A stretch of DNA of 54,690 bases, taken from positions 1 through 54,690 of IMG/VR virus record IMGVR_UViG_3300037246_000474. One strand, given 5' to 3'. The notes under the pieces are model-generated. The model searched no databases and was not told the origin of the DNA. It was given only the letters and a program-made list of their open reading frames with translations. Made by a program: the position numbers and the translations under genes. This document shows positions 1 through 54,690 of the stretch, piece after piece. The stretch comes from a virus. Taxonomy: Duplodnaviria > Caudoviricetes. Position 1 is the first letter of the stretch. Each line of letters begins with the position of its first letter.

Positions 1-41
1 CAGTCAAAAGAATCAGGCTGAAAATTTATTTTATTTAGTTG

Positions 42-70
42 TTGCAACTGAATTGCCAATCGTTTATAAA
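42..70 (+). promoter_or_regulatory. sigma70-like early promoter
   Basis: TTGCAA-17nt-TATAAA after an AT-rich UP-like tract, upstream of the first ORF. Confidence 0.5.
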
Positions 71-125
71 CTGTAATACGTTTTATTTAATTAGTAGTTT
101 AATCTTATCAAGAAGGAGTTTTAAT

Positions 126-497
126 ATGAATAAGCAAGAGTTGAAGTTAAGAGAAGGTCGTTTGTCAAAGTTGGTTCAGGATTTCATGGATAACAAGAGA
201 GACATTGCGTTACTAAACAGTGCGCAAACAATACTCAAAGCCAAGATTGAAGCAAGGATGGTTACCAATAATAGTAAGGTGCTATTCTACAATGACGAGT
301 ATGTTCAGAAATGTCCTAATCCAACTGTGAGTATTAATGTTGCCAAGTTCAAGAATGCTACCAATAAAGACGAGTTCATGCAGTGTATCAAGGTAGATGT
401 TGCCAAGGCTCGTAAGGTACTCTCAGAGGGTCAGGTAGAGCAGATCATTGATACTAAGTCTGGCAGTAAACTTGTTACTGGTTCAATAGTAGAGTAA
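126..497 (+). CDS. hypothetical early protein
   Basis: AAGGAG SD before ATG at 126, in frame with ORF 39..497. Confidence 0.75.
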   Translation: MNKQELKLREGRLSKLVQDFMDNKRDIALLNSAQTILKAKIEARMVTNNSKVLFYNDEYVQKCPNPTVSINVAKFKNATNKDEFMQCIKVDVAKARKVLSEGQVEQIIDTKSGSKLVTGSIVE

Positions 498-596
498 CCA
501 CTTGAGGGTACTTGGTATGCTAAGGTCAGGTTCATAGCGTGGCAGGGCAGGGAGTACCTGAGAGTAGTCATTCTAATTTATAGAAGGGAGTATAAG

Positions 597-839
597 ATGG
601 AATCAGCATACGCTAGGAATTACGCTACAGGGAGAGAGGACAAGGCGAGTGGTCACAAGATGACACTGCCTGACACCATCACTGAGCAACATGCCTATCG
701 TGGTTACATGGATGGGTACAGTGGGAGAGAGTTCAACGAACCAAAGGCTATGGCAGTGAAGCAGACGTTCAAAAACCATGCTGAGGGCAATTTTAAAATC
801 CACGGGGAGGGAGACATAAATGTTAGGAGTCAGATTTAA
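597..839 (+). CDS. hypothetical protein
   Basis: AAGGGAG SD; part of a tightly packed operon. Confidence 0.7.
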   Translation: MESAYARNYATGREDKASGHKMTLPDTITEQHAYRGYMDGYSGREFNEPKAMAVKQTFKNHAEGNFKIHGEGDINVRSQI

Positions 840-1032
840 AACCAAGAAGGAATTGAAGGGCATGGTGGGTTCAAACATCAAGCCACATATCATCGAGACA
901 TCACTGTTCGGTGAAGAGTACGATGGCGAAAACCAAGGCACCTGCGTGTGTGTATCTCTTGACCCATACAATGTCAGGAATGCGTTCGCACAGATATGGG
1001 TGAGGGACAATATTCTAACCAAGGTCACATAG
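820..1032 (+). CDS. hypothetical protein
   Basis: GGAG SD; overlaps its neighbour. Confidence 0.75.
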   Translation: MLGVRFKTKKELKGMVGSNIKPHIIETSLFGEEYDGENQGTCVCVSLDPYNVRNAFAQIWVRDNILTKVT

Positions 1033-1043
1033 GAGGGAGAGAC

Positions 1044-1412
1044 ATGGAGCAAGGTAAATTAATATTTGATATGAATGACAGTGGCGAGTGCCATTGTGAG
1101 TATGACGAAGATGCATTGCAGTTAGGTATCGTGATTCGTAAGAAGTCTCCATCAGGGTATTGGTATGTCAGGGTGGAGGGGTTTGGATGGAACAGGATTA
1201 ATGGCTTTGCATATGTCAATCAGTTGACAGGCAAGGGTTGGTTACGTAAGATACTACCTGATACTGAATGTCATTTTAAGATATACCACTACGGCAAGGG
1301 ATTACTTGTTCAAAACTTCCACCATGATAGCTGTAGTGGAGACGAGAAGTATTATTGTGTACCAATTAGCAAGAAGACGTTCGACAATAAATCTTATGAA
1401 GGGAGCGTGTAA
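1044..1412 (+). CDS. hypothetical protein
   Basis: GGAGGGAG SD before ATG 1044; TAATG coupling to the next gene. Confidence 0.75.
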   Translation: MEQGKLIFDMNDSGECHCEYDEDALQLGIVIRKKSPSGYWYVRVEGFGWNRINGFAYVNQLTGKGWLRKILPDTECHFKIYHYGKGLLVQNFHHDSCSGDEKYYCVPISKKTFDNKSYEGSV

Positions 1413-1918
1413 TGAGTAAGACGATAGACAGTAAAATGATGAAGAGAGCAGTGGAGAGTTTGTTTAACAATGAGGTATATCGTAATTGCAAGGTGTCAAG
1501 TCATAGCCAATTGGAGCGTTGGATTATTGAAGAATTGAAGCAGTATTCTCCAAGTGATAGTGCAATGGCATTACAGAAGATCATGTATGAGATAAGAGGT
1601 ATTAATTTTGATATTGATGAACCGAAGGAAAATGATATTGATGCCGAGGTAGGTAATTTAGTACGAAGGTATTTAGACTACGGCTTGCACATGTCAGATA
1701 CAGGTGGTGGGTGTACCGCATTCAGGTGGTCGAATGAAGATGGTAGTCACTATGCATTAGTCACTACCGAGGGTGGGTGTGATGTACCTTCAAGCCTCGA
1801 TGACCCTGTTCAGTTTGGTTTCTACAATGAGTCCGATGATATGCTGTACCACAAAGAGTTCAAGACATCTATCGATATGTTTTCCGATAGACTTATTACT
1901 TACCTTATAGATTGTTAA
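1412..1918 (+). CDS. hypothetical protein
   Basis: 168-aa ORF coupled to the previous gene. Confidence 0.75.
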   Translation: MSKTIDSKMMKRAVESLFNNEVYRNCKVSSHSQLERWIIEELKQYSPSDSAMALQKIMYEIRGINFDIDEPKENDIDAEVGNLVRRYLDYGLHMSDTGGGCTAFRWSNEDGSHYALVTTEGGCDVPSSLDDPVQFGFYNESDDMLYHKEFKTSIDMFSDRLITYLIDC

Positions 1919-1941
1919 ACTTTAGACAGGGAGAGAGTACG

Positions 1942-2190
1942 ATGGTTGCACAAGAAGAGAGAACAGATATGAAGGATTACCAGATATGCACAAGGTGTGG
2001 AGAGGCTAAAGGATTCAACTCTTACAACATTACCAAGTGTAAAGACTGCCAGAGGGAGATCGCAGATGAAGAGTTCCTTGACAGTGGGTCAGAGAGTGTT
2101 ATCAGGGAGAATGCTGATCGTCCTAAGCAGGTGCGTGTTGATCTACATGAGCAGGAGTCTTACCTCGACAAGCTACTGGAGGAATATTGA
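1942..2190 (+). CDS. small CxxC...CxxC zinc-finger protein
   Basis: CTRC...CKDC; GGGAG SD. Confidence 0.65.
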   Translation: MVAQEERTDMKDYQICTRCGEAKGFNSYNITKCKDCQREIADEEFLDSGSESVIRENADRPKQVRVDLHEQESYLDKLLEEY

Positions 2191-2246
2191 CAGTGGAGTT
2201 ACATAGAATAATAGGATATTATTCACCTTTACATAGGAGACAACAG

Positions 2247-2450
2247 ATGAAGCATTTAGATGGCGATGGTAACGAGATCAAGGTAGGTGATAGTGTTGGT
2301 TTCAAGTCAGACTATGAGCAGGTCGGTGAGGTCATTGCTTTACTGGCGCATGGCAAGGTTGAGTTGTACGATGATAATGGTTTCGGTGGTGAGTATCTCA
2401 GGTATGCAAAGAAGACAGTTGAAGATGCAAGTAGATGTTGGTTGGTATAA
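2247..2450 (+). CDS. hypothetical protein (SH3/KOW-like 'DGNEIKVGDSV')
   Basis: AGGAG SD; motif common in small phage proteins. Confidence 0.7.
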   Translation: MKHLDGDGNEIKVGDSVGFKSDYEQVGEVIALLAHGKVELYDDNGFGGEYLRYAKKTVEDASRCWLV

Positions 2451-2503
2451 GTCATGTGTGTACACATTACTTTATAAATTAATATTATTCAAGGAGATTA
2501 TCG

Positions 2504-2920
2504 ATGGACAAAGCAAAAGTGCAGGACATGAGAGTGCAGATAACAAAAGCATTGGCTGATATTGCAGATGGTACAGGTATGACATTGAGACTTGGTAACA
2601 TCAATTTTACAGACTCAGGATTTAGAGGTACTATCCACTGTGAAGAGATAGGTGCCAATGGGCTTCCTGAGAGGTATAAGGCTGATTGGGACGAAGCAGT
2701 GAGTCTTAACCTAGTCAAGAAGGAATGGTTCGGTGTGGAGACTATGAGCAGGGATTCAAATTACAAGGTTGTTGGTTATGATTTCAAGAAGAGGAAGAGT
2801 AATATTATGCTCCAGAGGCAAGATAACGGCAAGATATATTGCACTACTCAGATTCACTTCTACAAGCCTGAATTTAAGAGAGATAAAGATAAAATAAAAC
2901 CCTTGCGCATAGTAGGGTAG
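2504..2920 (+). CDS. hypothetical protein
   Basis: AAGGAG SD; 138 aa. Confidence 0.75.
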   Translation: MDKAKVQDMRVQITKALADIADGTGMTLRLGNINFTDSGFRGTIHCEEIGANGLPERYKADWDEAVSLNLVKKEWFGVETMSRDSNYKVVGYDFKKRKSNIMLQRQDNGKIYCTTQIHFYKPEFKRDKDKIKPLRIVG

Positions 2921-2931
2921 TGTGATACAAT
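2903..2931 (+). promoter_or_regulatory. sigma70-like promoter with extended -10
   Basis: ccTTGCGC-17nt-TACAAT with TG-n before the -10. Confidence 0.6.
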
Positions 2932-2975
2932 GCGGTTTTATTACTTTATTAGTTTAATCTTTATAGGGGATAGCG

Positions 2976-3335
2976 ATGAAATATTTGATGATAGCAATCT
3001 TAATGGTGGTAATGAGTGCGAGTGTTATCAAGGCAGATACACAAGATGATGCAATCATGTCGGAAATGAAGAATTCGATAATAACGCATCGTGTAACTAT
3101 TGTTTGTCAGGCACTGGTAATATCGGGCTTGCAGGGACATATTGAGATAAATTCATTCGAAGATTGGTGGGATTATTTCAGAGGAACTTCTACAAGTCTA
3201 TGGGGTGAAGAGGGTGTCTTTGCGTTTAAAGGAATGAAAGTAACAACCATCACCGATGATATATGGATGCTAATGATGGAAGCGTCATACAAGAATACAT
3301 TAATAGGAATCAACAGAACACTTAATAGGTTTTAA
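2976..3335 (+). CDS. exported protein with signal peptide
   Basis: MKYLMIAILMVVMSASVIKA N-terminus; own promoter. Confidence 0.7.
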   Translation: MKYLMIAILMVVMSASVIKADTQDDAIMSEMKNSIITHRVTIVCQALVISGLQGHIEINSFEDWWDYFRGTSTSLWGEEGVFAFKGMKVTTITDDIWMLMMEASYKNTLIGINRTLNRF

Positions 3336-3370
3336 TTTTATTAGTTGTTAATTTTAGAATGGAGAGTATT

Positions 3371-3661
3371 ATGAGTCAGGGAAGTGGAAAGAAAGAGTAC
3401 AAGCCGAAGTACAGTAACAAAATAGAGTACAGTGAATTTAAGACAGATTATGGGACACATCACATGATACACTTCCCTATCAATGTCAACGAGGACACTG
3501 GATATGGTAAGATGTTTGGCTTGGGTGCAGGTAAGCTAAGAGCAATCATAGGTACGCCTCAAGCTATAATCGAAGCCAAGGCACATCTTGAGAAGTATCC
3601 AGACGAGGGAGTCACGCAGATTAAGGTTGATGACCATGTTGGCAATGAGTGGGACAATTGA
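3371..3661 (+). CDS. hypothetical protein
   Basis: GGAG SD before ATG 3371. Confidence 0.7.
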   Translation: MSQGSGKKEYKPKYSNKIEYSEFKTDYGTHHMIHFPINVNEDTGYGKMFGLGAGKLRAIIGTPQAIIEAKAHLEKYPDEGVTQIKVDDHVGNEWDN

Positions 3662-3852
3662 TTAAGGCAGAAGACGTAATCGCACTATGTTCATCGCTGG
3701 CAAAGTATCGGAAGTCTCTGGAGAAGGAGATTGAAAGACAGAAGTTGTTTCAGAAGAAGTATCCTGTTCATGAGGTAAGGCACAAATCAAGAGAAGATTG
3801 TTATCAAAATGCATTGAATATTTTTAATTCTTTAGTGGGAGAGAAGACGTGA
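3649..3852 (+). CDS. hypothetical protein
   Basis: fills the gap; GTGA overlap with the methyltransferase start. Confidence 0.6.
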   Translation: MGQLIKAEDVIALCSSLAKYRKSLEKEIERQKLFQKKYPVHEVRHKSREDCYQNALNIFNSLVGEKT

Positions 3853-5186
3853 ACGTATTATCTTTATTCGATGGAATGTCATGCGCACAGATAGCACTTA
3901 ACAGAGAGGGGGTGGAGTATGATAAATACTTCGCCTCCGAGGTTGACAAGTATGCTATCAAAGTGACTCAGGCAAACTATCCAAATACAATCCAATTAGG
4001 ATGCATAACGGAATTGACATATAGCAAGCTATTTAAAAATGGTGCAAGCAATATCGACCTGCTGATAGGTGGGAGTCCTTGTCAGGGATTTTCCTTCGCA
4101 GGTAAGCAGTTAAACTTTGATGACCCTCGCAGTAGGTTGTTCTTTGAGTATGTGCGTATTTTGCACACACTGAAAGAGATCAATCCAGATATTAAATTCA
4201 TACTTGAGAACGTCAAGATGAAGAAGGAGTTTCAGGATGCTATTTCTAAGTTCATTGGTGTTGAGCCGATTGAGATAAATTCTAACCTCGTTTCGGCTCA
4301 GAACAGAAGAAGATTATACTGGACAAACATTCCGCATCTGGTTCAGCCACTAGACAAACAGATCATGCTAGAGGACATAGTGCATGAAGGGTACCACGTG
4401 GACAGAGACAAGTCGCATGCTATAATTGGTAGTATAGGTAGGACAACAGAGAGAGAATACTTCCAGAAGAAGCAGGGACAGATGGCAGTGAAGACAGGGA
4501 GAGCATTTGCTCATGGTGTAGACAGGGAGAAGTCTCATTGTATCGATGCAAACTACTGGAAGGGTGGCAACTTCAAATCATACTTCGAGAAACACAGAAG
4601 ACAGTTAGTGTTTGAAGCACTGAAAGAGTATCACGTGCCGTTTGATAAGACTCTCCAGATCATGGACAAAGAGGTAGCACGTGGTAAGGTGGGATACTTC
4701 AACGCAGACAGTCAGGCAAACAGGGTATACTATATCCACGACAAGGCAGTCACGCTGTGTGGCGATGCAGGTGGTGGTAGTGCAAAGATGGGTCAGTACC
4801 TGTTCGGTTGTATAACTCCTGATAGAGTCAACAAGAGACAGAACGGTCAGAGGTTTTCAGAAGGGAAGAAATTCTATACTCTTACTGCACAAGATCAGCA
4901 TGGCATCCTGATAGAAGGATACATACGTAAGCTTACACCGATGGAGTGTGAACGTCTACAGACTGTACCAGAAGACTATACAAACCATGTATCAAATACT
5001 CAGAGGTACAAGATGTTAGGCAATGGAATGACAGTGGACGTGATAGCGCATATCCTGAACTTCATGCCAGTTTATGCACCATGTGGGTGTCTGGAAGAGG
5101 ATGTACATAGCTATTGGTGCGATTGTTGTCAGGTGACTACAGTAGTCTGTCACCATAATTCATATGGAACATGCATGTGTTCTTAA
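3849..5186 (+). CDS. dcm: DNA (cytosine-5) methyltransferase with long repetitive variable region
   Basis: motifs I (LSLFDG), IV (GGSPCQGFS), VI (ENV), VIII (QNRRR), IX (RKLTPMECERLQ), X (GNG). Confidence 0.95.
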   Translation: MNVLSLFDGMSCAQIALNREGVEYDKYFASEVDKYAIKVTQANYPNTIQLGCITELTYSKLFKNGASNIDLLIGGSPCQGFSFAGKQLNFDDPRSRLFFEYVRILHTLKEINPDIKFILENVKMKKEFQDAISKFIGVEPIEINSNLVSAQNRRRLYWTNIPHLVQPLDKQIMLEDIVHEGYHVDRDKSHAIIGSIGRTTEREYFQKKQGQMAVKTGRAFAHGVDREKSHCIDANYWKGGNFKSYFEKHRRQLVFEALKEYHVPFDKTLQIMDKEVARGKVGYFNADSQANRVYYIHDKAVTLCGDAGGGSAKMGQYLFGCITPDRVNKRQNGQRFSEGKKFYTLTAQDQHGILIEGYIRKLTPMECERLQTVPEDYTNHVSNTQRYKMLGNGMTVDVIAHILNFMPVYAPCGCLEEDVHSYWCDCCQVTTVVCHHNSYGTCMCS

Positions 5187-5294
5187 CATAAGAGTGCAGA
5201 GGGGGAGTGTTCATTTAGGGGTTCTATTTTCTTACCTCATATGGCATCAAAGGGCTTCCTCTCTGCTCTTAACTTTTATAGAAGGGAGCGACAA

Positions 5295-5462
5295 ATGGTA
5301 GTATGTAACAGGTGTGACCATGAGATTCAGTATGGTGACGAGTACAAGATAGCATATAACCAGATATGGTGCATAGAGTGTGCCGATGAAATTGATGAAG
5401 ATGATGGTAGTTTCGGAATGACATACATCAGATCGGAGGGAGTGGGAGATGCTAAGAAGTGA
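5295..5462 (+). CDS. small zinc-finger protein
   Basis: CNRC...CIEC; AAGGGAG SD. Confidence 0.6.
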   Translation: MVVCNRCDHEIQYGDEYKIAYNQIWCIECADEIDEDDGSFGMTYIRSEGVGDAKK

Positions 5463-5589
5463 GCTAATAACACAGTTGAGATTTGCATTACGTTTAGCAA
5501 CAAGTCCTGCGGAAGAGGTGGTGGAGTTTGAATTAGGTGATACTGATTTCTGTTTTGAATTTGACAAGGAGAAAAAAGATGGCAAGTGA
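5449..5589 (+). CDS. small hypothetical protein (46 aa, not in the ORF track)
   Basis: GGGAG SD; MLRSELITQLRFALRLATSPAEEVVEFELGDTDFCFEFDKEKKDGK; overlaps both neighbours. Confidence 0.55.
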   Translation: MLRSELITQLRFALRLATSPAEEVVEFELGDTDFCFEFDKEKKDGK

Positions 5590-5791
5590 TATCGAGGTGA
5601 TAGTAAGGAAAGACTTTTGTGGTAATGATCTCACGATTGGTACCAAGGTAATATTCATGGAGCTTGGCTATAGGAATTTTGATACAGGTATCATTACTCA
5701 TATGTCAAATTTGAAGGGTACCATTACCAGAGACAATGGCAAGAAGAATATTCAATTGTACACACAGATGATACGAGCCAACCACGGGTAA
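5579..5791 (+). CDS. hypothetical protein
   Basis: AAGGAG SD before ATG 5579. Confidence 0.7.
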   Translation: MASDIEVIVRKDFCGNDLTIGTKVIFMELGYRNFDTGIITHMSNLKGTITRDNGKKNIQLYTQMIRANHG

Positions 5792-5796
5792 TATCC

Positions 5797-5825
5797 TTGA
5801 CAATTGGCAGGTCGTATGATAGACT
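5797..5825 (+). promoter_or_regulatory. strong sigma70 promoter
   Basis: ccTTGACA-17nt-TAGACT with extended -10 TG. Confidence 0.75.
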
Positions 5826-5831
5826 GTAGAA

Positions 5832-6078
5832 CTTTGACGCATAATGATGATTAGCATAACCATTTTTAGAGGGGAGTGCAGTAGTCATGGGAGCATCGTA
5901 AGCCGTAGAAGCCCAATTCTACTTCTTAGAGTTGACTGACACTTTTGTTGAAAGAGAGGTGCAGTATGAGATATTAACAGTGCTGACGAGCTACGTACAA
6001 GCGAGATATATATACCACAATTAACTAAACTTAAAACCGAGTCTTCGTACTCTTCTGCGGAGATTCGGTTATTTATTT
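5832..6078 (+). ncRNA. candidate sRNA or structured leader
   Basis: about 250 nt without a plausible ORF, between a strong promoter and a hairpin terminator; contains internal hairpins. Confidence 0.45.
6035..6078 (+). terminator. intrinsic terminator / attenuator
   Basis: AACCGAGTCTTCGTA...TGCGGAGATTCGGTT stem followed by ATTTATTT. Confidence 0.6.
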
Positions 6079-6107
6079 ACAGGAAGAGATTATTGAAGGG
6101 AGTCATA

Positions 6108-6536
6108 ATGGCAGATGAAGTAAAAAAGGCAATTCAACGTAGTTTGGAGCTATTCGTAGAGGCAGTAGAGAGAACCAGTAATCTGGAGATCGTCTGTGAG
6201 GAAGAGGTCGAAGGTAAAGACCTCTTGGTTGTAGAGAATAGCGAAGTAGCAGAAGACATTGAAGGTCACCAGTGTACCGTTGACGTGTCTGAGATATTTG
6301 CAGTGATTAAAGACTGCAGAACGGCTCAACAGTTCATCGATGTGATTAACTGTGACAGGGGTCCAATTGTGCTTAACGGAATCACTCGTATCGTTGGATA
6401 TTACTCTAGGGTCAACAACTGGAACAAGAGCAAGATCGGTGAGCTAAGAGATCGTAAGAGTAAAAACTATGCTCTGTCTGGTCAGCATGCCGTTCATGAA
6501 GAGGCACGTGACAAGGCTGTAAACGCATTATCGTAG
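6108..6536 (+). CDS. stand-alone class III RNR (NrdD) C-terminal glycyl-radical-domain protein
   Basis: ITRIVGYYSRVNNWNKSKIGELRDR matches the NrdD C-terminal motif; only 142 aa. Confidence 0.75.
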   Translation: MADEVKKAIQRSLELFVEAVERTSNLEIVCEEEVEGKDLLVVENSEVAEDIEGHQCTVDVSEIFAVIKDCRTAQQFIDVINCDRGPIVLNGITRIVGYYSRVNNWNKSKIGELRDRKSKNYALSGQHAVHEEARDKAVNALS

Positions 6537-6565
6537 TATTCATTCACCAAGTGTGCTATGAGTTG

Positions 6566-6620
6566 AAATCTCCCAACTGTCAACCTCTTCGGAGTAAGCT
6601 GATAGAAGGGAGATTTTTTT
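6566..6620 (+). terminator. terminator between convergent transcription units
   Basis: AAATCTCCC...GGGAGATTT stem plus T-run. Confidence 0.7.
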
Positions 6621-6626
6621 ATGCCA

Positions 6627-7061
6627 TTACAGAAACCATTCCAAGTCTTTGCCGAGTATCTTCGCTATCCTTTCCAGTGTCTTGATTGATACCCTCTGTT
6701 TCTTCTGCTCAACGTAATTCATGTAGACTGCAGATATGCCAAGTTCCTTTGCCAGTCCTGCCTGAGAGATACCTTCGACTACCTGCACATGTTCAGCACG
6801 TGCCTGTCTAATGCGATCTGCTATCTTGTCATAGATACCCTTGTCAAGTACAAAGTCATCCAAGTCCTTCTTGGTGATACGTATTACCCTGCTTCCAGAC
6901 TTTCCGGTAACCTTGTAGTAGGGAATTCTCTTCTGCTTAAATAGTTGTAACTTCAATTCCTCTTTGGGTATACCGATATAATTTGCCGCTAATCCAATAG
7001 TGAAACACTGGACCCGCTTGCCACTTGTATCAATTACCACTTGCTTTTTTTTCTTTGGCAC
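6627..7061 (-). CDS. transcription regulator: excisionase-like HTH fused to XRE HTH
   Basis: FTIGLAANYIGI...IRITKKDLDDF, then ISQAGLAKELGISAVYMNYVEQ. Confidence 0.8.
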   Translation of the reverse strand: MPKKKKQVVIDTSGKRVQCFTIGLAANYIGIPKEELKLQLFKQKRIPYYKVTGKSGSRVIRITKKDLDDFVLDKGIYDKIADRIRQARAEHVQVVEGISQAGLAKELGISAVYMNYVEQKKQRVSIKTLERIAKILGKDLEWFL

Positions 7062-7311
7062 TATCTACTCTCTCTCTAAGCCTTATCAGCTTTTTTGTTT
7101 TAATTGAATTAACCACTTCACTGCCTATATAATGCCTGAACTGACTACACATGATCTCAACGTCTGCTATTTCCTCAGCCAGTTCCTCTTTGGTGGCTTT
7201 ATCATCATACCAGTGATGTATTGCTACCAGTAATTCTCCAACTTCCTCAGAAAATTTGTATATCTGTGCCTTGATTCCCCAAAGCTGTAATGTTTCTTCA
7301 AATAATCTCAT
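7030..7311 (-). CDS. MazG-like nucleotide pyrophosphohydrolase
   Basis: EEVGEL...EEIADV acidic helices. Confidence 0.75.
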   Translation of the reverse strand: MRLFEETLQLWGIKAQIYKFSEEVGELLVAIHHWYDDKATKEELAEEIADVEIMCSQFRHYIGSEVVNSIKTKKLIRLRERVDSAKEKKASGN

Positions 7312-7404
7312 GTTTTAGCCCTTTCTAAGCGTCTTAAATGTTCCAGGCATGCCGAGACACCACTTTGGTACCTTCGACACCGCCACGGTCAAATAAAGGG
7401 TACT

Positions 7405-9054
7405 CTACCCCTCATATTTAGTCACCTTGACACCACCATTGGTATCATATCTTCCAGAATTCAACTGATAATACAATTCAGCCACTCCGACCTTGCCTAT
7501 TTCCCTGAATCTGATCTTCTGGACGTGTATTTCTACTGCTTTCGAGTCATCTTCCAAGTCACGATACACTGCCATACAATTATCTGCTTTGTTACGGAAG
7601 TTGGCAGAACCTGCTATGTCATAAGGGGTTGGGCATGCATACTTACCAGTGCTTGTTTCCTTTGGTAGCTTAGTCGGGTGAGCTATTACCCATATATGAA
7701 CCTTGTATGTCCTTGCAAATCTACGAATCTTAGACAGTGCGATGGATATGTAGTCAGTTTCAGTCTGTCCTGCAGGTCGTGTATGGTCAATTTCGTTCCA
7801 TGGGTCTATGCTAAAACCTTGAATACCATACCTTCGGACACATACCTTGGCTTTCTCTAATATCCTGTCAATGGTTAATTCGTTATCCTCTGGAGCCACA
7901 AAATAGAAGTGTTCCTGTAGCCATTCCTGAGACTTTGCAAACTCATTCGGATTCATGTATCCAGTATAGCTCTTGCTGAACGGCTTACCTATGTATTTCT
8001 GTTGTAACTTACTGCAGTGTAACTCGATAGGATGATTCTCCGGAGAGAAAGTGGCGAATCTCCAACCCTGATTCATTGCGATGTTCACCATAAGGGCATC
8101 AATAAACTCAGATTTACCGTGAGAAGGGATGCCTGTAACCACCGTAACCTCGCCTTGGCGCACGGTATACAACGAATCGATGTTAATCCAACCAGTCAAA
8201 GTTCCACCTTCACGTCCGTCCTCATGATACAACCTCTCGTTTAGTTCCTTGACATCCTCATATTCAAATAATCCCACTATCGGCACTGCTTTAGCACCAT
8301 CAATTGCAGATACACAATCGTATAAGTCCTGTTTCAGTGCATCGTTAGCGTCTTTACAACCCTCTGGCCAAGTAACTATGAAGCATTTCTCGGGTCCAAG
8401 TCTTCTTACCAGTTCCTGTTCGAGTAGTTTACCTGCAGGGTCTTCATCAACAGCGATGATAAACTTCTCAACATGTTTTAATTCCTCTTCACAGTTCTCA
8501 ATGTAGCTGAATTTAGATGCATAATTCTTTGACTTAACATCAGGCGCACCGTCTGGCACAGATATGACATTCCAGTATGTAGCCTCGTTAAGTGCAAGCT
8601 TGTCAGGTTCTCCTTCAACAATGATTACTTCCTTCTGATCTTTGATATCATCCAATCCGTAGAATATCTTATCAGCACCTGCTTCCTGCCTGAATTTCTT
8701 ATCACGTGATCTGTATTTCGCATTTACCAGTTCACCGTCTCGGTAGTATGGGAATATTATTTCCCTGTTATTCGCAGTGACATTGTTTCGCTTTAAAGTC
8801 TCCGGAGAAATACCTCTTGACTTAAATATCAGCGATGCCCACTCTGGCATATCACCAGTAGGTAGCTTAACCACTGGCTTTGGCTTAGGAGCAGGTGGAA
8901 GCTTTCCGTCTTTGTCAAGGTACCCTTGGTGGTCGCAATGAGGGTGGTGGCACTTGTAGGCTCCTGATTCCACGTTGATTGACAGGCACTTGGTATTCTG
9001 GTTACGTCTTGATCTTAGGTGACTGCATTTCGGACATATTTCTAATCGTTGCAT
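7405..9054 (-). CDS. T7 gp4/Twinkle-like primase-helicase
   Basis: N-terminal Zn finger, TOPRIM (VEGEPD, DED, KDAND), Walker A GIPSHGKS, IDPWN, HPTK. Confidence 0.92.
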   Translation of the reverse strand: MQRLEICPKCSHLRSRRNQNTKCLSINVESGAYKCHHPHCDHQGYLDKDGKLPPAPKPKPVVKLPTGDMPEWASLIFKSRGISPETLKRNNVTANNREIIFPYYRDGELVNAKYRSRDKKFRQEAGADKIFYGLDDIKDQKEVIIVEGEPDKLALNEATYWNVISVPDGAPDVKSKNYASKFSYIENCEEELKHVEKFIIAVDEDPAGKLLEQELVRRLGPEKCFIVTWPEGCKDANDALKQDLYDCVSAIDGAKAVPIVGLFEYEDVKELNERLYHEDGREGGTLTGWINIDSLYTVRQGEVTVVTGIPSHGKSEFIDALMVNIAMNQGWRFATFSPENHPIELHCSKLQQKYIGKPFSKSYTGYMNPNEFAKSQEWLQEHFYFVAPEDNELTIDRILEKAKVCVRRYGIQGFSIDPWNEIDHTRPAGQTETDYISIALSKIRRFARTYKVHIWVIAHPTKLPKETSTGKYACPTPYDIAGSANFRNKADNCMAVYRDLEDDSKAVEIHVQKIRFREIGKVGVAELYYQLNSGRYDTNGGVKVTKYEG

Positions 9055-9065
9055 TCTAATCCTTT

Positions 9066-9752
9066 CTAAAGTGCGACTCTGAGTTTGCCGTGTTCGTCAC
9101 GGTTTCGAGCCTGATTGTTTTTCTGAGCATTACCATTCCATGTTGCCAGTGTAGATTTCCAACTGGTCATTGGCTTACCCTTGTTGTTCGACCAAGGTGG
9201 ATTTTCGTTTGAATATTTATCATGGAAAGCACGTGCGTTTACTTGGTAATCTTTCTCTTGAATATATGAGCTAACATCTTGGAGAGTAGGCGGTATCATA
9301 GGCTCAATCTTCACACTATGTTTCTTCTTATCTATTCTCTTCTTCTCTATTCTTATCTGTGTCCCACTTTTTGGCGTAAGTCCTTTAGGCTCAACGATCT
9401 TTAATTCCTGCTCCTGTTCTGCTTCTAGTCTGCTGTTGATCTGCTTCTGTTCTGCTTCTGACCTGATCTCGATGAGCTTCGACTCTGCTAGTTGTCTGAT
9501 TGTGGATGTTAGGCACCTATCTTTAAGCCTGAAACCTTGGGATTTTAGATAGTCATTATCCAGTAAAACAGGAGCCTTAGTTTGTAGCTCAAGACGTATA
9601 AAATTAATAAATCGCATCTGATCTATCTCGCATAATCGTGTCCAACCGTGGTCATTATAACAGCCAAGATGGAATTTAATCCACTTAGTATCCCTGTCTT
9701 TATATCCAGTATTATGTTTATCGGTATTAATCACGTGCAAATACTCCATCAA
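9066..9752 (-). CDS. putative replication initiator (lambda O/DnaD-like)
   Basis: WIKFH N-terminus, repeat-rich linker, C-terminal PPTLQDV...WKSTLATW; adjacent to the helicase. Confidence 0.7.
   Translation of the reverse strand: MMEYLHVINTDKHNTGYKDRDTKWIKFHLGCYNDHGWTRLCEIDQMRFINFIRLELQTKAPVLLDNDYLKSQGFRLKDRCLTSTIRQLAESKLIEIRSEAEQKQINSRLEAEQEQELKIVEPKGLTPKSGTQIRIEKKRIDKKKHSVKIEPMIPPTLQDVSSYIQEKDYQVNARAFHDKYSNENPPWSNNKGKPMTSWKSTLATWNGNAQKNNQARNRDEHGKLRVAL
9320..9460. repeat. iteron-like repeats plus pyrimidine/AT tract (candidate origin)
   Basis: CTGCT(C/T)CTGTTCTGCTTCT at 9408-9426 and 9441-9459; TTCTTATCT/TTCTCT tract at 9320-9360. Confidence 0.45.
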
Positions 9753-9757
9753 TCCTC

Positions 9758-10399
9758 CTATTCCTTATAAACTTGTTTGTTATGAATGCATCTGTTTGGG
9801 CTACCCTCTCGTATGCTGTCAAACTCCTTGTTCATCTCTTTCGCCTCAACGCATTCAGGACAAATTCGGTTGCCTGGACCTGCCGAAGTGAAGTAATGTT
9901 CGCCTAGAGCGTCCTCAGCACTCAGCATGCCTAAGCATCTACGCCTCTTACCATCAAAAGGTGGTAGTTTTAGCTCAGGAAGCCATATCTGGTTGATTGC
10001 ATCCTCAATTTGTTCCTCTTCTGTACGTTCCAGTGGATTCTCTTTACGTTTCTGCTTCCAGTTATACTCAACAGTCCTCTGGTTTTTTAGTTGACACAAT
10101 GTGCGATGATCTACAAATAGATGCCTGATATCTTTTGGTCGGTTACAAATCTCCTGATTAGCGTTTGCTTTATATGTCATTACTTCGCCACATATCTTAC
10201 ACTCCCTACCCTCTGTATTTAATGCTTGGTTATTAGTCTTCAACCTTGCTGATCTATCCAACTGACACTGAGATTGTGTCTTGGTGACTTTAGGTTGACC
10301 ACACACAGTTTCGTTTTTGTTATAATACTTCCTTAGTTGTGTACCACACTCAGTACAGTGTCTTGGTTCTCTCGGTATCACTCTATGATTTTTTCCCAA
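9758..10399 (-). CDS. multi-zinc-finger protein
   Basis: CTEC, CKIC, CPEC and further Cys residues. Confidence 0.7.
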   Translation of the reverse strand: MGKNHRVIPREPRHCTECGTQLRKYYNKNETVCGQPKVTKTQSQCQLDRSARLKTNNQALNTEGRECKICGEVMTYKANANQEICNRPKDIRHLFVDHRTLCQLKNQRTVEYNWKQKRKENPLERTEEEQIEDAINQIWLPELKLPPFDGKRRRCLGMLSAEDALGEHYFTSAGPGNRICPECVEAKEMNKEFDSIREGSPNRCIHNKQVYKE

Positions 10400-10625
10400 C
10401 CCTTACCACCTTTCCATCGAATGTGTGACATACTTTAAATGTAGAATAATTATCCAGACATGACATTTCCTCTCGAACATACCACTCCGGAGAATATCCG
10501 TAGTCAACAAAATGTACGTTCTGCATATTGTAATCAAATGCCTGTTGTTTGTTCATACCTGCCATGCTGACCAGTAGCTCACGGTATAATTTGTGCCACT
10601 CGGCTTTGTTCAATATGCTCTCCAC
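10383..10625 (-). CDS. hypothetical protein
   Basis: overlapping packing on the - strand. Confidence 0.55.
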   Translation of the reverse strand: MESILNKAEWHKLYRELLVSMAGMNKQQAFDYNMQNVHFVDYGYSPEWYVREEMSCLDNYSTFKVCHTFDGKVVRVGKKS

Positions 10626-10903
10626 ATTGCCTTGTCACCGTTTTTGTGCTTGAACAGGGTGGCTAGGCTACCATTAACTACTACCATCACGTAGCCTTGA
10701 GCGAGGAAGTATTCGGTAGGACGGAATTTATGCCTGATAAGTGATTTGACTTTGTACTCAGGGTCTGGCTCAAATGCTTCCGCATTGTCCATCATGTATA
10801 TCAGTTTGGTTAACGTTTTGTTCCAGTCACCAGAGAACTTTGTGAATTTTCTATAATTTTCTTGCGCATGTTTAGATATGTATACATCGTTCTGAGTTTT
10901 CAT
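10610..10903 (-). CDS. hypothetical protein
   Basis: GGAG SD; ISKHAQENY motif. Confidence 0.7.
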   Translation of the reverse strand: MKTQNDVYISKHAQENYRKFTKFSGDWNKTLTKLIYMMDNAEAFEPDPEYKVKSLIRHKFRPTEYFLAQGYVMVVVNGSLATLFKHKNGDKAMWRAY

Positions 10904-10904
10904 G

Positions 10905-11000
10905 TTATCTCCAAATAAATTTATTAATAGCGTATATAAGTGGCACTGAGATTATTACTCCGATTGCATATCCTATTAATACAGGTACTAATATCTCCAT
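10905..11000 (-). CDS. 31-aa single-TM membrane peptide (not in the ORF track)
   Basis: AAGGGGGT SD; MEILVPVLIGYAIGVIISVPLIYAINKFIWR. Confidence 0.55.
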   Translation of the reverse strand: MEILVPVLIGYAIGVIISVPLIYAINKFIWR

Positions 11001-11012
11001 CTTACCCCCTTT

Positions 11013-11047
11013 ATTACCCCATTTAAAAATTCATTACCCCATTTAAA
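11013..11047. repeat. 15-bp direct repeat ATTACCCCATTTAAA x2
   Basis: copies at 11013-11027 and 11033-11047, 20-bp period. Confidence 0.85.
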
Positions 11048-11097
11048 TCGATCAGGAAGGAGTATGGGAAAATACTCCCTCCCGAAAGATAACACAT

Positions 11098-11511
11098 CTA
11101 CAAACTATACAAGGTGACATGTATTCCAACATGAGCTACAGCGTAGAACTTCCTACACTCGTCATACCCAATTATCTTACTGTCATCCGTGTACACTATC
11201 TTGTTCATTGCGTCTTCGATACCCTTTATGTAGTTACTGAGATCAGGCTTTACCTCTGGATATTCTCTGGTCACAGACTTCGGACGTTTGATGAATATCT
11301 TACATGCCATTATCATTGGTTCATCGATAATATTATCAGGCAAGTCCAGACTCAGTAGTTTAATAAAGTCCTGCTTGAACTTCTTGGAACGTGCAGGGTC
11401 ATAGACGGTAGCGAACGGCTTAGTACCATCTTTCTTTGTTATCACCCTCACCCTCGGACGTTCCTGTGCATGTGGTTCTATAGGGAAGAACCTGTCAAAT
11501 AATATCTTCAA
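11098..11511 (-). CDS. rusA: RusA-family Holliday junction resolvase
   Basis: KPDLSNYIKGIEDAM...DDSKI. Confidence 0.92.
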   Translation of the reverse strand: MKILFDRFFPIEPHAQERPRVRVITKKDGTKPFATVYDPARSKKFKQDFIKLLSLDLPDNIIDEPMIMACKIFIKRPKSVTREYPEVKPDLSNYIKGIEDAMNKIVYTDDSKIIGYDECRKFYAVAHVGIHVTLYSL

Positions 11512-12551
11512 GCAATCACCTTCTTGAACTCTTTCTCACAGTAATCGATAACCATCTTGCAGTCATCAGTACCCACACTCTCCATGTCTGGATAACCCAT
11601 ACCGCCTAGCAGATCAGGTATTCTCTTGTCAAGAGCAAATTCGTTCTTCTTGTCAAGCTTCTCGATTAAAGCAAATATTTCACTTCGGAAATCCTCAGCA
11701 GGTAACTCACTGCCCTTGTCATCTTCAACCGTACCATCATCAGTAGGTATCGGTGATTTCTTCTCTTCCTTCTGTGTCAGCCTATCAGCAAGATCATTTT
11801 TGTTGGAGTCAGTAATCTGCGTCATTGGCGTTACGTTTGCTTCCTTCAAATCCATATCATCGTACTCGTCTTTCTCTGCGGCACTTGCTAATTCTGCTGC
11901 AAATGGTAAGAACTTACAAAGCTTCTTGGTCGCAGTCTTTCTCCACATCTCTTCTTCCCACTTAGTCCATGGAGAGTACTTACTGTTCGCACCCATACTG
12001 CTATTCCTGATCTTGTCGATATCAGCTTTGGTCATAACTTCAAAGTGATGTCCACCATCAGTGAATTTAGCTACAGCATATGCATACTTAAGCTTGCCAC
12101 GGGGACCAATAGCAGGTCGATGAACGAGCTTTTCGTCCAGTCCATATTCATACTCAAAGTAATCCTGCTCGTACACTGGTTGCGCAGACAGGGACTTAAT
12201 GAATCCACTTCTACGTGCAAGTGTTATCAATCCCTTATAGCCGATCTGGAATTGAGCCTCGAACACTCTCTTCTTCCTATCTTCATAAGGAATGATGTAC
12301 GCCTGACCAGTAATACCATCTGGTTCCAGACCAAGAGATGCGGAAGCCTTAACACAATCCAACATAGACTCAAAGGTACACTTCTCCAAATCTGGATTAC
12401 CTTTAAAGCTGTTAAGGACAACACTAATCAACCTCTTGGAGTTGATGTTACTCGTACAAGCCTCTGCGATCTCCTGTTGTTTCTGGATTAGGAAATCTTT
12501 CACGCTTCCTGCTTTCGTTGCTATTTCATTCTTCTGACTGGTCAACGTCAT
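11508..12551 (-). CDS. recT: RecT-family single-strand annealing protein
   Basis: SLGLEPD...AYIIPY...QIGYKGLITLARRSG...EMWRKT; start at ATG 12551 or TTG 12545. Confidence 0.93.
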   Translation of the reverse strand: MTLTSQKNEIATKAGSVKDFLIQKQQEIAEACTSNINSKRLISVVLNSFKGNPDLEKCTFESMLDCVKASASLGLEPDGITGQAYIIPYEDRKKRVFEAQFQIGYKGLITLARRSGFIKSLSAQPVYEQDYFEYEYGLDEKLVHRPAIGPRGKLKYAYAVAKFTDGGHHFEVMTKADIDKIRNSSMGANSKYSPWTKWEEEMWRKTATKKLCKFLPFAAELASAAEKDEYDDMDLKEANVTPMTQITDSNKNDLADRLTQKEEKKSPIPTDDGTVEDDKGSELPAEDFRSEIFALIEKLDKKNEFALDKRIPDLLGGMGYPDMESVGTDDCKMVIDYCEKEFKKVIA

Positions 12552-13530
12552 CTCCTTCGCTTGCTCCAAGTTTGATAACATCACTAACTTCTGTTTCTTC
12601 TCCATCAGCGAATGCACCTTCTAATAATAAATCCTTATACCACTCCGGAAACCCTGCGATAACAGACTTCGACAATCGCTTCCATGCCCATCGGAACAAA
12701 TCATTCTTGATCTCTTCCGTACACTCATTAAGAATATCACACCTGACCTCTTCTATCAGGATACCGATATCTCTTGGCTCATTAACAAGCTGACCATCTT
12801 CCTTCAAGTGCTGTACTGCTTTCATGAATCGTGCCTCACTGTGATACTTTGCTCCAAGGGTACCTATCATATCCAGACCTGATGGATTAGCTTCCTTGTA
12901 GTCCTTATTGTGAACTTCCTTGAACTTATTTGAGACAAACTTCGCCATCAACACCTTACCGTCCTTGCCAAATCTCTCATAATTCTTAGCGACTACTCCC
13001 TCTATCTGCTGACCACCAAGAATAGATTCACGATCTAACATCTGGATGAATACTTCTGCATCCACGACCTTGCCGTAGTATATCAGAGGCACACATTCTA
13101 ACCCGATATAATCTGACATGGTCTTCATCTCTTCATACGAGAGATAGTCTTCATGCCCTCTGGCTATATCAAAGATAATCAGGTTCTTCGTTGGTGTCCT
13201 GTCATATGCCAGTACGTTATGCTTCGGCTTTGCTAAGTACTCTGCACGGTAAGTATATCCATCAGTCAACTGATCTGCTATCTCCCTCACAGTGTCTACT
13301 GCCTTACCGAACATGCCAAGAATGGCTCTACCTTCATCTAGGCTAATCTGTTGGTTCTTGGACTTACATCTTATTTCACCATCAAAGATACCGAACGAGA
13401 ATTGGGAACCATCAACCTTTTCCGTTATGGTAACTTCATCTAAGAAGATACCTTGTAAGTAGCGATGCCCTACCGCCAAGCTTTTCGGATACGCATGCCA
13501 ACTTGTAGTGATATCAATTGTCTCTTCCAT
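12526..13530 (-). CDS. ATP-dependent RNA ligase (Rnl2-like nucleotidyltransferase)
   Basis: motif I TEKVDGS, motif IIIa IFDI, motif IV EGVVAK, motif V AKFVSNKFKE. Confidence 0.8.
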   Translation of the reverse strand: MEETIDITTSWHAYPKSLAVGHRYLQGIFLDEVTITEKVDGSQFSFGIFDGEIRCKSKNQQISLDEGRAILGMFGKAVDTVREIADQLTDGYTYRAEYLAKPKHNVLAYDRTPTKNLIIFDIARGHEDYLSYEEMKTMSDYIGLECVPLIYYGKVVDAEVFIQMLDRESILGGQQIEGVVAKNYERFGKDGKVLMAKFVSNKFKEVHNKDYKEANPSGLDMIGTLGAKYHSEARFMKAVQHLKEDGQLVNEPRDIGILIEEVRCDILNECTEEIKNDLFRWAWKRLSKSVIAGFPEWYKDLLLEGAFADGEETEVSDVIKLGASEGDDVDQSEE

Positions 13531-14026
13531 CTCTTACCCACCTTTCTTTATTTGCTTTAGCTGTGTTTTCTGACTGTGTTATCCATTGACAATTATTTGG
13601 CTCATAATTCTTATCCCCATCCAATCTATCAATAGTAAGATTGTCTTTATACCCATTATCCAAAGCCCATGTTCTGAAATTAACATAATCATCCCATTCA
13701 TCACAGACCGCAATGCCACGTCCACCATACCACTTATAATTCTGTCTCTTGGGATTATAGCACCTCTGCCTCATGCCATGAAATATAACATTCAATCTTT
13801 CGTACCTACCACCATGGGTTGTATTTGAAGCCCTTATCATCTCTGTAGTTGAACACCCACATGACTTAGTGTTGCCTGAATGCAGATTGTTGCCTACCAC
13901 GGTTATTGACTTTCCACAATCACAATTACAATTCCATGTTACCCTGTTGGTCTTGCTTCTGACTCCTTGGCTGATTGCAGTTAATTTGCCAAACTTAATA
14001 CCTGATAGGTCAACAATCTGTCTCAT
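13514..14026 (-). CDS. HNH homing endonuclease-like protein
   Basis: KFGKLT...CNCDCG...SCGC; YGGRGIAVCDEW...LTIDRLD...YEPNNCQW. Confidence 0.85.
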   Translation of the reverse strand: MRQIVDLSGIKFGKLTAISQGVRSKTNRVTWNCNCDCGKSITVVGNNLHSGNTKSCGCSTTEMIRASNTTHGGRYERLNVIFHGMRQRCYNPKRQNYKWYGGRGIAVCDEWDDYVNFRTWALDNGYKDNLTIDRLDGDKNYEPNNCQWITQSENTAKANKERWVRDGRDN

Positions 14027-15003
14027 TACTGTTTTTTCTCCTTCGTTGGATAAAATCGTAGTGACTGACTGCCGTTTTCGTAAGCATAGTCAATCGCCAT
14101 ATTGGGATGATCTTTGAACAGCTTCTTGGTATTGTAGTAGGTCTTCTTCTCCCATTTAAAGCTGACCTTGCCCACTGTTGACTGCACCTTGTGTCTGGCT
14201 CCCATATGAGTAATGATTGCCCTCTTCGTCTTCTCTACCAATGCTTCTGCACGTTTCGCCAGTGCGAGGTTGTCTTTGTGTTCGATCAATGTCATATCGA
14301 ATTCAGGTTCATCAATAAGTTCTTCATACTCTGAGTTTTTGATAAACTCGAAATCAACTTCATTCCACTCGTCCTTCCAACAGGTAACTCTCCAGTCACA
14401 CATCTTACATCTGCTATCGCCATAGTCGAGACGTTCCGGAGAAACCCTGTTTGTAACATTTTCCCAAAACGCTTTCTCTTGCTCTATGATCTTGTTGATA
14501 AGATTGTCATCCCTCTCCACTGGAACGATCTCCATGTCCCATGCATCAGCACAGAAGATAGCGTACTCCATCGCCTCAGCCTTTGTCACATACATATAGT
14601 GTTGACCTTGAAGTATGTATGCATCAGAGATGCCCTCTCTCTTCATGCGGTAGAAGGAGTCTCTACTCGGACACTTCACTTCCAGTATGCCACTGACTGC
14701 GTCTGCGAATGTAACCTTACCGTCTACATTGGCAAGCATCCATGGATATACCTTGTCCTGAAAATGCTCCTTCGTCCTGTGTACCGTGTGACCAGATTTA
14801 TGCTCATAGAAACCAACAGCAATGTCTTCTAGTATGATACCCCTCTGCATGTTAGGATTGACATCATCAAAGTCTGGCTTCACTCCTGTCTTGTCGTGGT
14901 ACAGCTTGAGCTTACAACCATATGGTTCTAGCCCGAAGACACTGGAGACATCACTGCCTCCAATGCCCTTACGTCTTGCTTCTTTCTGTTCTGGTGTTAA
15001 CAA
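14026..15003 (-). CDS. YqaJ-family (lambda exonuclease-like) nuclease
   Basis: RRKGIGGSD, ANVDG, LEVKC, YILQGQHY. Confidence 0.92.
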   Translation of the reverse strand: MLTPEQKEARRKGIGGSDVSSVFGLEPYGCKLKLYHDKTGVKPDFDDVNPNMQRGIILEDIAVGFYEHKSGHTVHRTKEHFQDKVYPWMLANVDGKVTFADAVSGILEVKCPSRDSFYRMKREGISDAYILQGQHYMYVTKAEAMEYAIFCADAWDMEIVPVERDDNLINKIIEQEKAFWENVTNRVSPERLDYGDSRCKMCDWRVTCWKDEWNEVDFEFIKNSEYEELIDEPEFDMTLIEHKDNLALAKRAEALVEKTKRAIITHMGARHKVQSTVGKVSFKWEKKTYYNTKKLFKDHPNMAIDYAYENGSQSLRFYPTKEKKQ

Positions 15004-15012
15004 AGTACCCCC

Positions 15013-15231
15013 CTATCGGTTAGAAAGTTCTATACATCCGTGGTAATCATCGAAGCGTTCTATTTCAAACGTTCCCTTGCCCAAACTAGCTCCTACTTCT
15101 ATAGCGTCATCGGATATCTCAAGTACAACAATAGCGTTTTCTGCATCGGAAAATAACGCTACCACATTTTCATTAATCATCAACTTCGGGAATTCTATCT
15201 TACTGCTTTTCCCTTTCATCTTTCCCCTCAT
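15013..15231 (-). CDS. hypothetical protein
   Basis: AAGGAGG SD. Confidence 0.65.
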   Translation of the reverse strand: MRGKMKGKSSKIEFPKLMINENVVALFSDAENAIVVLEISDDAIEVGASLGKGTFEIERFDDYHGCIELSNR

Positions 15232-15251
15232 CCTTGCCTCCTTTCGTTTTA

Positions 15252-15458
15252 TTATTCCATCGTGTTGAATACCATGCTCATAAAATCATGAACAAAGTCT
15301 CTGTCTATTTTCGACCCATAATCCAAGATCGCATCTGGCACCGTGTCACAGTGTCGAATCATTTCCTTGAACTGCGTAAACTCTTTCTCTGTCTCAAAAC
15401 GAATGTTCAAGTTTTTTGGTTGCCATTCTTTGTCTACATTATCTACAGTCACTATCAT
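15252..15458 (-). CDS. hypothetical protein
   Basis: ATGA coupling to the upstream gene. Confidence 0.65.
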   Translation of the reverse strand: MIVTVDNVDKEWQPKNLNIRFETEKEFTQFKEMIRHCDTVPDAILDYGSKIDRDFVHDFMSMVFNTME

Positions 15459-16936
15459 CTTTGTCTCCGTAAAGTTTCCCTGATCTCAGAGATATCTGTA
15501 TTCCTTATCAGCACTCCGTCTCTGAACACCAATTCTAAAGCGCAGTTCTTAACATGGTCCCACGTACTCTGGTCATGCATGTAGAAGTTACCATCTGAAG
15601 CCATGTGAACTGCAGTCAGCCCTTTGGCACTATTCTTCGTTCCATCGTCCGTTTTCGGCTTCTTAAATATCTCGACAGGCTTACCATCGATCTCGGCATA
15701 AGTAGCCTTTACTGCGAATCCAAATACATCTCTCGTTGTGTACTGGTACGTGTATGACCCTATCCCAAATACCACATTAGTACTTGCAAACCCTTTATAA
15801 GCGAGTCTGGAACATATGTCTCTACATCTATCCAGAGTGATGCTATCCCCATATATAAGCCCGATATGTTTGTCAAGTTGTTTGTATCCTTTCTCGGTTG
15901 TTGTACCGCCAAAAGTGTCCCATAATAACTCTACAGCACCTTTATACTCAGGCGAAGTGTAATTGCACTTAAAGTCAGCAGGTTTACCACATATAATATC
16001 TGCAGGGTCACCTGAGTCTGGTCTGATAATCACGGTACCGTCTCTTGCCATTATGATATCCTTCAATCTTGGAAGAGTATCCGTGAGTACCTTAAAGAAG
16101 TCCCATGTATCACATACGATACTTATAGGACCCGTTGGATATACGTCTGTTATCAGCCTCTTGATAGTCTCGTATTCATCATCACCATCACCACCGAGAC
16201 ACATAACACTATGTTCGGTTGCAGGTACTGAGGCTCCGATCAATTCATCAGAACCATTCAGGGAGTAGTACTTCTCAATGAAGTCAACTGCGCCTACTGT
16301 ATCAGTTCCCTTGAATGATAACAAATGTGCCGCACCAGACATAACACCTGCTTCGAATCCAAACATGCCACGACAAGAAAAGTCATGTCCCTGGAAATCA
16401 ATGAAACTAGGGTCACCGCCTGTTCTCTCTGCGTATTGCTCTAATATACCTCTGTACTCATTCGCCATTGTAGCAGAAGTACACCCACCCCATACCGTGG
16501 TACTCATGATAGTTTCAAGGTAGTTTGTGAGCCATTCGAAATCCTTGTTAGTATTCCACATCACCATCATCGGTACTCTCAGGTTAACCCTGCTACCCTC
16601 TGGCACTGCCCTGATCTCCAGTGGCAAGTATCCCAAGTTGTGAAGTGCTTCTATATGCAAAGTGCCTACCTTGCCTACCCCAAGACACTTATCCATACGA
16701 CCCTTGAACTCTGTTATAATTTCAGTCAAATCACGTTCAAAGAAATTCTTATTCCACTGTCTTATCAAGTACTCTTTGATGAAGTACTGCAAGGTGAAAA
16801 ATACTACCCTATCTACCTCTGGCATTCTACTCGCCCTTGGCGTAAGGTTGCTGAACACCAACTCCGTCTCAGGAGGATACTGATACACGTGTCCAGATTT
16901 GTAGAAATCAATTTGATGCAATGGCGATATCTCCAC
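15455..16936 (-). CDS. nicotinamide phosphoribosyltransferase-like protein (Namat/Nampt)
   Basis: IDFYKSGH, HDFSCRG, VPATEHS, IRPDSGDP, IYGDSIT; start probably GTG 16936 or ATG 16942. Confidence 0.93.
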   Translation of the reverse strand: MEISPLHQIDFYKSGHVYQYPPETELVFSNLTPRASRMPEVDRVVFFTLQYFIKEYLIRQWNKNFFERDLTEIITEFKGRMDKCLGVGKVGTLHIEALHNLGYLPLEIRAVPEGSRVNLRVPMMVMWNTNKDFEWLTNYLETIMSTTVWGGCTSATMANEYRGILEQYAERTGGDPSFIDFQGHDFSCRGMFGFEAGVMSGAAHLLSFKGTDTVGAVDFIEKYYSLNGSDELIGASVPATEHSVMCLGGDGDDEYETIKRLITDVYPTGPISIVCDTWDFFKVLTDTLPRLKDIIMARDGTVIIRPDSGDPADIICGKPADFKCNYTSPEYKGAVELLWDTFGGTTTEKGYKQLDKHIGLIYGDSITLDRCRDICSRLAYKGFASTNVVFGIGSYTYQYTTRDVFGFAVKATYAEIDGKPVEIFKKPKTDDGTKNSAKGLTAVHMASDGNFYMHDQSTWDHVKNCALELVFRDGVLIRNTDISEIRETLRRQR

Positions 16937-17375
16937 GGTCATCTCCTTTCTTATAGGTTTTGCGGTTGACTGCAGACCATACACACATGTCAGAACATCC
17001 ATACTTGTCACCAATTTTCTGATAAGAGAATCTACCACATGCATACAGGTCACGCATTTCCTCGGACTCTGCTATTGTGAACTTCTCAGTAGCTCTCCTT
17101 GAATTTGCACCACGGGTATGCCAAACACAATTCTCTGGTTCATAACCTCTATCAGAATCCAACCTGTCAATCGTAAGGCTATCGTCATATCCTGCCCTCA
17201 AAGCCCATGCTACAAAATTCTCGAAAATCTGCCACTCGTCACAAATTGTGATACCTTTGCCACCGTAATACTTATAATCCTTATTCTCTTTACGCTCACA
17301 TCGGTACTTCATATTTCGCCACACAAATCCGAGTTTCTTAACTGCATTACTTCTCAAGTATCTCGACAATTTCAT
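16908..17375 (-). CDS. HNH homing endonuclease-like protein with C-terminal HTH
   Basis: YGGKGITICDEW...LTIDRLD...YEPENCVW; C-terminal SYQKIGDKYGCS. Confidence 0.85.
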   Translation of the reverse strand: MKLSRYLRSNAVKKLGFVWRNMKYRCERKENKDYKYYGGKGITICDEWQIFENFVAWALRAGYDDSLTIDRLDSDRGYEPENCVWHTRGANSRRATEKFTIAESEEMRDLYACGRFSYQKIGDKYGCSDMCVWSAVNRKTYKKGDDRGDIAIASN

Positions 17376-17553
17376 CTCCTAAAAAAGATTTACACTGTTT
17401 ATTAAACCTGTTATAATATAAATTCGCAGGTTTCTTTGCACTGCTTGACACCCTGCCACAACTGTTTCTTAACGGACAGTAGAGAGCCACTGCTTTTATA
17501 GAACTACTCAACTCCACTGGAATCATTCCGTTACATTTAATAGTCAAGCTCAA
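17347..17553 (-). CDS. small Cys-containing protein
   Basis: overlaps both neighbours; CNG...CPLRNSC...C. Confidence 0.55.
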   Translation of the reverse strand: MSLTIKCNGMIPVELSSSIKAVALYCPLRNSCGRVSSSAKKPANLYYNRFNKQCKSFLGDEIVEILEK

Positions 17554-18379
17554 AGCATTTAACTCCCACAGGTGTCGTTAGAACCGTATTCATACTGTTT
17601 GTGGTACCAATATACCTGTACATCTCTTTCAGTTCCTTGACACCTGCAGAGAATATACCGTGACTTACAAACAGGTGCATTTCATTTACATGTCTCTCCC
17701 TGAGCTTCTTACCAAGTGCAAGGAATGTAGCTCCACCATCACAGATATCATCAACAACAACTGCAGTCATACCCATGAGGTTGTTCTGGATATCATCATA
17801 CATTATGGTGTTTCCAATACGTCTCTTGTTGCAGTATACAACGGTATCAAATATCTGAGTATCGTTTGCCAACTTCTCGGCTTTCTTTACCGCACCTGCG
17901 TCCGGAGCTATGAGAGCCAACTTCTTGCCTTGAGGTAGCATGAACTGAATAAAGTCGGTTACCTCTCTGTTGTTGTTCAATACCTTTACCCTCTGGTCCA
18001 TTATAGACAGTGGAACATTGCTGTGGGCATCATACGTTATCACCTTGTCAACCGCCTGAATCAGTATCCATGCCAACACCTTAAAGGAGAAAGACTCTCC
18101 ACGGCTACACACTCTATCCTGCCTTGAGTATGGCAAGTACGGCAAGAATAACTCAATGTACCTTACACCCTGCCTCTGGAGAGCATCACATGCCATGAGT
18201 ATTCTCATGAGATCGTCACTACCCCTAAACCTGCTATTGACTCTTACTGCCTTAGTACCGACAGGCACATCTACCCTTACATATATCTCACCTGCAGGAA
18301 ACTTCGAAGTCTTAAACTCAATAGACTCCCCACACTGCCCAAATCCTTCTGCTAAATTCAATGTTGCATTTATCTGCAT
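17537..18379 (-). CDS. ribose-phosphate pyrophosphokinase-like protein (Adps/Prs)
   Basis: KFPAGE, PYLPYSRQDR, APDAGA, VVDDICDGGATF. Confidence 0.92.
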   Translation of the reverse strand: MQINATLNLAEGFGQCGESIEFKTSKFPAGEIYVRVDVPVGTKAVRVNSRFRGSDDLMRILMACDALQRQGVRYIELFLPYLPYSRQDRVCSRGESFSFKVLAWILIQAVDKVITYDAHSNVPLSIMDQRVKVLNNNREVTDFIQFMLPQGKKLALIAPDAGAVKKAEKLANDTQIFDTVVYCNKRRIGNTIMYDDIQNNLMGMTAVVVDDICDGGATFLALGKKLRERHVNEMHLFVSHGIFSAGVKELKEMYRYIGTTNSMNTVLTTPVGVKCFELDY

Positions 18380-18381
18380 AA

Positions 18382-18576
18382 TTATTCACTCCTTTCTACA
18401 ACCGATAAAGTATCTGGAATAATCTTGAGAGCTTCATCGAGTACCACCTTCACCTCTTTCTCGATGCGAATAAAAGTGACACCCTTCATTTCCGAAGTGA
18501 CTCTTAAGCTACTCCTGATACGCTTTGTAATATAATCACATATCAAATTATGTACACGTTCTTCGATATCATCCAT
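18382..18576 (-). CDS. hypothetical protein
   Basis: AAGGA SD; fills the gap. Confidence 0.6.
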   Translation of the reverse strand: MDDIEERVHNLICDYITKRIRSSLRVTSEMKGVTFIRIEKEVKVVLDEALKIIPDTLSVVERSE

Positions 18577-18578
18577 GG

Positions 18579-19766
18579 CTATCCTTTCATTACTGCTAAG
18601 GGTCGTAGCTGTATCATAGGAGACACTAAGTCCATCTGGTTGTCCATTACCTCTTCGATGTCCTTGTAGGCACCTGTAGCCTCGTCTAAGTCCTTCTCAG
18701 TACGCAGGGAATGAATGATGCCCTTAGCATTCATGTAGTCTATCTCGTCATCTATGTCTAATCTTCTTTGAGCCTCTTTTCTGCCCATCTTTCTACCTGC
18801 TCCGTGACTACATGAGCGAAATGACTCAGCGTTCCCCTTGCCTTTAACGATGTAACTCATTGAGCCTTGGGAACCTGGAATGATTCCTATCTCGTCAAGC
18901 TTTGCAGAAGTTGCACCTTTACGATGAACCATAACGTTCTCGCCAAAGTGGTTTTCCATACGTGCATAGTTATGAGCCACATCTATCGCAGGGTCATGAT
19001 CTTCCTGAATGTCTAGCATTGCATAGAATGCACTGACAACACGTGACATCATTTCCTTCCTGTTCAATCGTGCAAACTCCACGCAATAGTTCATCTCTGC
19101 GATATAGCTCCTGCCATGGATACTGTCTAGTGGAAGAAACGCCAATTCATGAGATATTGGCACGTTAGAATAATACTCAGAATTCATTGCTATTGCAATC
19201 CTGTTGTAATAATCAGCAACCTGCTTGCCTAAGTTTCTGGAACCACTATGAATCATTATCCATATATACCCATCAGAACCCATCTGTATCTCTATGAAGT
19301 GATTACCGCCACCAAGGGTACCTAAAGACTTCCTCGCATTGGTATTCTCTGTACCTGCAACCATGTTCTGCAATCCCTCTGGGTCCTGCGGTTGTGGCAT
19401 CCTTGTTATTGGTCTTGGCTTTGAGTGTTTCTTGTATCCGAAAGGTATCTCTTTTCGAATAAGGTTCATTGCATACTTAAGAGTCATTTCATCTGGAGCC
19501 TCTCTCAATGGTAGCCTTACTGCAGACATACCACACCCAATGTCAACGCCAACAGCGTTAGGTACTACATACCCCTTGGTAGCTAAAACTCCACCAATAG
19601 GCATACCGTAGCCCATGTGAGTATCTGGCATTAATGCTATGTGTTTGAATGCGAATGGTAGGTTTGATAGATTTGTTGCTTGCTCGGCTGTCTTACCGTC
19701 TATTGTAGGACACCAAGATTTGATTGGTAACTTCTGAAAATCTACGTCTGGCGGTATTACAATCAT
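18579..19766 (-). CDS. rtcB: RtcB RNA ligase
   Basis: MPDTHMGYG, GVDIGCG, GGGNHFIE, HSGSR, HRKGA, HGAGR, AYKDI. Confidence 0.97.
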   Translation of the reverse strand: MIVIPPDVDFQKLPIKSWCPTIDGKTAEQATNLSNLPFAFKHIALMPDTHMGYGMPIGGVLATKGYVVPNAVGVDIGCGMSAVRLPLREAPDEMTLKYAMNLIRKEIPFGYKKHSKPRPITRMPQPQDPEGLQNMVAGTENTNARKSLGTLGGGNHFIEIQMGSDGYIWIMIHSGSRNLGKQVADYYNRIAIAMNSEYYSNVPISHELAFLPLDSIHGRSYIAEMNYCVEFARLNRKEMMSRVVSAFYAMLDIQEDHDPAIDVAHNYARMENHFGENVMVHRKGATSAKLDEIGIIPGSQGSMSYIVKGKGNAESFRSCSHGAGRKMGRKEAQRRLDIDDEIDYMNAKGIIHSLRTEKDLDEATGAYKDIEEVMDNQMDLVSPMIQLRPLAVMKG

Positions 19767-19789
19767 TATGAAACCCCTTTCATAAAAAA

Positions 19790-19860
19790 TAGCTCCACGC
19801 AGAATCGAACTGCAGCTAACGGATTGAAGACCCGTTGTTCTACCACTAAACTATGGAGCC
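19790..19860 (-). tRNA. tRNA-Glu(UUC), atypical C33
   Basis: GGCTCCA/TGGAGCT acceptor; U11-A24, U13-G22 and 4-nt variable loop (Glu determinants); anticodon loop TCTTCAA. Confidence 0.75.
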
Positions 19861-19866
19861 AAAAAA

Positions 19867-19944
19867 TGGTCCGTGTGGGAGGATTCGAACCTCCGACATC
19901 TCGGGTCCAAGCCGAGTAGGCTAACCTGACTGCCCTACACACGG
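19867..19944 (-). tRNA. tRNA-Pro(UGG)
   Basis: full cloverleaf; CTCGG-CTTGGAC-CCGAG; encoded CCA. Confidence 0.92.
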
Positions 19945-19949
19945 TTAAA

Positions 19950-20010
19950 TCTAACGGGGGTACTTTGTTACACACTGCCTCGTTGGCAGGAACGTTTCCC
20001 CCCTCAATCT
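19950..20010 (-). ncRNA. structured spacer RNA with loop-E-like motif
   Basis: GGGGG-GAA...AGTA-CCCCC flanking the CTGCC/GGCAG hairpin. Confidence 0.35.
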
Positions 20011-20020
20011 TAATCAAAAA

Positions 20021-20091
20021 AGCACATAGTCGGAGTCGAACCCACGTCTACTCCTTACAAGGGAGTTGTTCTGCCATTGAACTATACATGC
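20021..20091 (-). tRNA. tRNA-Thr(UGU)
   Basis: ACTCC-CTTGTAA-GGAGT; one G-G mismatch in the T stem. Confidence 0.85.
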
Positions 20092-20096
20092 GAATA

Positions 20097-20267
20097 TGGA
20101 TGGGAGTTTTTAATTTTCGTTTATGCAGAACCCCCAAATGAAAACTGCCATCTGGTGGTGGTACTTCACTGGTTTCGGTCTAGGCGACTTACGCCAGCTT
20201 CTCCACCTCTTATTGGATGCCGTAGTTGGTTACGAGCCAACCTTTAGTGGAGGACATCCTCACGGCC
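20097..20267 (-). ncRNA. three tandem CCA-terminated non-tRNA stem-loops (20214-20267, 20153-20207, 20097-20152)
   Basis: each has paired 5'/3' ends followed by CCA; none folds as a cloverleaf. Confidence 0.5.
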
Positions 20268-20270
20268 TTA

Positions 20271-20356
20271 TGGCAGCCACGGCAGGACTCGAACCTGCAT
20301 AGAGATTTCTCTCACTGGTTAACAGCCAGTTGCATTACCAATTATGCTACACGACT
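20271..20356 (-). tRNA. tRNA-Asn(GUU) with long variable arm
   Basis: ACTGG-CTGTTAA-CCAGT; 15-nt variable region GAGAGAAATCTCTAT; G73-CCA. Confidence 0.85.
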
Positions 20357-20752
20357 TTATCTCTTTCCTGCTTCAAGTATCGGAAGACCACCTTCGGTTG
20401 GTACATAAATTACCTGATTATCCGTTTCCGTTAAGCTGTCAATCCATAGATATCGCAGGTACCCTTCATTGTCCTTTAAACTGTCACCGATAATCTTATT
20501 GGCTTTTGCCACACCCTTTGCTCTTTCGACCTCTGCATCGGCTAACAGGGTTGCACTTTCTTTCTTTGCCTTGGCAGATTCAATCGTAATCTTCTTGGTC
20601 CACTCTGCTTCTCTCAGCGTTGCCTGACCTGCCAGATTCTGCTTGTACACCCTGTACTTCGGGAGAGTTGCCATCAACACTACTACCATAAGTATGATAA
20701 ATACGACAGCACCTGCAATTACCTTCAAAACCGCTTTCATCTCTCTGTCCAA
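20357..20752 (-). CDS. membrane-anchored coiled-coil protein (SPFH/prohibitin-tail-like)
   Basis: N-terminal TM helix; AEVERAKGVAKANKIIG...YLRYLWI...VIYVPTE. Confidence 0.75.
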   Translation of the reverse strand: MDREMKAVLKVIAGAVVFIILMVVVLMATLPKYRVYKQNLAGQATLREAEWTKKITIESAKAKKESATLLADAEVERAKGVAKANKIIGDSLKDNEGYLRYLWIDSLTETDNQVIYVPTEGGLPILEAGKR

Positions 20753-20789
20753 AATAATCCCCTTATCCTAAACGTTAAAAAAAGTAAAT

Positions 20790-21053
20790 TCATTCTACTG
20801 GTGTAACTTTAAATCTTGCTACCGGAGGTCTGTTTCTACATGGCGTATCATCTATGGATATCCATCCCATGACAGCACCAATTGGAGGAAATAAACCAAT
20901 TCCTCGGAGTACTTCTGCCTTGACAGGACTTTTGAAATCAAGCTGTGTGAACTTATAGCAATTCATCATCCAGCCCACACCCAAAAGCACTACCAATACG
21001 CATCCCAACAGTAACGTTCCACCGCACATCGTGCCAAACGAACTTCTTTTCAT
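20790..21053 (-). CDS. small membrane protein
   Basis: two hydrophobic segments; AAGGGGGA SD. Confidence 0.7.
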   Translation of the reverse strand: MKRSSFGTMCGGTLLLGCVLVVLLGVGWMMNCYKFTQLDFKSPVKAEVLRGIGLFPPIGAVMGWISIDDTPCRNRPPVARFKVTPVE

Positions 21054-21072
21054 AATTCCCCCTTATAAAATA

Positions 21073-21148
21073 TGGAGCGTATACTCGGATTCGAACCGAG
21101 ACGATTAGGTTGGAAGCCTAACATGCTACCGTTAAACATCATACACGC
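21073..21148 (-). tRNA. tRNA-Gly(UCC)
   Basis: GCGTGTA/TATACGC acceptor; TTAGG-CTTCCAA-CCTAA; U73-CCA. Confidence 0.92.
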
Positions 21149-21152
21149 AAAA

Positions 21153-21227
21153 TGGAGTGTCTGCTTGGAGTCGAACCAAGGTCGTTCGGGTCACAACCAA
21201 ACAATCTAACCACTGATATACAGACAC
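21153..21227 (-). tRNA. tRNA-His(GUG) lacking encoded G-1:C73
   Basis: TTTGG-TTGTGAC-CCGAA; base -1 is C, discriminator is U; CCA encoded. Confidence 0.8.
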
Positions 21228-21238
21228 GTTATAATATT

Positions 21239-21553
21239 TCAAGTATGTTTTGCCTGAATACATCCACCAAGTATGTTGCCTGAATACATCCACCGTTTCG
21301 ACTTATCCTTGCGTGGTGTCAGGTCTTTCTTAAGGCATAAGCCATATATTCTTAATTTAGGAAAAGAATCGCCAAAACTATCCAGATAGACACCCTTCTT
21401 CTCTACCAATATATGACCAATATGATCTCTCACTATATGATTCTTCTCTATAAGAGTGTTGCTCATTACAAACTTCCGCCTTAAATCCTTGCACTTAGTG
21501 GTGTAGTCAGCCGTCACACACAGCATCTTTTCGATATACTCCTTCTTAGTCAT
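21239..21553 (-). CDS. hypothetical protein
   Basis: AGGAG SD. Confidence 0.7.
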   Translation of the reverse strand: MTKKEYIEKMLCVTADYTTKCKDLRRKFVMSNTLIEKNHIVRDHIGHILVEKKGVYLDSFGDSFPKLRIYGLCLKKDLTPRKDKSKRWMYSGNILGGCIQAKHT

Positions 21554-21634
21554 TCTGTTCTCCTAGAAATAAGGAAGCTGTCTTGTGGCAGGTCGACAAT
21601 TAAGGCACTGACCCATGGTGCCACTTCCAAGGAA

Positions 21635-21704
21635 TGGTGGGGTAGACAGGAGTTGACACCTGCCCAAGACAAAGATACTAGCTCCGTCTCTGCACTCGCA
21701 CCCC
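21635..21704 (-). ncRNA. D-arm-less tRNA-like RNA ending in ACCA
   Basis: GGGGTG/TACCCC stem, GACGGAG-CTAGTAT-CTTTGTC arm, GGCAGG-TGTCAACT-CCTGTC T-like arm. Confidence 0.6.
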
Positions 21705-21714
21705 ATATATTAAA

Positions 21715-21787
21715 TGCCCAAGGAAGGATTCGAACCTTCAAATTACGGTTTCTAAAACCGCTGCCTCTGCCGTTCGGCTACTCAGGC
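21715..21787 (-). tRNA. tRNA-Leu(UAG) with short variable loop
   Basis: GCGGT-TTTAGAA-ACCGT; 5-nt variable loop; A73. Confidence 0.85.
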
Positions 21788-21883
21788 TAATGATTAAATT
21801 GGGAGCAGAAAGCCTGACCCCCCTGCTCCACAGTGCTTTGAAACAAGAGACAAAGCCTATGAAAGTTCGCCTCATGTTTTGAA

Positions 21884-21912
21884 AGTCTATCAGAAATGCA
21901 TTACGATTGCAA
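21884..21912 (-). promoter_or_regulatory. sigma70 promoter for the tRNA/replication operon
   Basis: ccTTGCAA-17nt-TAGACT with extended TG; same design as the promoter at 5797. Confidence 0.7.
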
Positions 21913-21963
21913 GGTAAAAATATATTTTTTTTTCTAGGTTGTAAGTGTTGATACGACAGTATC

Positions 21964-24900
21964 TTAGAGTTTGATCTTTTCAACAGCCATCTTCAACAGT
22001 TTATTCTTCATTACCGTTAAGCGATCTATCTTTGCACGTTTCTCCTGAGCAGACATATTCTTGTCTAATCGGGTTAACCTGACTCGCTTGGTAAGTGTCG
22101 CTACATTCTTCTGGATTTTATTTGCAAGCTTTCTGAACCTCAGCTTATCCTTATGCTTACGTGCATAATTCAATGCTTTTTCGGTTTCTCCAAGTGTCCT
22201 GTAATTCCGGACATCTGCATACGTCTGGTTCATTTCTTTTAATCCTTCATAGAATATGCTAGAATATTTCGTCTGCCTTGATGGTGTTTCGCCTACGAAT
22301 GAGCCTATCAAAGAATAATCTTCTATTCTGAATGACGGCTTGTTGGGAAATCCACCTGCTCGTTGTGTTAGCATGTCAACTCCACCAAGAACGAAACCGC
22401 CTAGCCATCCAGTATAACCGTTGACTAAATGCTCTATCTGCACGGGAGAAAGTTGTACCTTGTCCCATGGTATATGAGAAAATCCTTGACTCATGAGAAT
22501 TGCTGTCTCAGAAGTCCAAGCTTTCCTGCGTTCTGTTGGTGATAAGTTTTCCATTGCCAGTGTTTCAATAGGACGTTGTGTAAAGAAATTCTTATTAGCC
22601 ATTAGTTCAAGTACTGGCTTAACTGCCTGTGGTGCAATGTCAAAAGAAAACGTCTGCGTTAGGGCAAACTTCAATCGTTCGGCAAATAATGCTCCATGTA
22701 CCTTATCGTCTACGATTTGCTCAAGTGTTCTTTCTGCCAATGTCCCTATAACCCCTATTTCAAACGGCTTTGGAAGCCTAAAGGTATAGTCAGTGAAAGG
22801 GATTTTAAACCACCAATAAGTATCTCTGTCCCATTCCTCTCTTTCTTTAAATTCATCATCATCTTTATATGCTAAATACAATGCCATACTTGCCATTGCG
22901 ACTCCACCCGATACGAGTGCAAGCCTTGCTCCCTGCTCCTTGGTCATACTTCTACCAAGCTTACTCAATCCTTGGATACGAGCATTCATGAATGGTACAG
23001 TGTCGATTAAGAATCTAACTGCAGGCCACGCACCATGCCTGTTGAAATCTAACAAATCTCTCGCTTCGAAATTAGCTTCAAGGAAGCCCTCCTTATCTAA
23101 AGTCTGCTCAAATAACGCAGCCCTGTTAAGGTTCTCCCACCTGCTTCCAAATTCATTCCATGCGTCCAGTCCCTTCGCACTTGCATTCTTAAATTTATCC
23201 CACCCTGTCTTGTTATCAAGGATGCCCTCTTTACGTAGATTCCTGTTCAACTGTGCTTGTACTTTTTCAGGGTCAGTACCATACATATGACCGAACTGAA
23301 TGTTACCACCACCTGCCATCATTCTCATGAAAGACTCACTGCTTTTTTGTGTTGCTCTCCTTCCGCTACCAAAAACATTACCGATTAAATTCAGGCTGAT
23401 CTTGCTTGTTGCAGCAGACCCTACTGTATCACGGAATAAGTTTCTAACCTTAAAGTCTGGAGATGATGTAACGCCAAGAGTCAATAGCCTCTTGAATGAT
23501 CTCAATGCTTTCATTGGTCTACTGTTAAATCCCTCAAAGTTTAGATTTGTCAACGCCTGATATATATTTGGCTCATTAACTTCGTACCAAACTTTCTTAC
23601 CGTCCTCTCGGACAAACACGGCATTCGTACTCTTCTTTGCCAGTCTCTCTTCGATCATGCGTGTCAACTCTTCTTGACGTTCTTGGGCCGCTTCAAATGT
23701 GTCATAAGAGCCTCTGTCTTTACCAGAAAGTGCATCAACTACCTTGAACTGTCCAGACTCAGTCTCAACAACATCAATGTCAACATTAATTCTCTCTGCT
23801 ACAGGCTGACCACCTTCAATCTTCATGGTGATCGCTTTGTGTAGTGATTTGACAGCGACCTGATTCTTCAAACTGGCTCCAACCAAGTGATTCCAGTTAA
23901 GGATTATATTCGTCAGCATGTCAGCTATCGGAACGTCCTTGCCCTTCAACTCTTTAAATGCATTTTGATTGGCAATTCCACCCAAAGTTTTAGGACCCGC
24001 AGTTTGGTTTTTCTCCCTGTCCTCAATAAGACGGAAAAATGGTAGGTAATACCCCTCTCTCCATGATTCACGTTCTTTTGTACCGATTGTACCCGTCTCT
24101 TGTGCGACATCCAGTACTGATTGGTGTAGCTTTGAGAACTCAGTCCATACATCTCGGTATACAGACCTCCTGCTTCGACCATCCTTCATCTTGCCCTTGG
24201 TCAATCCCTTCAACAGCTTGATCTCGTCTTCGGAAAGGTTTTTCTCTTTATTGTGAACGAGCAAATCTTCTGCACGGTTACCTGCTATCCATCCCAACCA
24301 AAGCTCTAATTCTTCTCCTAACGGCTTGATGACATTAAATAGTCCCTTACCACCCTTTGCGTCTATAAGGTCAGGCACACCCTCAGTGAGCTTGATTCCT
24401 CCCATGGTCAGCAATGCCTCTACTGCACCAGAAGCGGATGTGGTTATTTGAGCCAGTTTCCATAGCTTATCGTCCAATTTCCTCAGACTTGCAAATTGAT
24501 CTATGGCACCCTGCTGTAATTTAAGCCACCAGTTTTTCTTCCATTCATCCAATCTCTCTTTGATTGTAATACCTTCGACTCTAGGAGATAGCTTCTTGTT
24601 GAATACTTCCTGAGTAGCTCTATCTACGTGTGGATTATCCGTGAAGTCTTTATCGGTAATTTTTCGTACCCTTCCACCCTCTTCCTCGAACGCAGACTTC
24701 TCTTCTTCAACAGATGACTCAATTCCATTCGATGCTACCCACGTATTGGTACCGACCTTTCGCACATATATAAATGCGTCTTTGATACGGCTCTCCATCT
24801 CACTAGGACTTAGCTCAGAAGGTTTCATTTTCCTTGGTGTCGCAGGGTAGTTCATGATAGCAAAACCACCACTTGCTGTAGCACTTGATATCTGGTTCAG

Positions 24901-27900
24901 CGTACCTCTCAACATCTCTTCATTGCTCTGAACATTAAGGACGTTTCCTGCCTGAACGACATCATACTGCTTATCTAGTGCCTTGGTATCATGGAGTCCT
25001 TCAACAACGTTTGTACCAAAATCATACGCAGTTACATTTGTATATCCCTGTCTCTCTAATATCTTAGTTTGCTTTGCGGCTTTACCTGAACCAAAATCTA
25101 ATATACTGGCATCTTTATCTTCGGTAAATTCCATCGTCAACCGAGTAGCGACTCTTGGCTCATCGTCTTTGACTAAATGATCTACGTTTGTTTTGTTGGC
25201 AATCGCTATCGCTTCATCAGAAAACGGCTTAGTGTCTTCTCCGAGAGTTGTCTGTATGTCTCCACCAAGGAATTTCTTCCTGTTCTTCTTCTTTGACTTG
25301 ACGGAGAACATCCTTCTGATAGATACCGTCTGATCTTCTTTGTACAGAATAGCATCCACAATCATGCCGTCTCTAATCAAACTGATAAGTGCGTCAGGAC
25401 TACTCGAACCTGCTTCCGGATTCAATGAAGTATCCAATGCAAGTGTTGCCTGTACTGAACCAAACATAACCGCAAGGTCCCTGATATCCTTTCTGAGTTG
25501 ATCGGTATCCTTACCCATAAGCTGTTTGACTGGCACATCAACGATGCCTCTTATATCGGTGTTTGCCGACATAAACGTGAGAGTCATAAAGCCCTCTTGG
25601 TGTTGTAATTCTTTACCGTATTTAATCACTGCATCGATATTAGACATCTCTCTTCCCAATAGCCTGTTCGGTACAGATGGCTTCAAGATTGCATCATCGG
25701 TTTTTATTGCCTTTACTCTTGCGTGTCCAGTAGGTGTTATATGTGCGTACTCTCCTGAGTCAACAACAACGTGTCCTGCGACTGCAGGTATAACTGCCGC
25801 CATCTGCTTGGTAAACTTCCTGTCTGCAGGAGAAGGTATAGCATTCCCACTTGGATGGTTATGTACAAACCATACCTTGTCAGCTTTCAAGTGTAATTGC
25901 TTCGCATTTATATTATCTATCTCGGTTCTTTGGTCATCGATAAATACTGAAACACTGCCTGGAAGCCTACTGGTTCTGGCTTCGTGACCGACAATGTGAC
26001 CCAACCTTGTGTATATTATTCTGAATGTTTCGTACTGAGGGTTTCTGAATACCTGAGATATCACTGCTATATCCTCTGCTGTTTCGGCTTTCATTCCACT
26101 GACCTCAATCTTGCCTTGCTTCATCATCTTCGGAGAGATACCATTGCCCTTGATTATATTCTCGGTACTCATAAGTGCGTCCGCAGCTATTTCCAGATTG
26201 ACAATATCACTCTTAAGTTCAGGGTGTTTCTCTACTATCTTTTTCTCAACCTTTTTTTTACGTACCTTCTTCTTCTCTGCCTTTGCCTTAACAGCGACAA
26301 CGTCTTTCTTCTCAGCTTTCTTCGTGGCAACATCACTCTTGATAGACTCGGAAAGTACCTTCTTTCTTAGATCATTTCTCTCAGCCACTGCCTGTTTATA
26401 ATCAGCTTGTGCAGCCGCTTTTTTCTTCGCACTGGAAGTGTTAAACCCTGCAATAGCTTTGAAGATTTGCTTGGAAAGCACAGCGTCTTGTTTCTCAGAT
26501 TCAGTATATGGAGCTTCACCCTTCTTAAGCTTTGCATTCGCATTACGAGGCTCAAGTCCAGTCATTGAGATGCCCTCTGCCTTTTCAGGTTCAGGCTCTA
26601 CCACTGCTTCCTTCTTCGCAACCTCAAGAGGAAGTCCTGCATCAACCAATATCTTCTCTAGGTCCTTTTTTTCGTCAGGAAATAGTTCAGGGTCAGTAAG
26701 CTCTTTACGTACCTGCCTTTCCTGCTCTTTAGATATTTTATCCTGAGCTTTGACTTCTTTCTTCGGCACTGGTTCCGTGGTTCCCGTTGGTTCCGGAACT
26801 GTCTCCGTTTTGTCTACAGTTGGCTCTTTTGATTGTTTTGTTAGTTTCTTAAAGAATTTCTCTTTGGTTTCTTTAGTTGGCTTTCCCTCTGGAAGTTCGG
26901 CTTTCGCTTTAGCGACATCCTCAGTTGTTGTCTTTTTTGCAACAACTTCTTCTGTGGGAATATCATCGTCATCTGGTATAACAGCAACCCCTGGCTCTGG
27001 CTTTATTGCCTTGGCTTTCTTAAGCTCTGCTTCTCTCTCGGCATTCTTAGTTGCATCTGGAACAACAGCGTCCCTGCCTACGTTGATAAGCTTTTTCTGA
27101 GCCTTTTCTGTCACCTTCACCTTTTTCTTCTTGACAGGTTTCTTCTCTTCCTTCTTAGGCTTCTCTTCCTTCTCGACCTTGATAGTCTTCTCGACCTTCA
27201 CCTCTTTATTCACAGCACTCTCAGCGTTTGCGTCAAGCATATCTGGCGCAGTAGCTTCCTTCGTTTCCTTGTTCTTCTCTTCCTCGCTACGTAGAAAATC
27301 TATAGCTTTTTGTTCTTTGTTAATCGTAGAAATACCTTGCATCATTTGGAATGCAGGAATACGTTGCTGTAAAGGCAGATTCTCTCTGTCCATTTCTTTC
27401 TGCAATGCCATCTGTAATTTCACAGAAGATATATTACTTATTTTACCATCTTGTAATTCCTTTTTATATTGAGTAAGCATAGTCTCCATGCCTAGATCAT
27501 TGTTGATATTCATCTTCATGCCTGACGCAACATATGACAGTCCTACAGCTTCCATCTTGTTAGCGATAGCGTCTGCATTTACATCTTCCATGCCACGTAC
27601 AATTTTTGCAATATCCTTTACTGCTTTCATCCTCTTCTGTGGACTGGCTTTTGCATCTTCCAACGCATGCCTGATACCCCATCTCTGTGCGGCATTTGCA
27701 GACTTACCCATACCAAAGAACAATAAGTTCGTGACGAAAGCGGGTCCGAGTGCGTCCATACCTGCACTCCATGAATTCATATCTGTAAGCCCAACATCCC
27801 TACGGAATTTATTTTCTAAAGCAGACTGTGCAAACTCAGTACCAACCTCAACAGGCGTGGTTAGTGCAAGTTGTTTCGCTCCAGTTTTTATAGCCTCTTT

Positions 27901-28662
27901 AGCACCCTTCTTGAATATATCTTTAACAGGAGCTTTGATTAAATTCTTTAATGTGCTTCTGCCTGGAAACCATTTAGAAAGCACTTTGACCTGTACCGCA
28001 TTTGCAATACCTTCCAAGCCACCTTCAACTGCACCTGCTTTCATTGCAGCCTCTTTGATTTCATGACGCACAACAATAGCTTCGGCTTCTGTCATATCTC
28101 CGGAAGCCATCTTCTCCCTGATTAAATCTTCACCCTCTTCTCTTACGGTATCAAATTCTGCCAATCCGAATATAGCACCAGACACTGCACCACCACCTAC
28201 TGCCGCACCGATTGGTCCACCCACGGCACCTGCAAGCATACCTGGAATCGCAGCAGACATACTTGGCATCATTGATCTAACGCCTTGTTGCCACCACCTT
28301 GATACACCTTCCTGAGCTTGATTATCTGGAGAGAGGCTAGGGTGCTTTGCCACAAAATTCTTGATAGAATCTAGTCCAAAGGTAGCGAAGTTCCTTATTG
28401 TCTCATTGCCTCCGAGTGGGTCAACAGCCCTAACTGCTCTCATCCATAATTCTGCAGTATCAACAGCACCACCTGCCAAAGCCTCTGCTGTCTCCATGAT
28501 AAAACCTTTACGGTTTAAAGAGTCATCGTCTTCTGGCTGAGTCCTGCTTCTTTGCGCACCACGGTCATAGTCTCTGCCGAAACTAGCACCATCGAACGAA
28601 TCACCCTGTTCTGTTTTTGCAGTCTGAAAGTCACTAAGAAACTGATCTATTTCGATTGTCAT
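21964..28662 (-). CDS. large polyvalent (probably ejected) virion protein: RadC/JAB + SAM-MTase + LPD38-like C-terminus
   Basis: HNHPSGNAIPSPAD...HVVV; ILDFGSG...NVLNV; C-terminal PFMNARIQG...RDTYWWF...LPKPFEIG. Confidence 0.85.
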   Translation of the reverse strand: MTIEIDQFLSDFQTAKTEQGDSFDGASFGRDYDRGAQRSRTQPEDDDSLNRKGFIMETAEALAGGAVDTAELWMRAVRAVDPLGGNETIRNFATFGLDSIKNFVAKHPSLSPDNQAQEGVSRWWQQGVRSMMPSMSAAIPGMLAGAVGGPIGAAVGGGAVSGAIFGLAEFDTVREEGEDLIREKMASGDMTEAEAIVVRHEIKEAAMKAGAVEGGLEGIANAVQVKVLSKWFPGRSTLKNLIKAPVKDIFKKGAKEAIKTGAKQLALTTPVEVGTEFAQSALENKFRRDVGLTDMNSWSAGMDALGPAFVTNLLFFGMGKSANAAQRWGIRHALEDAKASPQKRMKAVKDIAKIVRGMEDVNADAIANKMEAVGLSYVASGMKMNINNDLGMETMLTQYKKELQDGKISNISSVKLQMALQKEMDRENLPLQQRIPAFQMMQGISTINKEQKAIDFLRSEEEKNKETKEATAPDMLDANAESAVNKEVKVEKTIKVEKEEKPKKEEKKPVKKKKVKVTEKAQKKLINVGRDAVVPDATKNAEREAELKKAKAIKPEPGVAVIPDDDDIPTEEVVAKKTTTEDVAKAKAELPEGKPTKETKEKFFKKLTKQSKEPTVDKTETVPEPTGTTEPVPKKEVKAQDKISKEQERQVRKELTDPELFPDEKKDLEKILVDAGLPLEVAKKEAVVEPEPEKAEGISMTGLEPRNANAKLKKGEAPYTESEKQDAVLSKQIFKAIAGFNTSSAKKKAAAQADYKQAVAERNDLRKKVLSESIKSDVATKKAEKKDVVAVKAKAEKKKVRKKKVEKKIVEKHPELKSDIVNLEIAADALMSTENIIKGNGISPKMMKQGKIEVSGMKAETAEDIAVISQVFRNPQYETFRIIYTRLGHIVGHEARTSRLPGSVSVFIDDQRTEIDNINAKQLHLKADKVWFVHNHPSGNAIPSPADRKFTKQMAAVIPAVAGHVVVDSGEYAHITPTGHARVKAIKTDDAILKPSVPNRLLGREMSNIDAVIKYGKELQHQEGFMTLTFMSANTDIRGIVDVPVKQLMGKDTDQLRKDIRDLAVMFGSVQATLALDTSLNPEAGSSSPDALISLIRDGMIVDAILYKEDQTVSIRRMFSVKSKKKNRKKFLGGDIQTTLGEDTKPFSDEAIAIANKTNVDHLVKDDEPRVATRLTMEFTEDKDASILDFGSGKAAKQTKILERQGYTNVTAYDFGTNVVEGLHDTKALDKQYDVVQAGNVLNVQSNEEMLRGTLNQISSATASGGFAIMNYPATPRKMKPSELSPSEMESRIKDAFIYVRKVGTNTWVASNGIESSVEEEKSAFEEEGGRVRKITDKDFTDNPHVDRATQEVFNKKLSPRVEGITIKERLDEWKKNWWLKLQQGAIDQFASLRKLDDKLWKLAQITTSASGAVEALLTMGGIKLTEGVPDLIDAKGGKGLFNVIKPLGEELELWLGWIAGNRAEDLLVHNKEKNLSEDEIKLLKGLTKGKMKDGRSRRSVYRDVWTEFSKLHQSVLDVAQETGTIGTKERESWREGYYLPFFRLIEDREKNQTAGPKTLGGIANQNAFKELKGKDVPIADMLTNIILNWNHLVGASLKNQVAVKSLHKAITMKIEGGQPVAERINVDIDVVETESGQFKVVDALSGKDRGSYDTFEAAQERQEELTRMIEERLAKKSTNAVFVREDGKKVWYEVNEPNIYQALTNLNFEGFNSRPMKALRSFKRLLTLGVTSSPDFKVRNLFRDTVGSAATSKISLNLIGNVFGSGRRATQKSSESFMRMMAGGGNIQFGHMYGTDPEKVQAQLNRNLRKEGILDNKTGWDKFKNASAKGLDAWNEFGSRWENLNRAALFEQTLDKEGFLEANFEARDLLDFNRHGAWPAVRFLIDTVPFMNARIQGLSKLGRSMTKEQGARLALVSGGVAMASMALYLAYKDDDEFKEREEWDRDTYWWFKIPFTDYTFRLPKPFEIGVIGTLAERTLEQIVDDKVHGALFAERLKFALTQTFSFDIAPQAVKPVLELMANKNFFTQRPIETLAMENLSPTERRKAWTSETAILMSQGFSHIPWDKVQLSPVQIEHLVNGYTGWLGGFVLGGVDMLTQRAGGFPNKPSFRIEDYSLIGSFVGETPSRQTKYSSIFYEGLKEMNQTYADVRNYRTLGETEKALNYARKHKDKLRFRKLANKIQKNVATLTKRVRLTRLDKNMSAQEKRAKIDRLTVMKNKLLKMAVEKIKL

Positions 28663-29645
28663 TATTGCATTATCCCTAAGATTGTTTTAACTTGGTCAGG
28701 CTCAAACTGTGAAGCAAGTTTTCCCAAAACTTCACCTGACATTCCATCACCGTTATTACCGGAAATAAGATTTTGTATTTGCTCTTGTATACTTGCCATC
28801 AATCCTTCATTATCACCACCACTTGCACTCAAATCTTCAAGTACCCCTGACAGTGCTTTGATTCTTTCTGTCTTTGCTTTGGCATCAACACGCCTACCCT
28901 TTGCTCCTGCGGCCTGCTGAATACCCTTTGCTTTTCTGCTCTGAAACTCTTTACTTGTAAACAACTTTGCTAAATCGGCAGCACTTCCGAATAACTCATT
29001 AATGCCTCGCTCACTGAACACACTAGCACCCTTGCCCTTGGTAAATTCCCCTATGCCAAGTTTCTTGCGTTGCTGTTCTGATATCTCGCTACCTGCGCCT
29101 GCAGCTATCTCTTTGCGTCTTGCAGCCGTAAGGCGTTTACCCTTAGTCACGGTTAATTTTGCAGTTCCCTTGTCAACCCCACTAGACTCTACTACCTTAC
29201 CCCTTGAAGTGCCACCAATTTCCTTTATACTGGCAGGCCTGTCATCTATAATATCATGTCTGATTGGCTTATCTAAACTAAACCCCTTGGCAAACCCTGC
29301 ACGTTGAGGACCTTTAGCACCTGCAATGGTTATACCTTTCTTGGCTTTACTTATTGTCTGTATTTGTCCAGCTATATCTGTCGGGTCTGACTGTGCGATT
29401 CTATCTCTTGATAAAAATGCACCAACCCTTTTCCTTCCTGCGCCTGGAACGCCAGTGCCACCTGCGATATCTACACCAAACCCATCACCTGCTCCACCTG
29501 TTTGAACACGTCTGTTGGTAGTGAGGTTCTTGCCATCACCAGAAGCTCCCACTCTTGTAAGTGGTTGACTGCCCAAGTCTGCAGTCTGTACCCTATTAGT
29601 ACCACCTGCAAATCTCTTCTTCTTATCCGATTCATTCAATGCCAT
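28662..29645 (-). CDS. putative internal virion/ejection protein
   Basis: G/A/K-rich; lies between tail genes and the polyvalent protein. Confidence 0.6.
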   Translation of the reverse strand: MALNESDKKKRFAGGTNRVQTADLGSQPLTRVGASGDGKNLTTNRRVQTGGAGDGFGVDIAGGTGVPGAGRKRVGAFLSRDRIAQSDPTDIAGQIQTISKAKKGITIAGAKGPQRAGFAKGFSLDKPIRHDIIDDRPASIKEIGGTSRGKVVESSGVDKGTAKLTVTKGKRLTAARRKEIAAGAGSEISEQQRKKLGIGEFTKGKGASVFSERGINELFGSAADLAKLFTSKEFQSRKAKGIQQAAGAKGRRVDAKAKTERIKALSGVLEDLSASGGDNEGLMASIQEQIQNLISGNNGDGMSGEVLGKLASQFEPDQVKTILGIMQ

Positions 29646-29656
29646 ACTATATCTCC

Positions 29657-31504
29657 TTATGATTCTACTGTTTCAATTGAAGTACCCTGACCACCTAATT
29701 GTAGCATACCTTGTATTGCACTTGCAACCATACCTGCCATCGCAGATGTTGCGGATGCTGCTGAGGATGCTGCGTTAACTCGCATCTCATTTGCCTGTAA
29801 TGTTGCTTGTAGATTTGCTTTTGCACCTTCTAGGGACATAGCGGCATTTGCTTGAGTTAAAGCTGCTGATCTGATCTGAGTCTGTACGTTTAAGTCTGCA
29901 TTAGCCGTGGCATTTTTTATTAGTGTATCAAATACTCCGCTTTCTGTCCTGTATAAATTTGCTTCGACATTCATCTCTGCTATACCTTGGGCTGATTTAG
30001 CCTTGTATGTTTCAACAGTTGCAAGGTGAGCCTTGAGATTTAATTCTTCTTCTGAAATATCAGCATTGATTTGAGCAATAACAACATCATTGGAAACCTT
30101 TACCGCATTTACACGTGTTGCATATGCTTCAACCTCTGTCTTATGGATGTTTATCTTTGCTGATTCTCCTTCAATCTGAGCAAGATATAGCTCGTACTGG
30201 CTTTTCTGTGAGCTTATCTCGGCAACATATCCATCTATTTGCGCCTTGAATATCTCAGACTTCGCCCTCTCGATGTTCAACTGCGCTACAACCGCACCTA
30301 TTTCAGCTTCGTATAGAGCAATACTCACTGTATGCTTTGACAGAATGGCATTGTAATTTGCGATCTTTGCGTTATCTATCTTCACACCTGCCTCAACACC
30401 GTTGATTTCTGCAAGATACTGGCTCAAGACAAGCTCTTGTATCTTAAGCATGATCTCGGCTTCGATTGCCTTGGATTTATATGTCTCAAGCTCCAGATTA
30501 TACTTAGTAACCTTCGAGTTGAATAGATCGACACTGAACTGGACAACTGCTTTCTCTGCCTCTAATGCTCTATTGGCAATATTATTCGCATGATTAAGCT
30601 CAATTTGCTCAAGGTCCAGTCCTGTTGACAGGAAGAACTTTGACATATCAAATGCCATTTCAGCTTCTTTAATCATGACATCTCTTGAATTCTGCGATCT
30701 CTTATTCGTGAATTCCTTAAGTACCTCATTGACCTGTTGTGCAACCATACCTGCAGGTAGATCGAATCCACGTCCTGCGAATTTATTAAGTACCTCTTCA
30801 ACGTCATCATCCTTCTGTTGAGCAAGCCTCTCTATGTCCTTGTTCCAGATCGCTGTTTGGACAGTCGCACCTAATCCAGTACCGCCATATGTCACACCAT
30901 TAAGCAGGTTAGCCGCTATGGCTGTTTTTAATGCAGAGACATATGTAGGCTCCACATATGCAAACGTAATTTCTGGAAGACTGATATCCATTGTCGGCAG
31001 TACCTCACCCCATGCAGGTAGTGATATATTTGGTATGTTTGGTACCGTTCTATCTACAGTCAAATCTGTTGGTAGTGTTATTGATGGTGCATCTGGCAAA
31101 GCTCCAGGCAAATCAATCTCCAATGCACTCGGTTTTACCAATGTAGTTAGCACTGGTGTTGTTGGGAAATTGATATCAGGCGAAACAAAACCTTCTTGCG
31201 GAGCAGACTGCATAGCTCTTTCCTGAATAGACGCAGTGAAGTCTCCTGGCACTGAACCTATTGCCGATTTAATCGCTGAAAGGGATGGTGCCGTAGGACC
31301 CGTTCCGCTAATCTGAGGAATATTAATGCCTATATGTGGTGCCGTGAAATAAAGAGATGGTGCAGGTTGCGCTGCAGCCATTGCCATTTGGTTTATTGCA
31401 TCGAAAGCCATCTTGATAGCATCTCCAGACCTACGTTCTGCCGAATCAATTTGTTGGGTCACATAGTTTTTTGTCGTTACTACATCTGCTGCCACATTGC
31501 TCAT
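29657..31504 (-). CDS. putative ejection/internal virion protein
   Basis: Pro-rich linker followed by a long Ala-rich coiled coil. Confidence 0.65.
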   Translation of the reverse strand: MSNVAADVVTTKNYVTQQIDSAERRSGDAIKMAFDAINQMAMAAAQPAPSLYFTAPHIGINIPQISGTGPTAPSLSAIKSAIGSVPGDFTASIQERAMQSAPQEGFVSPDINFPTTPVLTTLVKPSALEIDLPGALPDAPSITLPTDLTVDRTVPNIPNISLPAWGEVLPTMDISLPEITFAYVEPTYVSALKTAIAANLLNGVTYGGTGLGATVQTAIWNKDIERLAQQKDDDVEEVLNKFAGRGFDLPAGMVAQQVNEVLKEFTNKRSQNSRDVMIKEAEMAFDMSKFFLSTGLDLEQIELNHANNIANRALEAEKAVVQFSVDLFNSKVTKYNLELETYKSKAIEAEIMLKIQELVLSQYLAEINGVEAGVKIDNAKIANYNAILSKHTVSIALYEAEIGAVVAQLNIERAKSEIFKAQIDGYVAEISSQKSQYELYLAQIEGESAKINIHKTEVEAYATRVNAVKVSNDVVIAQINADISEEELNLKAHLATVETYKAKSAQGIAEMNVEANLYRTESGVFDTLIKNATANADLNVQTQIRSAALTQANAAMSLEGAKANLQATLQANEMRVNAASSAASATSAMAGMVASAIQGMLQLGGQGTSIETVES

Positions 31505-31507
31505 TGC

Positions 31508-32056
31508 TTATCTCCTTTTCGAAACTATAGGTTCTAACATGATTGTTAGTTTGTCAATCTCCAACTGTGAGCCTATTATATTCTGTATTTTAAAGTCAAA
31601 GAATCTGTTTCTGATTCCTTTCTCAAACTTGACTCTTCTCTCATTGATACCGCTTAATCCTGAATGGTACGGTAGTGTGTACGTCCTTGTTGCTTTCTTG
31701 TCGGCTGTTGTTACCAACTGGATATTACCGTCTGTCTGGTAGTTTATCCAAGCGTTTACCAACCTGTTCTTATTGTTCGTATGTATATCAATTCTGCCAG
31801 TTTTAATATGAGCTTTGATAGCATAGTCATCAATTCCTGCATTATCAGTGTCGGAAGTATCAGCTGCATAGATGCCGTTCTGGTCTGCAATGAGGTACTC
31901 CCCATTGAATTCGGTCATACTATTAAAGCCGTACCCGACATATTCTGTTACTGCAAAATTCTTTGTGTTCATCACAATGCATTCTGGTGCTGAACCTTTA
32001 TATGCCCTTGATAGCACTGTTAATGCGCCAGTGGTAACATCTCCATTCACCGCCAT
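31508..32056 (-). CDS. tail structural protein (nozzle C-terminal-like)
   Basis: beta-rich; ERRVKFEKGIRNRFFDFKI ending typical of podovirus nozzle C-termini. Confidence 0.55.
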   Translation of the reverse strand: MAVNGDVTTGALTVLSRAYKGSAPECIVMNTKNFAVTEYVGYGFNSMTEFNGEYLIADQNGIYAADTSDTDNAGIDDYAIKAHIKTGRIDIHTNNKNRLVNAWINYQTDGNIQLVTTADKKATRTYTLPYHSGLSGINERRVKFEKGIRNRFFDFKIQNIIGSQLEIDKLTIMLEPIVSKRR

Positions 32057-32701
32057 CTATTCTCCTTTATATAATCCATGCATTGCCCTTGCAACCTCAT
32101 GTAGTTCGAGATCGTTGAAGTGCATACATCGATAGTCATAGTGAGCAAAGATTAAAAATCCCTGCTTAGTTGCTCTCTCGCAAAATGCGATGTCATTACC
32201 TTTGTCAACAGTGCCGTCAACATTATATGTTCTTTGGAACGGAGCTTTTCTCATTTCTGGATGCTCGAAAACTCTACGTGCATAAAGCACACACCCTGTC
32301 CCTACTGCATCTACTCTTTGTAATCCCTTTTTATCTGGCCATTCTGTATAAGCACCTTCTTCTGGTACTGCCTTGTATGCATTCTCGTATATTGGACGCT
32401 CACCTTTCACCTTATCTGTAAAGTGCCACACTGGAGTAGGTAGCCCTATTATATCAAGATTGAATATCACCAAGTCTAACGGGTTGCTCATTGGTGGATT
32501 GTCTGAGTCTATGTTCAACCAGAAATCATATTCACCTGCCATAAACTCGTTCACTATATGATGTAAATTATTTTCATATGGATTGTGAGTTGGATAAATG
32601 ATCGTACTTTTATATCTTTGGTCTGTAAGTATCCTGTTTGTTGCCAAGCTTACTAATTTGTGTACATATCCTGTGTTCGGTACTGTAACGAGTATTTTCA
32701 T
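32057..32701 (-). CDS. GT-A fold (GT2-like) glycosyltransferase
   Basis: KILVTVP, LNIDSD (DxD), VDAVGTGCVL, NDIAFC; start ATG 32701. Confidence 0.8.
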   Translation of the reverse strand: MKILVTVPNTGYVHKLVSLATNRILTDQRYKSTIIYPTHNPYENNLHHIVNEFMAGEYDFWLNIDSDNPPMSNPLDLVIFNLDIIGLPTPVWHFTDKVKGERPIYENAYKAVPEEGAYTEWPDKKGLQRVDAVGTGCVLYARRVFEHPEMRKAPFQRTYNVDGTVDKGNDIAFCERATKQGFLIFAHYDYRCMHFNDLELHEVARAMHGLYKGE

Positions 32702-32720
32702 TTTATTCCCCAATAAAATA

Positions 32721-32768
32721 TGGTGGGGGAAAGAGTGGGATTAACTACCTCCAAACACTCAATCCCCC
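32721..32768 (-). ncRNA. CCA-terminated stem-loop
   Basis: GGGGGA...GAGTG...CACTC...TCCCCC-ACCA. Confidence 0.4.
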
Positions 32769-32774
32769 GATTAA

Positions 32775-33323
32775 TTAAACAACTGCTTTTCTGTCCAACA
32801 TGTTAACTCCGGATTTTACTTTCTTGTCAACCCAAAGCTTGTTGTGATTCTTCCTGATACCCCTTGTTTCAGTTGTAACATCGATAGCGTCTGCCTTTTC
32901 AGGGACAGCCAGTCCGAGTGCTTCCTTCTGAGTGATAGCATCAAGAACATCTGTATCAACGTGTTCTGCAGCTTCGTGTGCATGAGCCTTGTCATTATAG
33001 AATGCTTCAAACTCGGCTGATGTTAGCTCTGTAATATCCGCAGGAAACAATGCAAGTGCTTCATCTGCAAAAGCTGCCTCAACTGCTATAACGCAACACT
33101 GCTGACCGAACGGAGTATCACCCTCTTCTTTGTGGCCACAATCCTTGTCATACTGCATTCCGATACCAAAGGCATCGATGTAAGAACACCAGTCCATGCC
33201 TTTCCTTGCCACGTTACTCACTTTGTTGAACTCAGGGTACTTTGCATGTCCTATCTTGTTACCACCCTTGTCTACTGTGTGTATTCCTGCGTGGAACTTT
33301 AGTGCTACCAAATCTCTTGCCAT
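32775..33323 (-). CDS. hypothetical (tail-associated) protein
   Basis: AAGGAG SD; 182 aa. Confidence 0.75.
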   Translation of the reverse strand: MARDLVALKFHAGIHTVDKGGNKIGHAKYPEFNKVSNVARKGMDWCSYIDAFGIGMQYDKDCGHKEEGDTPFGQQCCVIAVEAAFADEALALFPADITELTSAEFEAFYNDKAHAHEAAEHVDTDVLDAITQKEALGLAVPEKADAIDVTTETRGIRKNHNKLWVDKKVKSGVNMLDRKAVV

Positions 33324-33347
33324 CTTTTTTCTCCTTGTTAAAAAAAA

Positions 33348-34142
33348 CTATCGGATTAAATCGTCTCTAAATATTCCCCACCAATCTATAGATGCAACCC
33401 CACTAGAGGTTTCAATCCACGCACTGGCCTTTACTATTGAAAATGCAGGTACCAACGCATGTAACGGCACTGGACCCGTTGTATTTTTGTTTACATAAGC
33501 TGACCCCTTGAAACAGAAAACCCCCGGAAGTAATTCGCCATGCATATCAGTAGATCGTATCCTGATAACACAGTTCTTAGAGTTGACTTCTCCACCATGC
33601 CACCCCATAAGAAGTAATTTCTTTCCTCTTGGCACCATTCTATGTGGTACTAATGATTTGTTACCACCTGCGGCAACCATATTATAGACAAGGGTTGGGT
33701 CACCTTTCTTGTAAACCCTTACATGTCCTTGGCAAACTCCATTCGAACCTACCGTGACTGAGTGCATGTCTTGGATAAATATTATATTAGTAGCTACGGT
33801 ATCTACTCCTGTTTGTCCGTTCATTGTAACGACTTCATATCGCACATCTCCATGGGAATCAATGTACTCTATTTCCATGGTTAACACACCAGTTGCGGTT
33901 GCACCATTATCAGCATCACTTTCACTGATAAGTGTCATTTGCTCTCCGTCTCTTGATGGAGTTGGTATGGTCGTATGTGATGCCACCGTGTTCGGAGTCA
34001 CAGATAGCTCATTGCCTCTCCATATATCTTCTCCCGTAACAGTGGTACCCATGCCTGATCTTTCACCCATGGCATTGACGAGTACATGACCAGGAATCTT
34101 TCCTGCTTGTAGATCAATCATCCAACTATTTTCTAAAAACAT
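33348..34142 (-). CDS. putative virion structural protein
   Basis: AAGGAG SD; beta-rich composition; tail context. Confidence 0.7.
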   Translation of the reverse strand: MFLENSWMIDLQAGKIPGHVLVNAMGERSGMGTTVTGEDIWRGNELSVTPNTVASHTTIPTPSRDGEQMTLISESDADNGATATGVLTMEIEYIDSHGDVRYEVVTMNGQTGVDTVATNIIFIQDMHSVTVGSNGVCQGHVRVYKKGDPTLVYNMVAAGGNKSLVPHRMVPRGKKLLLMGWHGGEVNSKNCVIRIRSTDMHGELLPGVFCFKGSAYVNKNTTGPVPLHALVPAFSIVKASAWIETSSGVASIDWWGIFRDDLIR

Positions 34143-34153
34143 CTTGGTTCTCC

Positions 34154-37100
34154 TTAAATAAACCTATTGGTATAAACATCAGCATATGCGTCAAGTGTAA
34201 GCATGAACAGTGACTGTGCCACCGTACCATTCGGATTCGCAAATGCACTGGTCGTTAGAGATAGAACTGGAAGTGTAATATTGGCATTTCCATTTTCACC
34301 CTTAAACGCATGGGCATTGATATCGAGCATAGGAAGCGTTCTATTGCCTCCTGACAACGATACTATACCCTGCAGTCCAGTTATATTAAAGCTAAATTGT
34401 GGTAGTGAATTAGTGAATGTCGCAATGTTCTCTTGATCTGCTTTAACATTTATGACCATTCTTGGCAAGCTCTTACTGAACGTACCGACAAATCCATTCT
34501 CACCAGATGCAGTTATTGCGAATCGTGGTAGTGTCAAATCTACTGGATGTCCACTGAACGCATTCAGCGTCATCATCGGCATACTTATATCTAAGTTCTC
34601 AACACTTCCTTGTTCGCCTACCGTGTAGAACGTAAACCTTGGTAGTGTTATATCAATAGTACCACGTGGCATATCTGCTTTAGCCGAAACTGTGATTACA
34701 GGAAGATTAAGATCGCCCTCATTAACGATAGGGTCACCTGCCACAACTGTAAGTATCGGAATAGTAATGGTTCCAATGTTTCCAGTTTGAGTAGATGATG
34801 ATTGTATTCCAAGTATTGGAAACGAGATCGTAGCCGTTGCAGGTGCTAAATCATTAGCGGCTATTGTCATGACAGGAAGTGCAACTACGCCTGACGTTGC
34901 AGATGGAGTACCTGTCGATGCTACTTCTAACAATGGTAAGCTGATCTCACCTGTGGCACCACTGCCTCCTTGAACCAACAGTATAGGCAAGTCTATAGCA
35001 CTATCACCTGTATTATTAGGGTCAAATTCTGCAGGTGCCGTTGCGTCTACACTTAATATTGGTAAATCAAATGCACCATCGCCTGGTGTGTCATTTTCAG
35101 TATTAAGTCTCGCAGTTACGGCATTTGTATCAATACCAAGAGGGTGAATGTCAATCCCACCAACATATTCACTTGTTTTAATCGTAGAAGTAAACTGACC
35201 AGACTGTTGGAAAAGTTTGTCACTGGTGAACCCTACCCATAGAGTGTTTGTTCCATCCCATGATATACCATTGGGGGAAATGTCTGTCGCACCGATATAT
35301 TCACTTGTCTTAAGAGTACTTGCGAATTGTCCTGATTGAAGGTATAGTTTGTCTGCCGAATTTCCACACCATGGAGTGTTGGTTCCATCATAGCTTATCC
35401 CTGTAGGAGCGACATCTACTCCTGCTACAGCCCTACTTGTCTTAAGAGTACTTGTGAATTGCCCTGATGTAAGATAGAGCTTATCGCCACTTTGCCCTAC
35501 CCATGGAGTATCTGTTCCGTCCCAAGAAATATCATTAGTACCTATCTCTATTGCAGCTACATCTTCACTTGTTTTTAGCGTTGAAGTAAACTGCCCTGAT
35601 TGTAGGTAGAGCTTGTGTGCTTCGTCACCCATCCATGGAGTGTTGGTTCCGTCCCATGAGATACCTGTGGGAACACCATCTATTGTCGTGACAAGTTCAC
35701 TTGTCTTAACCGTAGATGTAAACCGACCAGATTGCAGGTATAGTTTGTCAGCCTCAATACCACACCAAGGTGTATCTATTGCATCAGGTGTGAAGCCAGT
35801 TAGTATTGGTAAATCAATCGCAACGCTACCTGAGTTGTCGGGATTAATTGGTACCCTGGCATCAAAGTCATTTGTATCCAAATCCTTAAGAACCGTGTCT
35901 ATGGACTGCACCGACTGACTGGTCTTCACGGTGGTTGTTACTTGACCAGACATAACAAATAGTTTATCTTGGAAATCCAAAGCGGCTAACGTGTCTGTAC
36001 CAGTATAACTAACACCGCTCACATCATTACGAAATGCACTGGACTTCGTGGTTGAAGAAAACTGGCCAGACATTATGTATATCTTATCGCCTGCCATACC
36101 ACACCATGGAGTGTTGGTTCCGTCCCATGAGATACCTGTGGGAATAACGTCAATTGAGCTAACATCTTCACTGGTCTTAATGGTAGACGTAAATTGCCCA
36201 GATGTTAAATATGCTTTCTTAGCTTCGCTGCCTATCCATGGCGTATTAAACCTGTCCCATGTTATACCAGTAGGCGAGATGTCAATTGAGCTAACAGCTT
36301 CACTGGTCTTAAGAGTAGAAGTATATTGCCCAGACTGGAGGTATAGTCTCTCACCGTTCACACCACAGTACGGAGTATTTGTTCCGTCCCACGCTATGCC
36401 TTGAGCGTTAAGTTCAATACCACTAATAGACTGACTAAATCTTAGTGTAGACGAGAATTGACCAGACGTTAAGTATAGCTTGTCTGATGTTATACCTACC
36501 CATGGCGTATCTGTTATAGAGAATACAAAAAGGTCAAGTCTTGCGGCTAAATCGCTTGTGTCAACACCAGTTGGTACCGTTTCAACTCCACCTACAGATT
36601 CACTTGTCTTTATGGTAGACGTAAACTGACCTGATGTGATGTATAGTTTATCACCACCTGCTCCTGTCCATAGAGTATCGGTTCCCGTGTACGAGATACC
36701 TTGTGGTGAGTCATCAATAGCATTAACATATTCACTCGTCTTTAAGGTGCTTGTGAACTGGCCGCTTTGTAAATACAGCTTATCATCTGTGTAACCACAG
36801 TATGGAGTATTCGTTCCGTCATAACTAATTCCATCAAGACCTGACTCTATGGCAGATACACTTTGACTTGTCTTTACGGTACTTGTGAACTGACCAGATT
36901 GGAGGTATAACTTCGAGGTTAAGCTACCTGCCCATGGAGTGTTGGTTCCGTCCCATGAAATATCTAATGGAGTAATATCTTCTGATGAAATATCTTGTGA
37001 TGATTTCAAGGTAGAGGTGAACTGACCAGACTGGAGAAAGAGTTTATCAGTCGGACTCTTACCTACCCATGGAGTATTGGTTAAGTCATAAGTTACGCCT

Positions 37101-37216
37101 TGAGGACTAAGGTTCCATGTGGTAATATCCTGACTGTCTTTAAGCGTAGACGTGAAAGTACCAGATGTAAGATAAAGCTTATCATCGATTTCTCCACACC
37201 ACGTTATATCTGCCAT
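34154..37216 (-). CDS. repeat-rich tail/receptor-binding protein (3 x 5 beta-propeller blades + beta-stranded stalk)
   Basis: 15 copies of a ~44-aa unit TPWxG...KLYLQSGQFTSTLKTS...GISWDGTN, then many short GxIxLPxL repeats. Confidence 0.8.
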   Translation of the reverse strand: MADITWCGEIDDKLYLTSGTFTSTLKDSQDITTWNLSPQGVTYDLTNTPWVGKSPTDKLFLQSGQFTSTLKSSQDISSEDITPLDISWDGTNTPWAGSLTSKLYLQSGQFTSTVKTSQSVSAIESGLDGISYDGTNTPYCGYTDDKLYLQSGQFTSTLKTSEYVNAIDDSPQGISYTGTDTLWTGAGGDKLYITSGQFTSTIKTSESVGGVETVPTGVDTSDLAARLDLFVFSITDTPWVGITSDKLYLTSGQFSSTLRFSQSISGIELNAQGIAWDGTNTPYCGVNGERLYLQSGQYTSTLKTSEAVSSIDISPTGITWDRFNTPWIGSEAKKAYLTSGQFTSTIKTSEDVSSIDVIPTGISWDGTNTPWCGMAGDKIYIMSGQFSSTTKSSAFRNDVSGVSYTGTDTLAALDFQDKLFVMSGQVTTTVKTSQSVQSIDTVLKDLDTNDFDARVPINPDNSGSVAIDLPILTGFTPDAIDTPWCGIEADKLYLQSGRFTSTVKTSELVTTIDGVPTGISWDGTNTPWMGDEAHKLYLQSGQFTSTLKTSEDVAAIEIGTNDISWDGTDTPWVGQSGDKLYLTSGQFTSTLKTSRAVAGVDVAPTGISYDGTNTPWCGNSADKLYLQSGQFASTLKTSEYIGATDISPNGISWDGTNTLWVGFTSDKLFQQSGQFTSTIKTSEYVGGIDIHPLGIDTNAVTARLNTENDTPGDGAFDLPILSVDATAPAEFDPNNTGDSAIDLPILLVQGGSGATGEISLPLLEVASTGTPSATSGVVALPVMTIAANDLAPATATISFPILGIQSSSTQTGNIGTITIPILTVVAGDPIVNEGDLNLPVITVSAKADMPRGTIDITLPRFTFYTVGEQGSVENLDISMPMMTLNAFSGHPVDLTLPRFAITASGENGFVGTFSKSLPRMVINVKADQENIATFTNSLPQFSFNITGLQGIVSLSGGNRTLPMLDINAHAFKGENGNANITLPVLSLTTSAFANPNGTVAQSLFMLTLDAYADVYTNRFI
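35633..36144. repeat. 41-bp exact direct repeat inside the propeller gene
   Basis: CCATGGAGTGTTGGTTCCGTCCCATGAGATACCTGTGGGAA at 35633-35673 and 36104-36144; partial copies near 35370 and 36933. Confidence 0.85.
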
Positions 37217-37226
37217 TATATCTCCT

Positions 37227-38456
37227 TTAGGTTGCTGTTATATATTCTGATTTTGATGATGTTGCTATACAATCATAATCGACATTGACTACGTTGGGTC
37301 TGTTTGACCACCACCCTTCTGGAGCTATAAGGGCCATAGGCGTTCTGTCTATAGGTGTTGGTGATACCGTTGCCCAATCATCAAAGCTTGTGAATGTGAT
37401 AGTTATGGGTGTTTCGGCTATCCTTAACTCCCTTACCTGTTCTGTCATTTCTATTGCAAGCGCAAAACTGCTATTAGCGTTTTCAAATAAAGGCAAATAT
37501 GGAGTAGTATTTATAAGTATCTTTAATTTATCTTGTGGGGTATCCAGTCTTGCCGCATAAGCCTCCGCACCCATTGCCATCCTTTGGGTAGAAGTTGTTA
37601 TTGCTGCCCTATTTCCTGCCAGTATATATGCGATAAACGTTTCAACGTCAAAGAAATCAGTGATTTCGTATTCCCACACAGAATATCTTTGCCTATAGAA
37701 GAAACCCCTAAAACCAGAACTACCCAAATCTCCTTCATCGTCCCACCCTGGACCTTCATCAACGTAAATGTTTTGCTCTGCGTATACACTATCCGATACT
37801 GTAATCTCTGCAAACGGCTTTGCATTAACATCTGCAAGTGCCTCAGCGTTGACTTCGTCTTGATCTCGGTCAGGTTGAAGCGAACCTTCCCACGCATGGA
37901 AATCACTAATTCTCTCGAAGCTAGTTACATTCGTAGCGATGAGTCCTATTGCTGTTTGTACGAATTGGGACTTAAACGTGTTCCATGCTTTTACACTTAC
38001 ATCGAAAACACCGCTTTCTCTGTATTTGTGTGTTAGCTTGTTTGCGCCTCCTGTACCTCCTTGACCCTTACGTCCATCACCATATGATATTATAAGAGTT
38101 GATCTCACTAGGTCGTTAATTTTAGGTTCAAATCCTTCTGCGGTGAAGGTAAAAACTGTTTCGAGTGGAGAGGCTCCTTCTAGTACATCCCCAACAAAAC
38201 CGATGCTACAACCAACACCACCCTCTGCACATGAGTGTATCCTGATGAAGTCAGAACCGCCTATAGATAGTAGATGCACCCACACACAATCTCGGTCTAA
38301 GTAATGCACCCTCTTCATATATTGAAGCTTTCCTATCCTCATCACCTGTTTCATTTCAAACATGCGTCTCTTTGCTATGCCTACGTATGTACCTGCTCTC
38401 TGCCGATCTCCCGACAGAATTAATCCTCTCCCCGATTGTATGTTGATGTTTCTCAT
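37227..38456 (-). CDS. tail protein with PKD-like domain
   Basis: ISYGDG...THKYRESGVFDVSVKAWN. Confidence 0.7.
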   Translation of the reverse strand: MRNINIQSGRGLILSGDRQRAGTYVGIAKRRMFEMKQVMRIGKLQYMKRVHYLDRDCVWVHLLSIGGSDFIRIHSCAEGGVGCSIGFVGDVLEGASPLETVFTFTAEGFEPKINDLVRSTLIISYGDGRKGQGGTGGANKLTHKYRESGVFDVSVKAWNTFKSQFVQTAIGLIATNVTSFERISDFHAWEGSLQPDRDQDEVNAEALADVNAKPFAEITVSDSVYAEQNIYVDEGPGWDDEGDLGSSGFRGFFYRQRYSVWEYEITDFFDVETFIAYILAGNRAAITTSTQRMAMGAEAYAARLDTPQDKLKILINTTPYLPLFENANSSFALAIEMTEQVRELRIAETPITITFTSFDDWATVSPTPIDRTPMALIAPEGWWSNRPNVVNVDYDCIATSSKSEYITAT

Positions 38457-38472
38457 TATTTTAAGTGTATAT

Positions 38473-38518
38473 AAAAAAAGGGCCGACAGTATCAGCATAT
38501 GCCAACACTATCAGCCCT
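38473..38518 (-). terminator. intrinsic terminator
   Basis: AGGGCTGATAGTGTTGGC...GCTGATACTGTCGGCCCT followed by a T-run. Confidence 0.8.
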
Positions 38519-38545
38519 CGAATAAAACCTGCAAACGAAGGGCTT

Positions 38546-38611
38546 TGGTGAACTACCTTCTAAGGGGGAACAACAATGATATGGGGTATCAAAGTTCATG
38601 TCCAGTAGTTC
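38546..38611 (-). ncRNA. candidate CCA-tailed antisense RNA
   Basis: GAACTACT/GGTAGTTC stem + ACCA; internal CATTGTTGTTCCCCCTT complementary to the RBS at 41989-42005. Confidence 0.5.
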
Positions 38612-38621
38612 GTTAAAGACC

Positions 38622-39065
38622 TTACGCAGCAGGCATAGTGATGTCGAACGTATCAATCGTTGTCGTTGCAGCAGACGTAATTGATGTCGAACTCATATTC
38701 AATTCTGCACCAGATGTTGACACGGCACCCTGTATACGAATCTCAGAGGTACTTGTTCCATTAGCATCAGATGTACTCGCACAATACCTAAAGTATCCTG
38801 CCGTTCCAGTAGCTACAGCGACACCATCCCAAGTATTTGAGGACTTAGATAGTACTCCTGCGACTGCTGTGTTTAAGAAATGTAGGTTGTAGGCACTACC
38901 TGTAGACGTGTTAATTGTTACAAGCAATGTACCAGTTGCGGTGTCATCAGCCGTTGCAGGTGCAGAGCCAGACCAAATTCTGATCTCTCCTGCAGCAAGT
39001 AACGTATTCAGACCTGCGGTGTGTAGGATTCCTTGACGGAGTCCTGTGGATAGACTTAGAGTCAT
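38622..39065 (-). CDS. small Thr/Ala/Gly-rich virion structural protein
   Basis: IRIWSGSAPATADD...GTAGYFR...RIQGAV motif common in phage tail modules. Confidence 0.8.
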   Translation of the reverse strand: MTLSLSTGLRQGILHTAGLNTLLAAGEIRIWSGSAPATADDTATGTLLVTINTSTGSAYNLHFLNTAVAGVLSKSSNTWDGVAVATGTAGYFRYCASTSDANGTSTSEIRIQGAVSTSGAELNMSSTSITSAATTTIDTFDITMPAA

Positions 39066-39140
39066 AACTTTCTCCTTAAATAGTAAAGGTATTAAAATAA
39101 ATTAATTCGTCACCTCTAGCGTATTCGGGAGTTCTGGTCT

Positions 39141-39180
39141 AAGTACTAATTGGGTACTAATTGATACTAAATTAGTATTT
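39141..39180. promoter_or_regulatory. TACTAA(T) tandem/inverted repeat, candidate operator
   Basis: TACTAA at 39144, 39155 and 39165 plus the inverted repeat ATACTAA-A-TTAGTAT. Confidence 0.4.
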
Positions 39181-39226
39181 AGGGAGTCAGAGTCAAATTG
39201 CTAAATAGCATTATTCTCTTTGTTGC

Positions 39227-40165
39227 TTATGTCCACAATGATGCAATATACTGCGGTACACCACCTGTGATTTTAAATTGACCTGCACCGTAACGGTTTT
39301 GGGTCACTTCGTATTTAGTTGCTGTTAAATTGGTGAACCTTCCACTGTTCTCTCCAAGGCATATTCCTTTGCGTGAAGTCCATATCACTTTCTTACCTAC
39401 GTTCCCATCACCGACATAAGCGGATTTGGTCTTCACTGCAGTACCTTCAATCGCTCCATAGTGTGCAACTTCTCTTGAATGCATATCTACCGGAGTACTT
39501 CCTGTCAGAAACAAAATTGAGCTTCTGTCATTTATATCACCAATGGATACATACAATCCGTCATCCACTGCTTTCATCATAGTCACTTCATCCTTCATCT
39601 TAATGGCATTAGTTCTCATATCAATAACACCATGGTTATATGCATCAGTGTACCAGATTGTTTCGTTTTTCGCAATATACAATCTGCCGTTATAATACTC
39701 AATGTGTTGACCTGTCTTCGTAGCTACCTTGTAATTGTCAGAAGGTGTAGAGTACTGGTTATCAGCACCAGTTGAATCAATATACCCATTAACCGTAGCG
39801 TTTGAATAATAAACATTTTCATTGACATCTACAAAGCCCATTGGTTGGTTTCCGCAGTCAGTCCTTATTGTTGTAGAACTGTAATCTGACCACAATCTCT
39901 TTAGAGTAGTTCCGTCCATAAATAGACAGATACGATCATTGCTCCAAAGACTATGCATTTTATCGGAAGGAGTAAATATCCTCGTATACCCATTTCGCCT
40001 CTTCACCTTTCCTTCGTTATCTATATCGACATTCTCGCCCTCTGCCAGTTCACCTATCTCTAGGTTATTAGCATCAGCTACATTATTGATACCTGTGAAA
40101 TTCTGGAACGGTATCTCTGACCCACTAAGGCTTCTGTTCTTTGCATCTTCTCTATTTTTTGCCAT
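39227..40165 (-). CDS. tail nozzle/stabilisation-like beta-propeller protein
   Basis: FTGINN...ENVDIDNEGKVKRRNGY N-terminus typical of podovirus nozzle proteins. Confidence 0.7.
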   Translation of the reverse strand: MAKNREDAKNRSLSGSEIPFQNFTGINNVADANNLEIGELAEGENVDIDNEGKVKRRNGYTRIFTPSDKMHSLWSNDRICLFMDGTTLKRLWSDYSSTTIRTDCGNQPMGFVDVNENVYYSNATVNGYIDSTGADNQYSTPSDNYKVATKTGQHIEYYNGRLYIAKNETIWYTDAYNHGVIDMRTNAIKMKDEVTMMKAVDDGLYVSIGDINDRSSILFLTGSTPVDMHSREVAHYGAIEGTAVKTKSAYVGDGNVGKKVIWTSRKGICLGENSGRFTNLTATKYEVTQNRYGAGQFKITGGVPQYIASLWT

Positions 40166-40770
40166 TAGTCATTTAGTATTTTCTTAGAACCAAAGTATTT
40201 TTCAAATAATGCTAGATAGTCTGCGGCTTTATCTGTATTCAACGTCTCGGAATCATTCTTCAAATATGCCCTGTAGCACATCCATAAAACCAACCCTTGG
40301 TGATACCTAGAATCGATCTCCGGACTGCCATTTACCGTCATTGGAGTGGTTGGAAACCTCGAAACAGTCAGGTTCAATACAGAAGCCACTGAGGGTATCG
40401 GGTAGATGATTATGTTGTTAGTTGGGGTCATGACATAGCTTCGTGGTGTTCCTTCGGCTGTGCGCCATCCTGGGACGCTATTATCCAAGACTTTCTCCGA
40501 GGTTTCCATCAGAGGCTCTGAGCCGTTTGCCATCAGTGCTGATTTGACTGCTATCACTGTTGAAGCTATTCCGTAGGTGCCTGTTGTCGATGTCGTGACA
40601 ATACCAGTGAGTGCGCTTTCAGTATCGATTATAAGGTCGGCTCTCTCGCATGCTTCATTCTCAGCATCCTGTGCATACTCAAGCAACTCCAACTGTGACC
40701 ATAATTTGTCAGTAGTTGAATTGTCATCAAGCGTTCGTCTTGCTGATAACTCCATAGATGAAAAGTCCAT
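40165..40770 (-). CDS. head-tail adaptor-like protein
   Basis: ARRTLDD...WSQLELLEYAQDAENEAC...GTPRSY...IYPIP; start ATG 40770. Confidence 0.75.
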   Translation of the reverse strand: MDFSSMELSARRTLDDNSTTDKLWSQLELLEYAQDAENEACERADLIIDTESALTGIVTTSTTGTYGIASTVIAVKSALMANGSEPLMETSEKVLDNSVPGWRTAEGTPRSYVMTPTNNIIIYPIPSVASVLNLTVSRFPTTPMTVNGSPEIDSRYHQGLVLWMCYRAYLKNDSETLNTDKAADYLALFEKYFGSKKILND

Positions 40771-40859
40771 TATCTTCCTCTCTTGAATAAATAATACTTG
40801 AGCCACTTACCAGTGGAGGTCTTTGTTTTAAGCTTTTTCCTTCCGGATTTCCTCTTCAT
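40770..40859 (-). CDS. 29-aa highly basic peptide (not in the ORF track)
   Basis: MKRKSGRKKLKTKTSTGKWLKYYLFKRGR; TAATG overlaps at both ends. Confidence 0.55.
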   Translation of the reverse strand: MKRKSGRKKLKTKTSTGKWLKYYLFKRGR

Positions 40860-41521
40860 TAATCTACTACTACACTACGTGGTGACCTTACCCGTCCTAC
40901 AACAAATGATCTTGGCTTTACCTCTATCTCTTCACCATCTTTGGCGATCTCCACCTTGAGTCGGTTTCTACGCTTCTCGTAATCCCTCTCAAAGTATACC
41001 GCAAGCTCTGCATTAAATGCTTTCGGTGAAGTGTATATCTTCCACTTGACGTAAGATTTAACTGCCTCTTTATGTCTTCTCTCTATTCTTGGTGGAACCA
41101 CACCATCCACACTGTTAGGTTCTATAATAGCTTCTACTGAATAAGATGTAGCTGTATCTGGTGTGACATTGAAACGTATACCATTATCGCCATCGTATAT
41201 AGCTCCGTCAGGTGTTCCTGATCTTTGCTCCCATTCCGAATCCCTTTGGTCCATTGCTCTATTAGAAATCGGGTCCAGAGTCTTGTTATTGTATTTGGCT
41301 TGCCATAAACCAACCATGTCTGCATTGGCAGTCATAACTGAAACGGCATACGAGGCTGTATCTGCGGTAGTCGTTAAGCCTGTAACAGATTCCGTCCAAC
41401 AGGAAGTCTCTCTGCACAAGTCCTGTATACCATCAAGCATGAGTTGTTCAACGAATATATCCTTCGTATCTGGCAACTCGGCAATTATCTTTATCCTGAA
41501 ATCTAATATATTTAATGACAT
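40859..41521 (-). CDS. head-tail adaptor-like protein (paralog)
   Basis: DLCRETSCW...GTPDGAIYD...FNVTPD. Confidence 0.7.
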   Translation of the reverse strand: MSLNILDFRIKIIAELPDTKDIFVEQLMLDGIQDLCRETSCWTESVTGLTTTADTASYAVSVMTANADMVGLWQAKYNNKTLDPISNRAMDQRDSEWEQRSGTPDGAIYDGDNGIRFNVTPDTATSYSVEAIIEPNSVDGVVPPRIERRHKEAVKSYVKWKIYTSPKAFNAELAVYFERDYEKRRNRLKVEIAKDGEEIEVKPRSFVVGRVRSPRSVVVD

Positions 41522-41991
41522 TATAAGCGTTTTCCTTCTTCGTCAATCAGCCAACATTCGATTAAATCAGTCCTCTTTGCAAGCAGTTCTGTCCATTCAA
41601 ACACACGTCTGTTCTTCGGATTGAATATGTATTCCGGAGTAATCCTCGTCTCTCCTGTCTCTTTTATATTTACATTGCTACTGTTTGTGTCTGTTGGTAT
41701 TTCTAATTTATTTTTAATAAGAAGAACGACCTCAGTCCTGAGCATCTTAAGTCTCTTGCTCAAATCAAGTCTCTTTCCCAAACGAGAGTCTGTATACTTT
41801 TGCAATCCCATCTTGTCCATCTCAACAACTTTCAGTATATCTTCTCTGCAGACCAACTCTGGTCTATTTGGTTCTTTGCCCTCACCGATAGCCAATGACT
41901 CTTCACTCTGATTTGTGTCTTTTGATTTCTCTGCAACCGCAGTCGCACCCTGTTCAAGCTGATCGATTAAATCATCCTCTGGATTTCCCAT
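41521..41991 (-). CDS. conserved hypothetical head-module protein
   Basis: AAGGGGGA SD; C-terminal VFEWTELLAKRTDL. Confidence 0.75.
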   Translation of the reverse strand: MGNPEDDLIDQLEQGATAVAEKSKDTNQSEESLAIGEGKEPNRPELVCREDILKVVEMDKMGLQKYTDSRLGKRLDLSKRLKMLRTEVVLLIKNKLEIPTDTNSSNVNIKETGETRITPEYIFNPKNRRVFEWTELLAKRTDLIECWLIDEEGKRL

Positions 41992-42019
41992 TGTTGTTCC
42001 CCCTTGACATTATTATTAT

Positions 42020-42066
42020 AAAACTAAGGGAAGGAGAGGCCTCGAAAGCTATTCTCCCTCCCTCAG
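42020..42066 (-). terminator. hairpin/terminator after the capsid genes
   Basis: CTGAGGGAGGGAGA...TCTCCTTCCCTTAG followed by TTTT. Confidence 0.6.
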
Positions 42067-42084
42067 ATAATTTACATCTACGGC

Positions 42085-42546
42085 TTAAAATGCAGTGTCA
42101 TTACCTGGGTCAGCTATAAAACCCCAAGCTCCAACTCTGATCTTTGCAGCATCCAGATCGGCAACTGGTATGATGTCAATCGTGTCAGCTACAGGATAAA
42201 ATTTTCCTCTACCACTGTTTCTCGCACCATATACTGCAGTAGTGCTACAGAAGTCAGTAGAAGTAGTGTTCAGATTACACATTGTAGTTGTTAGCCAACC
42301 ATCAGTGTCTACTCCGTCACCCACTTGACATGGTGTAGAAGTTGGCCACTCAGCAACCTGTGTCTCAACAAATACTCCCATGCAGAAGAACCCTGCAGGA
42401 ACATTAAGCATCTGCAATACATCTGCAGCAGTTACAGTGTTAGCTGCAACGCTAAAGTCCCTCGTTCTTTGGAGCAACACCATCTTCGGCATATCCTTCT
42501 CTGATATACCTTGAGAGCCTCCAAGTGTTAAATTTCTAAGTGCCAT
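42085..42546 (-). CDS. capsid decoration/cement-like protein
   Basis: follows the MCP gene; ADVLQMLNVPAG...VGDGVDTDGW. Confidence 0.65.
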   Translation of the reverse strand: MALRNLTLGGSQGISEKDMPKMVLLQRTRDFSVAANTVTAADVLQMLNVPAGFFCMGVFVETQVAEWPTSTPCQVGDGVDTDGWLTTTMCNLNTTSTDFCSTTAVYGARNSGRGKFYPVADTIDIIPVADLDAAKIRVGAWGFIADPGNDTAF

Positions 42547-42590
42547 CGTTAATCCTCCTTTATGAAAAATAATAGAATAATATAATCAGC

Positions 42591-43466
42591 TTACACCTTA
42601 GTTGCTGGCATGTAAACTCCGGCTTCTGGTTTCGTTGCCTTGTAACCATATACCTTTAGACCCCTGATAGCGTCTCCGAAGCTGTTCTGCAATCTCAATG
42701 TTTCAGTCTTTACAAACTGAGAAGCGAAAGAGATGAAGTGCTTCGTTCCTGCCATACAGTGGAAGGTTCCGCTTGCAGCAACTCCTGTGAGAGCGATGTT
42801 GTTACTGTTGTACAGCGTAAACCTATCGATCATACCAAGTCTACCGTTCCTCATTATAGAGGTTCCATCTCCGGCAAGTGATGCATCCTTAAGATCAGAC
42901 TGCTTTATCATACCTGCAATCCATGGCGGTATTACCAACCAACGTCCTGCTTCTGGAACATTTGCTTCATCCAGTGCAGTACCTGCATTGATTATCCATA
43001 CCAATACATTAGACGCTGTAACAACCGTTGATGCCAGTACGTTAGCTGCGTCAGTGTACACGTTACCCAAAACATCTTGGTCAACGACAATCTTCATCTG
43101 CTCAGATGCGTCTTGAGTAGTTTTGTTTACAATCGCAATGTCAGACTGAACTTCGTCAATGTCATCTACCTTAAATGCAAAGTATTTGGCCTTGTCGATA
43201 AGCAATTCAATCTTGTCATCTTCTAAGTCTTGGTAGTTGATTGTACCACCAATTCCGTAGTCTCCAATGGTAACTGTTGGAATAGCTCTGATTATGACCT
43301 TACTACCAGAACCCTTGATCTCACCTTCCCAATCATGGTTAGCGATCTCTCCCAATACTGTTGATGCATAGAACTTCGCCTGCATCTTCTTAGACCATAT
43401 TTCAGGTATAAAATTACCATTAGGTAACGAACTATATCCTGCGGCAACTGATACGTGTCTTCCCAT
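42591..43466 (-). CDS. major capsid protein (P22 coat-like)
   Basis: NFIPEIWS...EGEI...GSKVII; GRWLVIPP; GDAIRGLKVYG. Confidence 0.9.
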   Translation of the reverse strand: MGRHVSVAAGYSSLPNGNFIPEIWSKKMQAKFYASTVLGEIANHDWEGEIKGSGSKVIIRAIPTVTIGDYGIGGTINYQDLEDDKIELLIDKAKYFAFKVDDIDEVQSDIAIVNKTTQDASEQMKIVVDQDVLGNVYTDAANVLASTVVTASNVLVWIINAGTALDEANVPEAGRWLVIPPWIAGMIKQSDLKDASLAGDGTSIMRNGRLGMIDRFTLYNSNNIALTGVAASGTFHCMAGTKHFISFASQFVKTETLRLQNSFGDAIRGLKVYGYKATKPEAGVYMPATKV

Positions 43467-43615
43467 CTCTAGTTCTCCTAAATTAATTAATAATTACGTG
43501 TTAAAATAATGCTCACATTCTTATTAGCTCGTTTAGGAGTTGTGGTCACTTGTTCCCCAACAAAATGAGAATCACAGTTAAACCGCCAATACTTTGCCCT
43601 GTGAATGGGCTACTT

Positions 43616-43936
43616 CTACTGTAGAAAAAGCTTACCGTCAGCGACATCCTTATCGATCAGGTGTTCGATTTTGATAAACTCTTCCAATTCCATATCTTCA
43701 ATTTGACTTCTTGAATACTTGCTAAAAACTTCATCGTCTTCGCCAAGTATGGTTCTTATCTTTTTCAGTTTTGCCTTAAGAGATATATTCTCCGTGGCAT
43801 CAACATTCGCCTGACCCTTCCACTCGTCTCGGTTTTTCTCCGCTTTTCTGAGCCTGTATCTAAGGTCATCGGTAGTGTATGATTTTGATACTTCTATACG
43901 TTTACTTCCAAGCAACTTCTTTAATATCCCAAACAT
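43616..43936 (-). CDS. small protein carrying a copy of the scaffold C-terminal motif
   Basis: YSRSQIEDMELEEFIKIEHLIDKDVADGKL versus scaffold FTRSQINNMDDAEFAKNEDAIDRAMASGQI. Confidence 0.7.
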   Translation of the reverse strand: MFGILKKLLGSKRIEVSKSYTTDDLRYRLRKAEKNRDEWKGQANVDATENISLKAKLKKIRTILGEDDEVFSKYSRSQIEDMELEEFIKIEHLIDKDVADGKLFLQ

Positions 43937-43954
43937 TTTTATTCCCCAATAAAA

Positions 43955-44974
43955 TTATATCTGTTGTATCTGTCCACTTGCCATTGCCCTATCAATAGCG
44001 TCTTCATTCTTTGCAAACTCTGCATCGTCCATGTTGTTGATCTGCGATCTAGTGAACAACATTTTCTTCACACCAGTATCAATATTCTTAGACTTCTTGT
44101 TTGATGGATTAGACAGGCTCTTGGCAAGCTTAATCTTGTCACTCTCGCCCTCGTCACCACCCTGGAATTCTTTAAACTCGTCAAACACCTCGATAACGCT
44201 ATTCGCAGAACCACCTTTAAGGTCAAGCATGGCTAAACGTTTTGCACGTGGCTTAAGCTGTTGTAAGTATTCCGCAAACTCTGGAGTCTGCATTGTAGCT
44301 TCCCATCCATCATGCGCACTGTCTATCTTGTCGAAGTGTGCATCGTTCGCATCTTCTATAGCCTTGTTCTTTGCGTTCTCTCTCTCGGTTGCTAAGTCTT
44401 CTTTGAGACCGTCCATTTGACCAACAATGCTTTCAACGATAGGCTTCATTGCGGCAGCCATATCAGGGTCGAGTTTCTCCATTGTGGCTATTTGATCTGC
44501 TAAGGCTCCAGTGGTTTTCTCAACAACCTTCTCTGCCCTTGCTTCTTGTTTCACTGTCTGAGCATTCTGCAATGCTTCCATCTGAGTCTTTAGTTTGAAT
44601 ACCGTATCTTCAAGCTCAGAGGTTTTGTCAGTAGCTTCTTTAAGTTCTTGCCTCCCTCTGGTATGATCTGCACGTGTATCTTTGACCCTCTTCTCAGACT
44701 TATTTAGCTTGTCGAGTAGGTCAGTTATTGCAGGGTCGATCTTTACAGCTTCTTCGCCATCTTCGCTGCCATCCTTATCAACTTCCTTATCATCAGGGTC
44801 AATATTCTTCTCTTTATCGTCCTTGCCAGTCTTATCATCTTCGTCTCCACCGTATGCTTGTTTTATTAGTTCATCCGCTTCGTCTTCTAACTCCTGAGAC
44901 ATCTGCAATGTATCGTTTCCTGTGCTTTTAGCTATATTGTCTTCTGCTGATTCTTTCTTCTTATCTTCTTCCAT
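43955..44974 (-). CDS. scaffolding protein
   Basis: acidic N-terminus, coiled coil, position between portal and MCP. Confidence 0.8.
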   Translation of the reverse strand: MEEDKKKESAEDNIAKSTGNDTLQMSQELEDEADELIKQAYGGDEDDKTGKDDKEKNIDPDDKEVDKDGSEDGEEAVKIDPAITDLLDKLNKSEKRVKDTRADHTRGRQELKEATDKTSELEDTVFKLKTQMEALQNAQTVKQEARAEKVVEKTTGALADQIATMEKLDPDMAAAMKPIVESIVGQMDGLKEDLATERENAKNKAIEDANDAHFDKIDSAHDGWEATMQTPEFAEYLQQLKPRAKRLAMLDLKGGSANSVIEVFDEFKEFQGGDEGESDKIKLAKSLSNPSNKKSKNIDTGVKKMLFTRSQINNMDDAEFAKNEDAIDRAMASGQIQQI

Positions 44975-44999
44975 ATCCCCTTACCTTCCCCTCGTAAAA

Positions 45000-45233
45000 T
45001 TAACCGCTAAGTCTATTCATAGCGTCAACGTGAATATTTGCAGCAAGTCTCCATGCCCTTGCCATACCTCGGTGTATCTCAACATTGGCTAGATTGCAGT
45101 CTACACAAGACTCCTTCTCCTTCTCAAGCATCCGTTCAAAGTATTCCGTCATGATATGGAACGCTTGCGGATTGCTTGCGGCCAGTAATGAGATTGCCTC
45201 GCACTCTACATCTTCTAATGGATTAACTGCCAT
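45000..45233 (-). CDS. small conserved protein between portal and scaffold
   Basis: position; HRGMARAW motif. Confidence 0.7.
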   Translation of the reverse strand: MAVNPLEDVECEAISLLAASNPQAFHIMTEYFERMLEKEKESCVDCNLANVEIHRGMARAWRLAANIHVDAMNRLSG

Positions 45234-45235
45234 GG

Positions 45236-47401
45236 TTATGTCCTCTTGTTATTTGTCTGTGCGCCATCATTCTTTGATGTTTTATTTGTTGCACCTACGG
45301 ATGTTTTCTTCTCTCCTGCAGTCTTCTTGCTCTCTGCAGACTTCATAGATATCATTGCGTCAATCTCTTTCTCTTTCAGTCGTAGTAAGGCAGCAGCTTC
45401 AATTTCCTTGCCCTGCAGTTCTATCGCCTTTAGCCTCATTAGCTCTTGATCGTTTTCAATAGCTGCTTGGTTACGTGAAACTTCTGACTGCTCCTTATCG
45501 ATCTTAGAAGATATCTCTTCGTTCTCAAGAGTAGCTCTGCTCATTGCCAACTGGTCCATCTGTTTCTTAACAGGGTCATCTGCAAGTTGCTTGATCTCTT
45601 CTGGAGTCTTGACAACTTCGTCCTCATTAAGTCCCTGATTCTCGGCAACCATTCGAAGCATATTGTCACGTTTTGTCAACTGGATATCCGTTGGGTTATT
45701 CGTGATATTCAACATGTTAATAAGTTGCGTAGTCATGACCTCGGCTTTCAATAGAGTACTCGAACCTTTAGCGTCAACCTTTTGGTCACCCTTGATAGAT
45801 TCATCGTCACTCCATTGCATAAAGAACATGTATAGCTTCGTGAAGAACGGGTCGATAGCGTATCTGTCTACGTTGCTAACAACCGCCCTTTGTACTATGT
45901 TTGCAGCATTCTGCAGAAGTTGTGTACCCTGTGCAGTCTCATGACCTCCCGTGTCTCCAACACCACTCGTCCCTGCAGTTGGTAGATTAGTTTCTTCGTC
46001 AATGAAGACTCGGAATATGTTGATTATCTCAACCAGTTCTCTACTTACGCTTTGAAGGTTATGCACTCGCATTAATGGTGTTTGGGCATCTCCACCTGTT
46101 CTTGGATGTACTTTAAACGGATAAATATCATCTATCTGCTTAACTGCCTCTGGAGACAAGTCATCTATATTGATCTCAATTTGTGGACCAAGCAATGCTA
46201 CGTCATCTAATAATCTTCTTGCAGCGGCATTTAGTATCTCTTGACTGTCTGCGCATATCTCAGGCACTCCACGACCCCATATCTTTTTTGATACTTTCTC
46301 ATATGGGAATATGAAGAATGGCAATCCGTCATCTACTGACGGGTCCAATACTGCCTTGATAACTTCACCGCCTACTATCCATACATTAGCCATGAATTCC
46401 TCTGACATCTGAGCTTCTGTGATGTCAATTCCCATGGTACTAAGTTCTTCACCGTCTACGTATCCCCAATACTCAAGGACATCATATCGTGTATGGGTTT
46501 CCTGAATTTGCGACTGATGTGCAAGCTTCTTCCTTTCGATCTCATGGCATTCATCCATGTGGTCACCGCCTGGATATTTCAGCAAATACGCATCAATCTG
46601 GTGGCTGTTAAATCCTGCGAACTTCTTTAGTTTTCTGAATTCGTGTTTATTCAATACGTGACGTTGATAGCACCCTATTCCAACTTTCATGTCGGAAGCA
46701 TCAGGGTCTGGATATACATCGAATATTGATGGTGCTTCTAATTGTGGTTTTATTTCAAGTTCTTCTTTGGCTTGGAACTGCCATCCTGCGTCAGTATCCA
46801 TCCACCCAAAATCTCTCTCGACTTTAATGGACGCTGATTTTATACACCCTGAGCCTAAGATAACCTGCTCAAGTAATGCTTCAAGGAACAACAGATCATA
46901 ATCAGACTCAACCAACTGGTCATTAATCCTAAATGACATTGCTTCTGCGGCTTTATCTGCAGGAGATTGTTCTTCCTTGATTTGTGGTGCATCGGGAATG
47001 CCCGTTAAAACCTCTGCCTTTGCCGCTACTCCTTCAAATATAGATGGTTCCGGAGTTGGTTTAATTTCCCAATGCCTCTTGCCAGTTGCAGGGAAGAAAA
47101 CGTCAACAAGTCTTGAGTACGCAGCCATCACCTTCATTCGTGTAATGCCCACATACGTGTGCGAACGACCTGCTTTTATAGCGTTCTCTATCTCTGATTC
47201 ATATTGAGAATAAAATTGTCTAAGATTGATAAGCCACTGTTCTTCTTGCGGAAGCCTGATATCTTTCCACGACTGCCACCTTGACTGTAACTGCGCACCG
47301 AAAGTAAGGACTTCTGCCTCTCCTTCAATACCTAACAACTCTCGTTGCTTTTCTTCTTCGTTGACAGCTTCAATTGACTTCGTTTGAACTAATCCTGACA
47401 T
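45236..47401 (-). CDS. portal protein (P22-like)
   Basis: 721 aa after TerL; FDVYPDP, VLEYWG, WGRGV, ETAQG, C-terminal coiled coil. Confidence 0.88.
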   Translation of the reverse strand: MSGLVQTKSIEAVNEEEKQRELLGIEGEAEVLTFGAQLQSRWQSWKDIRLPQEEQWLINLRQFYSQYESEIENAIKAGRSHTYVGITRMKVMAAYSRLVDVFFPATGKRHWEIKPTPEPSIFEGVAAKAEVLTGIPDAPQIKEEQSPADKAAEAMSFRINDQLVESDYDLLFLEALLEQVILGSGCIKSASIKVERDFGWMDTDAGWQFQAKEELEIKPQLEAPSIFDVYPDPDASDMKVGIGCYQRHVLNKHEFRKLKKFAGFNSHQIDAYLLKYPGGDHMDECHEIERKKLAHQSQIQETHTRYDVLEYWGYVDGEELSTMGIDITEAQMSEEFMANVWIVGGEVIKAVLDPSVDDGLPFFIFPYEKVSKKIWGRGVPEICADSQEILNAAARRLLDDVALLGPQIEINIDDLSPEAVKQIDDIYPFKVHPRTGGDAQTPLMRVHNLQSVSRELVEIINIFRVFIDEETNLPTAGTSGVGDTGGHETAQGTQLLQNAANIVQRAVVSNVDRYAIDPFFTKLYMFFMQWSDDESIKGDQKVDAKGSSTLLKAEVMTTQLINMLNITNNPTDIQLTKRDNMLRMVAENQGLNEDEVVKTPEEIKQLADDPVKKQMDQLAMSRATLENEEISSKIDKEQSEVSRNQAAIENDQELMRLKAIELQGKEIEAAALLRLKEKEIDAMISMKSAESKKTAGEKKTSVGATNKTSKNDGAQTNNKRT

Positions 47402-47410
47402 TTTATCTCC

Positions 47411-47477
47411 AAAAAAAATGGACCGGTAAAATACGAATGTGACTGTGTGGGTTCACACGCAATATCAAACCAGTCCA
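47411..47477 (-). terminator. long hairpin + T-run just before the portal RBS
   Basis: TGGACTGGT...ACCGGTCCA followed by T8. Confidence 0.55.
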
Positions 47478-47538
47478 ATATAGCTTTGATTAATATTAAT
47501 CTACTAAATATATACGTAAAAGTAAATGGGAATTGTCT

Positions 47539-49251
47539 TTAACCAACTGTCACCTCAGCTTCTTTCAGGTTTAATTGCTTGCCGTGTTCCCTTGCCTGTC
47601 TCTGGTTCTGTGTCAATCTCATTAGTGGCATGGTCATATACATCTCATGCGCAATCGCATAGCTCATAACCCTGTCATCGTGCTTTCCTGGCATGGCTCC
47701 GAACTTACCATCTTCCAAGATAGAGTAGTTTTTAAACTCTTCAATTGTCTCAATACACACAATACCCGTGTCATGGTCACGAACCAAAGTCACCAATCCA
47801 TCAATGATCTTGTACTTGCTTTTCTCTGTTGTTAGCCATCCTGCCTGTTTCTGTTTACGTCCTGTCGCATTTGCATCAAGCTTCTCTCTCTGATACACCT
47901 TCGGGTAGCTCTTGTGCTTAAGGGTGGTAAGAGTCGTTAAGCCATGGTTGTTCGCCTCACAGCCTATCAGGGCGTTGTTGTAGTACCTGCCTAAATGGTT
48001 AAGGAATGCACCCCATTGGTCAGGGTCCAGTTTGCAATTGACATGGGCTACTTGTTGTCCTGTTGAGCATCTGATTACGTCTGCAGATGAATAGTCATGC
48101 TTGTCTCCTGCGATACCTTCTGCAACGTCAGCACCGATTACATATTTCTCTCCAAGCTTTGGTGTCTGCCATACCTGCATGATACCCTCTTTATGGCTTA
48201 TGAACTTCCCGTAATAGTTAAAGGTGCCTACTGCCTCTGGTGGATAGCATTCAAGCTGTGCCGACATCAAGTCAGAGATACCGAATATACTCTTTCCGGA
48301 AAACACGAAAGCCTCTTCTGGTGTCATTGGAAACCACTGCTTGAAGAAATCTTCCTTGGTGTAGCCGATAGGAGCAATAACCTCTCCGATCTTCCATCTT
48401 CTCCATGCAACGTTTTCTATGGTAGTTGGTGTACCATCAGGATTAACAAACCGTAGCAGCCATTTCTCTTCATCCGTAAGGGTCGAAATTATGTACCTTC
48501 TTTGCTCTTTAGTCACTGGAAGTGCATAATCCTCATCATACGTCCATGGGATAAAGACTTGAAGATACTCAGGCACCTTGCCCTTCTTGCGAATATCGTC
48601 CATCTCGCACCAGTGATCGTAGAAATGCCCTGCGGTTCCGTTTGCAGTCGTTTCTTTAATAACCTCTGTGCCAAGGATGTGTGGCCATCCAGATGGAATT
48701 GACTCAAGCAATCCACTTAAATTATCCAAAGAGTTCTTGCTAAAGTATGCGCATTCTGACCAATGATTGTAATGAGTGGTGATACCTTTACCACCCTTGG
48801 AGTCACATGTTTTTACGTCATAGCGGCTCTTTAAGCCAGTACCCTTTGGAGTGTCAAATACTAATGCTTTCTCGTTGGACTGGAGGGTTTGCGGTCTTAT
48901 CTCATCCGGAACATTCTCATGATAAGTCTTCACCATGCGAAACAAACCGTCCCTGCTTTGGTCAGCTTCTGTCATTATCATAGCTCCCACACCAGTCCGA
49001 TGCGTTGTGTTATGATAAAATCTACCTTCTGTGTAAGTAGAAAGCCCTAACTTTCGTGGCTTTAGTGCTAAGACCCTTACATAACCCTTCACTTTCTTCT
49101 GTTCTTCAATCAACCGATGGATAAGTATCTGAGACTTATTCAAGTTGAATGGTTGCAAACTTCCGTCTTTACCTACTATCTTCAAGCATCGGGGTGCGTA
49201 ATACAGGAAGTCGTTCATGAGTCTCATTCGCACTGCTTGACTTGCCGACAT
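47539..49251 (-). CDS. terL: terminase large subunit
   Basis: LKPRKLGLST, HWSECAY, ETTANG, IGADVAEG, EANNHG, HDDRVMS. Confidence 0.95.
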   Translation of the reverse strand: MSASQAVRMRLMNDFLYYAPRCLKIVGKDGSLQPFNLNKSQILIHRLIEEQKKVKGYVRVLALKPRKLGLSTYTEGRFYHNTTHRTGVGAMIMTEADQSRDGLFRMVKTYHENVPDEIRPQTLQSNEKALVFDTPKGTGLKSRYDVKTCDSKGGKGITTHYNHWSECAYFSKNSLDNLSGLLESIPSGWPHILGTEVIKETTANGTAGHFYDHWCEMDDIRKKGKVPEYLQVFIPWTYDEDYALPVTKEQRRYIISTLTDEEKWLLRFVNPDGTPTTIENVAWRRWKIGEVIAPIGYTKEDFFKQWFPMTPEEAFVFSGKSIFGISDLMSAQLECYPPEAVGTFNYYGKFISHKEGIMQVWQTPKLGEKYVIGADVAEGIAGDKHDYSSADVIRCSTGQQVAHVNCKLDPDQWGAFLNHLGRYYNNALIGCEANNHGLTTLTTLKHKSYPKVYQREKLDANATGRKQKQAGWLTTEKSKYKIIDGLVTLVRDHDTGIVCIETIEEFKNYSILEDGKFGAMPGKHDDRVMSYAIAHEMYMTMPLMRLTQNQRQAREHGKQLNLKEAEVTVG

Positions 49252-49591
49252 ACGTTCCCCTTGTTAATTTATTTGTAATATAAATCCCTGATATGATTGT
49301 ACCGATAAGCGATATAATCATCACAACATACGGCAAAAACTTCTTCTCTGTTCTTAGCTGAGTGACCTGTATTTTAAGCTCATGATGGTCACGGTGTGCT
49401 ACTGCGTTTGCCTTGTTCTCGGTAATCTTTCTGTAGATATCGTTCTTGTAATCGTACAAATCTGATATCAATTCGGAGTCAGCATCTAGCTCTTTCTGTT
49501 GTGCCTTGTCATGTTCTTCGAGCCTGACCCGTTGCTCGTTACACTGCTTCATGTCTGCCTCTACTTTGTTCTTCCAGTGTTCCTCTATCAT
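49169..49591 (-). CDS. coiled-coil protein with C-terminal TM (possibly lysis-related)
   Basis: coiled coil, then FLPYVVMIISLIGTIISGIYI. Confidence 0.65.
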   Translation of the reverse strand: MIEEHWKNKVEADMKQCNEQRVRLEEHDKAQQKELDADSELISDLYDYKNDIYRKITENKANAVAHRDHHELKIQVTQLRTEKKFLPYVVMIISLIGTIISGIYITNKLTRGTYVGKSSSANETHERLPVLRTPMLEDSR

Positions 49592-49603
49592 GGCACCCTT
49601 TCT

Positions 49604-50131
49604 TTAAGTAACCTCTTTCTCCAAGCCTGTGTGTTGCAGTGCTTTCTTCACTGCGGCTTTCGCCTCTTCACCTAGCTCAGAACTAACGACTCTCAGGGTC
49701 TTGTTCTTGCGTCTTATCATATTCCCTAAGAATCCTAAAACCCCCACTCCGGCTAAACTACCCCCTGCCACTTCTGTAATAAGAGTCTTCGACCATCCTG
49801 CGGCAACGTTCAATTGCTCGTCTAACACTCCCTGACCCTTCATCCTCATGTATTGTTGCACGACATTCTCTGTCGCACTTGGCGATACTCCCTGAGCATC
49901 TCTATTCGACTTGAGCAATATCTTCGCCATGATAAGCTTTGTCTTATCCTTCTCGGTTTGGTCATCCAGAATACTCAGTATCGTCTCATTAAAATCTACA
50001 TTAACGCTCTTTACGTGGTCCAACTCTTTCGTACTCATTCGTGTATCTACGTCTGGTATGAGCATCTTTGTCATAACGCATCCGCTTGATAAAATTGCTA
50101 AAAATGATAATACTAATATAATACATCTCAT
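49604..50131 (-). CDS. lipoprotein with C-terminal hydrophobic segment
   Basis: lipobox LSSG-C; VAGGSLAGVGVLGFLGNMI followed by RRKNK. Confidence 0.7.
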   Translation of the reverse strand: MRCIILVLSFLAILSSGCVMTKMLIPDVDTRMSTKELDHVKSVNVDFNETILSILDDQTEKDKTKLIMAKILLKSNRDAQGVSPSATENVVQQYMRMKGQGVLDEQLNVAAGWSKTLITEVAGGSLAGVGVLGFLGNMIRRKNKTLRVVSSELGEEAKAAVKKALQHTGLEKEVT

Positions 50132-50146
50132 GATACTCTCCTTGTG

Positions 50147-50362
50147 TTAAGTTTGTTCTTCTGTTTCTTCTGTTTCCTCATAACCTACTTCACATAATTT
50201 AGAATTCATAATAACGATTCTAGTTGTTTTTTTGTAAACCTTTATATGCGCTTTGATGAATTTCTTGATAGGCGTGAGCAGCACCTCTTCGCATGGCAAA
50301 TCATCACCCTCGAATTCAAGCCCAACCTTTAGGTCTATAAAGTATAGTCTGATTGCACTCAT
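50147..50362 (-). CDS. hypothetical protein
   Basis: ATGA coupling with the phosphoesterase stop. Confidence 0.55.
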   Translation of the reverse strand: MSAIRLYFIDLKVGLEFEGDDLPCEEVLLTPIKKFIKAHIKVYKKTTRIVIMNSKLCEVGYEETEETEEQT

Positions 50363-51042
50363 AGTGACATCCTGTATATAGTAGGGTTGATTCCTCTCTC
50401 CACCACCGCACATGACACAATTGGTTTATGAGGAAAGTCTTTGCCATATGCGAATGCCAGTAACTTAGCATTTATACCACAACCTACATTCATTCCAAAT
50501 ATGCAATCTAACGGACTTGCCGTGAATGATATCCCTGCGAATGAATGACAGTGTCCTATTACGGTTGATGCACGATTGTTTATTGCCTTGTTCAAATGAG
50601 CTAATTTACCAGACACTCCAGTACCATGCTCATATATAACACCATCGATTGTAAACTTGAACTCGTCTTCCCATCCATCGGGTAATTCCCATATATCCCT
50701 GTAAGGCTTAAAACATCGCTTAGGCAGTCCAATAGTCTTTGCCTTTCTATCAACAAGGCAATCGTGATTACCCCTTGTAAGTTTTACTTCCGGAAAAGCC
50801 TTGAACCACTTCTTTAGCGTTTCGTCTGACTCTTCCATTTCAGCCAACGGACTCCAAAGATCAGGGTCGTGTTCATGGTAACTGATACTGTGATTATCAA
50901 CCAAGTCTCCGATATGGACCACTGTACCACACCTGTGTTTCTTCTGTACCGCCTTGCAGAACTGCAGATAATCCCTATGTTCAAACGGGATATGGGTATC
51001 TCCAATCACCAGTACGTTGTGTTTATCTAGTCTGTTTAAGAT
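50359..51042 (-). CDS. calcineurin-like metallophosphoesterase
   Basis: GDTH, GDLVD, GNHD, HG, GHCH; start probably ATC 51042 (first canonical start is GTG 51009). Confidence 0.88.
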   Translation of the reverse strand: MLNRLDKHNVLVIGDTHIPFEHRDYLQFCKAVQKKHRCGTVVHIGDLVDNHSISYHEHDPDLWSPLAEMEESDETLKKWFKAFPEVKLTRGNHDCLVDRKAKTIGLPKRCFKPYRDIWELPDGWEDEFKFTIDGVIYEHGTGVSGKLAHLNKAINNRASTVIGHCHSFAGISFTASPLDCIFGMNVGCGINAKLLAFAYGKDFPHKPIVSCAVVERGINPTIYRMSL

Positions 51043-51056
51043 AACAACCTCCTTAT

Positions 51057-51133
51057 TGGTGGCGGTGGCAGGATTCGAACCTGCGATTCCGGGGATATGA
51101 ACCCCGTGAGATAGGCCACTTCTCTACACCGCT
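51057..51133 (-). tRNA. initiator tRNA-fMet(CAU)
   Basis: unpaired A1:C72; CGGGG-TTCATAT-CCCCG with consecutive G-C pairs; encoded CCA. Confidence 0.9.
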
Positions 51134-51138
51134 TTAAA

Positions 51139-52152
51139 TTATGTAATCATGTCATTGACATGTTTTACTATATAGGATGCGTCTATGTCCATGCAAATGT
51201 TCTTGCAACAATTAGTTGCACGTTCTGTATACTGACACGGTGCGCAAGCCATATCCTTCCTGACAACCTTCGCAACGTCTGACCATGGTGAGTTTTTAAC
51301 ATCGGCTGTTGGTCCGAATACAGCTATCTGTGGTGTCTTCATCGCTGCGGTAATATGCATTATACCAGAATCTTCGTTAACCATACAGTCCAATTCTCTT
51401 ATTAATCCTGCCACCTCTGCCAAGGGCTGACCTAGACAGTATACAAACTCTGGATTTTCAAGCCTGTGTGCTTGCGGTACAGCATCTTCATGTCCGATAA
51501 TAAACACTCTGTGACCCTCTTTATGCAACATTCTGGCAATCGCTAAAGGGTTTGACAGCCTACGGTTAGCCATGAACTGATGATTGTATCTCCTGCAAAC
51601 ATGCACACCAATATTCTTCTTGTCTCTGTGGTGATCGAATCCACTAGGAATCTCAGTATAATTGCAATATAGCTCTGGAGTATCACCTGTGAACTTAAGG
51701 GAACGAGCTATTGACATATTGATATCTACCTCATGGGCAGGTAATTGAGTCTCCACCCATACCTTGTTGATATTTGGAGCAAACCTGATCTGAGCTACAT
51801 ACTTCTCAATGCCCGGATATGGCCACATTGTCTGCACACCCAACAGATATCTCCTGTTCTTGATCTCGGACTCCTTCAATACTTTGACTCTTTCCATTCC
51901 TTCGAATACGAATTCAGCACCATTCATCATCCCGTCTTCGCCTGTGATTATATCAACATTTAACATCATGTCGGTTAACGACTTAACAAGTGGTGTCGTA
52001 AGTATAGCATTACCAATGCCTTGTGACGCACCGAGCAGGATTTTATCTGCCGTATTGATCTGTGTTATATGCGCAGTTGCCGCCTTGTCCATGCCTGCTT
52101 CTTGCTTCGGGGTATACTCTATCATGTCATCTATTATTCGTATCATACTCAA
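51139..52152 (-). CDS. GT9 (heptosyltransferase-like) glycosyltransferase
   Basis: GIGNAILTTPLVKSL; EDSGIMHITAA...AVFGPT; C-terminal CAPC...CM. Confidence 0.88.
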   Translation of the reverse strand: MSMIRIIDDMIEYTPKQEAGMDKAATAHITQINTADKILLGASQGIGNAILTTPLVKSLTDMMLNVDIITGEDGMMNGAEFVFEGMERVKVLKESEIKNRRYLLGVQTMWPYPGIEKYVAQIRFAPNINKVWVETQLPAHEVDINMSIARSLKFTGDTPELYCNYTEIPSGFDHHRDKKNIGVHVCRRYNHQFMANRRLSNPLAIARMLHKEGHRVFIIGHEDAVPQAHRLENPEFVYCLGQPLAEVAGLIRELDCMVNEDSGIMHITAAMKTPQIAVFGPTADVKNSPWSDVAKVVRKDMACAPCQYTERATNCCKNICMDIDASYIVKHVNDMIT

Positions 52153-52822
52153 ACTCCTTTATTAAATAGTCAACCGCACGGAACATCTCAAGTAATTCTT
52201 CTTCCATTTCCCACTTTACAAAATAACCATCCCTGTAGTCTTCCCAATGCCTATATAATCCGATCTGGTTCTTATCAAGCACGGGGTACTCCTTCGCCAT
52301 CTTTTGCTTCCTGACCCTTGGAATATAATCAATCATCTTCTCGCTGTATTTTATATCCAGAAACTGTGCCATAAGATCACATACAGTGTATGGAGTAGAT
52401 ACGACATCTTCCATCTTTACAACCATGACCCTGTCTTTATGCCAATCCTTCAAAAACATATAACAATCATGCATGTGGTTTAGGTCACGCAAGCACCCTC
52501 TAGTACTTCCGTCTGCAGAGATAGCCACATTCTCTTCATCTGTCCCTCGGTATAACTTGGACATAACCAAATCTCTTGGGTCACGTATTGTCCATATTAT
52601 CTTAGCCGTTGGGTTGACATCAAGAAACTCTCCCTGCTTGCTAATATCATCAACATAATGAATGTCGCACTTTGTAAGCATGTCATCGTCCCACCTCTTA
52701 ATATCCTTGAATAGACGCTTCATCTCTATTACATTAGTGGGGACCAGTGACGGGCTTCCTGCCAACATCTCAAGCACTATGTTTGTTCCAGTTCTTCCAG
52801 TACTATGCACTATGGCTGACAT
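52127..52822 (-). CDS. PAPS-dependent sulfotransferase-like protein
   Basis: STGRTGTN (5'-PSB) and RDPRDLVMS (3'-PB); KMEDVV. Confidence 0.8.
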   Translation of the reverse strand: MSAIVHSTGRTGTNIVLEMLAGSPSLVPTNVIEMKRLFKDIKRWDDDMLTKCDIHYVDDISKQGEFLDVNPTAKIIWTIRDPRDLVMSKLYRGTDEENVAISADGSTRGCLRDLNHMHDCYMFLKDWHKDRVMVVKMEDVVSTPYTVCDLMAQFLDIKYSEKMIDYIPRVRKQKMAKEYPVLDKNQIGLYRHWEDYRDGYFVKWEMEEELLEMFRAVDYLIKEFEYDTNNR

Positions 52823-53378
52823 AAAGTTCCTCCGTCTCCTTGCTGTGAAATGTATAATATCCCAATGCCTGTAAATCTGTTTCTAGGTCTTGGATACCTT
52901 CATGAATCTCCATAGACATTTGCAAGATTTTCTTTGCATGTTCTTTTGTTAGAGATTTAACAACTGAATGCTCCATGCCCTCAATATCCATCTTGAGCAT
53001 ATGAACAGGTCCGCTTATTATTGCCAATAAATTTGCAATGGTTATAGTTTCGACATCGTATGTTACATGCGGTCTTTCTACATACAACCCACAAAGATTT
53101 CCCCATCCCTTTGGACCATCACCAAAATCATTGAAAGGCATTGTGTCAGGATGTTCATCGCCTACCAACGCTACGTTATAAGCCCTGCATTCATCCTTCT
53201 GTTCTTGGAAGCTCTTGCGATTAGGCTCCAGTCCAACAATACATGCATTTGGACGGTGTATCAATATATCCTTCCTAAAGTCACCACGACAAATCCCTGC
53301 ATCTATGACCGTGCCACCATCTGGCACAAGGTCAAGGTTAATCATATGGTGTCCGTACAACGTTGTTATTTCTGGCAT
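52803..53378 (-). CDS. FkbM-family methyltransferase
   Basis: VIDAGICRG, LEPN, LKMDIEGME, MEIH. Confidence 0.88.
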   Translation of the reverse strand: MPEITTLYGHHMINLDLVPDGGTVIDAGICRGDFRKDILIHRPNACIVGLEPNRKSFQEQKDECRAYNVALVGDEHPDTMPFNDFGDGPKGWGNLCGLYVERPHVTYDVETITIANLLAIISGPVHMLKMDIEGMEHSVVKSLTKEHAKKILQMSMEIHEGIQDLETDLQALGYYTFHSKETEELYVSHSA

Positions 53379-54670
53379 AATAATATCGGCCTCCCTGCAT
53401 CCGAAACACCTATACTTTCAACGGATTTAAACTTGCCTATCTTGCGTACTCCAGTTATGAATTCGTCAAGGTTGATAACCCCTGCGGCACCATAACTATG
53501 CGGAGGGAATTCCAGATAAAATACCTTACGTGCTTTCGAACATAATACCTCAAGTAAATCCCAAAAGTAATCTCTCCCGTTTCCTATGCTTGTCTGAGAG
53601 GACCCTTCTGGCGGTTTAATCAATGACCAGTGTATTACGCTCAACGCAGATATAACATCATACTCAGGAAGGTCTGCCGCACTTTGTAAGTCCAATACTA
53701 TGTTGAGGAATTTAGCCCTAGAGCCAAGATACTCACTTTGCATCTCTGCAAACACAACCATGTCCTTGTCGGCTTCTAATCCTGTCGTTTTAAAACCTTC
53801 GGCAAATGCCTGACAGAACCACCCAACATTACTTCCTATATCCAGCCACGTATCATCCTTCTGTAAACACTCTGGCATATTAGCGTTTATAATATTCTCT
53901 CTATCAACACATGCCCTGTTCGCAGGAACCAACTCTCCATAATCCTTATCATGCTTCTCTGTCTCTGTCCTTAATAAATGAGCATACTGTTCTACGAATA
54001 CAGGCTGATGAACATTCTTTAACTGCTGATACTCATGCGCCCACATAGCCTCTTCTGCGGAACCCCATATCTTGCCAATGTTTAAGTTGTTTGCCTTTGC
54101 AAGATGTGCCATACATGCCATCCATCCAGACCACGGAGTTGTGTCTTTGCCTTGATATATCCCATTCTCATCACACACACCATCCATGACAATTGCCTCT
54201 TCGTCTCCGTGATGATAGAATCGCATAACCCTATCCCAAGGCTCATCATTGAAATCAGCAAGCCTTACCTCTCCCTTGGCATTTATCATTATGTGTTGCA
54301 GTTTACATATCCACGGAATACCATGTTTGTATAATTGTCTTAACGTAATAAGGCTTACCACGGCTACCTCTATTGCCTGTTCTTCTACCATTTCAAGTGG
54401 GAGTTGGTGTAGTGGTTCTAGCATCATAAACTTCCCTAACTTAGCGTCTACTCCTATTCCTAAAAACTCAACAGTGTTAGGTATCTTGAGATTGTATGTA
54501 TGCACTTCCCTCTTCAACCTTGTTTCTGCTGACACTCCATACGAATCAATAGGAACCTTAAGCACAATATCTCTCTTCTCTATACCTATTTTTGCCCTGA
54601 GCAATTTACTCCCTTGCCCTTGAAACTCATTGGTGGTTACCTGTGAAATTGACATCAAACCCTCTGTCAT
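53366..54670 (-). CDS. kinase-like domain fused to class I SAM methyltransferase
   Basis: N-terminal IVLKVP...FMMLE...VRLADF; C-terminal LDIGSNVGWF...ALSVIHW; start may be 54655. Confidence 0.75.
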   Translation of the reverse strand: MTEGLMSISQVTTNEFQGQGSKLLRAKIGIEKRDIVLKVPIDSYGVSAETRLKREVHTYNLKIPNTVEFLGIGVDAKLGKFMMLEPLHQLPLEMVEEQAIEVAVVSLITLRQLYKHGIPWICKLQHIMINAKGEVRLADFNDEPWDRVMRFYHHGDEEAIVMDGVCDENGIYQGKDTTPWSGWMACMAHLAKANNLNIGKIWGSAEEAMWAHEYQQLKNVHQPVFVEQYAHLLRTETEKHDKDYGELVPANRACVDRENIINANMPECLQKDDTWLDIGSNVGWFCQAFAEGFKTTGLEADKDMVVFAEMQSEYLGSRAKFLNIVLDLQSAADLPEYDVISALSVIHWSLIKPPEGSSQTSIGNGRDYFWDLLEVLCSKARKVFYLEFPPHSYGAAGVINLDEFITGVRKIGKFKSVESIGVSDAGRPILLCQK

Positions 54671-54690
54671 CCTGTCTATATCATTCTTTA

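Follow-up and report, generated by a model that had tools for sequence, protein, structure and literature searches.

Recurrent and conserved hairpins with a GGGG loop predicted at translation start sites of an uncultured tailed phage

The DNA of an uncultured tailed dsDNA phage analysed here (the window, 54,690 nucleotides) harbours a small class of predicted hairpins that fold over ribosome-binding sites (RBSs), present a GGGG Shine-Dalgarno (SD) sequence in their loop, recur at unrelated genes and are conserved in relatives of the phage. The interpretation that we tentatively favour, as plausible if somewhat short of probable, is that they would act in cis as RBS-occluding brakes on translation, conditional on melting of the stem. 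That the hairpins form in vivo and attenuate translation, and what melts them, we infer from sequence comparisons and in silico folding. Two members share the exact 19-mer ATTTTATTGGGGAATAAAA on the minus strand (32701-32719 and 43937-43955), at the starts of genes for proteins of 214 and 106 residues, respectively:

32699..32720, minus strand: site 1 RBS hairpin, in silico fold with a 9-bp stem, -3.8 kcal/mol at 37 C; 5' arm 32720-32712 UAUUUUAUU, GGGG loop 32711-32708, 3' arm 32707-32699 AAUAAAAUG.
43934..43957, minus strand: site 2 RBS hairpin, in silico fold with a 7-bp stem, -2.2 kcal/mol at 37 C; 5' arm 43954-43948, GGGG loop 43947-43944, 3' arm 43943-43937.

An earlier note on this DNA had reported the same 19-mer before two unrelated genes and its folding around a GGGG loop. 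Both observations were reproduced: the sequence is exact in both places, the two proteins are unrelated (BLASTP E value of 0.19), and the fold was obtained in silico for both copies. A motif search allowing up to three mismatches yielded no further copy, and none of 100 dinucleotide shuffles contained two or more matches to the 19-mer. At site 1, the 19-mer ends with the first base of the ATG (32701-32699) of the 214-residue gene (32057-32701), and the 3' arm contains this AUG. At site 2, the ATG (43936-43934) of the 106-residue gene directly follows the 19-mer, and the stop codon TAA of a gene for a 339-residue protein (43957-43955) abuts the stem. An 18-mer of the motif is contained in 28 IMG/VR stretches, 8 of which are relatives of this phage.

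Two other RBSs of the window have similar hairpins, the second of them a looser member of the class:

19764..19785, minus strand: RtcB RBS hairpin, UUAUGAAA-GGGG-UUUCAUAA plus UG, 8 bp, -5.4 kcal/mol; ATG at 19766-19764.
21048..21070, minus strand: looser hairpin at the RBS of the 87-residue gene 21053, UUUUAUAA-GGGGGAA-UUAUGAAA, -2.9 kcal/mol; ATG at 21053-21051.

The same loop is found on different stems (UUUUAUU/AAUAAAA versus UUAUGAAA/UUUCAUAA), and CCATATTTTAT is common to the RBS of gene 21053 and site 1. At site 1, RtcB and gene 21053 the AUG is part of the 3' arm or sits at its base, as in the MS2-type hairpins that include the start codon. These three sites also closely follow another structured element. 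The RtcB hairpin starts 4-5 nt after a tRNA-Glu (3' end at 19789/19790), that of gene 21053 two bases after the CCA end of a tRNA-Gly, and site 1 is directly preceded by a stable hairpin:

32721..32768, minus strand: G-run/C-run hairpin immediately before site 1; -23.1 kcal/mol, 3' end ...CCCCC-ACCA.

The latter element looks like a terminator or like the acceptor end of a tRNA, and its stem is compensated in the relative G001. Intrinsic terminators consist of a GC-rich stem with a U-run within 0-2 nt; here, ACCA lies between the stem and UAUUUUAUU, and the element is absent from the list produced by our terminator scan. It was not retained as a tRNA or tRNA-like structure, as ARAGORN made no call and its likeness to an acceptor end is limited to ...CCCCC-ACCA. 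No Rfam family matched it at gathering or E<=10 thresholds.

Four conserved hairpins are found at orthologous positions in G001, a complete 68-kb relative (~80% nucleotide identity), and conservation exceeds that of the flanks, which upholds the earlier description of a recurrent RBS hairpin. Site 1 is identical in G001, the one relative that spans it. The RtcB hairpin, spanned by two relatives, is identical over 22/22 nt in three genomes (the record, G001 and L055); the adjacent codons differ, and the RtcB proteins of G001 and L055 are 80% and 72% identical to that of the record, respectively. Site 2 forms a conserved island between flanks that diverge (mean column identity 71% over 9 sequences), and its motif is constant among relatives in which the N-terminus of the following gene product varies. 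By comparison, the SD-to-AUG spacer of the capsid gene, used as an internal control, has no invariant column in an 11-sequence leader alignment that includes all 9 site 2 genomes. The stem of site 2 is paired in 63/63 cells of the 9 orthologues. The only substitutions in it replace A with G in the 3' arm and retain U.G pairs; they amount to one-sided U-A to U.G changes at 2 of the 7 pairs (n=9). As no two-sided pair change was found in these 9 orthologues, the hairpin structure is not proven by covariation. The compensatory change that the earlier note had invoked lies between paralogous sites and has no counterpart among the site 2 orthologues.

GGGG sites with flanking stems of at least 6 bp are strongly over-represented. 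There are 5 among the 77 GGGG sites of the coding strand, compared with a mean of 0.44 and a maximum of 3 in dinucleotide shuffles, none of which reached 5 (0/300); the same count gave 0/546 GGGG sites in 51 unrelated phage loci and 3/1177 in 79 bacterial loci. Chance is excluded as the source of this recurrence. U-rich sequences before the SD and A-rich spacers are each common separately, which makes chance complementarity easier. We also compared 51 RBSs, with start codons picked by eye, with a flank-swap control that retains position-specific composition. The SD is enclosed by a stem of at least 6 bp in 11/51 RBSs (flank-swap mean 5.68; 11 is reached by 1.0% of 1000 permutations) and of at least 7 bp in 7/51 (mean 2.56; reached by 0.6%).

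The predicted cost of opening the region from -18 to +6 averages 5.8 kcal/mol for RBSs and 8.6 kcal/mol for random windows. It amounts to 10.5 kcal/mol at site 1, 9.4 at site 2 and 7.8 at RtcB (ranks 3, 5 and 8 of 53, respectively). Nevertheless, the hairpins themselves are weak, between -2.2 and -5.4 kcal/mol at 37 C, with -6 to -10 kcal/mol predicted only at 4-10 C, and in work on the MS2 coat gene structure reportedly limits initiation clearly only above such stabilities. Among the RBSs best conserved relative to G001, those at 32701 (25/25), 19766 (24/25) and 41991 (24/25) have a complementary partner; that at 39065 is equally conserved (24/25) yet has no such stem, which counts against occlusion.

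The earlier note had also described a third copy of the motif in the capsid leader. This region contains two predicted structures:

43549..43566, minus strand: third copy, UUUGUU-GGGG-AACAAG, in the capsid leader; not an RBS.
43475..43539, minus strand: capsid leader helix, consensus prediction in all 11 sequences.

The third copy (ATTTTGTTGGGGAACAA, 43566-43550) does have a G-C in place of an A-U pair of the other copies. It was nevertheless rejected as an RBS, since 84 nt separate it from the capsid ATG (43466) further downstream and it is followed only by a GTG and a 20-codon frame that relatives do not conserve. An alternative helix, UUCUCA:UGGGGA, in which the partner of the GGGG lies at about 43570-43565, fits at least as well (65/66 cells paired versus 58/65 for the hairpin), and the loop is GAGG in 3/11 relatives. 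The capsid leader helix joins CUCCUAAA (43539-43532) to the SD region of the capsid gene, UUUAGGAG (43482-43475); 6 of its 8 pairs hold in 11/11 sequences, and the other 2 are each broken in one.

A C-rich RNA had been put forward as one possible regulator of the hairpin sites. It is associated with the following features:

38540..38612, minus strand: structured, C-rich RNA, supported by covariation, in the 3' UTR of the gene for a 147-residue virion protein.
38478..38519, minus strand: strong intrinsic terminator ending the C-rich RNA, 19 pairs and a U-run, stem compensated in relatives.
41989..42005, minus strand: RBS of the 156-residue gene 41521-41991, AAGGGGGAACAACAAUG, perfect complement of 38578-38562.

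This RNA is predicted to form an outer helix and an apical hairpin, UGAUA-CCCCA-UAUCA (38591-38577), with an unpaired CCCCA loop, and it also contains a CCCCCUU stretch. In the alignment, 92/98 cells are paired and 5 pairs are changed on both sides; none of 500 shuffles was as good. Thus, the proposal stands as regards a conserved structured RNA with covarying helices, but not as regards its partners. Its 17-nt anti-RBS, CAUUGUUGUUCCCCCUU (38578-38562), is perfectly complementary to another RBS, that of gene 41991, 3.4 kb away from the RNA, which is downstream. This complementarity is kept in 4/4 genomes with both arms, where one pair at the duplex end has switched from A:U to U:A, and the predicted net binding, opening costs included, is -12.4 kcal/mol. 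At the hairpin sites, net binding is predicted to be close to nil, with -0.1 kcal/mol at site 1, 0.0 at the third copy (site 3) and +1.0 at RtcB; site 2 falls outside the top 16 RBSs. As read from the sequences, the GGGGAAYAA of sites 1-3 could form 9 bp with UUGUUCCCC, with raw duplex energies of -16.1 to -16.3 kcal/mol, in the top 14 windows of the strand.

We also searched for a protein regulator. CsrA (PF02599) is absent from all six frames of the record and of G001, under conditions in which control genomes matched; this does not support a phage-encoded form of the CsrA-like protein suggested by the earlier note. RegA (PF01818) is absent from the record, which speaks against a T4 RegA operator, and so is an Hfq family gene. 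Among 30 small ORFs scanned, none exceeded the curated cut-off of an RNA-binding Pfam family, the sole RNA-related match being FinO_N (17 bits versus a cut-off of 25). As no such regulator gene was found and predicted net binding of the C-rich RNA is about nil at the hairpins, a shared trans-acting regulator has no direct support; it is possible, and a shared operator role is unproven.

We propose that the 19-mer might be a self-folding translation initiation region, whose U-rich 5' arm would pair with the A-rich spacer and the start codon and whose 4-nt loop would present a GGGG variant of the AAGGAG SD usual in this phage. A small lineage-specific hairpin class would comprise sites 1 and 2 and the start of RtcB, with gene 21053 as a loose member; in this class, occlusion of the spacer and AUG in cis could lower ribosome loading, conditional on stem melting. 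The melting agent is probably site-dependent: at site 2, it may be a ribosome terminating at the abutting stop codon (translational coupling), and at the other sites the 30S subunit with protein S1, and temperature. More broadly, providing an RBS with its own complementary partner may be a habit of the phage, the putative partner being local (hairpins), 60 nt upstream (capsid) or 3.4 kb downstream in a structured 3' UTR (gene 41991).

The constant loop on differing stems and the conservation of both arms and loop would also suit operators of a shared trans-acting regulator. This would be either the C-rich RNA (38612-38540), with its CCCCA kissing UGGGG or its CCCCCUU on the G-run, or a phage or host protein that would clamp the hairpin and block initiation. 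We judge this explanation unlikely. A 4-nt loop cannot pair fully unless the stem opens, which counts against it, as do the near-zero net binding, the lack of CsrA, RegA and Hfq in the record and of CsrA in the complete relative, the lack of RNA-binding matches among the small ORFs, and the functional disparity of the genes concerned (RtcB, a 106-residue head-region protein and a 214-residue protein). The unpaired C motifs of the structured RNA, its 17-nt antisense match to one GGGG-type RBS and the raw 9-bp pairing at sites 1-3 speak for it, together with a precedent, the C-rich loops of Staphylococcus aureus RNAIII acting on G-rich RBSs (PMC2837412).

Alternatively, the hairpin may be a by-product, in which a U-rich tract (a terminator U-tract, a tRNA 3' trailer or an S1 enhancer) happens to match the A-rich spacer, with the identical 19-mers being RBS cassettes spread by recombination at gene boundaries. 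Several observations are in line with this scenario, namely the tRNA or stable hairpin 2-6 nt before site 1, gene 21053 and RtcB; the RecT and YqaJ recombination proteins encoded by the phage; the differing N-termini after an unchanged site 2 motif; and a second RBS, of 23 nt, common to two other unrelated genes (5564-5586, plus strand, and 33338-33316, minus strand). In addition, 9 IMG/VR stretches of one unrelated phage group (GC 0.52-0.55) carry the motif 1-2 nt 5' of the ATG of an ORF of at least 120 residues, and its 5' half there is the U-tract of a 12-bp terminator-like hairpin. We nevertheless consider a by-product rather improbable: the RtcB stem is of mixed sequence rather than a U-run and an A-run, still has 8 bp and is fully conserved, all site 2 substitutions preserve pairing, the excess persists against composition-keeping flank-swap controls, and GGGG-loop hairpins are almost absent from real-sequence controls. 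In a further scenario, which is very unlikely in our estimate, the hairpin would separate two transcript or processing forms, as in the control by transcript form of the T4 genes e, soc and I-TevI. A long read-through or unprocessed RNA would have both arms and be poorly translated, and an RNA started or cut in the U-rich arm, from a promoter such as the TATAAT at site 2 or by tRNA-trailer processing, would lack the 5' arm and be freely translated. In the window and in the relatives L003 and L006, TATAAT does immediately precede the stem of site 2, and three members follow by 2-6 nt a tRNA or the ACCA-ended hairpin, at which endonucleolytic processing is expected. However, the TATAA varies in relatives (TAATAA, TAAAAT, TATAAC) and is also constrained by the stop codon; no -35 element or conserved promoter motif was found, and the promoter scan gave chance-level results (42 found versus 38.3 expected).

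Most of what is known about how mRNA structure controls translation in phages comes from a handful of model phages, and this lineage has no cultured relative closer than 45% capsid identity. It shows a repeated, conserved design in which start sites are paired with dedicated complementary sequences. If functional, the hairpins and the C-rich RNA would be compact natural parts for setting or switching translation and an example of riboregulation within a phage structural operon; if not, the case usefully cautions that U-rich and A-rich flanks of RBSs can easily pass for designed hairpins.

Local RBS-occluding mRNA hairpins tune or couple translation at the coat and replicase start regions of MS2 and in the T4 genes e, soc and I-TevI. 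As in these, a short hairpin holds the start codon and spacer, initiation would need melting, and an upstream ribosome could melt site 2; here, however, the SD is in a 4-nt GGGG loop, the stems are weak and AU-only, and the conserved design recurs at several unrelated genes. The MS2 coat-protein operator has a specific loop and a bulged purine recognised by a coat-protein dimer, and an operator of this type was rejected for perfect stems devoid of a bulge, with a GGGG loop, in a tailed dsDNA phage. CsrA/RsmA targets have a GGA in a short hairpin loop overlapping the SD, usually with at least two GGA per leader. The G-rich SD in the loop of a small RBS hairpin is reminiscent of them, but in a GGGG loop a GGA arises only from the last two loop Gs and the first stem A, and it spans the loop/stem boundary instead of being centred in the loop; with one G-run per RBS and no CsrA gene in the phage or the complete relative, this class was not retained. 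In FourU and ROSE RNA thermometers the SD is base-paired in the closed state. The hairpins share with them a weak AU-rich RBS stem that is steeply stabler in the cold, but the spacer and AUG are paired, and every minimum-free-energy fold of the isolated hairpins places the SD in the loop; we therefore rejected this assignment.

The C-rich RNA has counterparts elsewhere. The C4 antisense RNA is encoded upstream of its targets and acts on immunity genes. According to PMC8198154, C4 of phages P1/P7 belongs to the same operon as the genes it blocks; the candidate would likewise be a phage antisense RNA in the same operon as its targets, but is located downstream of a structural-gene RBS. S. aureus RNAIII and UCCC-motif sRNAs such as RsaE/RoxS bind G-rich RBSs through their C-rich loops, and RNAIII makes loop-loop contacts with rot mRNA (PMC2837412). 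The C-rich RNA is similarly structured and conserved, with unpaired C-runs beside a terminator, G-rich SDs as possible targets and an extended duplex over the 41991 RBS; it differs in being encoded by the phage, within a 3' UTR of the late block that also contains its best target, and in its weak predicted pairing with the hairpin sites. An Rfam score of 13.7 bits for RsaE (E value of 4.7, gathering score of 79) does not make it a member of the RsaE/RoxS family (RF01820). It has the structure with unpaired C-runs and the terminator (19 pairs) of C-rich anti-SD riboregulators, a class defined by mode of action and not by sequence, but not their favourable pairing with the hairpin RBSs (predicted net ~0). 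It is distinctly unlikely, though conceivable, that the GGGG-type RBSs of this phage lineage form a small regulon of this RNA. Its CCCCA loop and CCCCCUU would dock on G-run SDs that are deliberately GGGG rather than GGAG, some of them in hairpin loops; the full 17-nt duplex would silence gene 41991, and contacts with the loops would modulate the hairpin RBSs, an RNAIII/RsaE-like logic in the late block of a lytic phage.

The earlier note reported an identical 19-mer at two places, and it is present exactly on the minus strand at 32701-32719 (site 1) and 43937-43955 (site 2); none of 100 shuffles gave two matches. Both copies lie directly before a start codon, as had been described: the final A of site 1 is the A of the ATG at 32701, which opens a 214-aa gene, and site 2 is followed by the ATG at 43936 of a 106-aa gene. 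Comparison of the two protein products agrees that the genes are unrelated. The hairpin with GGGG in its loop is predicted for both copies in isolation at 37 °C (-3.8 kcal/mol for site 1 and -2.2 kcal/mol for site 2) and also in longer contexts. Searching for GGGG between complementary arms retrieved five coding-strand sites with stems of at least 6 bp and none on the other strand. They are listed here with a looser member; genes are named by their start codon positions.

Hairpins with a G-run loop in the window
32701-32719, minus strand: site 1, GGGG-loop stem of at least 6 bp
43937-43955, minus strand: site 2, GGGG-loop stem of at least 6 bp
43566-43550, minus strand: third copy of the earlier note, in the capsid leader, stem of at least 6 bp
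5' of site 1: GGGG-loop stem of at least 6 bp within a large hairpin, absent from G001, a complete 68-kb relative
Start of gene 19766 (RtcB): new member with a stem of at least 6 bp, UUAUGAAA-GGGG-UUUCAUAA-UG, -5.4 kcal/mol
Gene 21053: looser member, UUUUAUAA-GGGGGAA-UUAUGAAA, with CCATATTTTAT in common with site 1

The RBS hairpins are a class, not one pair. Stems of at least 6 bp were found at 5 of 77 GGGG on the coding strand of the window, while 300 dinucleotide shuffles gave a mean of 0.44 and a maximum of 3. The usual SD of this phage is AAGGAG(A), and the GGGG variant occurs in about ten genes. For SD-enclosing stems in general, start codons were hand-picked from the ORF list, and one of the 52 starts was dropped because it had no SD core. 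Stems of at least 6 bp enclose the SD in 11 of 51 RBSs, versus 5.68 with flanks swapped between genes (11 was reached by 1.0% of 1000 permutations), and stems of at least 7 bp in 7 of 51, versus 2.56 after the swap (7 was reached by 0.6%).

The motif search in relatives that had been proposed as a check located all four conserved hairpins at matching positions in G001, whose blockwise nucleotide identity to the window is ~70-88%. The window, G001 (RtcB 80% identical) and L055 (72%), a contig that is probably of a relative, share all 22 nt of the RtcB hairpin, while the following codons and the preceding tRNA differ. Site 2, readable in 9 distinct sequences, forms an 18-nt island amid diverged flanks (mean column identity 71%), with all 63 of 63 cells paired. 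Its substitutions are confined to A-to-G changes in the 3' arm, at two positions in 4 sequences, and keep U.G pairs; the compensatory change claimed earlier thus has no counterpart among the site 2 orthologues, where no pair is changed on both sides in the 9 sequences. As an internal control, the capsid SD-to-AUG spacer has no invariant column in an 11-sequence capsid-leader alignment that takes in all 9 site 2 genomes. Among the 36 RBSs compared with G001, the best-conserved ones have a complementary partner (32701, 25/25; 19766, 24/25; 41991, 24/25); RBS 39065, also at 24/25, has no stem. The set of RBS hairpins is genuine, conserved and lineage-specific. A DNA-level operator of a dimeric repressor is unlikely, as the stems differ by site and all observed variants keep pairing only as U.G on the sense RNA. 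N4-style hairpin promoters were rejected: rather than a virion RNA polymerase, the 2232-aa protein is a polyvalent one (LPD38, RadC-like).

The third copy does not hold up as a GGGG-loop operator. It is located 84 nt 5' of the capsid ATG, within a leader conserved in 11 sequences, and its GGGG pairs with UUCUCA in both the single-sequence and the consensus folds. That helix is paired in 65 of 66 cells, versus 58 of 65 for the hairpin of the earlier note, and both-sided pair changes occur in neither. In 3 of 11 relatives the loop reads GAGG with an inserted C. Elsewhere in the leader, at 43475-43539 on the minus strand, the consensus fold of all 11 sequences predicts a helix between CUCCUAAA and the capsid SD region UUUAGGAG; six of its eight pairs hold in 11/11, and the remaining two are each broken in one sequence. 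Conservation is higher across the 137-nt leader than in the adjoining coding sequence. In L049, a metagenome contig of a relative, the capsid gene match begins at residue 22, behind an ORF with a LAGLIDADG-type motif (…VAGLIDGEG…), a hint of an intron or intein that carries a homing endonuclease.

In the predicted folds, the spacer and the AUG are sequestered in the RBS hairpins and the four Gs remain in a tetraloop, where full pairing with the anti-SD requires the stem to open. For positions -18 to +6, the predicted opening cost is 10.5 kcal/mol at site 1 (rank 3 of 53), 9.4 for site 2 (rank 5) and 7.8 for RtcB (rank 8), with an RBS mean of 5.8 and a random-window average of 8.6 kcal/mol. By this estimate the hairpin starts are unusually closed for this phage, and their high opening cost suggests that initiation is attenuated or conditional and not enhanced. 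Predicted hairpin stability is approximately doubled at 4-10 °C (-6 to -10 kcal/mol). Site 2 is positioned for coupling to the upstream 339-aa gene, because the stop codon of the latter (43957-43955) abuts the stem. Our leading reading, put forward tentatively, is that the RBS hairpins are cis-acting occluders of the start site. A tRNA, or a -23 kcal/mol hairpin with a CCCCC-ACCA end, stands 2-6 nt before the hairpins of RtcB, gene 21053 and site 1, so that their U-rich arm may also serve as a trailer or U-tract; that the set acts as a transcript-form switch appears improbable.

It is doubtful that the RBS hairpins are a compositional or recombinational by-product, although several observations favour this view. 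The 18-mer is found in 28 IMG/VR stretches, of which 8 belong to relatives and nine to one unrelated phage group. In that unrelated group, the motif lies 1-2 nt before an ATG, and the U-tract of a 12-bp terminator-like hairpin makes up its 5' half. Four further stretches, from a low-GC group, have the motif before an ATG, whose frame runs for only 29 codons in the single copy translated (L017), and the remaining seven show other sequence contexts with no evident start nearby. An identical 23-nt RBS with first codons (ACAAGGAGAAAAAAGATGGCAAG) is also present in a second unrelated gene pair, on opposite strands (5564-5586, plus; 33316-33338, minus), and the N-terminus encoded after site 2 varies while the motif is constant. 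However, the RtcB stem is of mixed sequence, SD-enclosing stems exceed the flank-swap control, and GGGG stems of at least 6 bp are rare in real sequences, with 0 of 546 in 51 unrelated phage loci and 3 of 1177 in 79 bacterial loci.

A shared operator for a trans-acting regulator, as proposed in the earlier note, likewise seems unlikely. For the CsrA-like protein put forward as a regulator, six-frame searches revealed no CsrA in the record or in G001; RegA and Hfq families were not found in a six-frame search of the record. No RNA-binding Pfam family scored above its curated cut-off among 30 small ORFs, the only RNA-related match being FinO_N (17 bits versus a cut-off of 25) in a 127-aa ORF at 20357-20740. 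As for the C-rich RNA, the other proposed regulator, it proved to be a real conserved structured RNA, but its strongest partner is the RBS of gene 41991, not the hairpin motif. The region belongs to the 3' UTR of a 147-aa virion gene, with a 19-pair terminator at its end. Its fold is paired in 92 of 98 cells across five sequences, with 5 pairs changed on both sides, which none of 500 shuffles matched; slid controls had only 31-64% of cells paired. The many G.U pairs and the terminator orientation indicate a minus-strand RNA. The stem of its apical CCCCA loop has A-U in the window and G-C in the other four sequences, and an unpaired CCCCCUU stretch is also predicted. The element (38540-38612, minus) and positions 41989-42005 (minus) form a perfect 17-nt inverted repeat, CAUUGUUGUUCCCCCUU with AAGGGGGAACAACAAUG, which includes the AUG of gene 41991 (156 aa), 3.4 kb upstream. 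Complementarity of 16-17 nt is kept in 4/4 genomes with both arms, one of which has a compensatory A:U to U:A switch at the duplex end; for the variant GGGGGAACGACAATG of G006 (L005), the partner would lie beyond the end of that contig. By rough estimates of net binding, opening costs included, gene 41991 reaches -12.4 kcal/mol, sites 1 and 3 are at ~0, RtcB is at +1.0 and site 2 is outside the best 16. The GRAGGTAGTTMAYC motif common to the site 1 hairpin and the C-rich region gave 2 matches, at chance level, and a search with the C-rich core pattern returned only the four contigs already known. This covariation-supported 3' UTR RNA with its 17-nt anti-RBS is the most interesting by-product of the check.

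Among known RNA families, only tRNAs reached the gathering score in the window, and the surroundings of site 1, of sites 2 and 3 and of the C-rich region gave no credible match at E<=10. A direct-repeat scan of the window yielded no repeat family relevant to intergenic elements. Searches of the literature for phage SDs exposed in a loop yielded nothing specific, and no account of an RBS hairpin with a GGGG loop came up in them, which is weak evidence of absence from print.

The window, a whole IMG/VR record of 54,690 bp (completeness estimate 80%), comes from a tailed phage. Encoded in it are a major head protein, a portal or adaptor, a terminase, two SU10-type adaptor proteins, a head-closure protein, RtcB, an RNA ligase, eight tRNAs, RecT/YqaJ, a primase-helicase and the 2232-aa polyvalent protein, with genes on the minus strand from ~6.6 kb onward. 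There is no close cultured phage (best capsid identity 45%), and a near-identity DNA search of phage records found no relatives. Scanning metagenomes with the capsid protein added only one new sequence that could be used, L053 (L048 and L051 duplicate L006), and a scan with a leader 16-mer gave chance matches only. Searches with the 214-aa and the 615-aa protein retrieved G001 as the only close relative. The 214-aa protein is similar to viral hypothetical clusters, and glycosyltransferase families occur in a minority of these; a look-alike search with the 106-aa protein gave no lead. The closest cellular RtcB homologues are ~60% identical and scattered across several phyla, and so point to no one host; a 72% match, on a 4.7-kb contig of a metagenome-assembled genome, probably belongs to a related phage. 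The window has three listed DNA runs, the sole full-length one being labelled marine sediment and possibly the source itself; no RNA datasets are listed.

Other elements were observed along the window. A family of terminator-like G-run/C-run hairpins (GAGGGAGGGAG...CTCCTTCCC) occurs at 42030-42072, 32725-32768 and ~11050-11090 (all minus); two of them lie 5' of GGGG-type RBSs, and their loop motif GGAAGTAGTTNAACCC is common to relatives. Short direct repeats, AATTAGTA three times at 39066-39226 (minus), before the 147-aa gene, and TTTAAATGGGGTAAT twice at ~10990-11045 (minus), before gene 10903, may be operator or promoter elements. In the tRNA cluster, a non-coding stretch at ~21630-21710 (minus) ends in ...CCCCACCA, resembling a tRNA 3' end, and is not called as a tRNA; a 179-nt non-coding gap separates tRNA-Asn from tRNA-Thr (20092-20270, minus). 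Beside the cluster is an RNA-repair and NAD-salvage set (12526-13530, 15455-17053 and 18579-19766, all minus) comprising the RNA ligase, a NAMPT/NAPRTase-like protein and RtcB. A 1020-aa protein (34154-37216, minus) harbours at least nine diverged 132-nt (44-aa) tandem repeats.

Follow-up and report, generated by a model that had tools for sequence, protein, structure and literature searches.

A conserved 3'UTR element complementary to the ribosome binding site of an upstream gene in a phage structural module

The window analysed here is the whole 54,690-nt stretch of a Caudoviricetes virus record (IMGVR_UViG_3300037246_000474). The locus belongs to its structural module, where a conserved RNA element (hereafter, the element) lies in the 3'UTR of one gene and is complementary to the ribosome binding site (RBS) of another, and where the genes neighbouring the element are all on the - strand. 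The features are as follows:

42018..42064, - strand: hairpin T1 with a U tract, between gene 42085-42546 and the target RBS
41989..42005, - strand: target RBS AAGGGGGAACAACAATG, comprising the Shine-Dalgarno (SD) sequence, spacer and start codon of gene 41521-41991
41521-41991, - strand: target gene (156 aa), immediately 5' of two SU10-adaptor paralogues
38622-39065, - strand: gene for a 147-aa virion structural protein, whose 3'UTR carries the element
38550..38611, - strand: conserved structured 3'UTR element, with an outer 8-bp stem (38611-38604 / 38557-38550)
38578..38590, - strand: inner hairpin GATA-CCCCA-TATC (GATG..CATC in most relatives, GATG..TATC in L024)
38562..38578, - strand: anti-RBS 17-mer CATTGTTGTTCCCCCTT, the complement of the target SD, spacer and AUG
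38546..38549, - strand: ACCA 3' of the outer stem, unconserved
38513..38544, - strand: candidate alternative hairpin H2 (AGCCCTTCG with CGAGGGCT), overlapping the base of the T2 5' arm
38469..38519, - strand: intrinsic terminator T2, a 19-pair stem and then a T run

The product of gene 38622-39065 matches phrog_3758 (E = 2.4e-21) and the PDB chain 44nx_B 'Structural protein' (E = 9.7e-27). For the target protein, PHROG, Pfam and PDB sequence searches gave no match, nor did a Foldseek search with its AlphaFold model (pLDDT 69.6) at E<=0.001. Four cistrons lie between the target gene and the element-bearing gene, with the two pairing partners 3.4-4.1 kb apart. In the terminator scan, the T2 hairpin and T run span 38519..38478, 3' of the element, and the 3'UTR of each relative has a comparable hairpin and T run. 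T1 is probably a terminator as well, in which case the unit ending at T2 would have the target as its first cistron. Counterparts of T1, read from folds as a G+C-rich hairpin with a T run after it, were found in 7/7 contigs, and phage KPP25 has a T1-like hairpin at the equivalent position; T1 is absent from the consensus terminator scan list because its loop exceeds 8 nt. The same scan gave no - strand terminator between the target gene and the element, and the anti-RBS and its target presumably share one transcript.

From the TAA stop codon (38624-38622) to the terminator, the - strand reads GAACTACT (38611-38604)...GGTAGTTC (38557-38550) ACCA (38549-38546), with the outer stem enclosing a pseudo-RBS side, the inner hairpin and the anti-RBS. 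The whole 156-nt 3'UTR has a predicted folding energy of -52.5 kcal/mol (z = -5.3), which was equalled by 0/200 shuffles. A preliminary description of this DNA had delimited a 66-nt unit with an 8-bp stem and ACCA, followed by a terminator; the unit is indeed present in the window, but by itself it folds more weakly (-16.0 kcal/mol, z = -2.3, with 8/200 shuffles folding equally well). Its NCCA tail, read there as a mark of RNase P maturation as in the P1 C4 and P4 CI RNAs, proved to be particular to this genome, as the other seven elements continue with TAAT, ATAC, ACGG, ATCA, ACAC, GAAA and ATTC. The maturation route fared no better: ARAGORN placed 8 tRNAs in the window, none at the element, Rfam at gathering thresholds returned only tRNAs, all elsewhere, and at E<=10 over 38400-38700 it gave three chance-level matches, none to a tRNA or to C4. 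The final three C of the anti-RBS and the next UU are predicted to be unpaired, and among nine 3'UTRs the C-rich seed is predicted to be unpaired in five, intermediate in three and paired in one; in L019, the C run is predicted to be paired. A search with the element model R1 found one copy per genome.

The comparison covered eight distinct elements, window included. The 27-nt core GATGCCCCACATCATTGTTGTTCCCCC is identical in five of them, the cores of the window and L024 differ from it solely at a covarying base pair of the inner hairpin, and that of L026 is changed at 7/27 positions. The anti-RBS 17-mer is invariant in seven of the eight, L026 being the exception, while the flanks and the outer stem diverge among relatives. 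All eight keep the C-rich anti-SD motif between the stop codon and the terminator, and a shorter form of it was found in L005. The enclosing stem covaries; over the 19 pairs of the element, 90.6% of 149 cells are paired and six pairs have both partners changed, values that were reached by 0/500 shuffles. Within the inner hairpin, pair 38/44 is GC in six elements, GU in one and AU in one, a compensatory path through G.U that is workable on the - strand only. The strand test counted 11 G.U cells against 4 A.C cells, and pairing in the inner helix is 100%, including 5 G.U and 0 A.C; these G.U pairs favour the mRNA (-) strand as the structured one.

The exact 17-nt complement over the SD and AUG of gene 41521-41991, described earlier, was recovered at both sites, as CATTGTTGTTCCCCCTT has just two matches at <=3 mismatches, one at 38562-38578 (- strand) and the other at 41989-42005 (+ strand); shuffled versions gave a mean of 0.25 matches, with at least two in 3/100 shuffles. 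Among the longest 25 of 41 inverted-repeat pairs, it is the longest with 100% complementarity, the two other perfect pairs there being of 15 nt. Over the whole - strand, the target RBS is the top duplex partner of the element, at -30.9 kcal/mol vs -19.4 kcal/mol for the next-best site, a margin of 11 kcal/mol. In a ranked cofold scan of the 95-nt element against 81-nt windows, the net gain at the target was -18.0 (rank 2/2012; mean -4.4, sd 2.5), vs -18.1 for an unrelated coding window at 29229; in an earlier cofold test, the net gain at the target was only -9.3 kcal/mol and was exceeded among 100 shuffled targets, the best of which reached -11.7. Other repeated RBS cassettes in this genome serve real genes, one pair of them on opposite strands, so a common RBS sequence alone need not mean antisense pairing. 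The proposed control of a set of late genes was not borne out, since one site alone stands out by duplex energy: the additional targets at 43936 (-16.1), 32713 (-17.1) and ~43555 (-17.3 kcal/mol) fall amid non-RBS sites, and the 13/14 pairing reported for 43936 comes, by eye, to 12 Watson-Crick pairs, one G.U and one mismatch.

The target RBS is near-invariant across eight contigs, among which the target proteins are 47-76% identical. Its 15-nt core GGGGGAACAACAATG is unchanged in six of them, and the other two hold three substitutions in total (two in L028, one in L020), all A to G, each of which would still pair with a U of the standard element; these two contigs do not include their own element. 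The usual late-gene RBS is AGGAG with variable spacers, and the target RBS is atypical. Upstream of the start codon, 8/20 columns vary at the target (five of these 5' of the G run), compared with 16/20 at the MCP gene, 16/20 at gene 42546 and 14/20 at gene 39065, even though the target gene has the lowest protein identity of the genes compared (mean 61%). In L033, this RBS is kept though the first 28 residues are missing. The target RBS is therefore under unusual constraint.

Both sites are present in four contigs, and in all four they remain complementary over 16-17 Watson-Crick pairs, which agrees with the preliminary description; the orthologous RBS is the best partner of the element (-30.9, -28.7, -31.2 and -30.9 kcal/mol), with the second-best at -16 to -21 kcal/mol. 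Compensation is seen at one flanking pair, where the window, L019 and L006 have A:U and L021 has U:A. The covariation looked for between the 17-mer and the target RBS extends to this pair but not to the paired 15-nt core, both sides of which are invariant wherever both are visible, and the pairing is unproven because an invariant core shows no covariation. The contig of L026, with its changed element, does not include the target, and none of the 66 matches in a scan for its predicted target was in a relative; an L026-type phage with a target still reading GGGGGAACAACAAUG would be a case of pairing lost by independent divergence.

A more distant clade has the orthologue of gene 39065 followed by the next gene within ~10 nt in 9/9 contigs, and a search of its intergenic regions for an anti-RBS found none. 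Phage KPP25 has the same arrangement, and both it and the clade are without the element. Both use ordinary GGAGG or AGGAG sites; in the distant clade, 11/12 of the RBSs examined are GGAGG, their spacers varying, and in L111 this SD appears as GGAGGC. The element and the unusual RBS co-occur by clade, which at this level counts as a single evolutionary event.

Here it is proposed, with a probability of about 0.6, that the conserved 3'UTR anti-RBS pairs with the target RBS 3.4 kb upstream and limits translation of the target. The complementarity and its conservation, the surrounding RNA structure and the position in a 3'UTR are observed; pairing in the cell, the direction of its effect and action in cis or in trans belong to the model. 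The late structural unit would run from the target gene to gene 38622-39065 and end at T2, with the 3' side of the stem-loop in the last 3'UTR forming 17 Watson-Crick pairs with the target SD, spacer and AUG. This pairing would block 30S binding and so hold down synthesis of the target protein against that of the adaptor and virion proteins encoded downstream, and the duplex may also form a double-stranded RNase III site. In cis, a single mRNA would form a 5'-3' fold-back after transcription of the full operon; in trans, the agent could be a 3' fragment protected by the terminator, or else a short mRNA transcribed from gene 38622-39065.

A more speculative and rather unlikely elaboration is that the element serves as a transcription-completion timer and mRNA circulariser. 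The first cistron after T1 would then be translated only while the polymerase is still copying the 3.4-4.1-kb unit, until the anti-RBS emerges just before T2, folds back onto the 5'-proximal RBS and closes that cistron. Such a fold-back would join the two ends of the operon mRNA and set how much of the 156-aa protein is made in proportion to the adaptor and virion proteins, and H2, in competition with the base of T2, might couple the closed state to read-through into the downstream tail genes.

An unlikely alternative to the anti-RBS reading places the function on the + strand, where GGGGGAACAACAATG at 38564-38578 would be the RBS of an antisense micro-ORF (MIWGIKVHVQ, 10 aa) and its recurrence a reuse of the cassette. 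A micro-ORF at the expected spacing was found in 8/9 3'UTRs (10 aa in five, 9, 13 and 35 aa in one each), with peptides in relatives such as MMWGIKVHVQ, MMWGIKVHIG, MMWGINVNVK and MLGINVHVR. Moreover, seven unrelated viral contigs have GGGGGAACAACAATGAT at places where the opposite strand gives an SD and start codon, and the cassette common to real genes on opposite strands in this genome offers a precedent. Nevertheless, L005 has no ATG, L019 and L023 have lost the stop codon, the + strand has no conserved promoter amid genes that are all on the - strand, and third-codon positions are as invariant as the rest. The sole two changes are the halves of one base pair, whose G.U intermediate pairs on the - strand only, and a micro-ORF leaves the frozen target RBS and the covarying stem that encloses the ORF unexplained.

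It is quite unlikely that the stem-loops are only a 3'-end stabiliser or an attenuator attached to T2, the upstream RBS match being functionless. The element does lie directly 5' of T2, within a 3'UTR that folds far beyond shuffles, and in this reading the base of T2 would have H2 as a competitor, and H2 in turn a stem beside the stop codon. H2 is a possible hairpin, pairable in all eight sequences (88.5% of cells vs 34-61% when slid), but its pairing was equalled by 181/500 shuffles. Such a role needs stems, not an invariant, single-strand-prone sequence of 15-17 nt, and it is the stems that vary and the anti-RBS that does not; the frozen atypical target RBS would also go unexplained.

As double-stranded DNA, the two 17-mers are identical, inverted and both conserved, and they could in principle be a regulator-binding pair or the crossover sites of an invertible 3.4-kb segment, which is very improbable. 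A serine recombinase search (PF00239) gave no match in the record (80% complete), 4/4 two-site contigs have one orientation, and inversion would strip genes of their promoter. Furthermore, the site is not palindromic, the repeat ends precisely at the SD and AUG, and the L026 core, despite its 7/27 changes, is still the complement of an SD with spacer and AUG, and its RNA hairpin survives via G.U pairs. Least probable of all is a 66-nt CCA-ended RNase P product resembling C4 and CI that represses several morphogenesis genes in trans, for although the window has the 8-bp terminal stem and ACCA and the anti-RBS is real and conserved, NCCA is found in 1/8 elements, tRNA-like and Rfam matches (C4 included) are lacking at gathering or E<=10, and the additional targets are at background energies.

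Structural stoichiometry in dsDNA phages is mostly credited to RBS strength, frameshifting and mRNA processing. P1 C4 and P4 CI are phage antisense RNAs that occlude the RBS of a co-transcribed gene and mature via RNase P at a tRNA-like stem with CCA; the element resembles them as a phage RNA against an RBS, probably co-transcribed, and differs in its unconserved CCA and the lack of an Rfam match. In Q-beta and similar RNA phages, long-range RNA pairing controls an RBS (PMC2978339). In lambda sib retroregulation, an RNase III hairpin is formed locally at sib. Common to these cases and the one proposed here is a distant or downstream RNA segment controlling an upstream cistron on the same RNA; they differ in that they involve an RNA genome or a local hairpin, where the dsDNA phage studied here has an anti-RBS of 17 bp at its operon's end. 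Small RNAs derived from mRNA 3' ends have been reviewed (PMC9438474) and include SdhX, from the sdh-suc operon (PMC6393394). Like them, the element is a putative regulatory sequence that closes a long operon mRNA at its 3' end, shares the terminator of that mRNA and has a conserved single-strand seed; such sRNAs act on other operons after release by RNase E, together with Hfq or ProQ, whereas the sole outstanding target here is in the element's own gene module.

The best reading is an anti-RBS in the 3'UTR that would act either in cis or as a fragment of the 3' end, resembling the icaR mRNA of Staphylococcus aureus, whose 3'UTR pairs with its own SD, blocking the initiation complex and creating an RNase III substrate (PMC3868564). 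Both have a C-rich 3'UTR motif 5' of the terminator (UCCCCUG in icaR, UUCCCCC here) that complements the SD region on the 5' side of the transcription unit, a presumed unit in the phage. The icaR mRNA is monocistronic, while 3.4-4.1 kb and four cistrons separate the partners here; the predicted duplex is longer (17 bp including the AUG), and the element is a feature of a phage structural module with its own covarying stem. The locus offers a small clean test system, with a 17-bp duplex, one target and natural variants, and a search recipe for long-range pairs in other phages, namely a frozen atypical RBS together with a frozen 3'UTR complement in a covarying stem. If true, the proposed pairing would extend the icaR type of 3'UTR-to-SD pairing to a polycistronic viral mRNA.

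The window comprises the entire virus record (54,690 bases), with an estimated completeness of 80%. No relative of it was found at the nucleotide level (megablast, blastn) among 50,697 GenBank phage records; by protein (tblastn), KPP25-like Pseudomonas and Acidovorax podophages come closest among cultured phages, with 36-43% identity. Every gene of the structural module around the finding lies on the - strand, as follows:

45236-47401, - strand: portal (Pfam SU10_portal)
42591-43466, - strand: major head protein (phrog_267)
42085-42546, - strand: 153-aa gene
41521-41991, - strand: target gene, 156 aa
40859-41521 and 40165-40806, - strand: two SU10_adaptor paralogues
39227-40165, - strand: 'head closure Hc3' protein, 312 aa
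38622-39065, - strand: virion structural protein, 147 aa

For the target protein, neither PHROG, Pfam and PDB searches nor a fold comparison gave a match, and no family is recognisable. The - strand also carries seven clustered tRNA genes (Glu, Pro, Thr, Asn, Gly, His and Leu; 19789-21787), a lone tRNA-Met gene (51057-51133) and an ORF of 2232 aa (21964-28662).

The preliminary description of the sequence unit in the 3'UTR of gene 38622-39065 was borne out on reading the - strand, and so was its 17-nt complementarity: the 17-mer CATTGTTGTTCCCCCTT occurs at 38562-38578 (-) and at 41989-42005 (+), opposite the Shine-Dalgarno (SD) sequence and start codon of the target gene. There is no third match in the window at up to three mismatches, and at least two matches at that threshold appeared in 3 of 100 shuffles. 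Ranked by length, the top 25 of 41 inverted repeats contain no perfect pair longer than this one. When the 21-nt core was scanned against all 30-nt windows of the - strand in steps of 5 nt, the best site was the SD and AUG of gene 41521-41991 (-30.9 kcal/mol), followed by one at -19.4 kcal/mol. Three extra targets proposed earlier reached -16.1, -17.1 and -17.3 kcal/mol, on par with many non-RBS sites, and the idea of multi-target regulation was not supported, as only the RBS of gene 41521-41991 stands out. Cofolding a 95-nt piece of the 3'UTR with 2012 target windows of 81 nt gave the target a net gain of -18.0 kcal/mol (rank 2), with an unrelated coding window reaching -18.1; with the target window placed differently, the gain was -9.3, short of the -11.7 reached by the best among 100 shuffled targets. 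The thermodynamics are therefore favourable, and alone not decisive.

Repeats were also observed at other start regions. An inverted repeat of 31 nt, 94% complementary (5560-5590 (+) and 33312-33342 (-)), is an RBS-plus-start cassette, ACAAGGAGAAAAAAGATGGCAAG, common to the opposite-strand genes MASDIEV... and MARDLVA.... A direct repeat, ATTTTATTGGGGAATAAAA, is found just before the ATG of genes 43616-43936 and 32057-32713 (-), at about 43952-43934 and 32716-32699, and the RBS of these two genes is maintained in the relatives L012, L027 and L028.

The 17-mer lies within a stem-loop element (38550-38611, -) followed by the terminator T2, a 19-pair stem with a T run (38519..38478). Protein-guided scans gave seven viral contigs with the 147-aa gene, to which they added four metagenome contigs, eleven contigs found via the head protein and twenty-three via an adaptor profile; the same adaptor-protein profile found no relative among prokaryote genome contigs. 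Eight complete, distinct elements were available (window, L019, L003, L006, L021, L023, L024 and L026); the 3'UTR of L025 is identical to that of L024, L020 and L022 are truncated by contig ends, and L005 is divergent. Five of the eight share an identical core, GATGCCCCACATCATTGTTGTTCCCCC, while its flanks are strongly divergent; the inner hairpin varies from GATA...TATC in the window to GATG...TATC in L024, and the core of L026 is changed at 7 of 27 positions.

A three-part fold model (outer stem, short middle helix, inner hairpin) had 90.6% of 149 cells paired, with changes on both sides in 6 of 19 pairs, and none of 500 shuffles reached the observed values. Sliding the 3' partners lowered pairing to 29-67% of cells, and RNAalifold recovered both the outer and the inner helix of the model. 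All cells of the inner helix (100%) are paired, and at one of its positions the pair is GC in six elements, GU in one and AU in one. The 156-nt 3'UTR folds with z = -5.3, the 66-nt unit by itself with z = -2.3. Since the - strand has 11 G.U against 4 A.C cells, the fold belongs to the mRNA strand; entire 3'UTRs reach -45 to -61 kcal/mol when read as the gene strand versus -30 to -42 for its complement. A covariance model derived from the element alignment finds exactly one copy per genome, and has no match in nine contigs of a distant clade, L005 or L020. Element variants gave six matches in prokaryote genome contigs, all unrelated coding sequence, and the 17-nt start of the L020 element (the rest being cut off) matches L020 alone. 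The element is a real and conserved feature.

The CCA tail of the preliminary description did not generalise: ACCA follows the stem in the window only, and the seven other elements continue otherwise. ARAGORN and Rfam were blank at the site (gathering threshold, and E up to 10), and together with the restriction of CCA to the window this leaves the proposed maturation by RNase P without comparative support. CCA and tRNA-like features define the P1 C4/P4 CI class, and the element does not match it in either.

The orthologous target RBS was readable in eight contigs, with target proteins that share 47-76% identity with that of the window. Here GGGGGAACAACAATG is unchanged in 6 of 8; the substitutions, two in L028 and one in L020, all replace A by G, and pairing of each G with U would still be possible. 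In the 20 nt that end at the start codon, 8 columns vary for the target, 5 of which precede the G run, compared with 16 for the head-protein gene, 16 for gene 42085-42546 and 14 for gene 38622-39065, where the SD is AGGAG or GGAGG and the spacers are free. Even L033, whose protein begins 28 residues later in the alignment, retains the target RBS. In the four contigs with both sites (window, L002, L013 and L006), the target RBS is the best partner of the element, with duplexes of -28.7 to -31.2 kcal/mol and the RBS located 3.4-4.1 kb upstream of the element. One compensatory change occurs at the duplex edge, immediately 5' of the G run (A:U in three of these contigs, U:A in L021). In a covariation test through L026, its predicted target GGGAACAACATCAATG had 66 matches in viral contigs and none in a relative. 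An L026-type target RBS is predicted to read GAGGGAACAACAUCAAUG or another pairing variant.

In the distant clade (adaptor identity 34-39%), the SD of the next gene lies within about 10 nt after the 147-aa gene in all nine contigs. Twelve of 15 regions upstream of the target orthologue were used, L106 and L120 being set aside because their ORF starts seemed miscalled and L121 for too little downstream sequence. The RBS is GGAGG with varied spacers in 11 of the 12; in L111, the twelfth, this SD reads GGAGGC. A search downstream of these RBSs revealed no complement in intergenic sequence, the best sites giving -13 to -24 kcal/mol; the only strong site (L111, -24.3 kcal/mol) was rejected as an anti-RBS, since it sits inside the coding sequence of the gene 38622-39065 orthologue. 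KPP25, the sole cultured phage inspected, lacks the element and has overlapping genes and an ordinary RBS at the target position. The element, T2 and the unusual RBS therefore appear together, and this joint occurrence counts as one evolutionary event, not many.

From these sequence comparisons, the best explanation is that the element would act as an anti-RBS RNA at the 3' end of the operon. An unlikely alternative places the function on the + strand, as an RBS driving a micro-ORF. A good RBS followed by a micro-ORF is present there in 8 of 9 3'UTRs (10 aa in five), the same 17-mer occurs in seven unrelated viral contigs, reading as SD and start codon on the other strand, and the window reuses RBS cassettes between real genes. 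However, L005 has no ATG, two relatives have lost the stop codon, there is no evident promoter, the G.U pattern fits the opposite strand, and the frozen target RBS is left unexplained. A micro-ORF on the gene strand (MNFDAPHHCCSPLEG...) was also considered and rejected; it occurs in 6 of 9 3'UTRs, is cut to 7 aa in L026, is absent from L021 and L005, and lacks an SD.

That the element is purely structural, or an attenuator, is improbable, as neither role needs an invariant 17-mer. Upstream of T2, the hairpin H2 (38513-38544, -) has a GGCTTTCG-like sequence able to pair with the initial 7-8 nt of the T2 5' arm in all eight relatives, or in some with nucleotides just after the stop codon instead; the layout is attenuator-like, but an antiterminator role was rejected for lack of statistical support. 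A role of the two 17-mers as DNA is very improbable, given that no serine recombinase was found in the record (80% complete), the orientation is uniform, and the altered L026 element is still the complement of SD, spacer and AUG, with its hairpin kept via G.U.

Other signals were observed around the two sites. The 160-nt spacer upstream of gene 38622-39065 is strongly conserved and might contain a promoter. This spacer (39066-39226, -), which follows gene 39227-40165, is kept in nine relatives and is single-copy in the window; it runs ...TTTGACTCTGACTCCC, hairpin, CCAGAACTCCCGAATA...GAATTAATTTATTTTAA, with two ACTCCC repeats flanking a hairpin that varies in sequence while its arms stay complementary. 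Rfam gave only chance-level matches on 39040-39260, and possible roles of the spacer are those of a promoter, a processing site or a further RNA element. Immediately 5' of the target SD, TAATGTCAA resembles the phiEco32 gp36 promoter element, described as tAATGTAtA (PMC8948821). TAATGT[AC] has 12 sites on the - strand of the window and none on the + strand; by eye, ten of the other 11 seem to fall inside genes and one to overlap the beginning of gene 40859-41521, and because these show no promoter pattern, no promoter is claimed for TAATGTCAA. Downstream of the element, the listed ATG of ORF 37227-38498, at 38498, falls in the T2 loop, and comparison with relatives places the gene start at 38456 (MRNINIQ...). 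The gene starting there (-) has no SD, and TTTATATAC or TTTATATGC is kept after the terminator in most relatives; the stretch 38456-38498 might contain a promoter and a short A-rich leader.

P1 C4, P4 CI and lambda sib are relatives in kind of the proposed anti-RBS RNA. The closest known case is icaR of Staphylococcus aureus, where a 3'UTR motif, UCCCC, pairs with the SD of its own mRNA, blocking initiation and creating an RNase III site (PMC3868564); the phage case differs in being polycistronic, long-range and viral, with a longer duplex. Also related in kind are 3'-end-derived sRNAs such as SdhX (PMC6393394) and the long-range RBS control in Q-beta RNA (PMC2978339). The available text of a phage-sRNA review (PMC12197685) does not mention 3'UTR anti-RBS sequences for structural genes, and no such phage case was found in the literature searched, which does not prove that none has been published.

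The anti-RBS at the operon 3' end would pair with the upstream target RBS in cis or in trans. Between gene 42085-42546 and the target SD, a G+C-rich hairpin with a T run was read from folds in 7 of 7 contigs; in the window, this hairpin, T1 (42018-42064, -), lies 3' of gene 42085-42546, is G-rich with 12 pairs and a U tract, and is followed by TAATGTCAA within 42006-42064; a consensus terminator scan did not list it. If T1 terminates, the target would be the first cistron of a unit ended by T2, and pairing would join both ends of the mRNA. If a promoter lies in the spacer upstream of gene 38622-39065, a short, abundant mRNA might carry the anti-RBS in trans.
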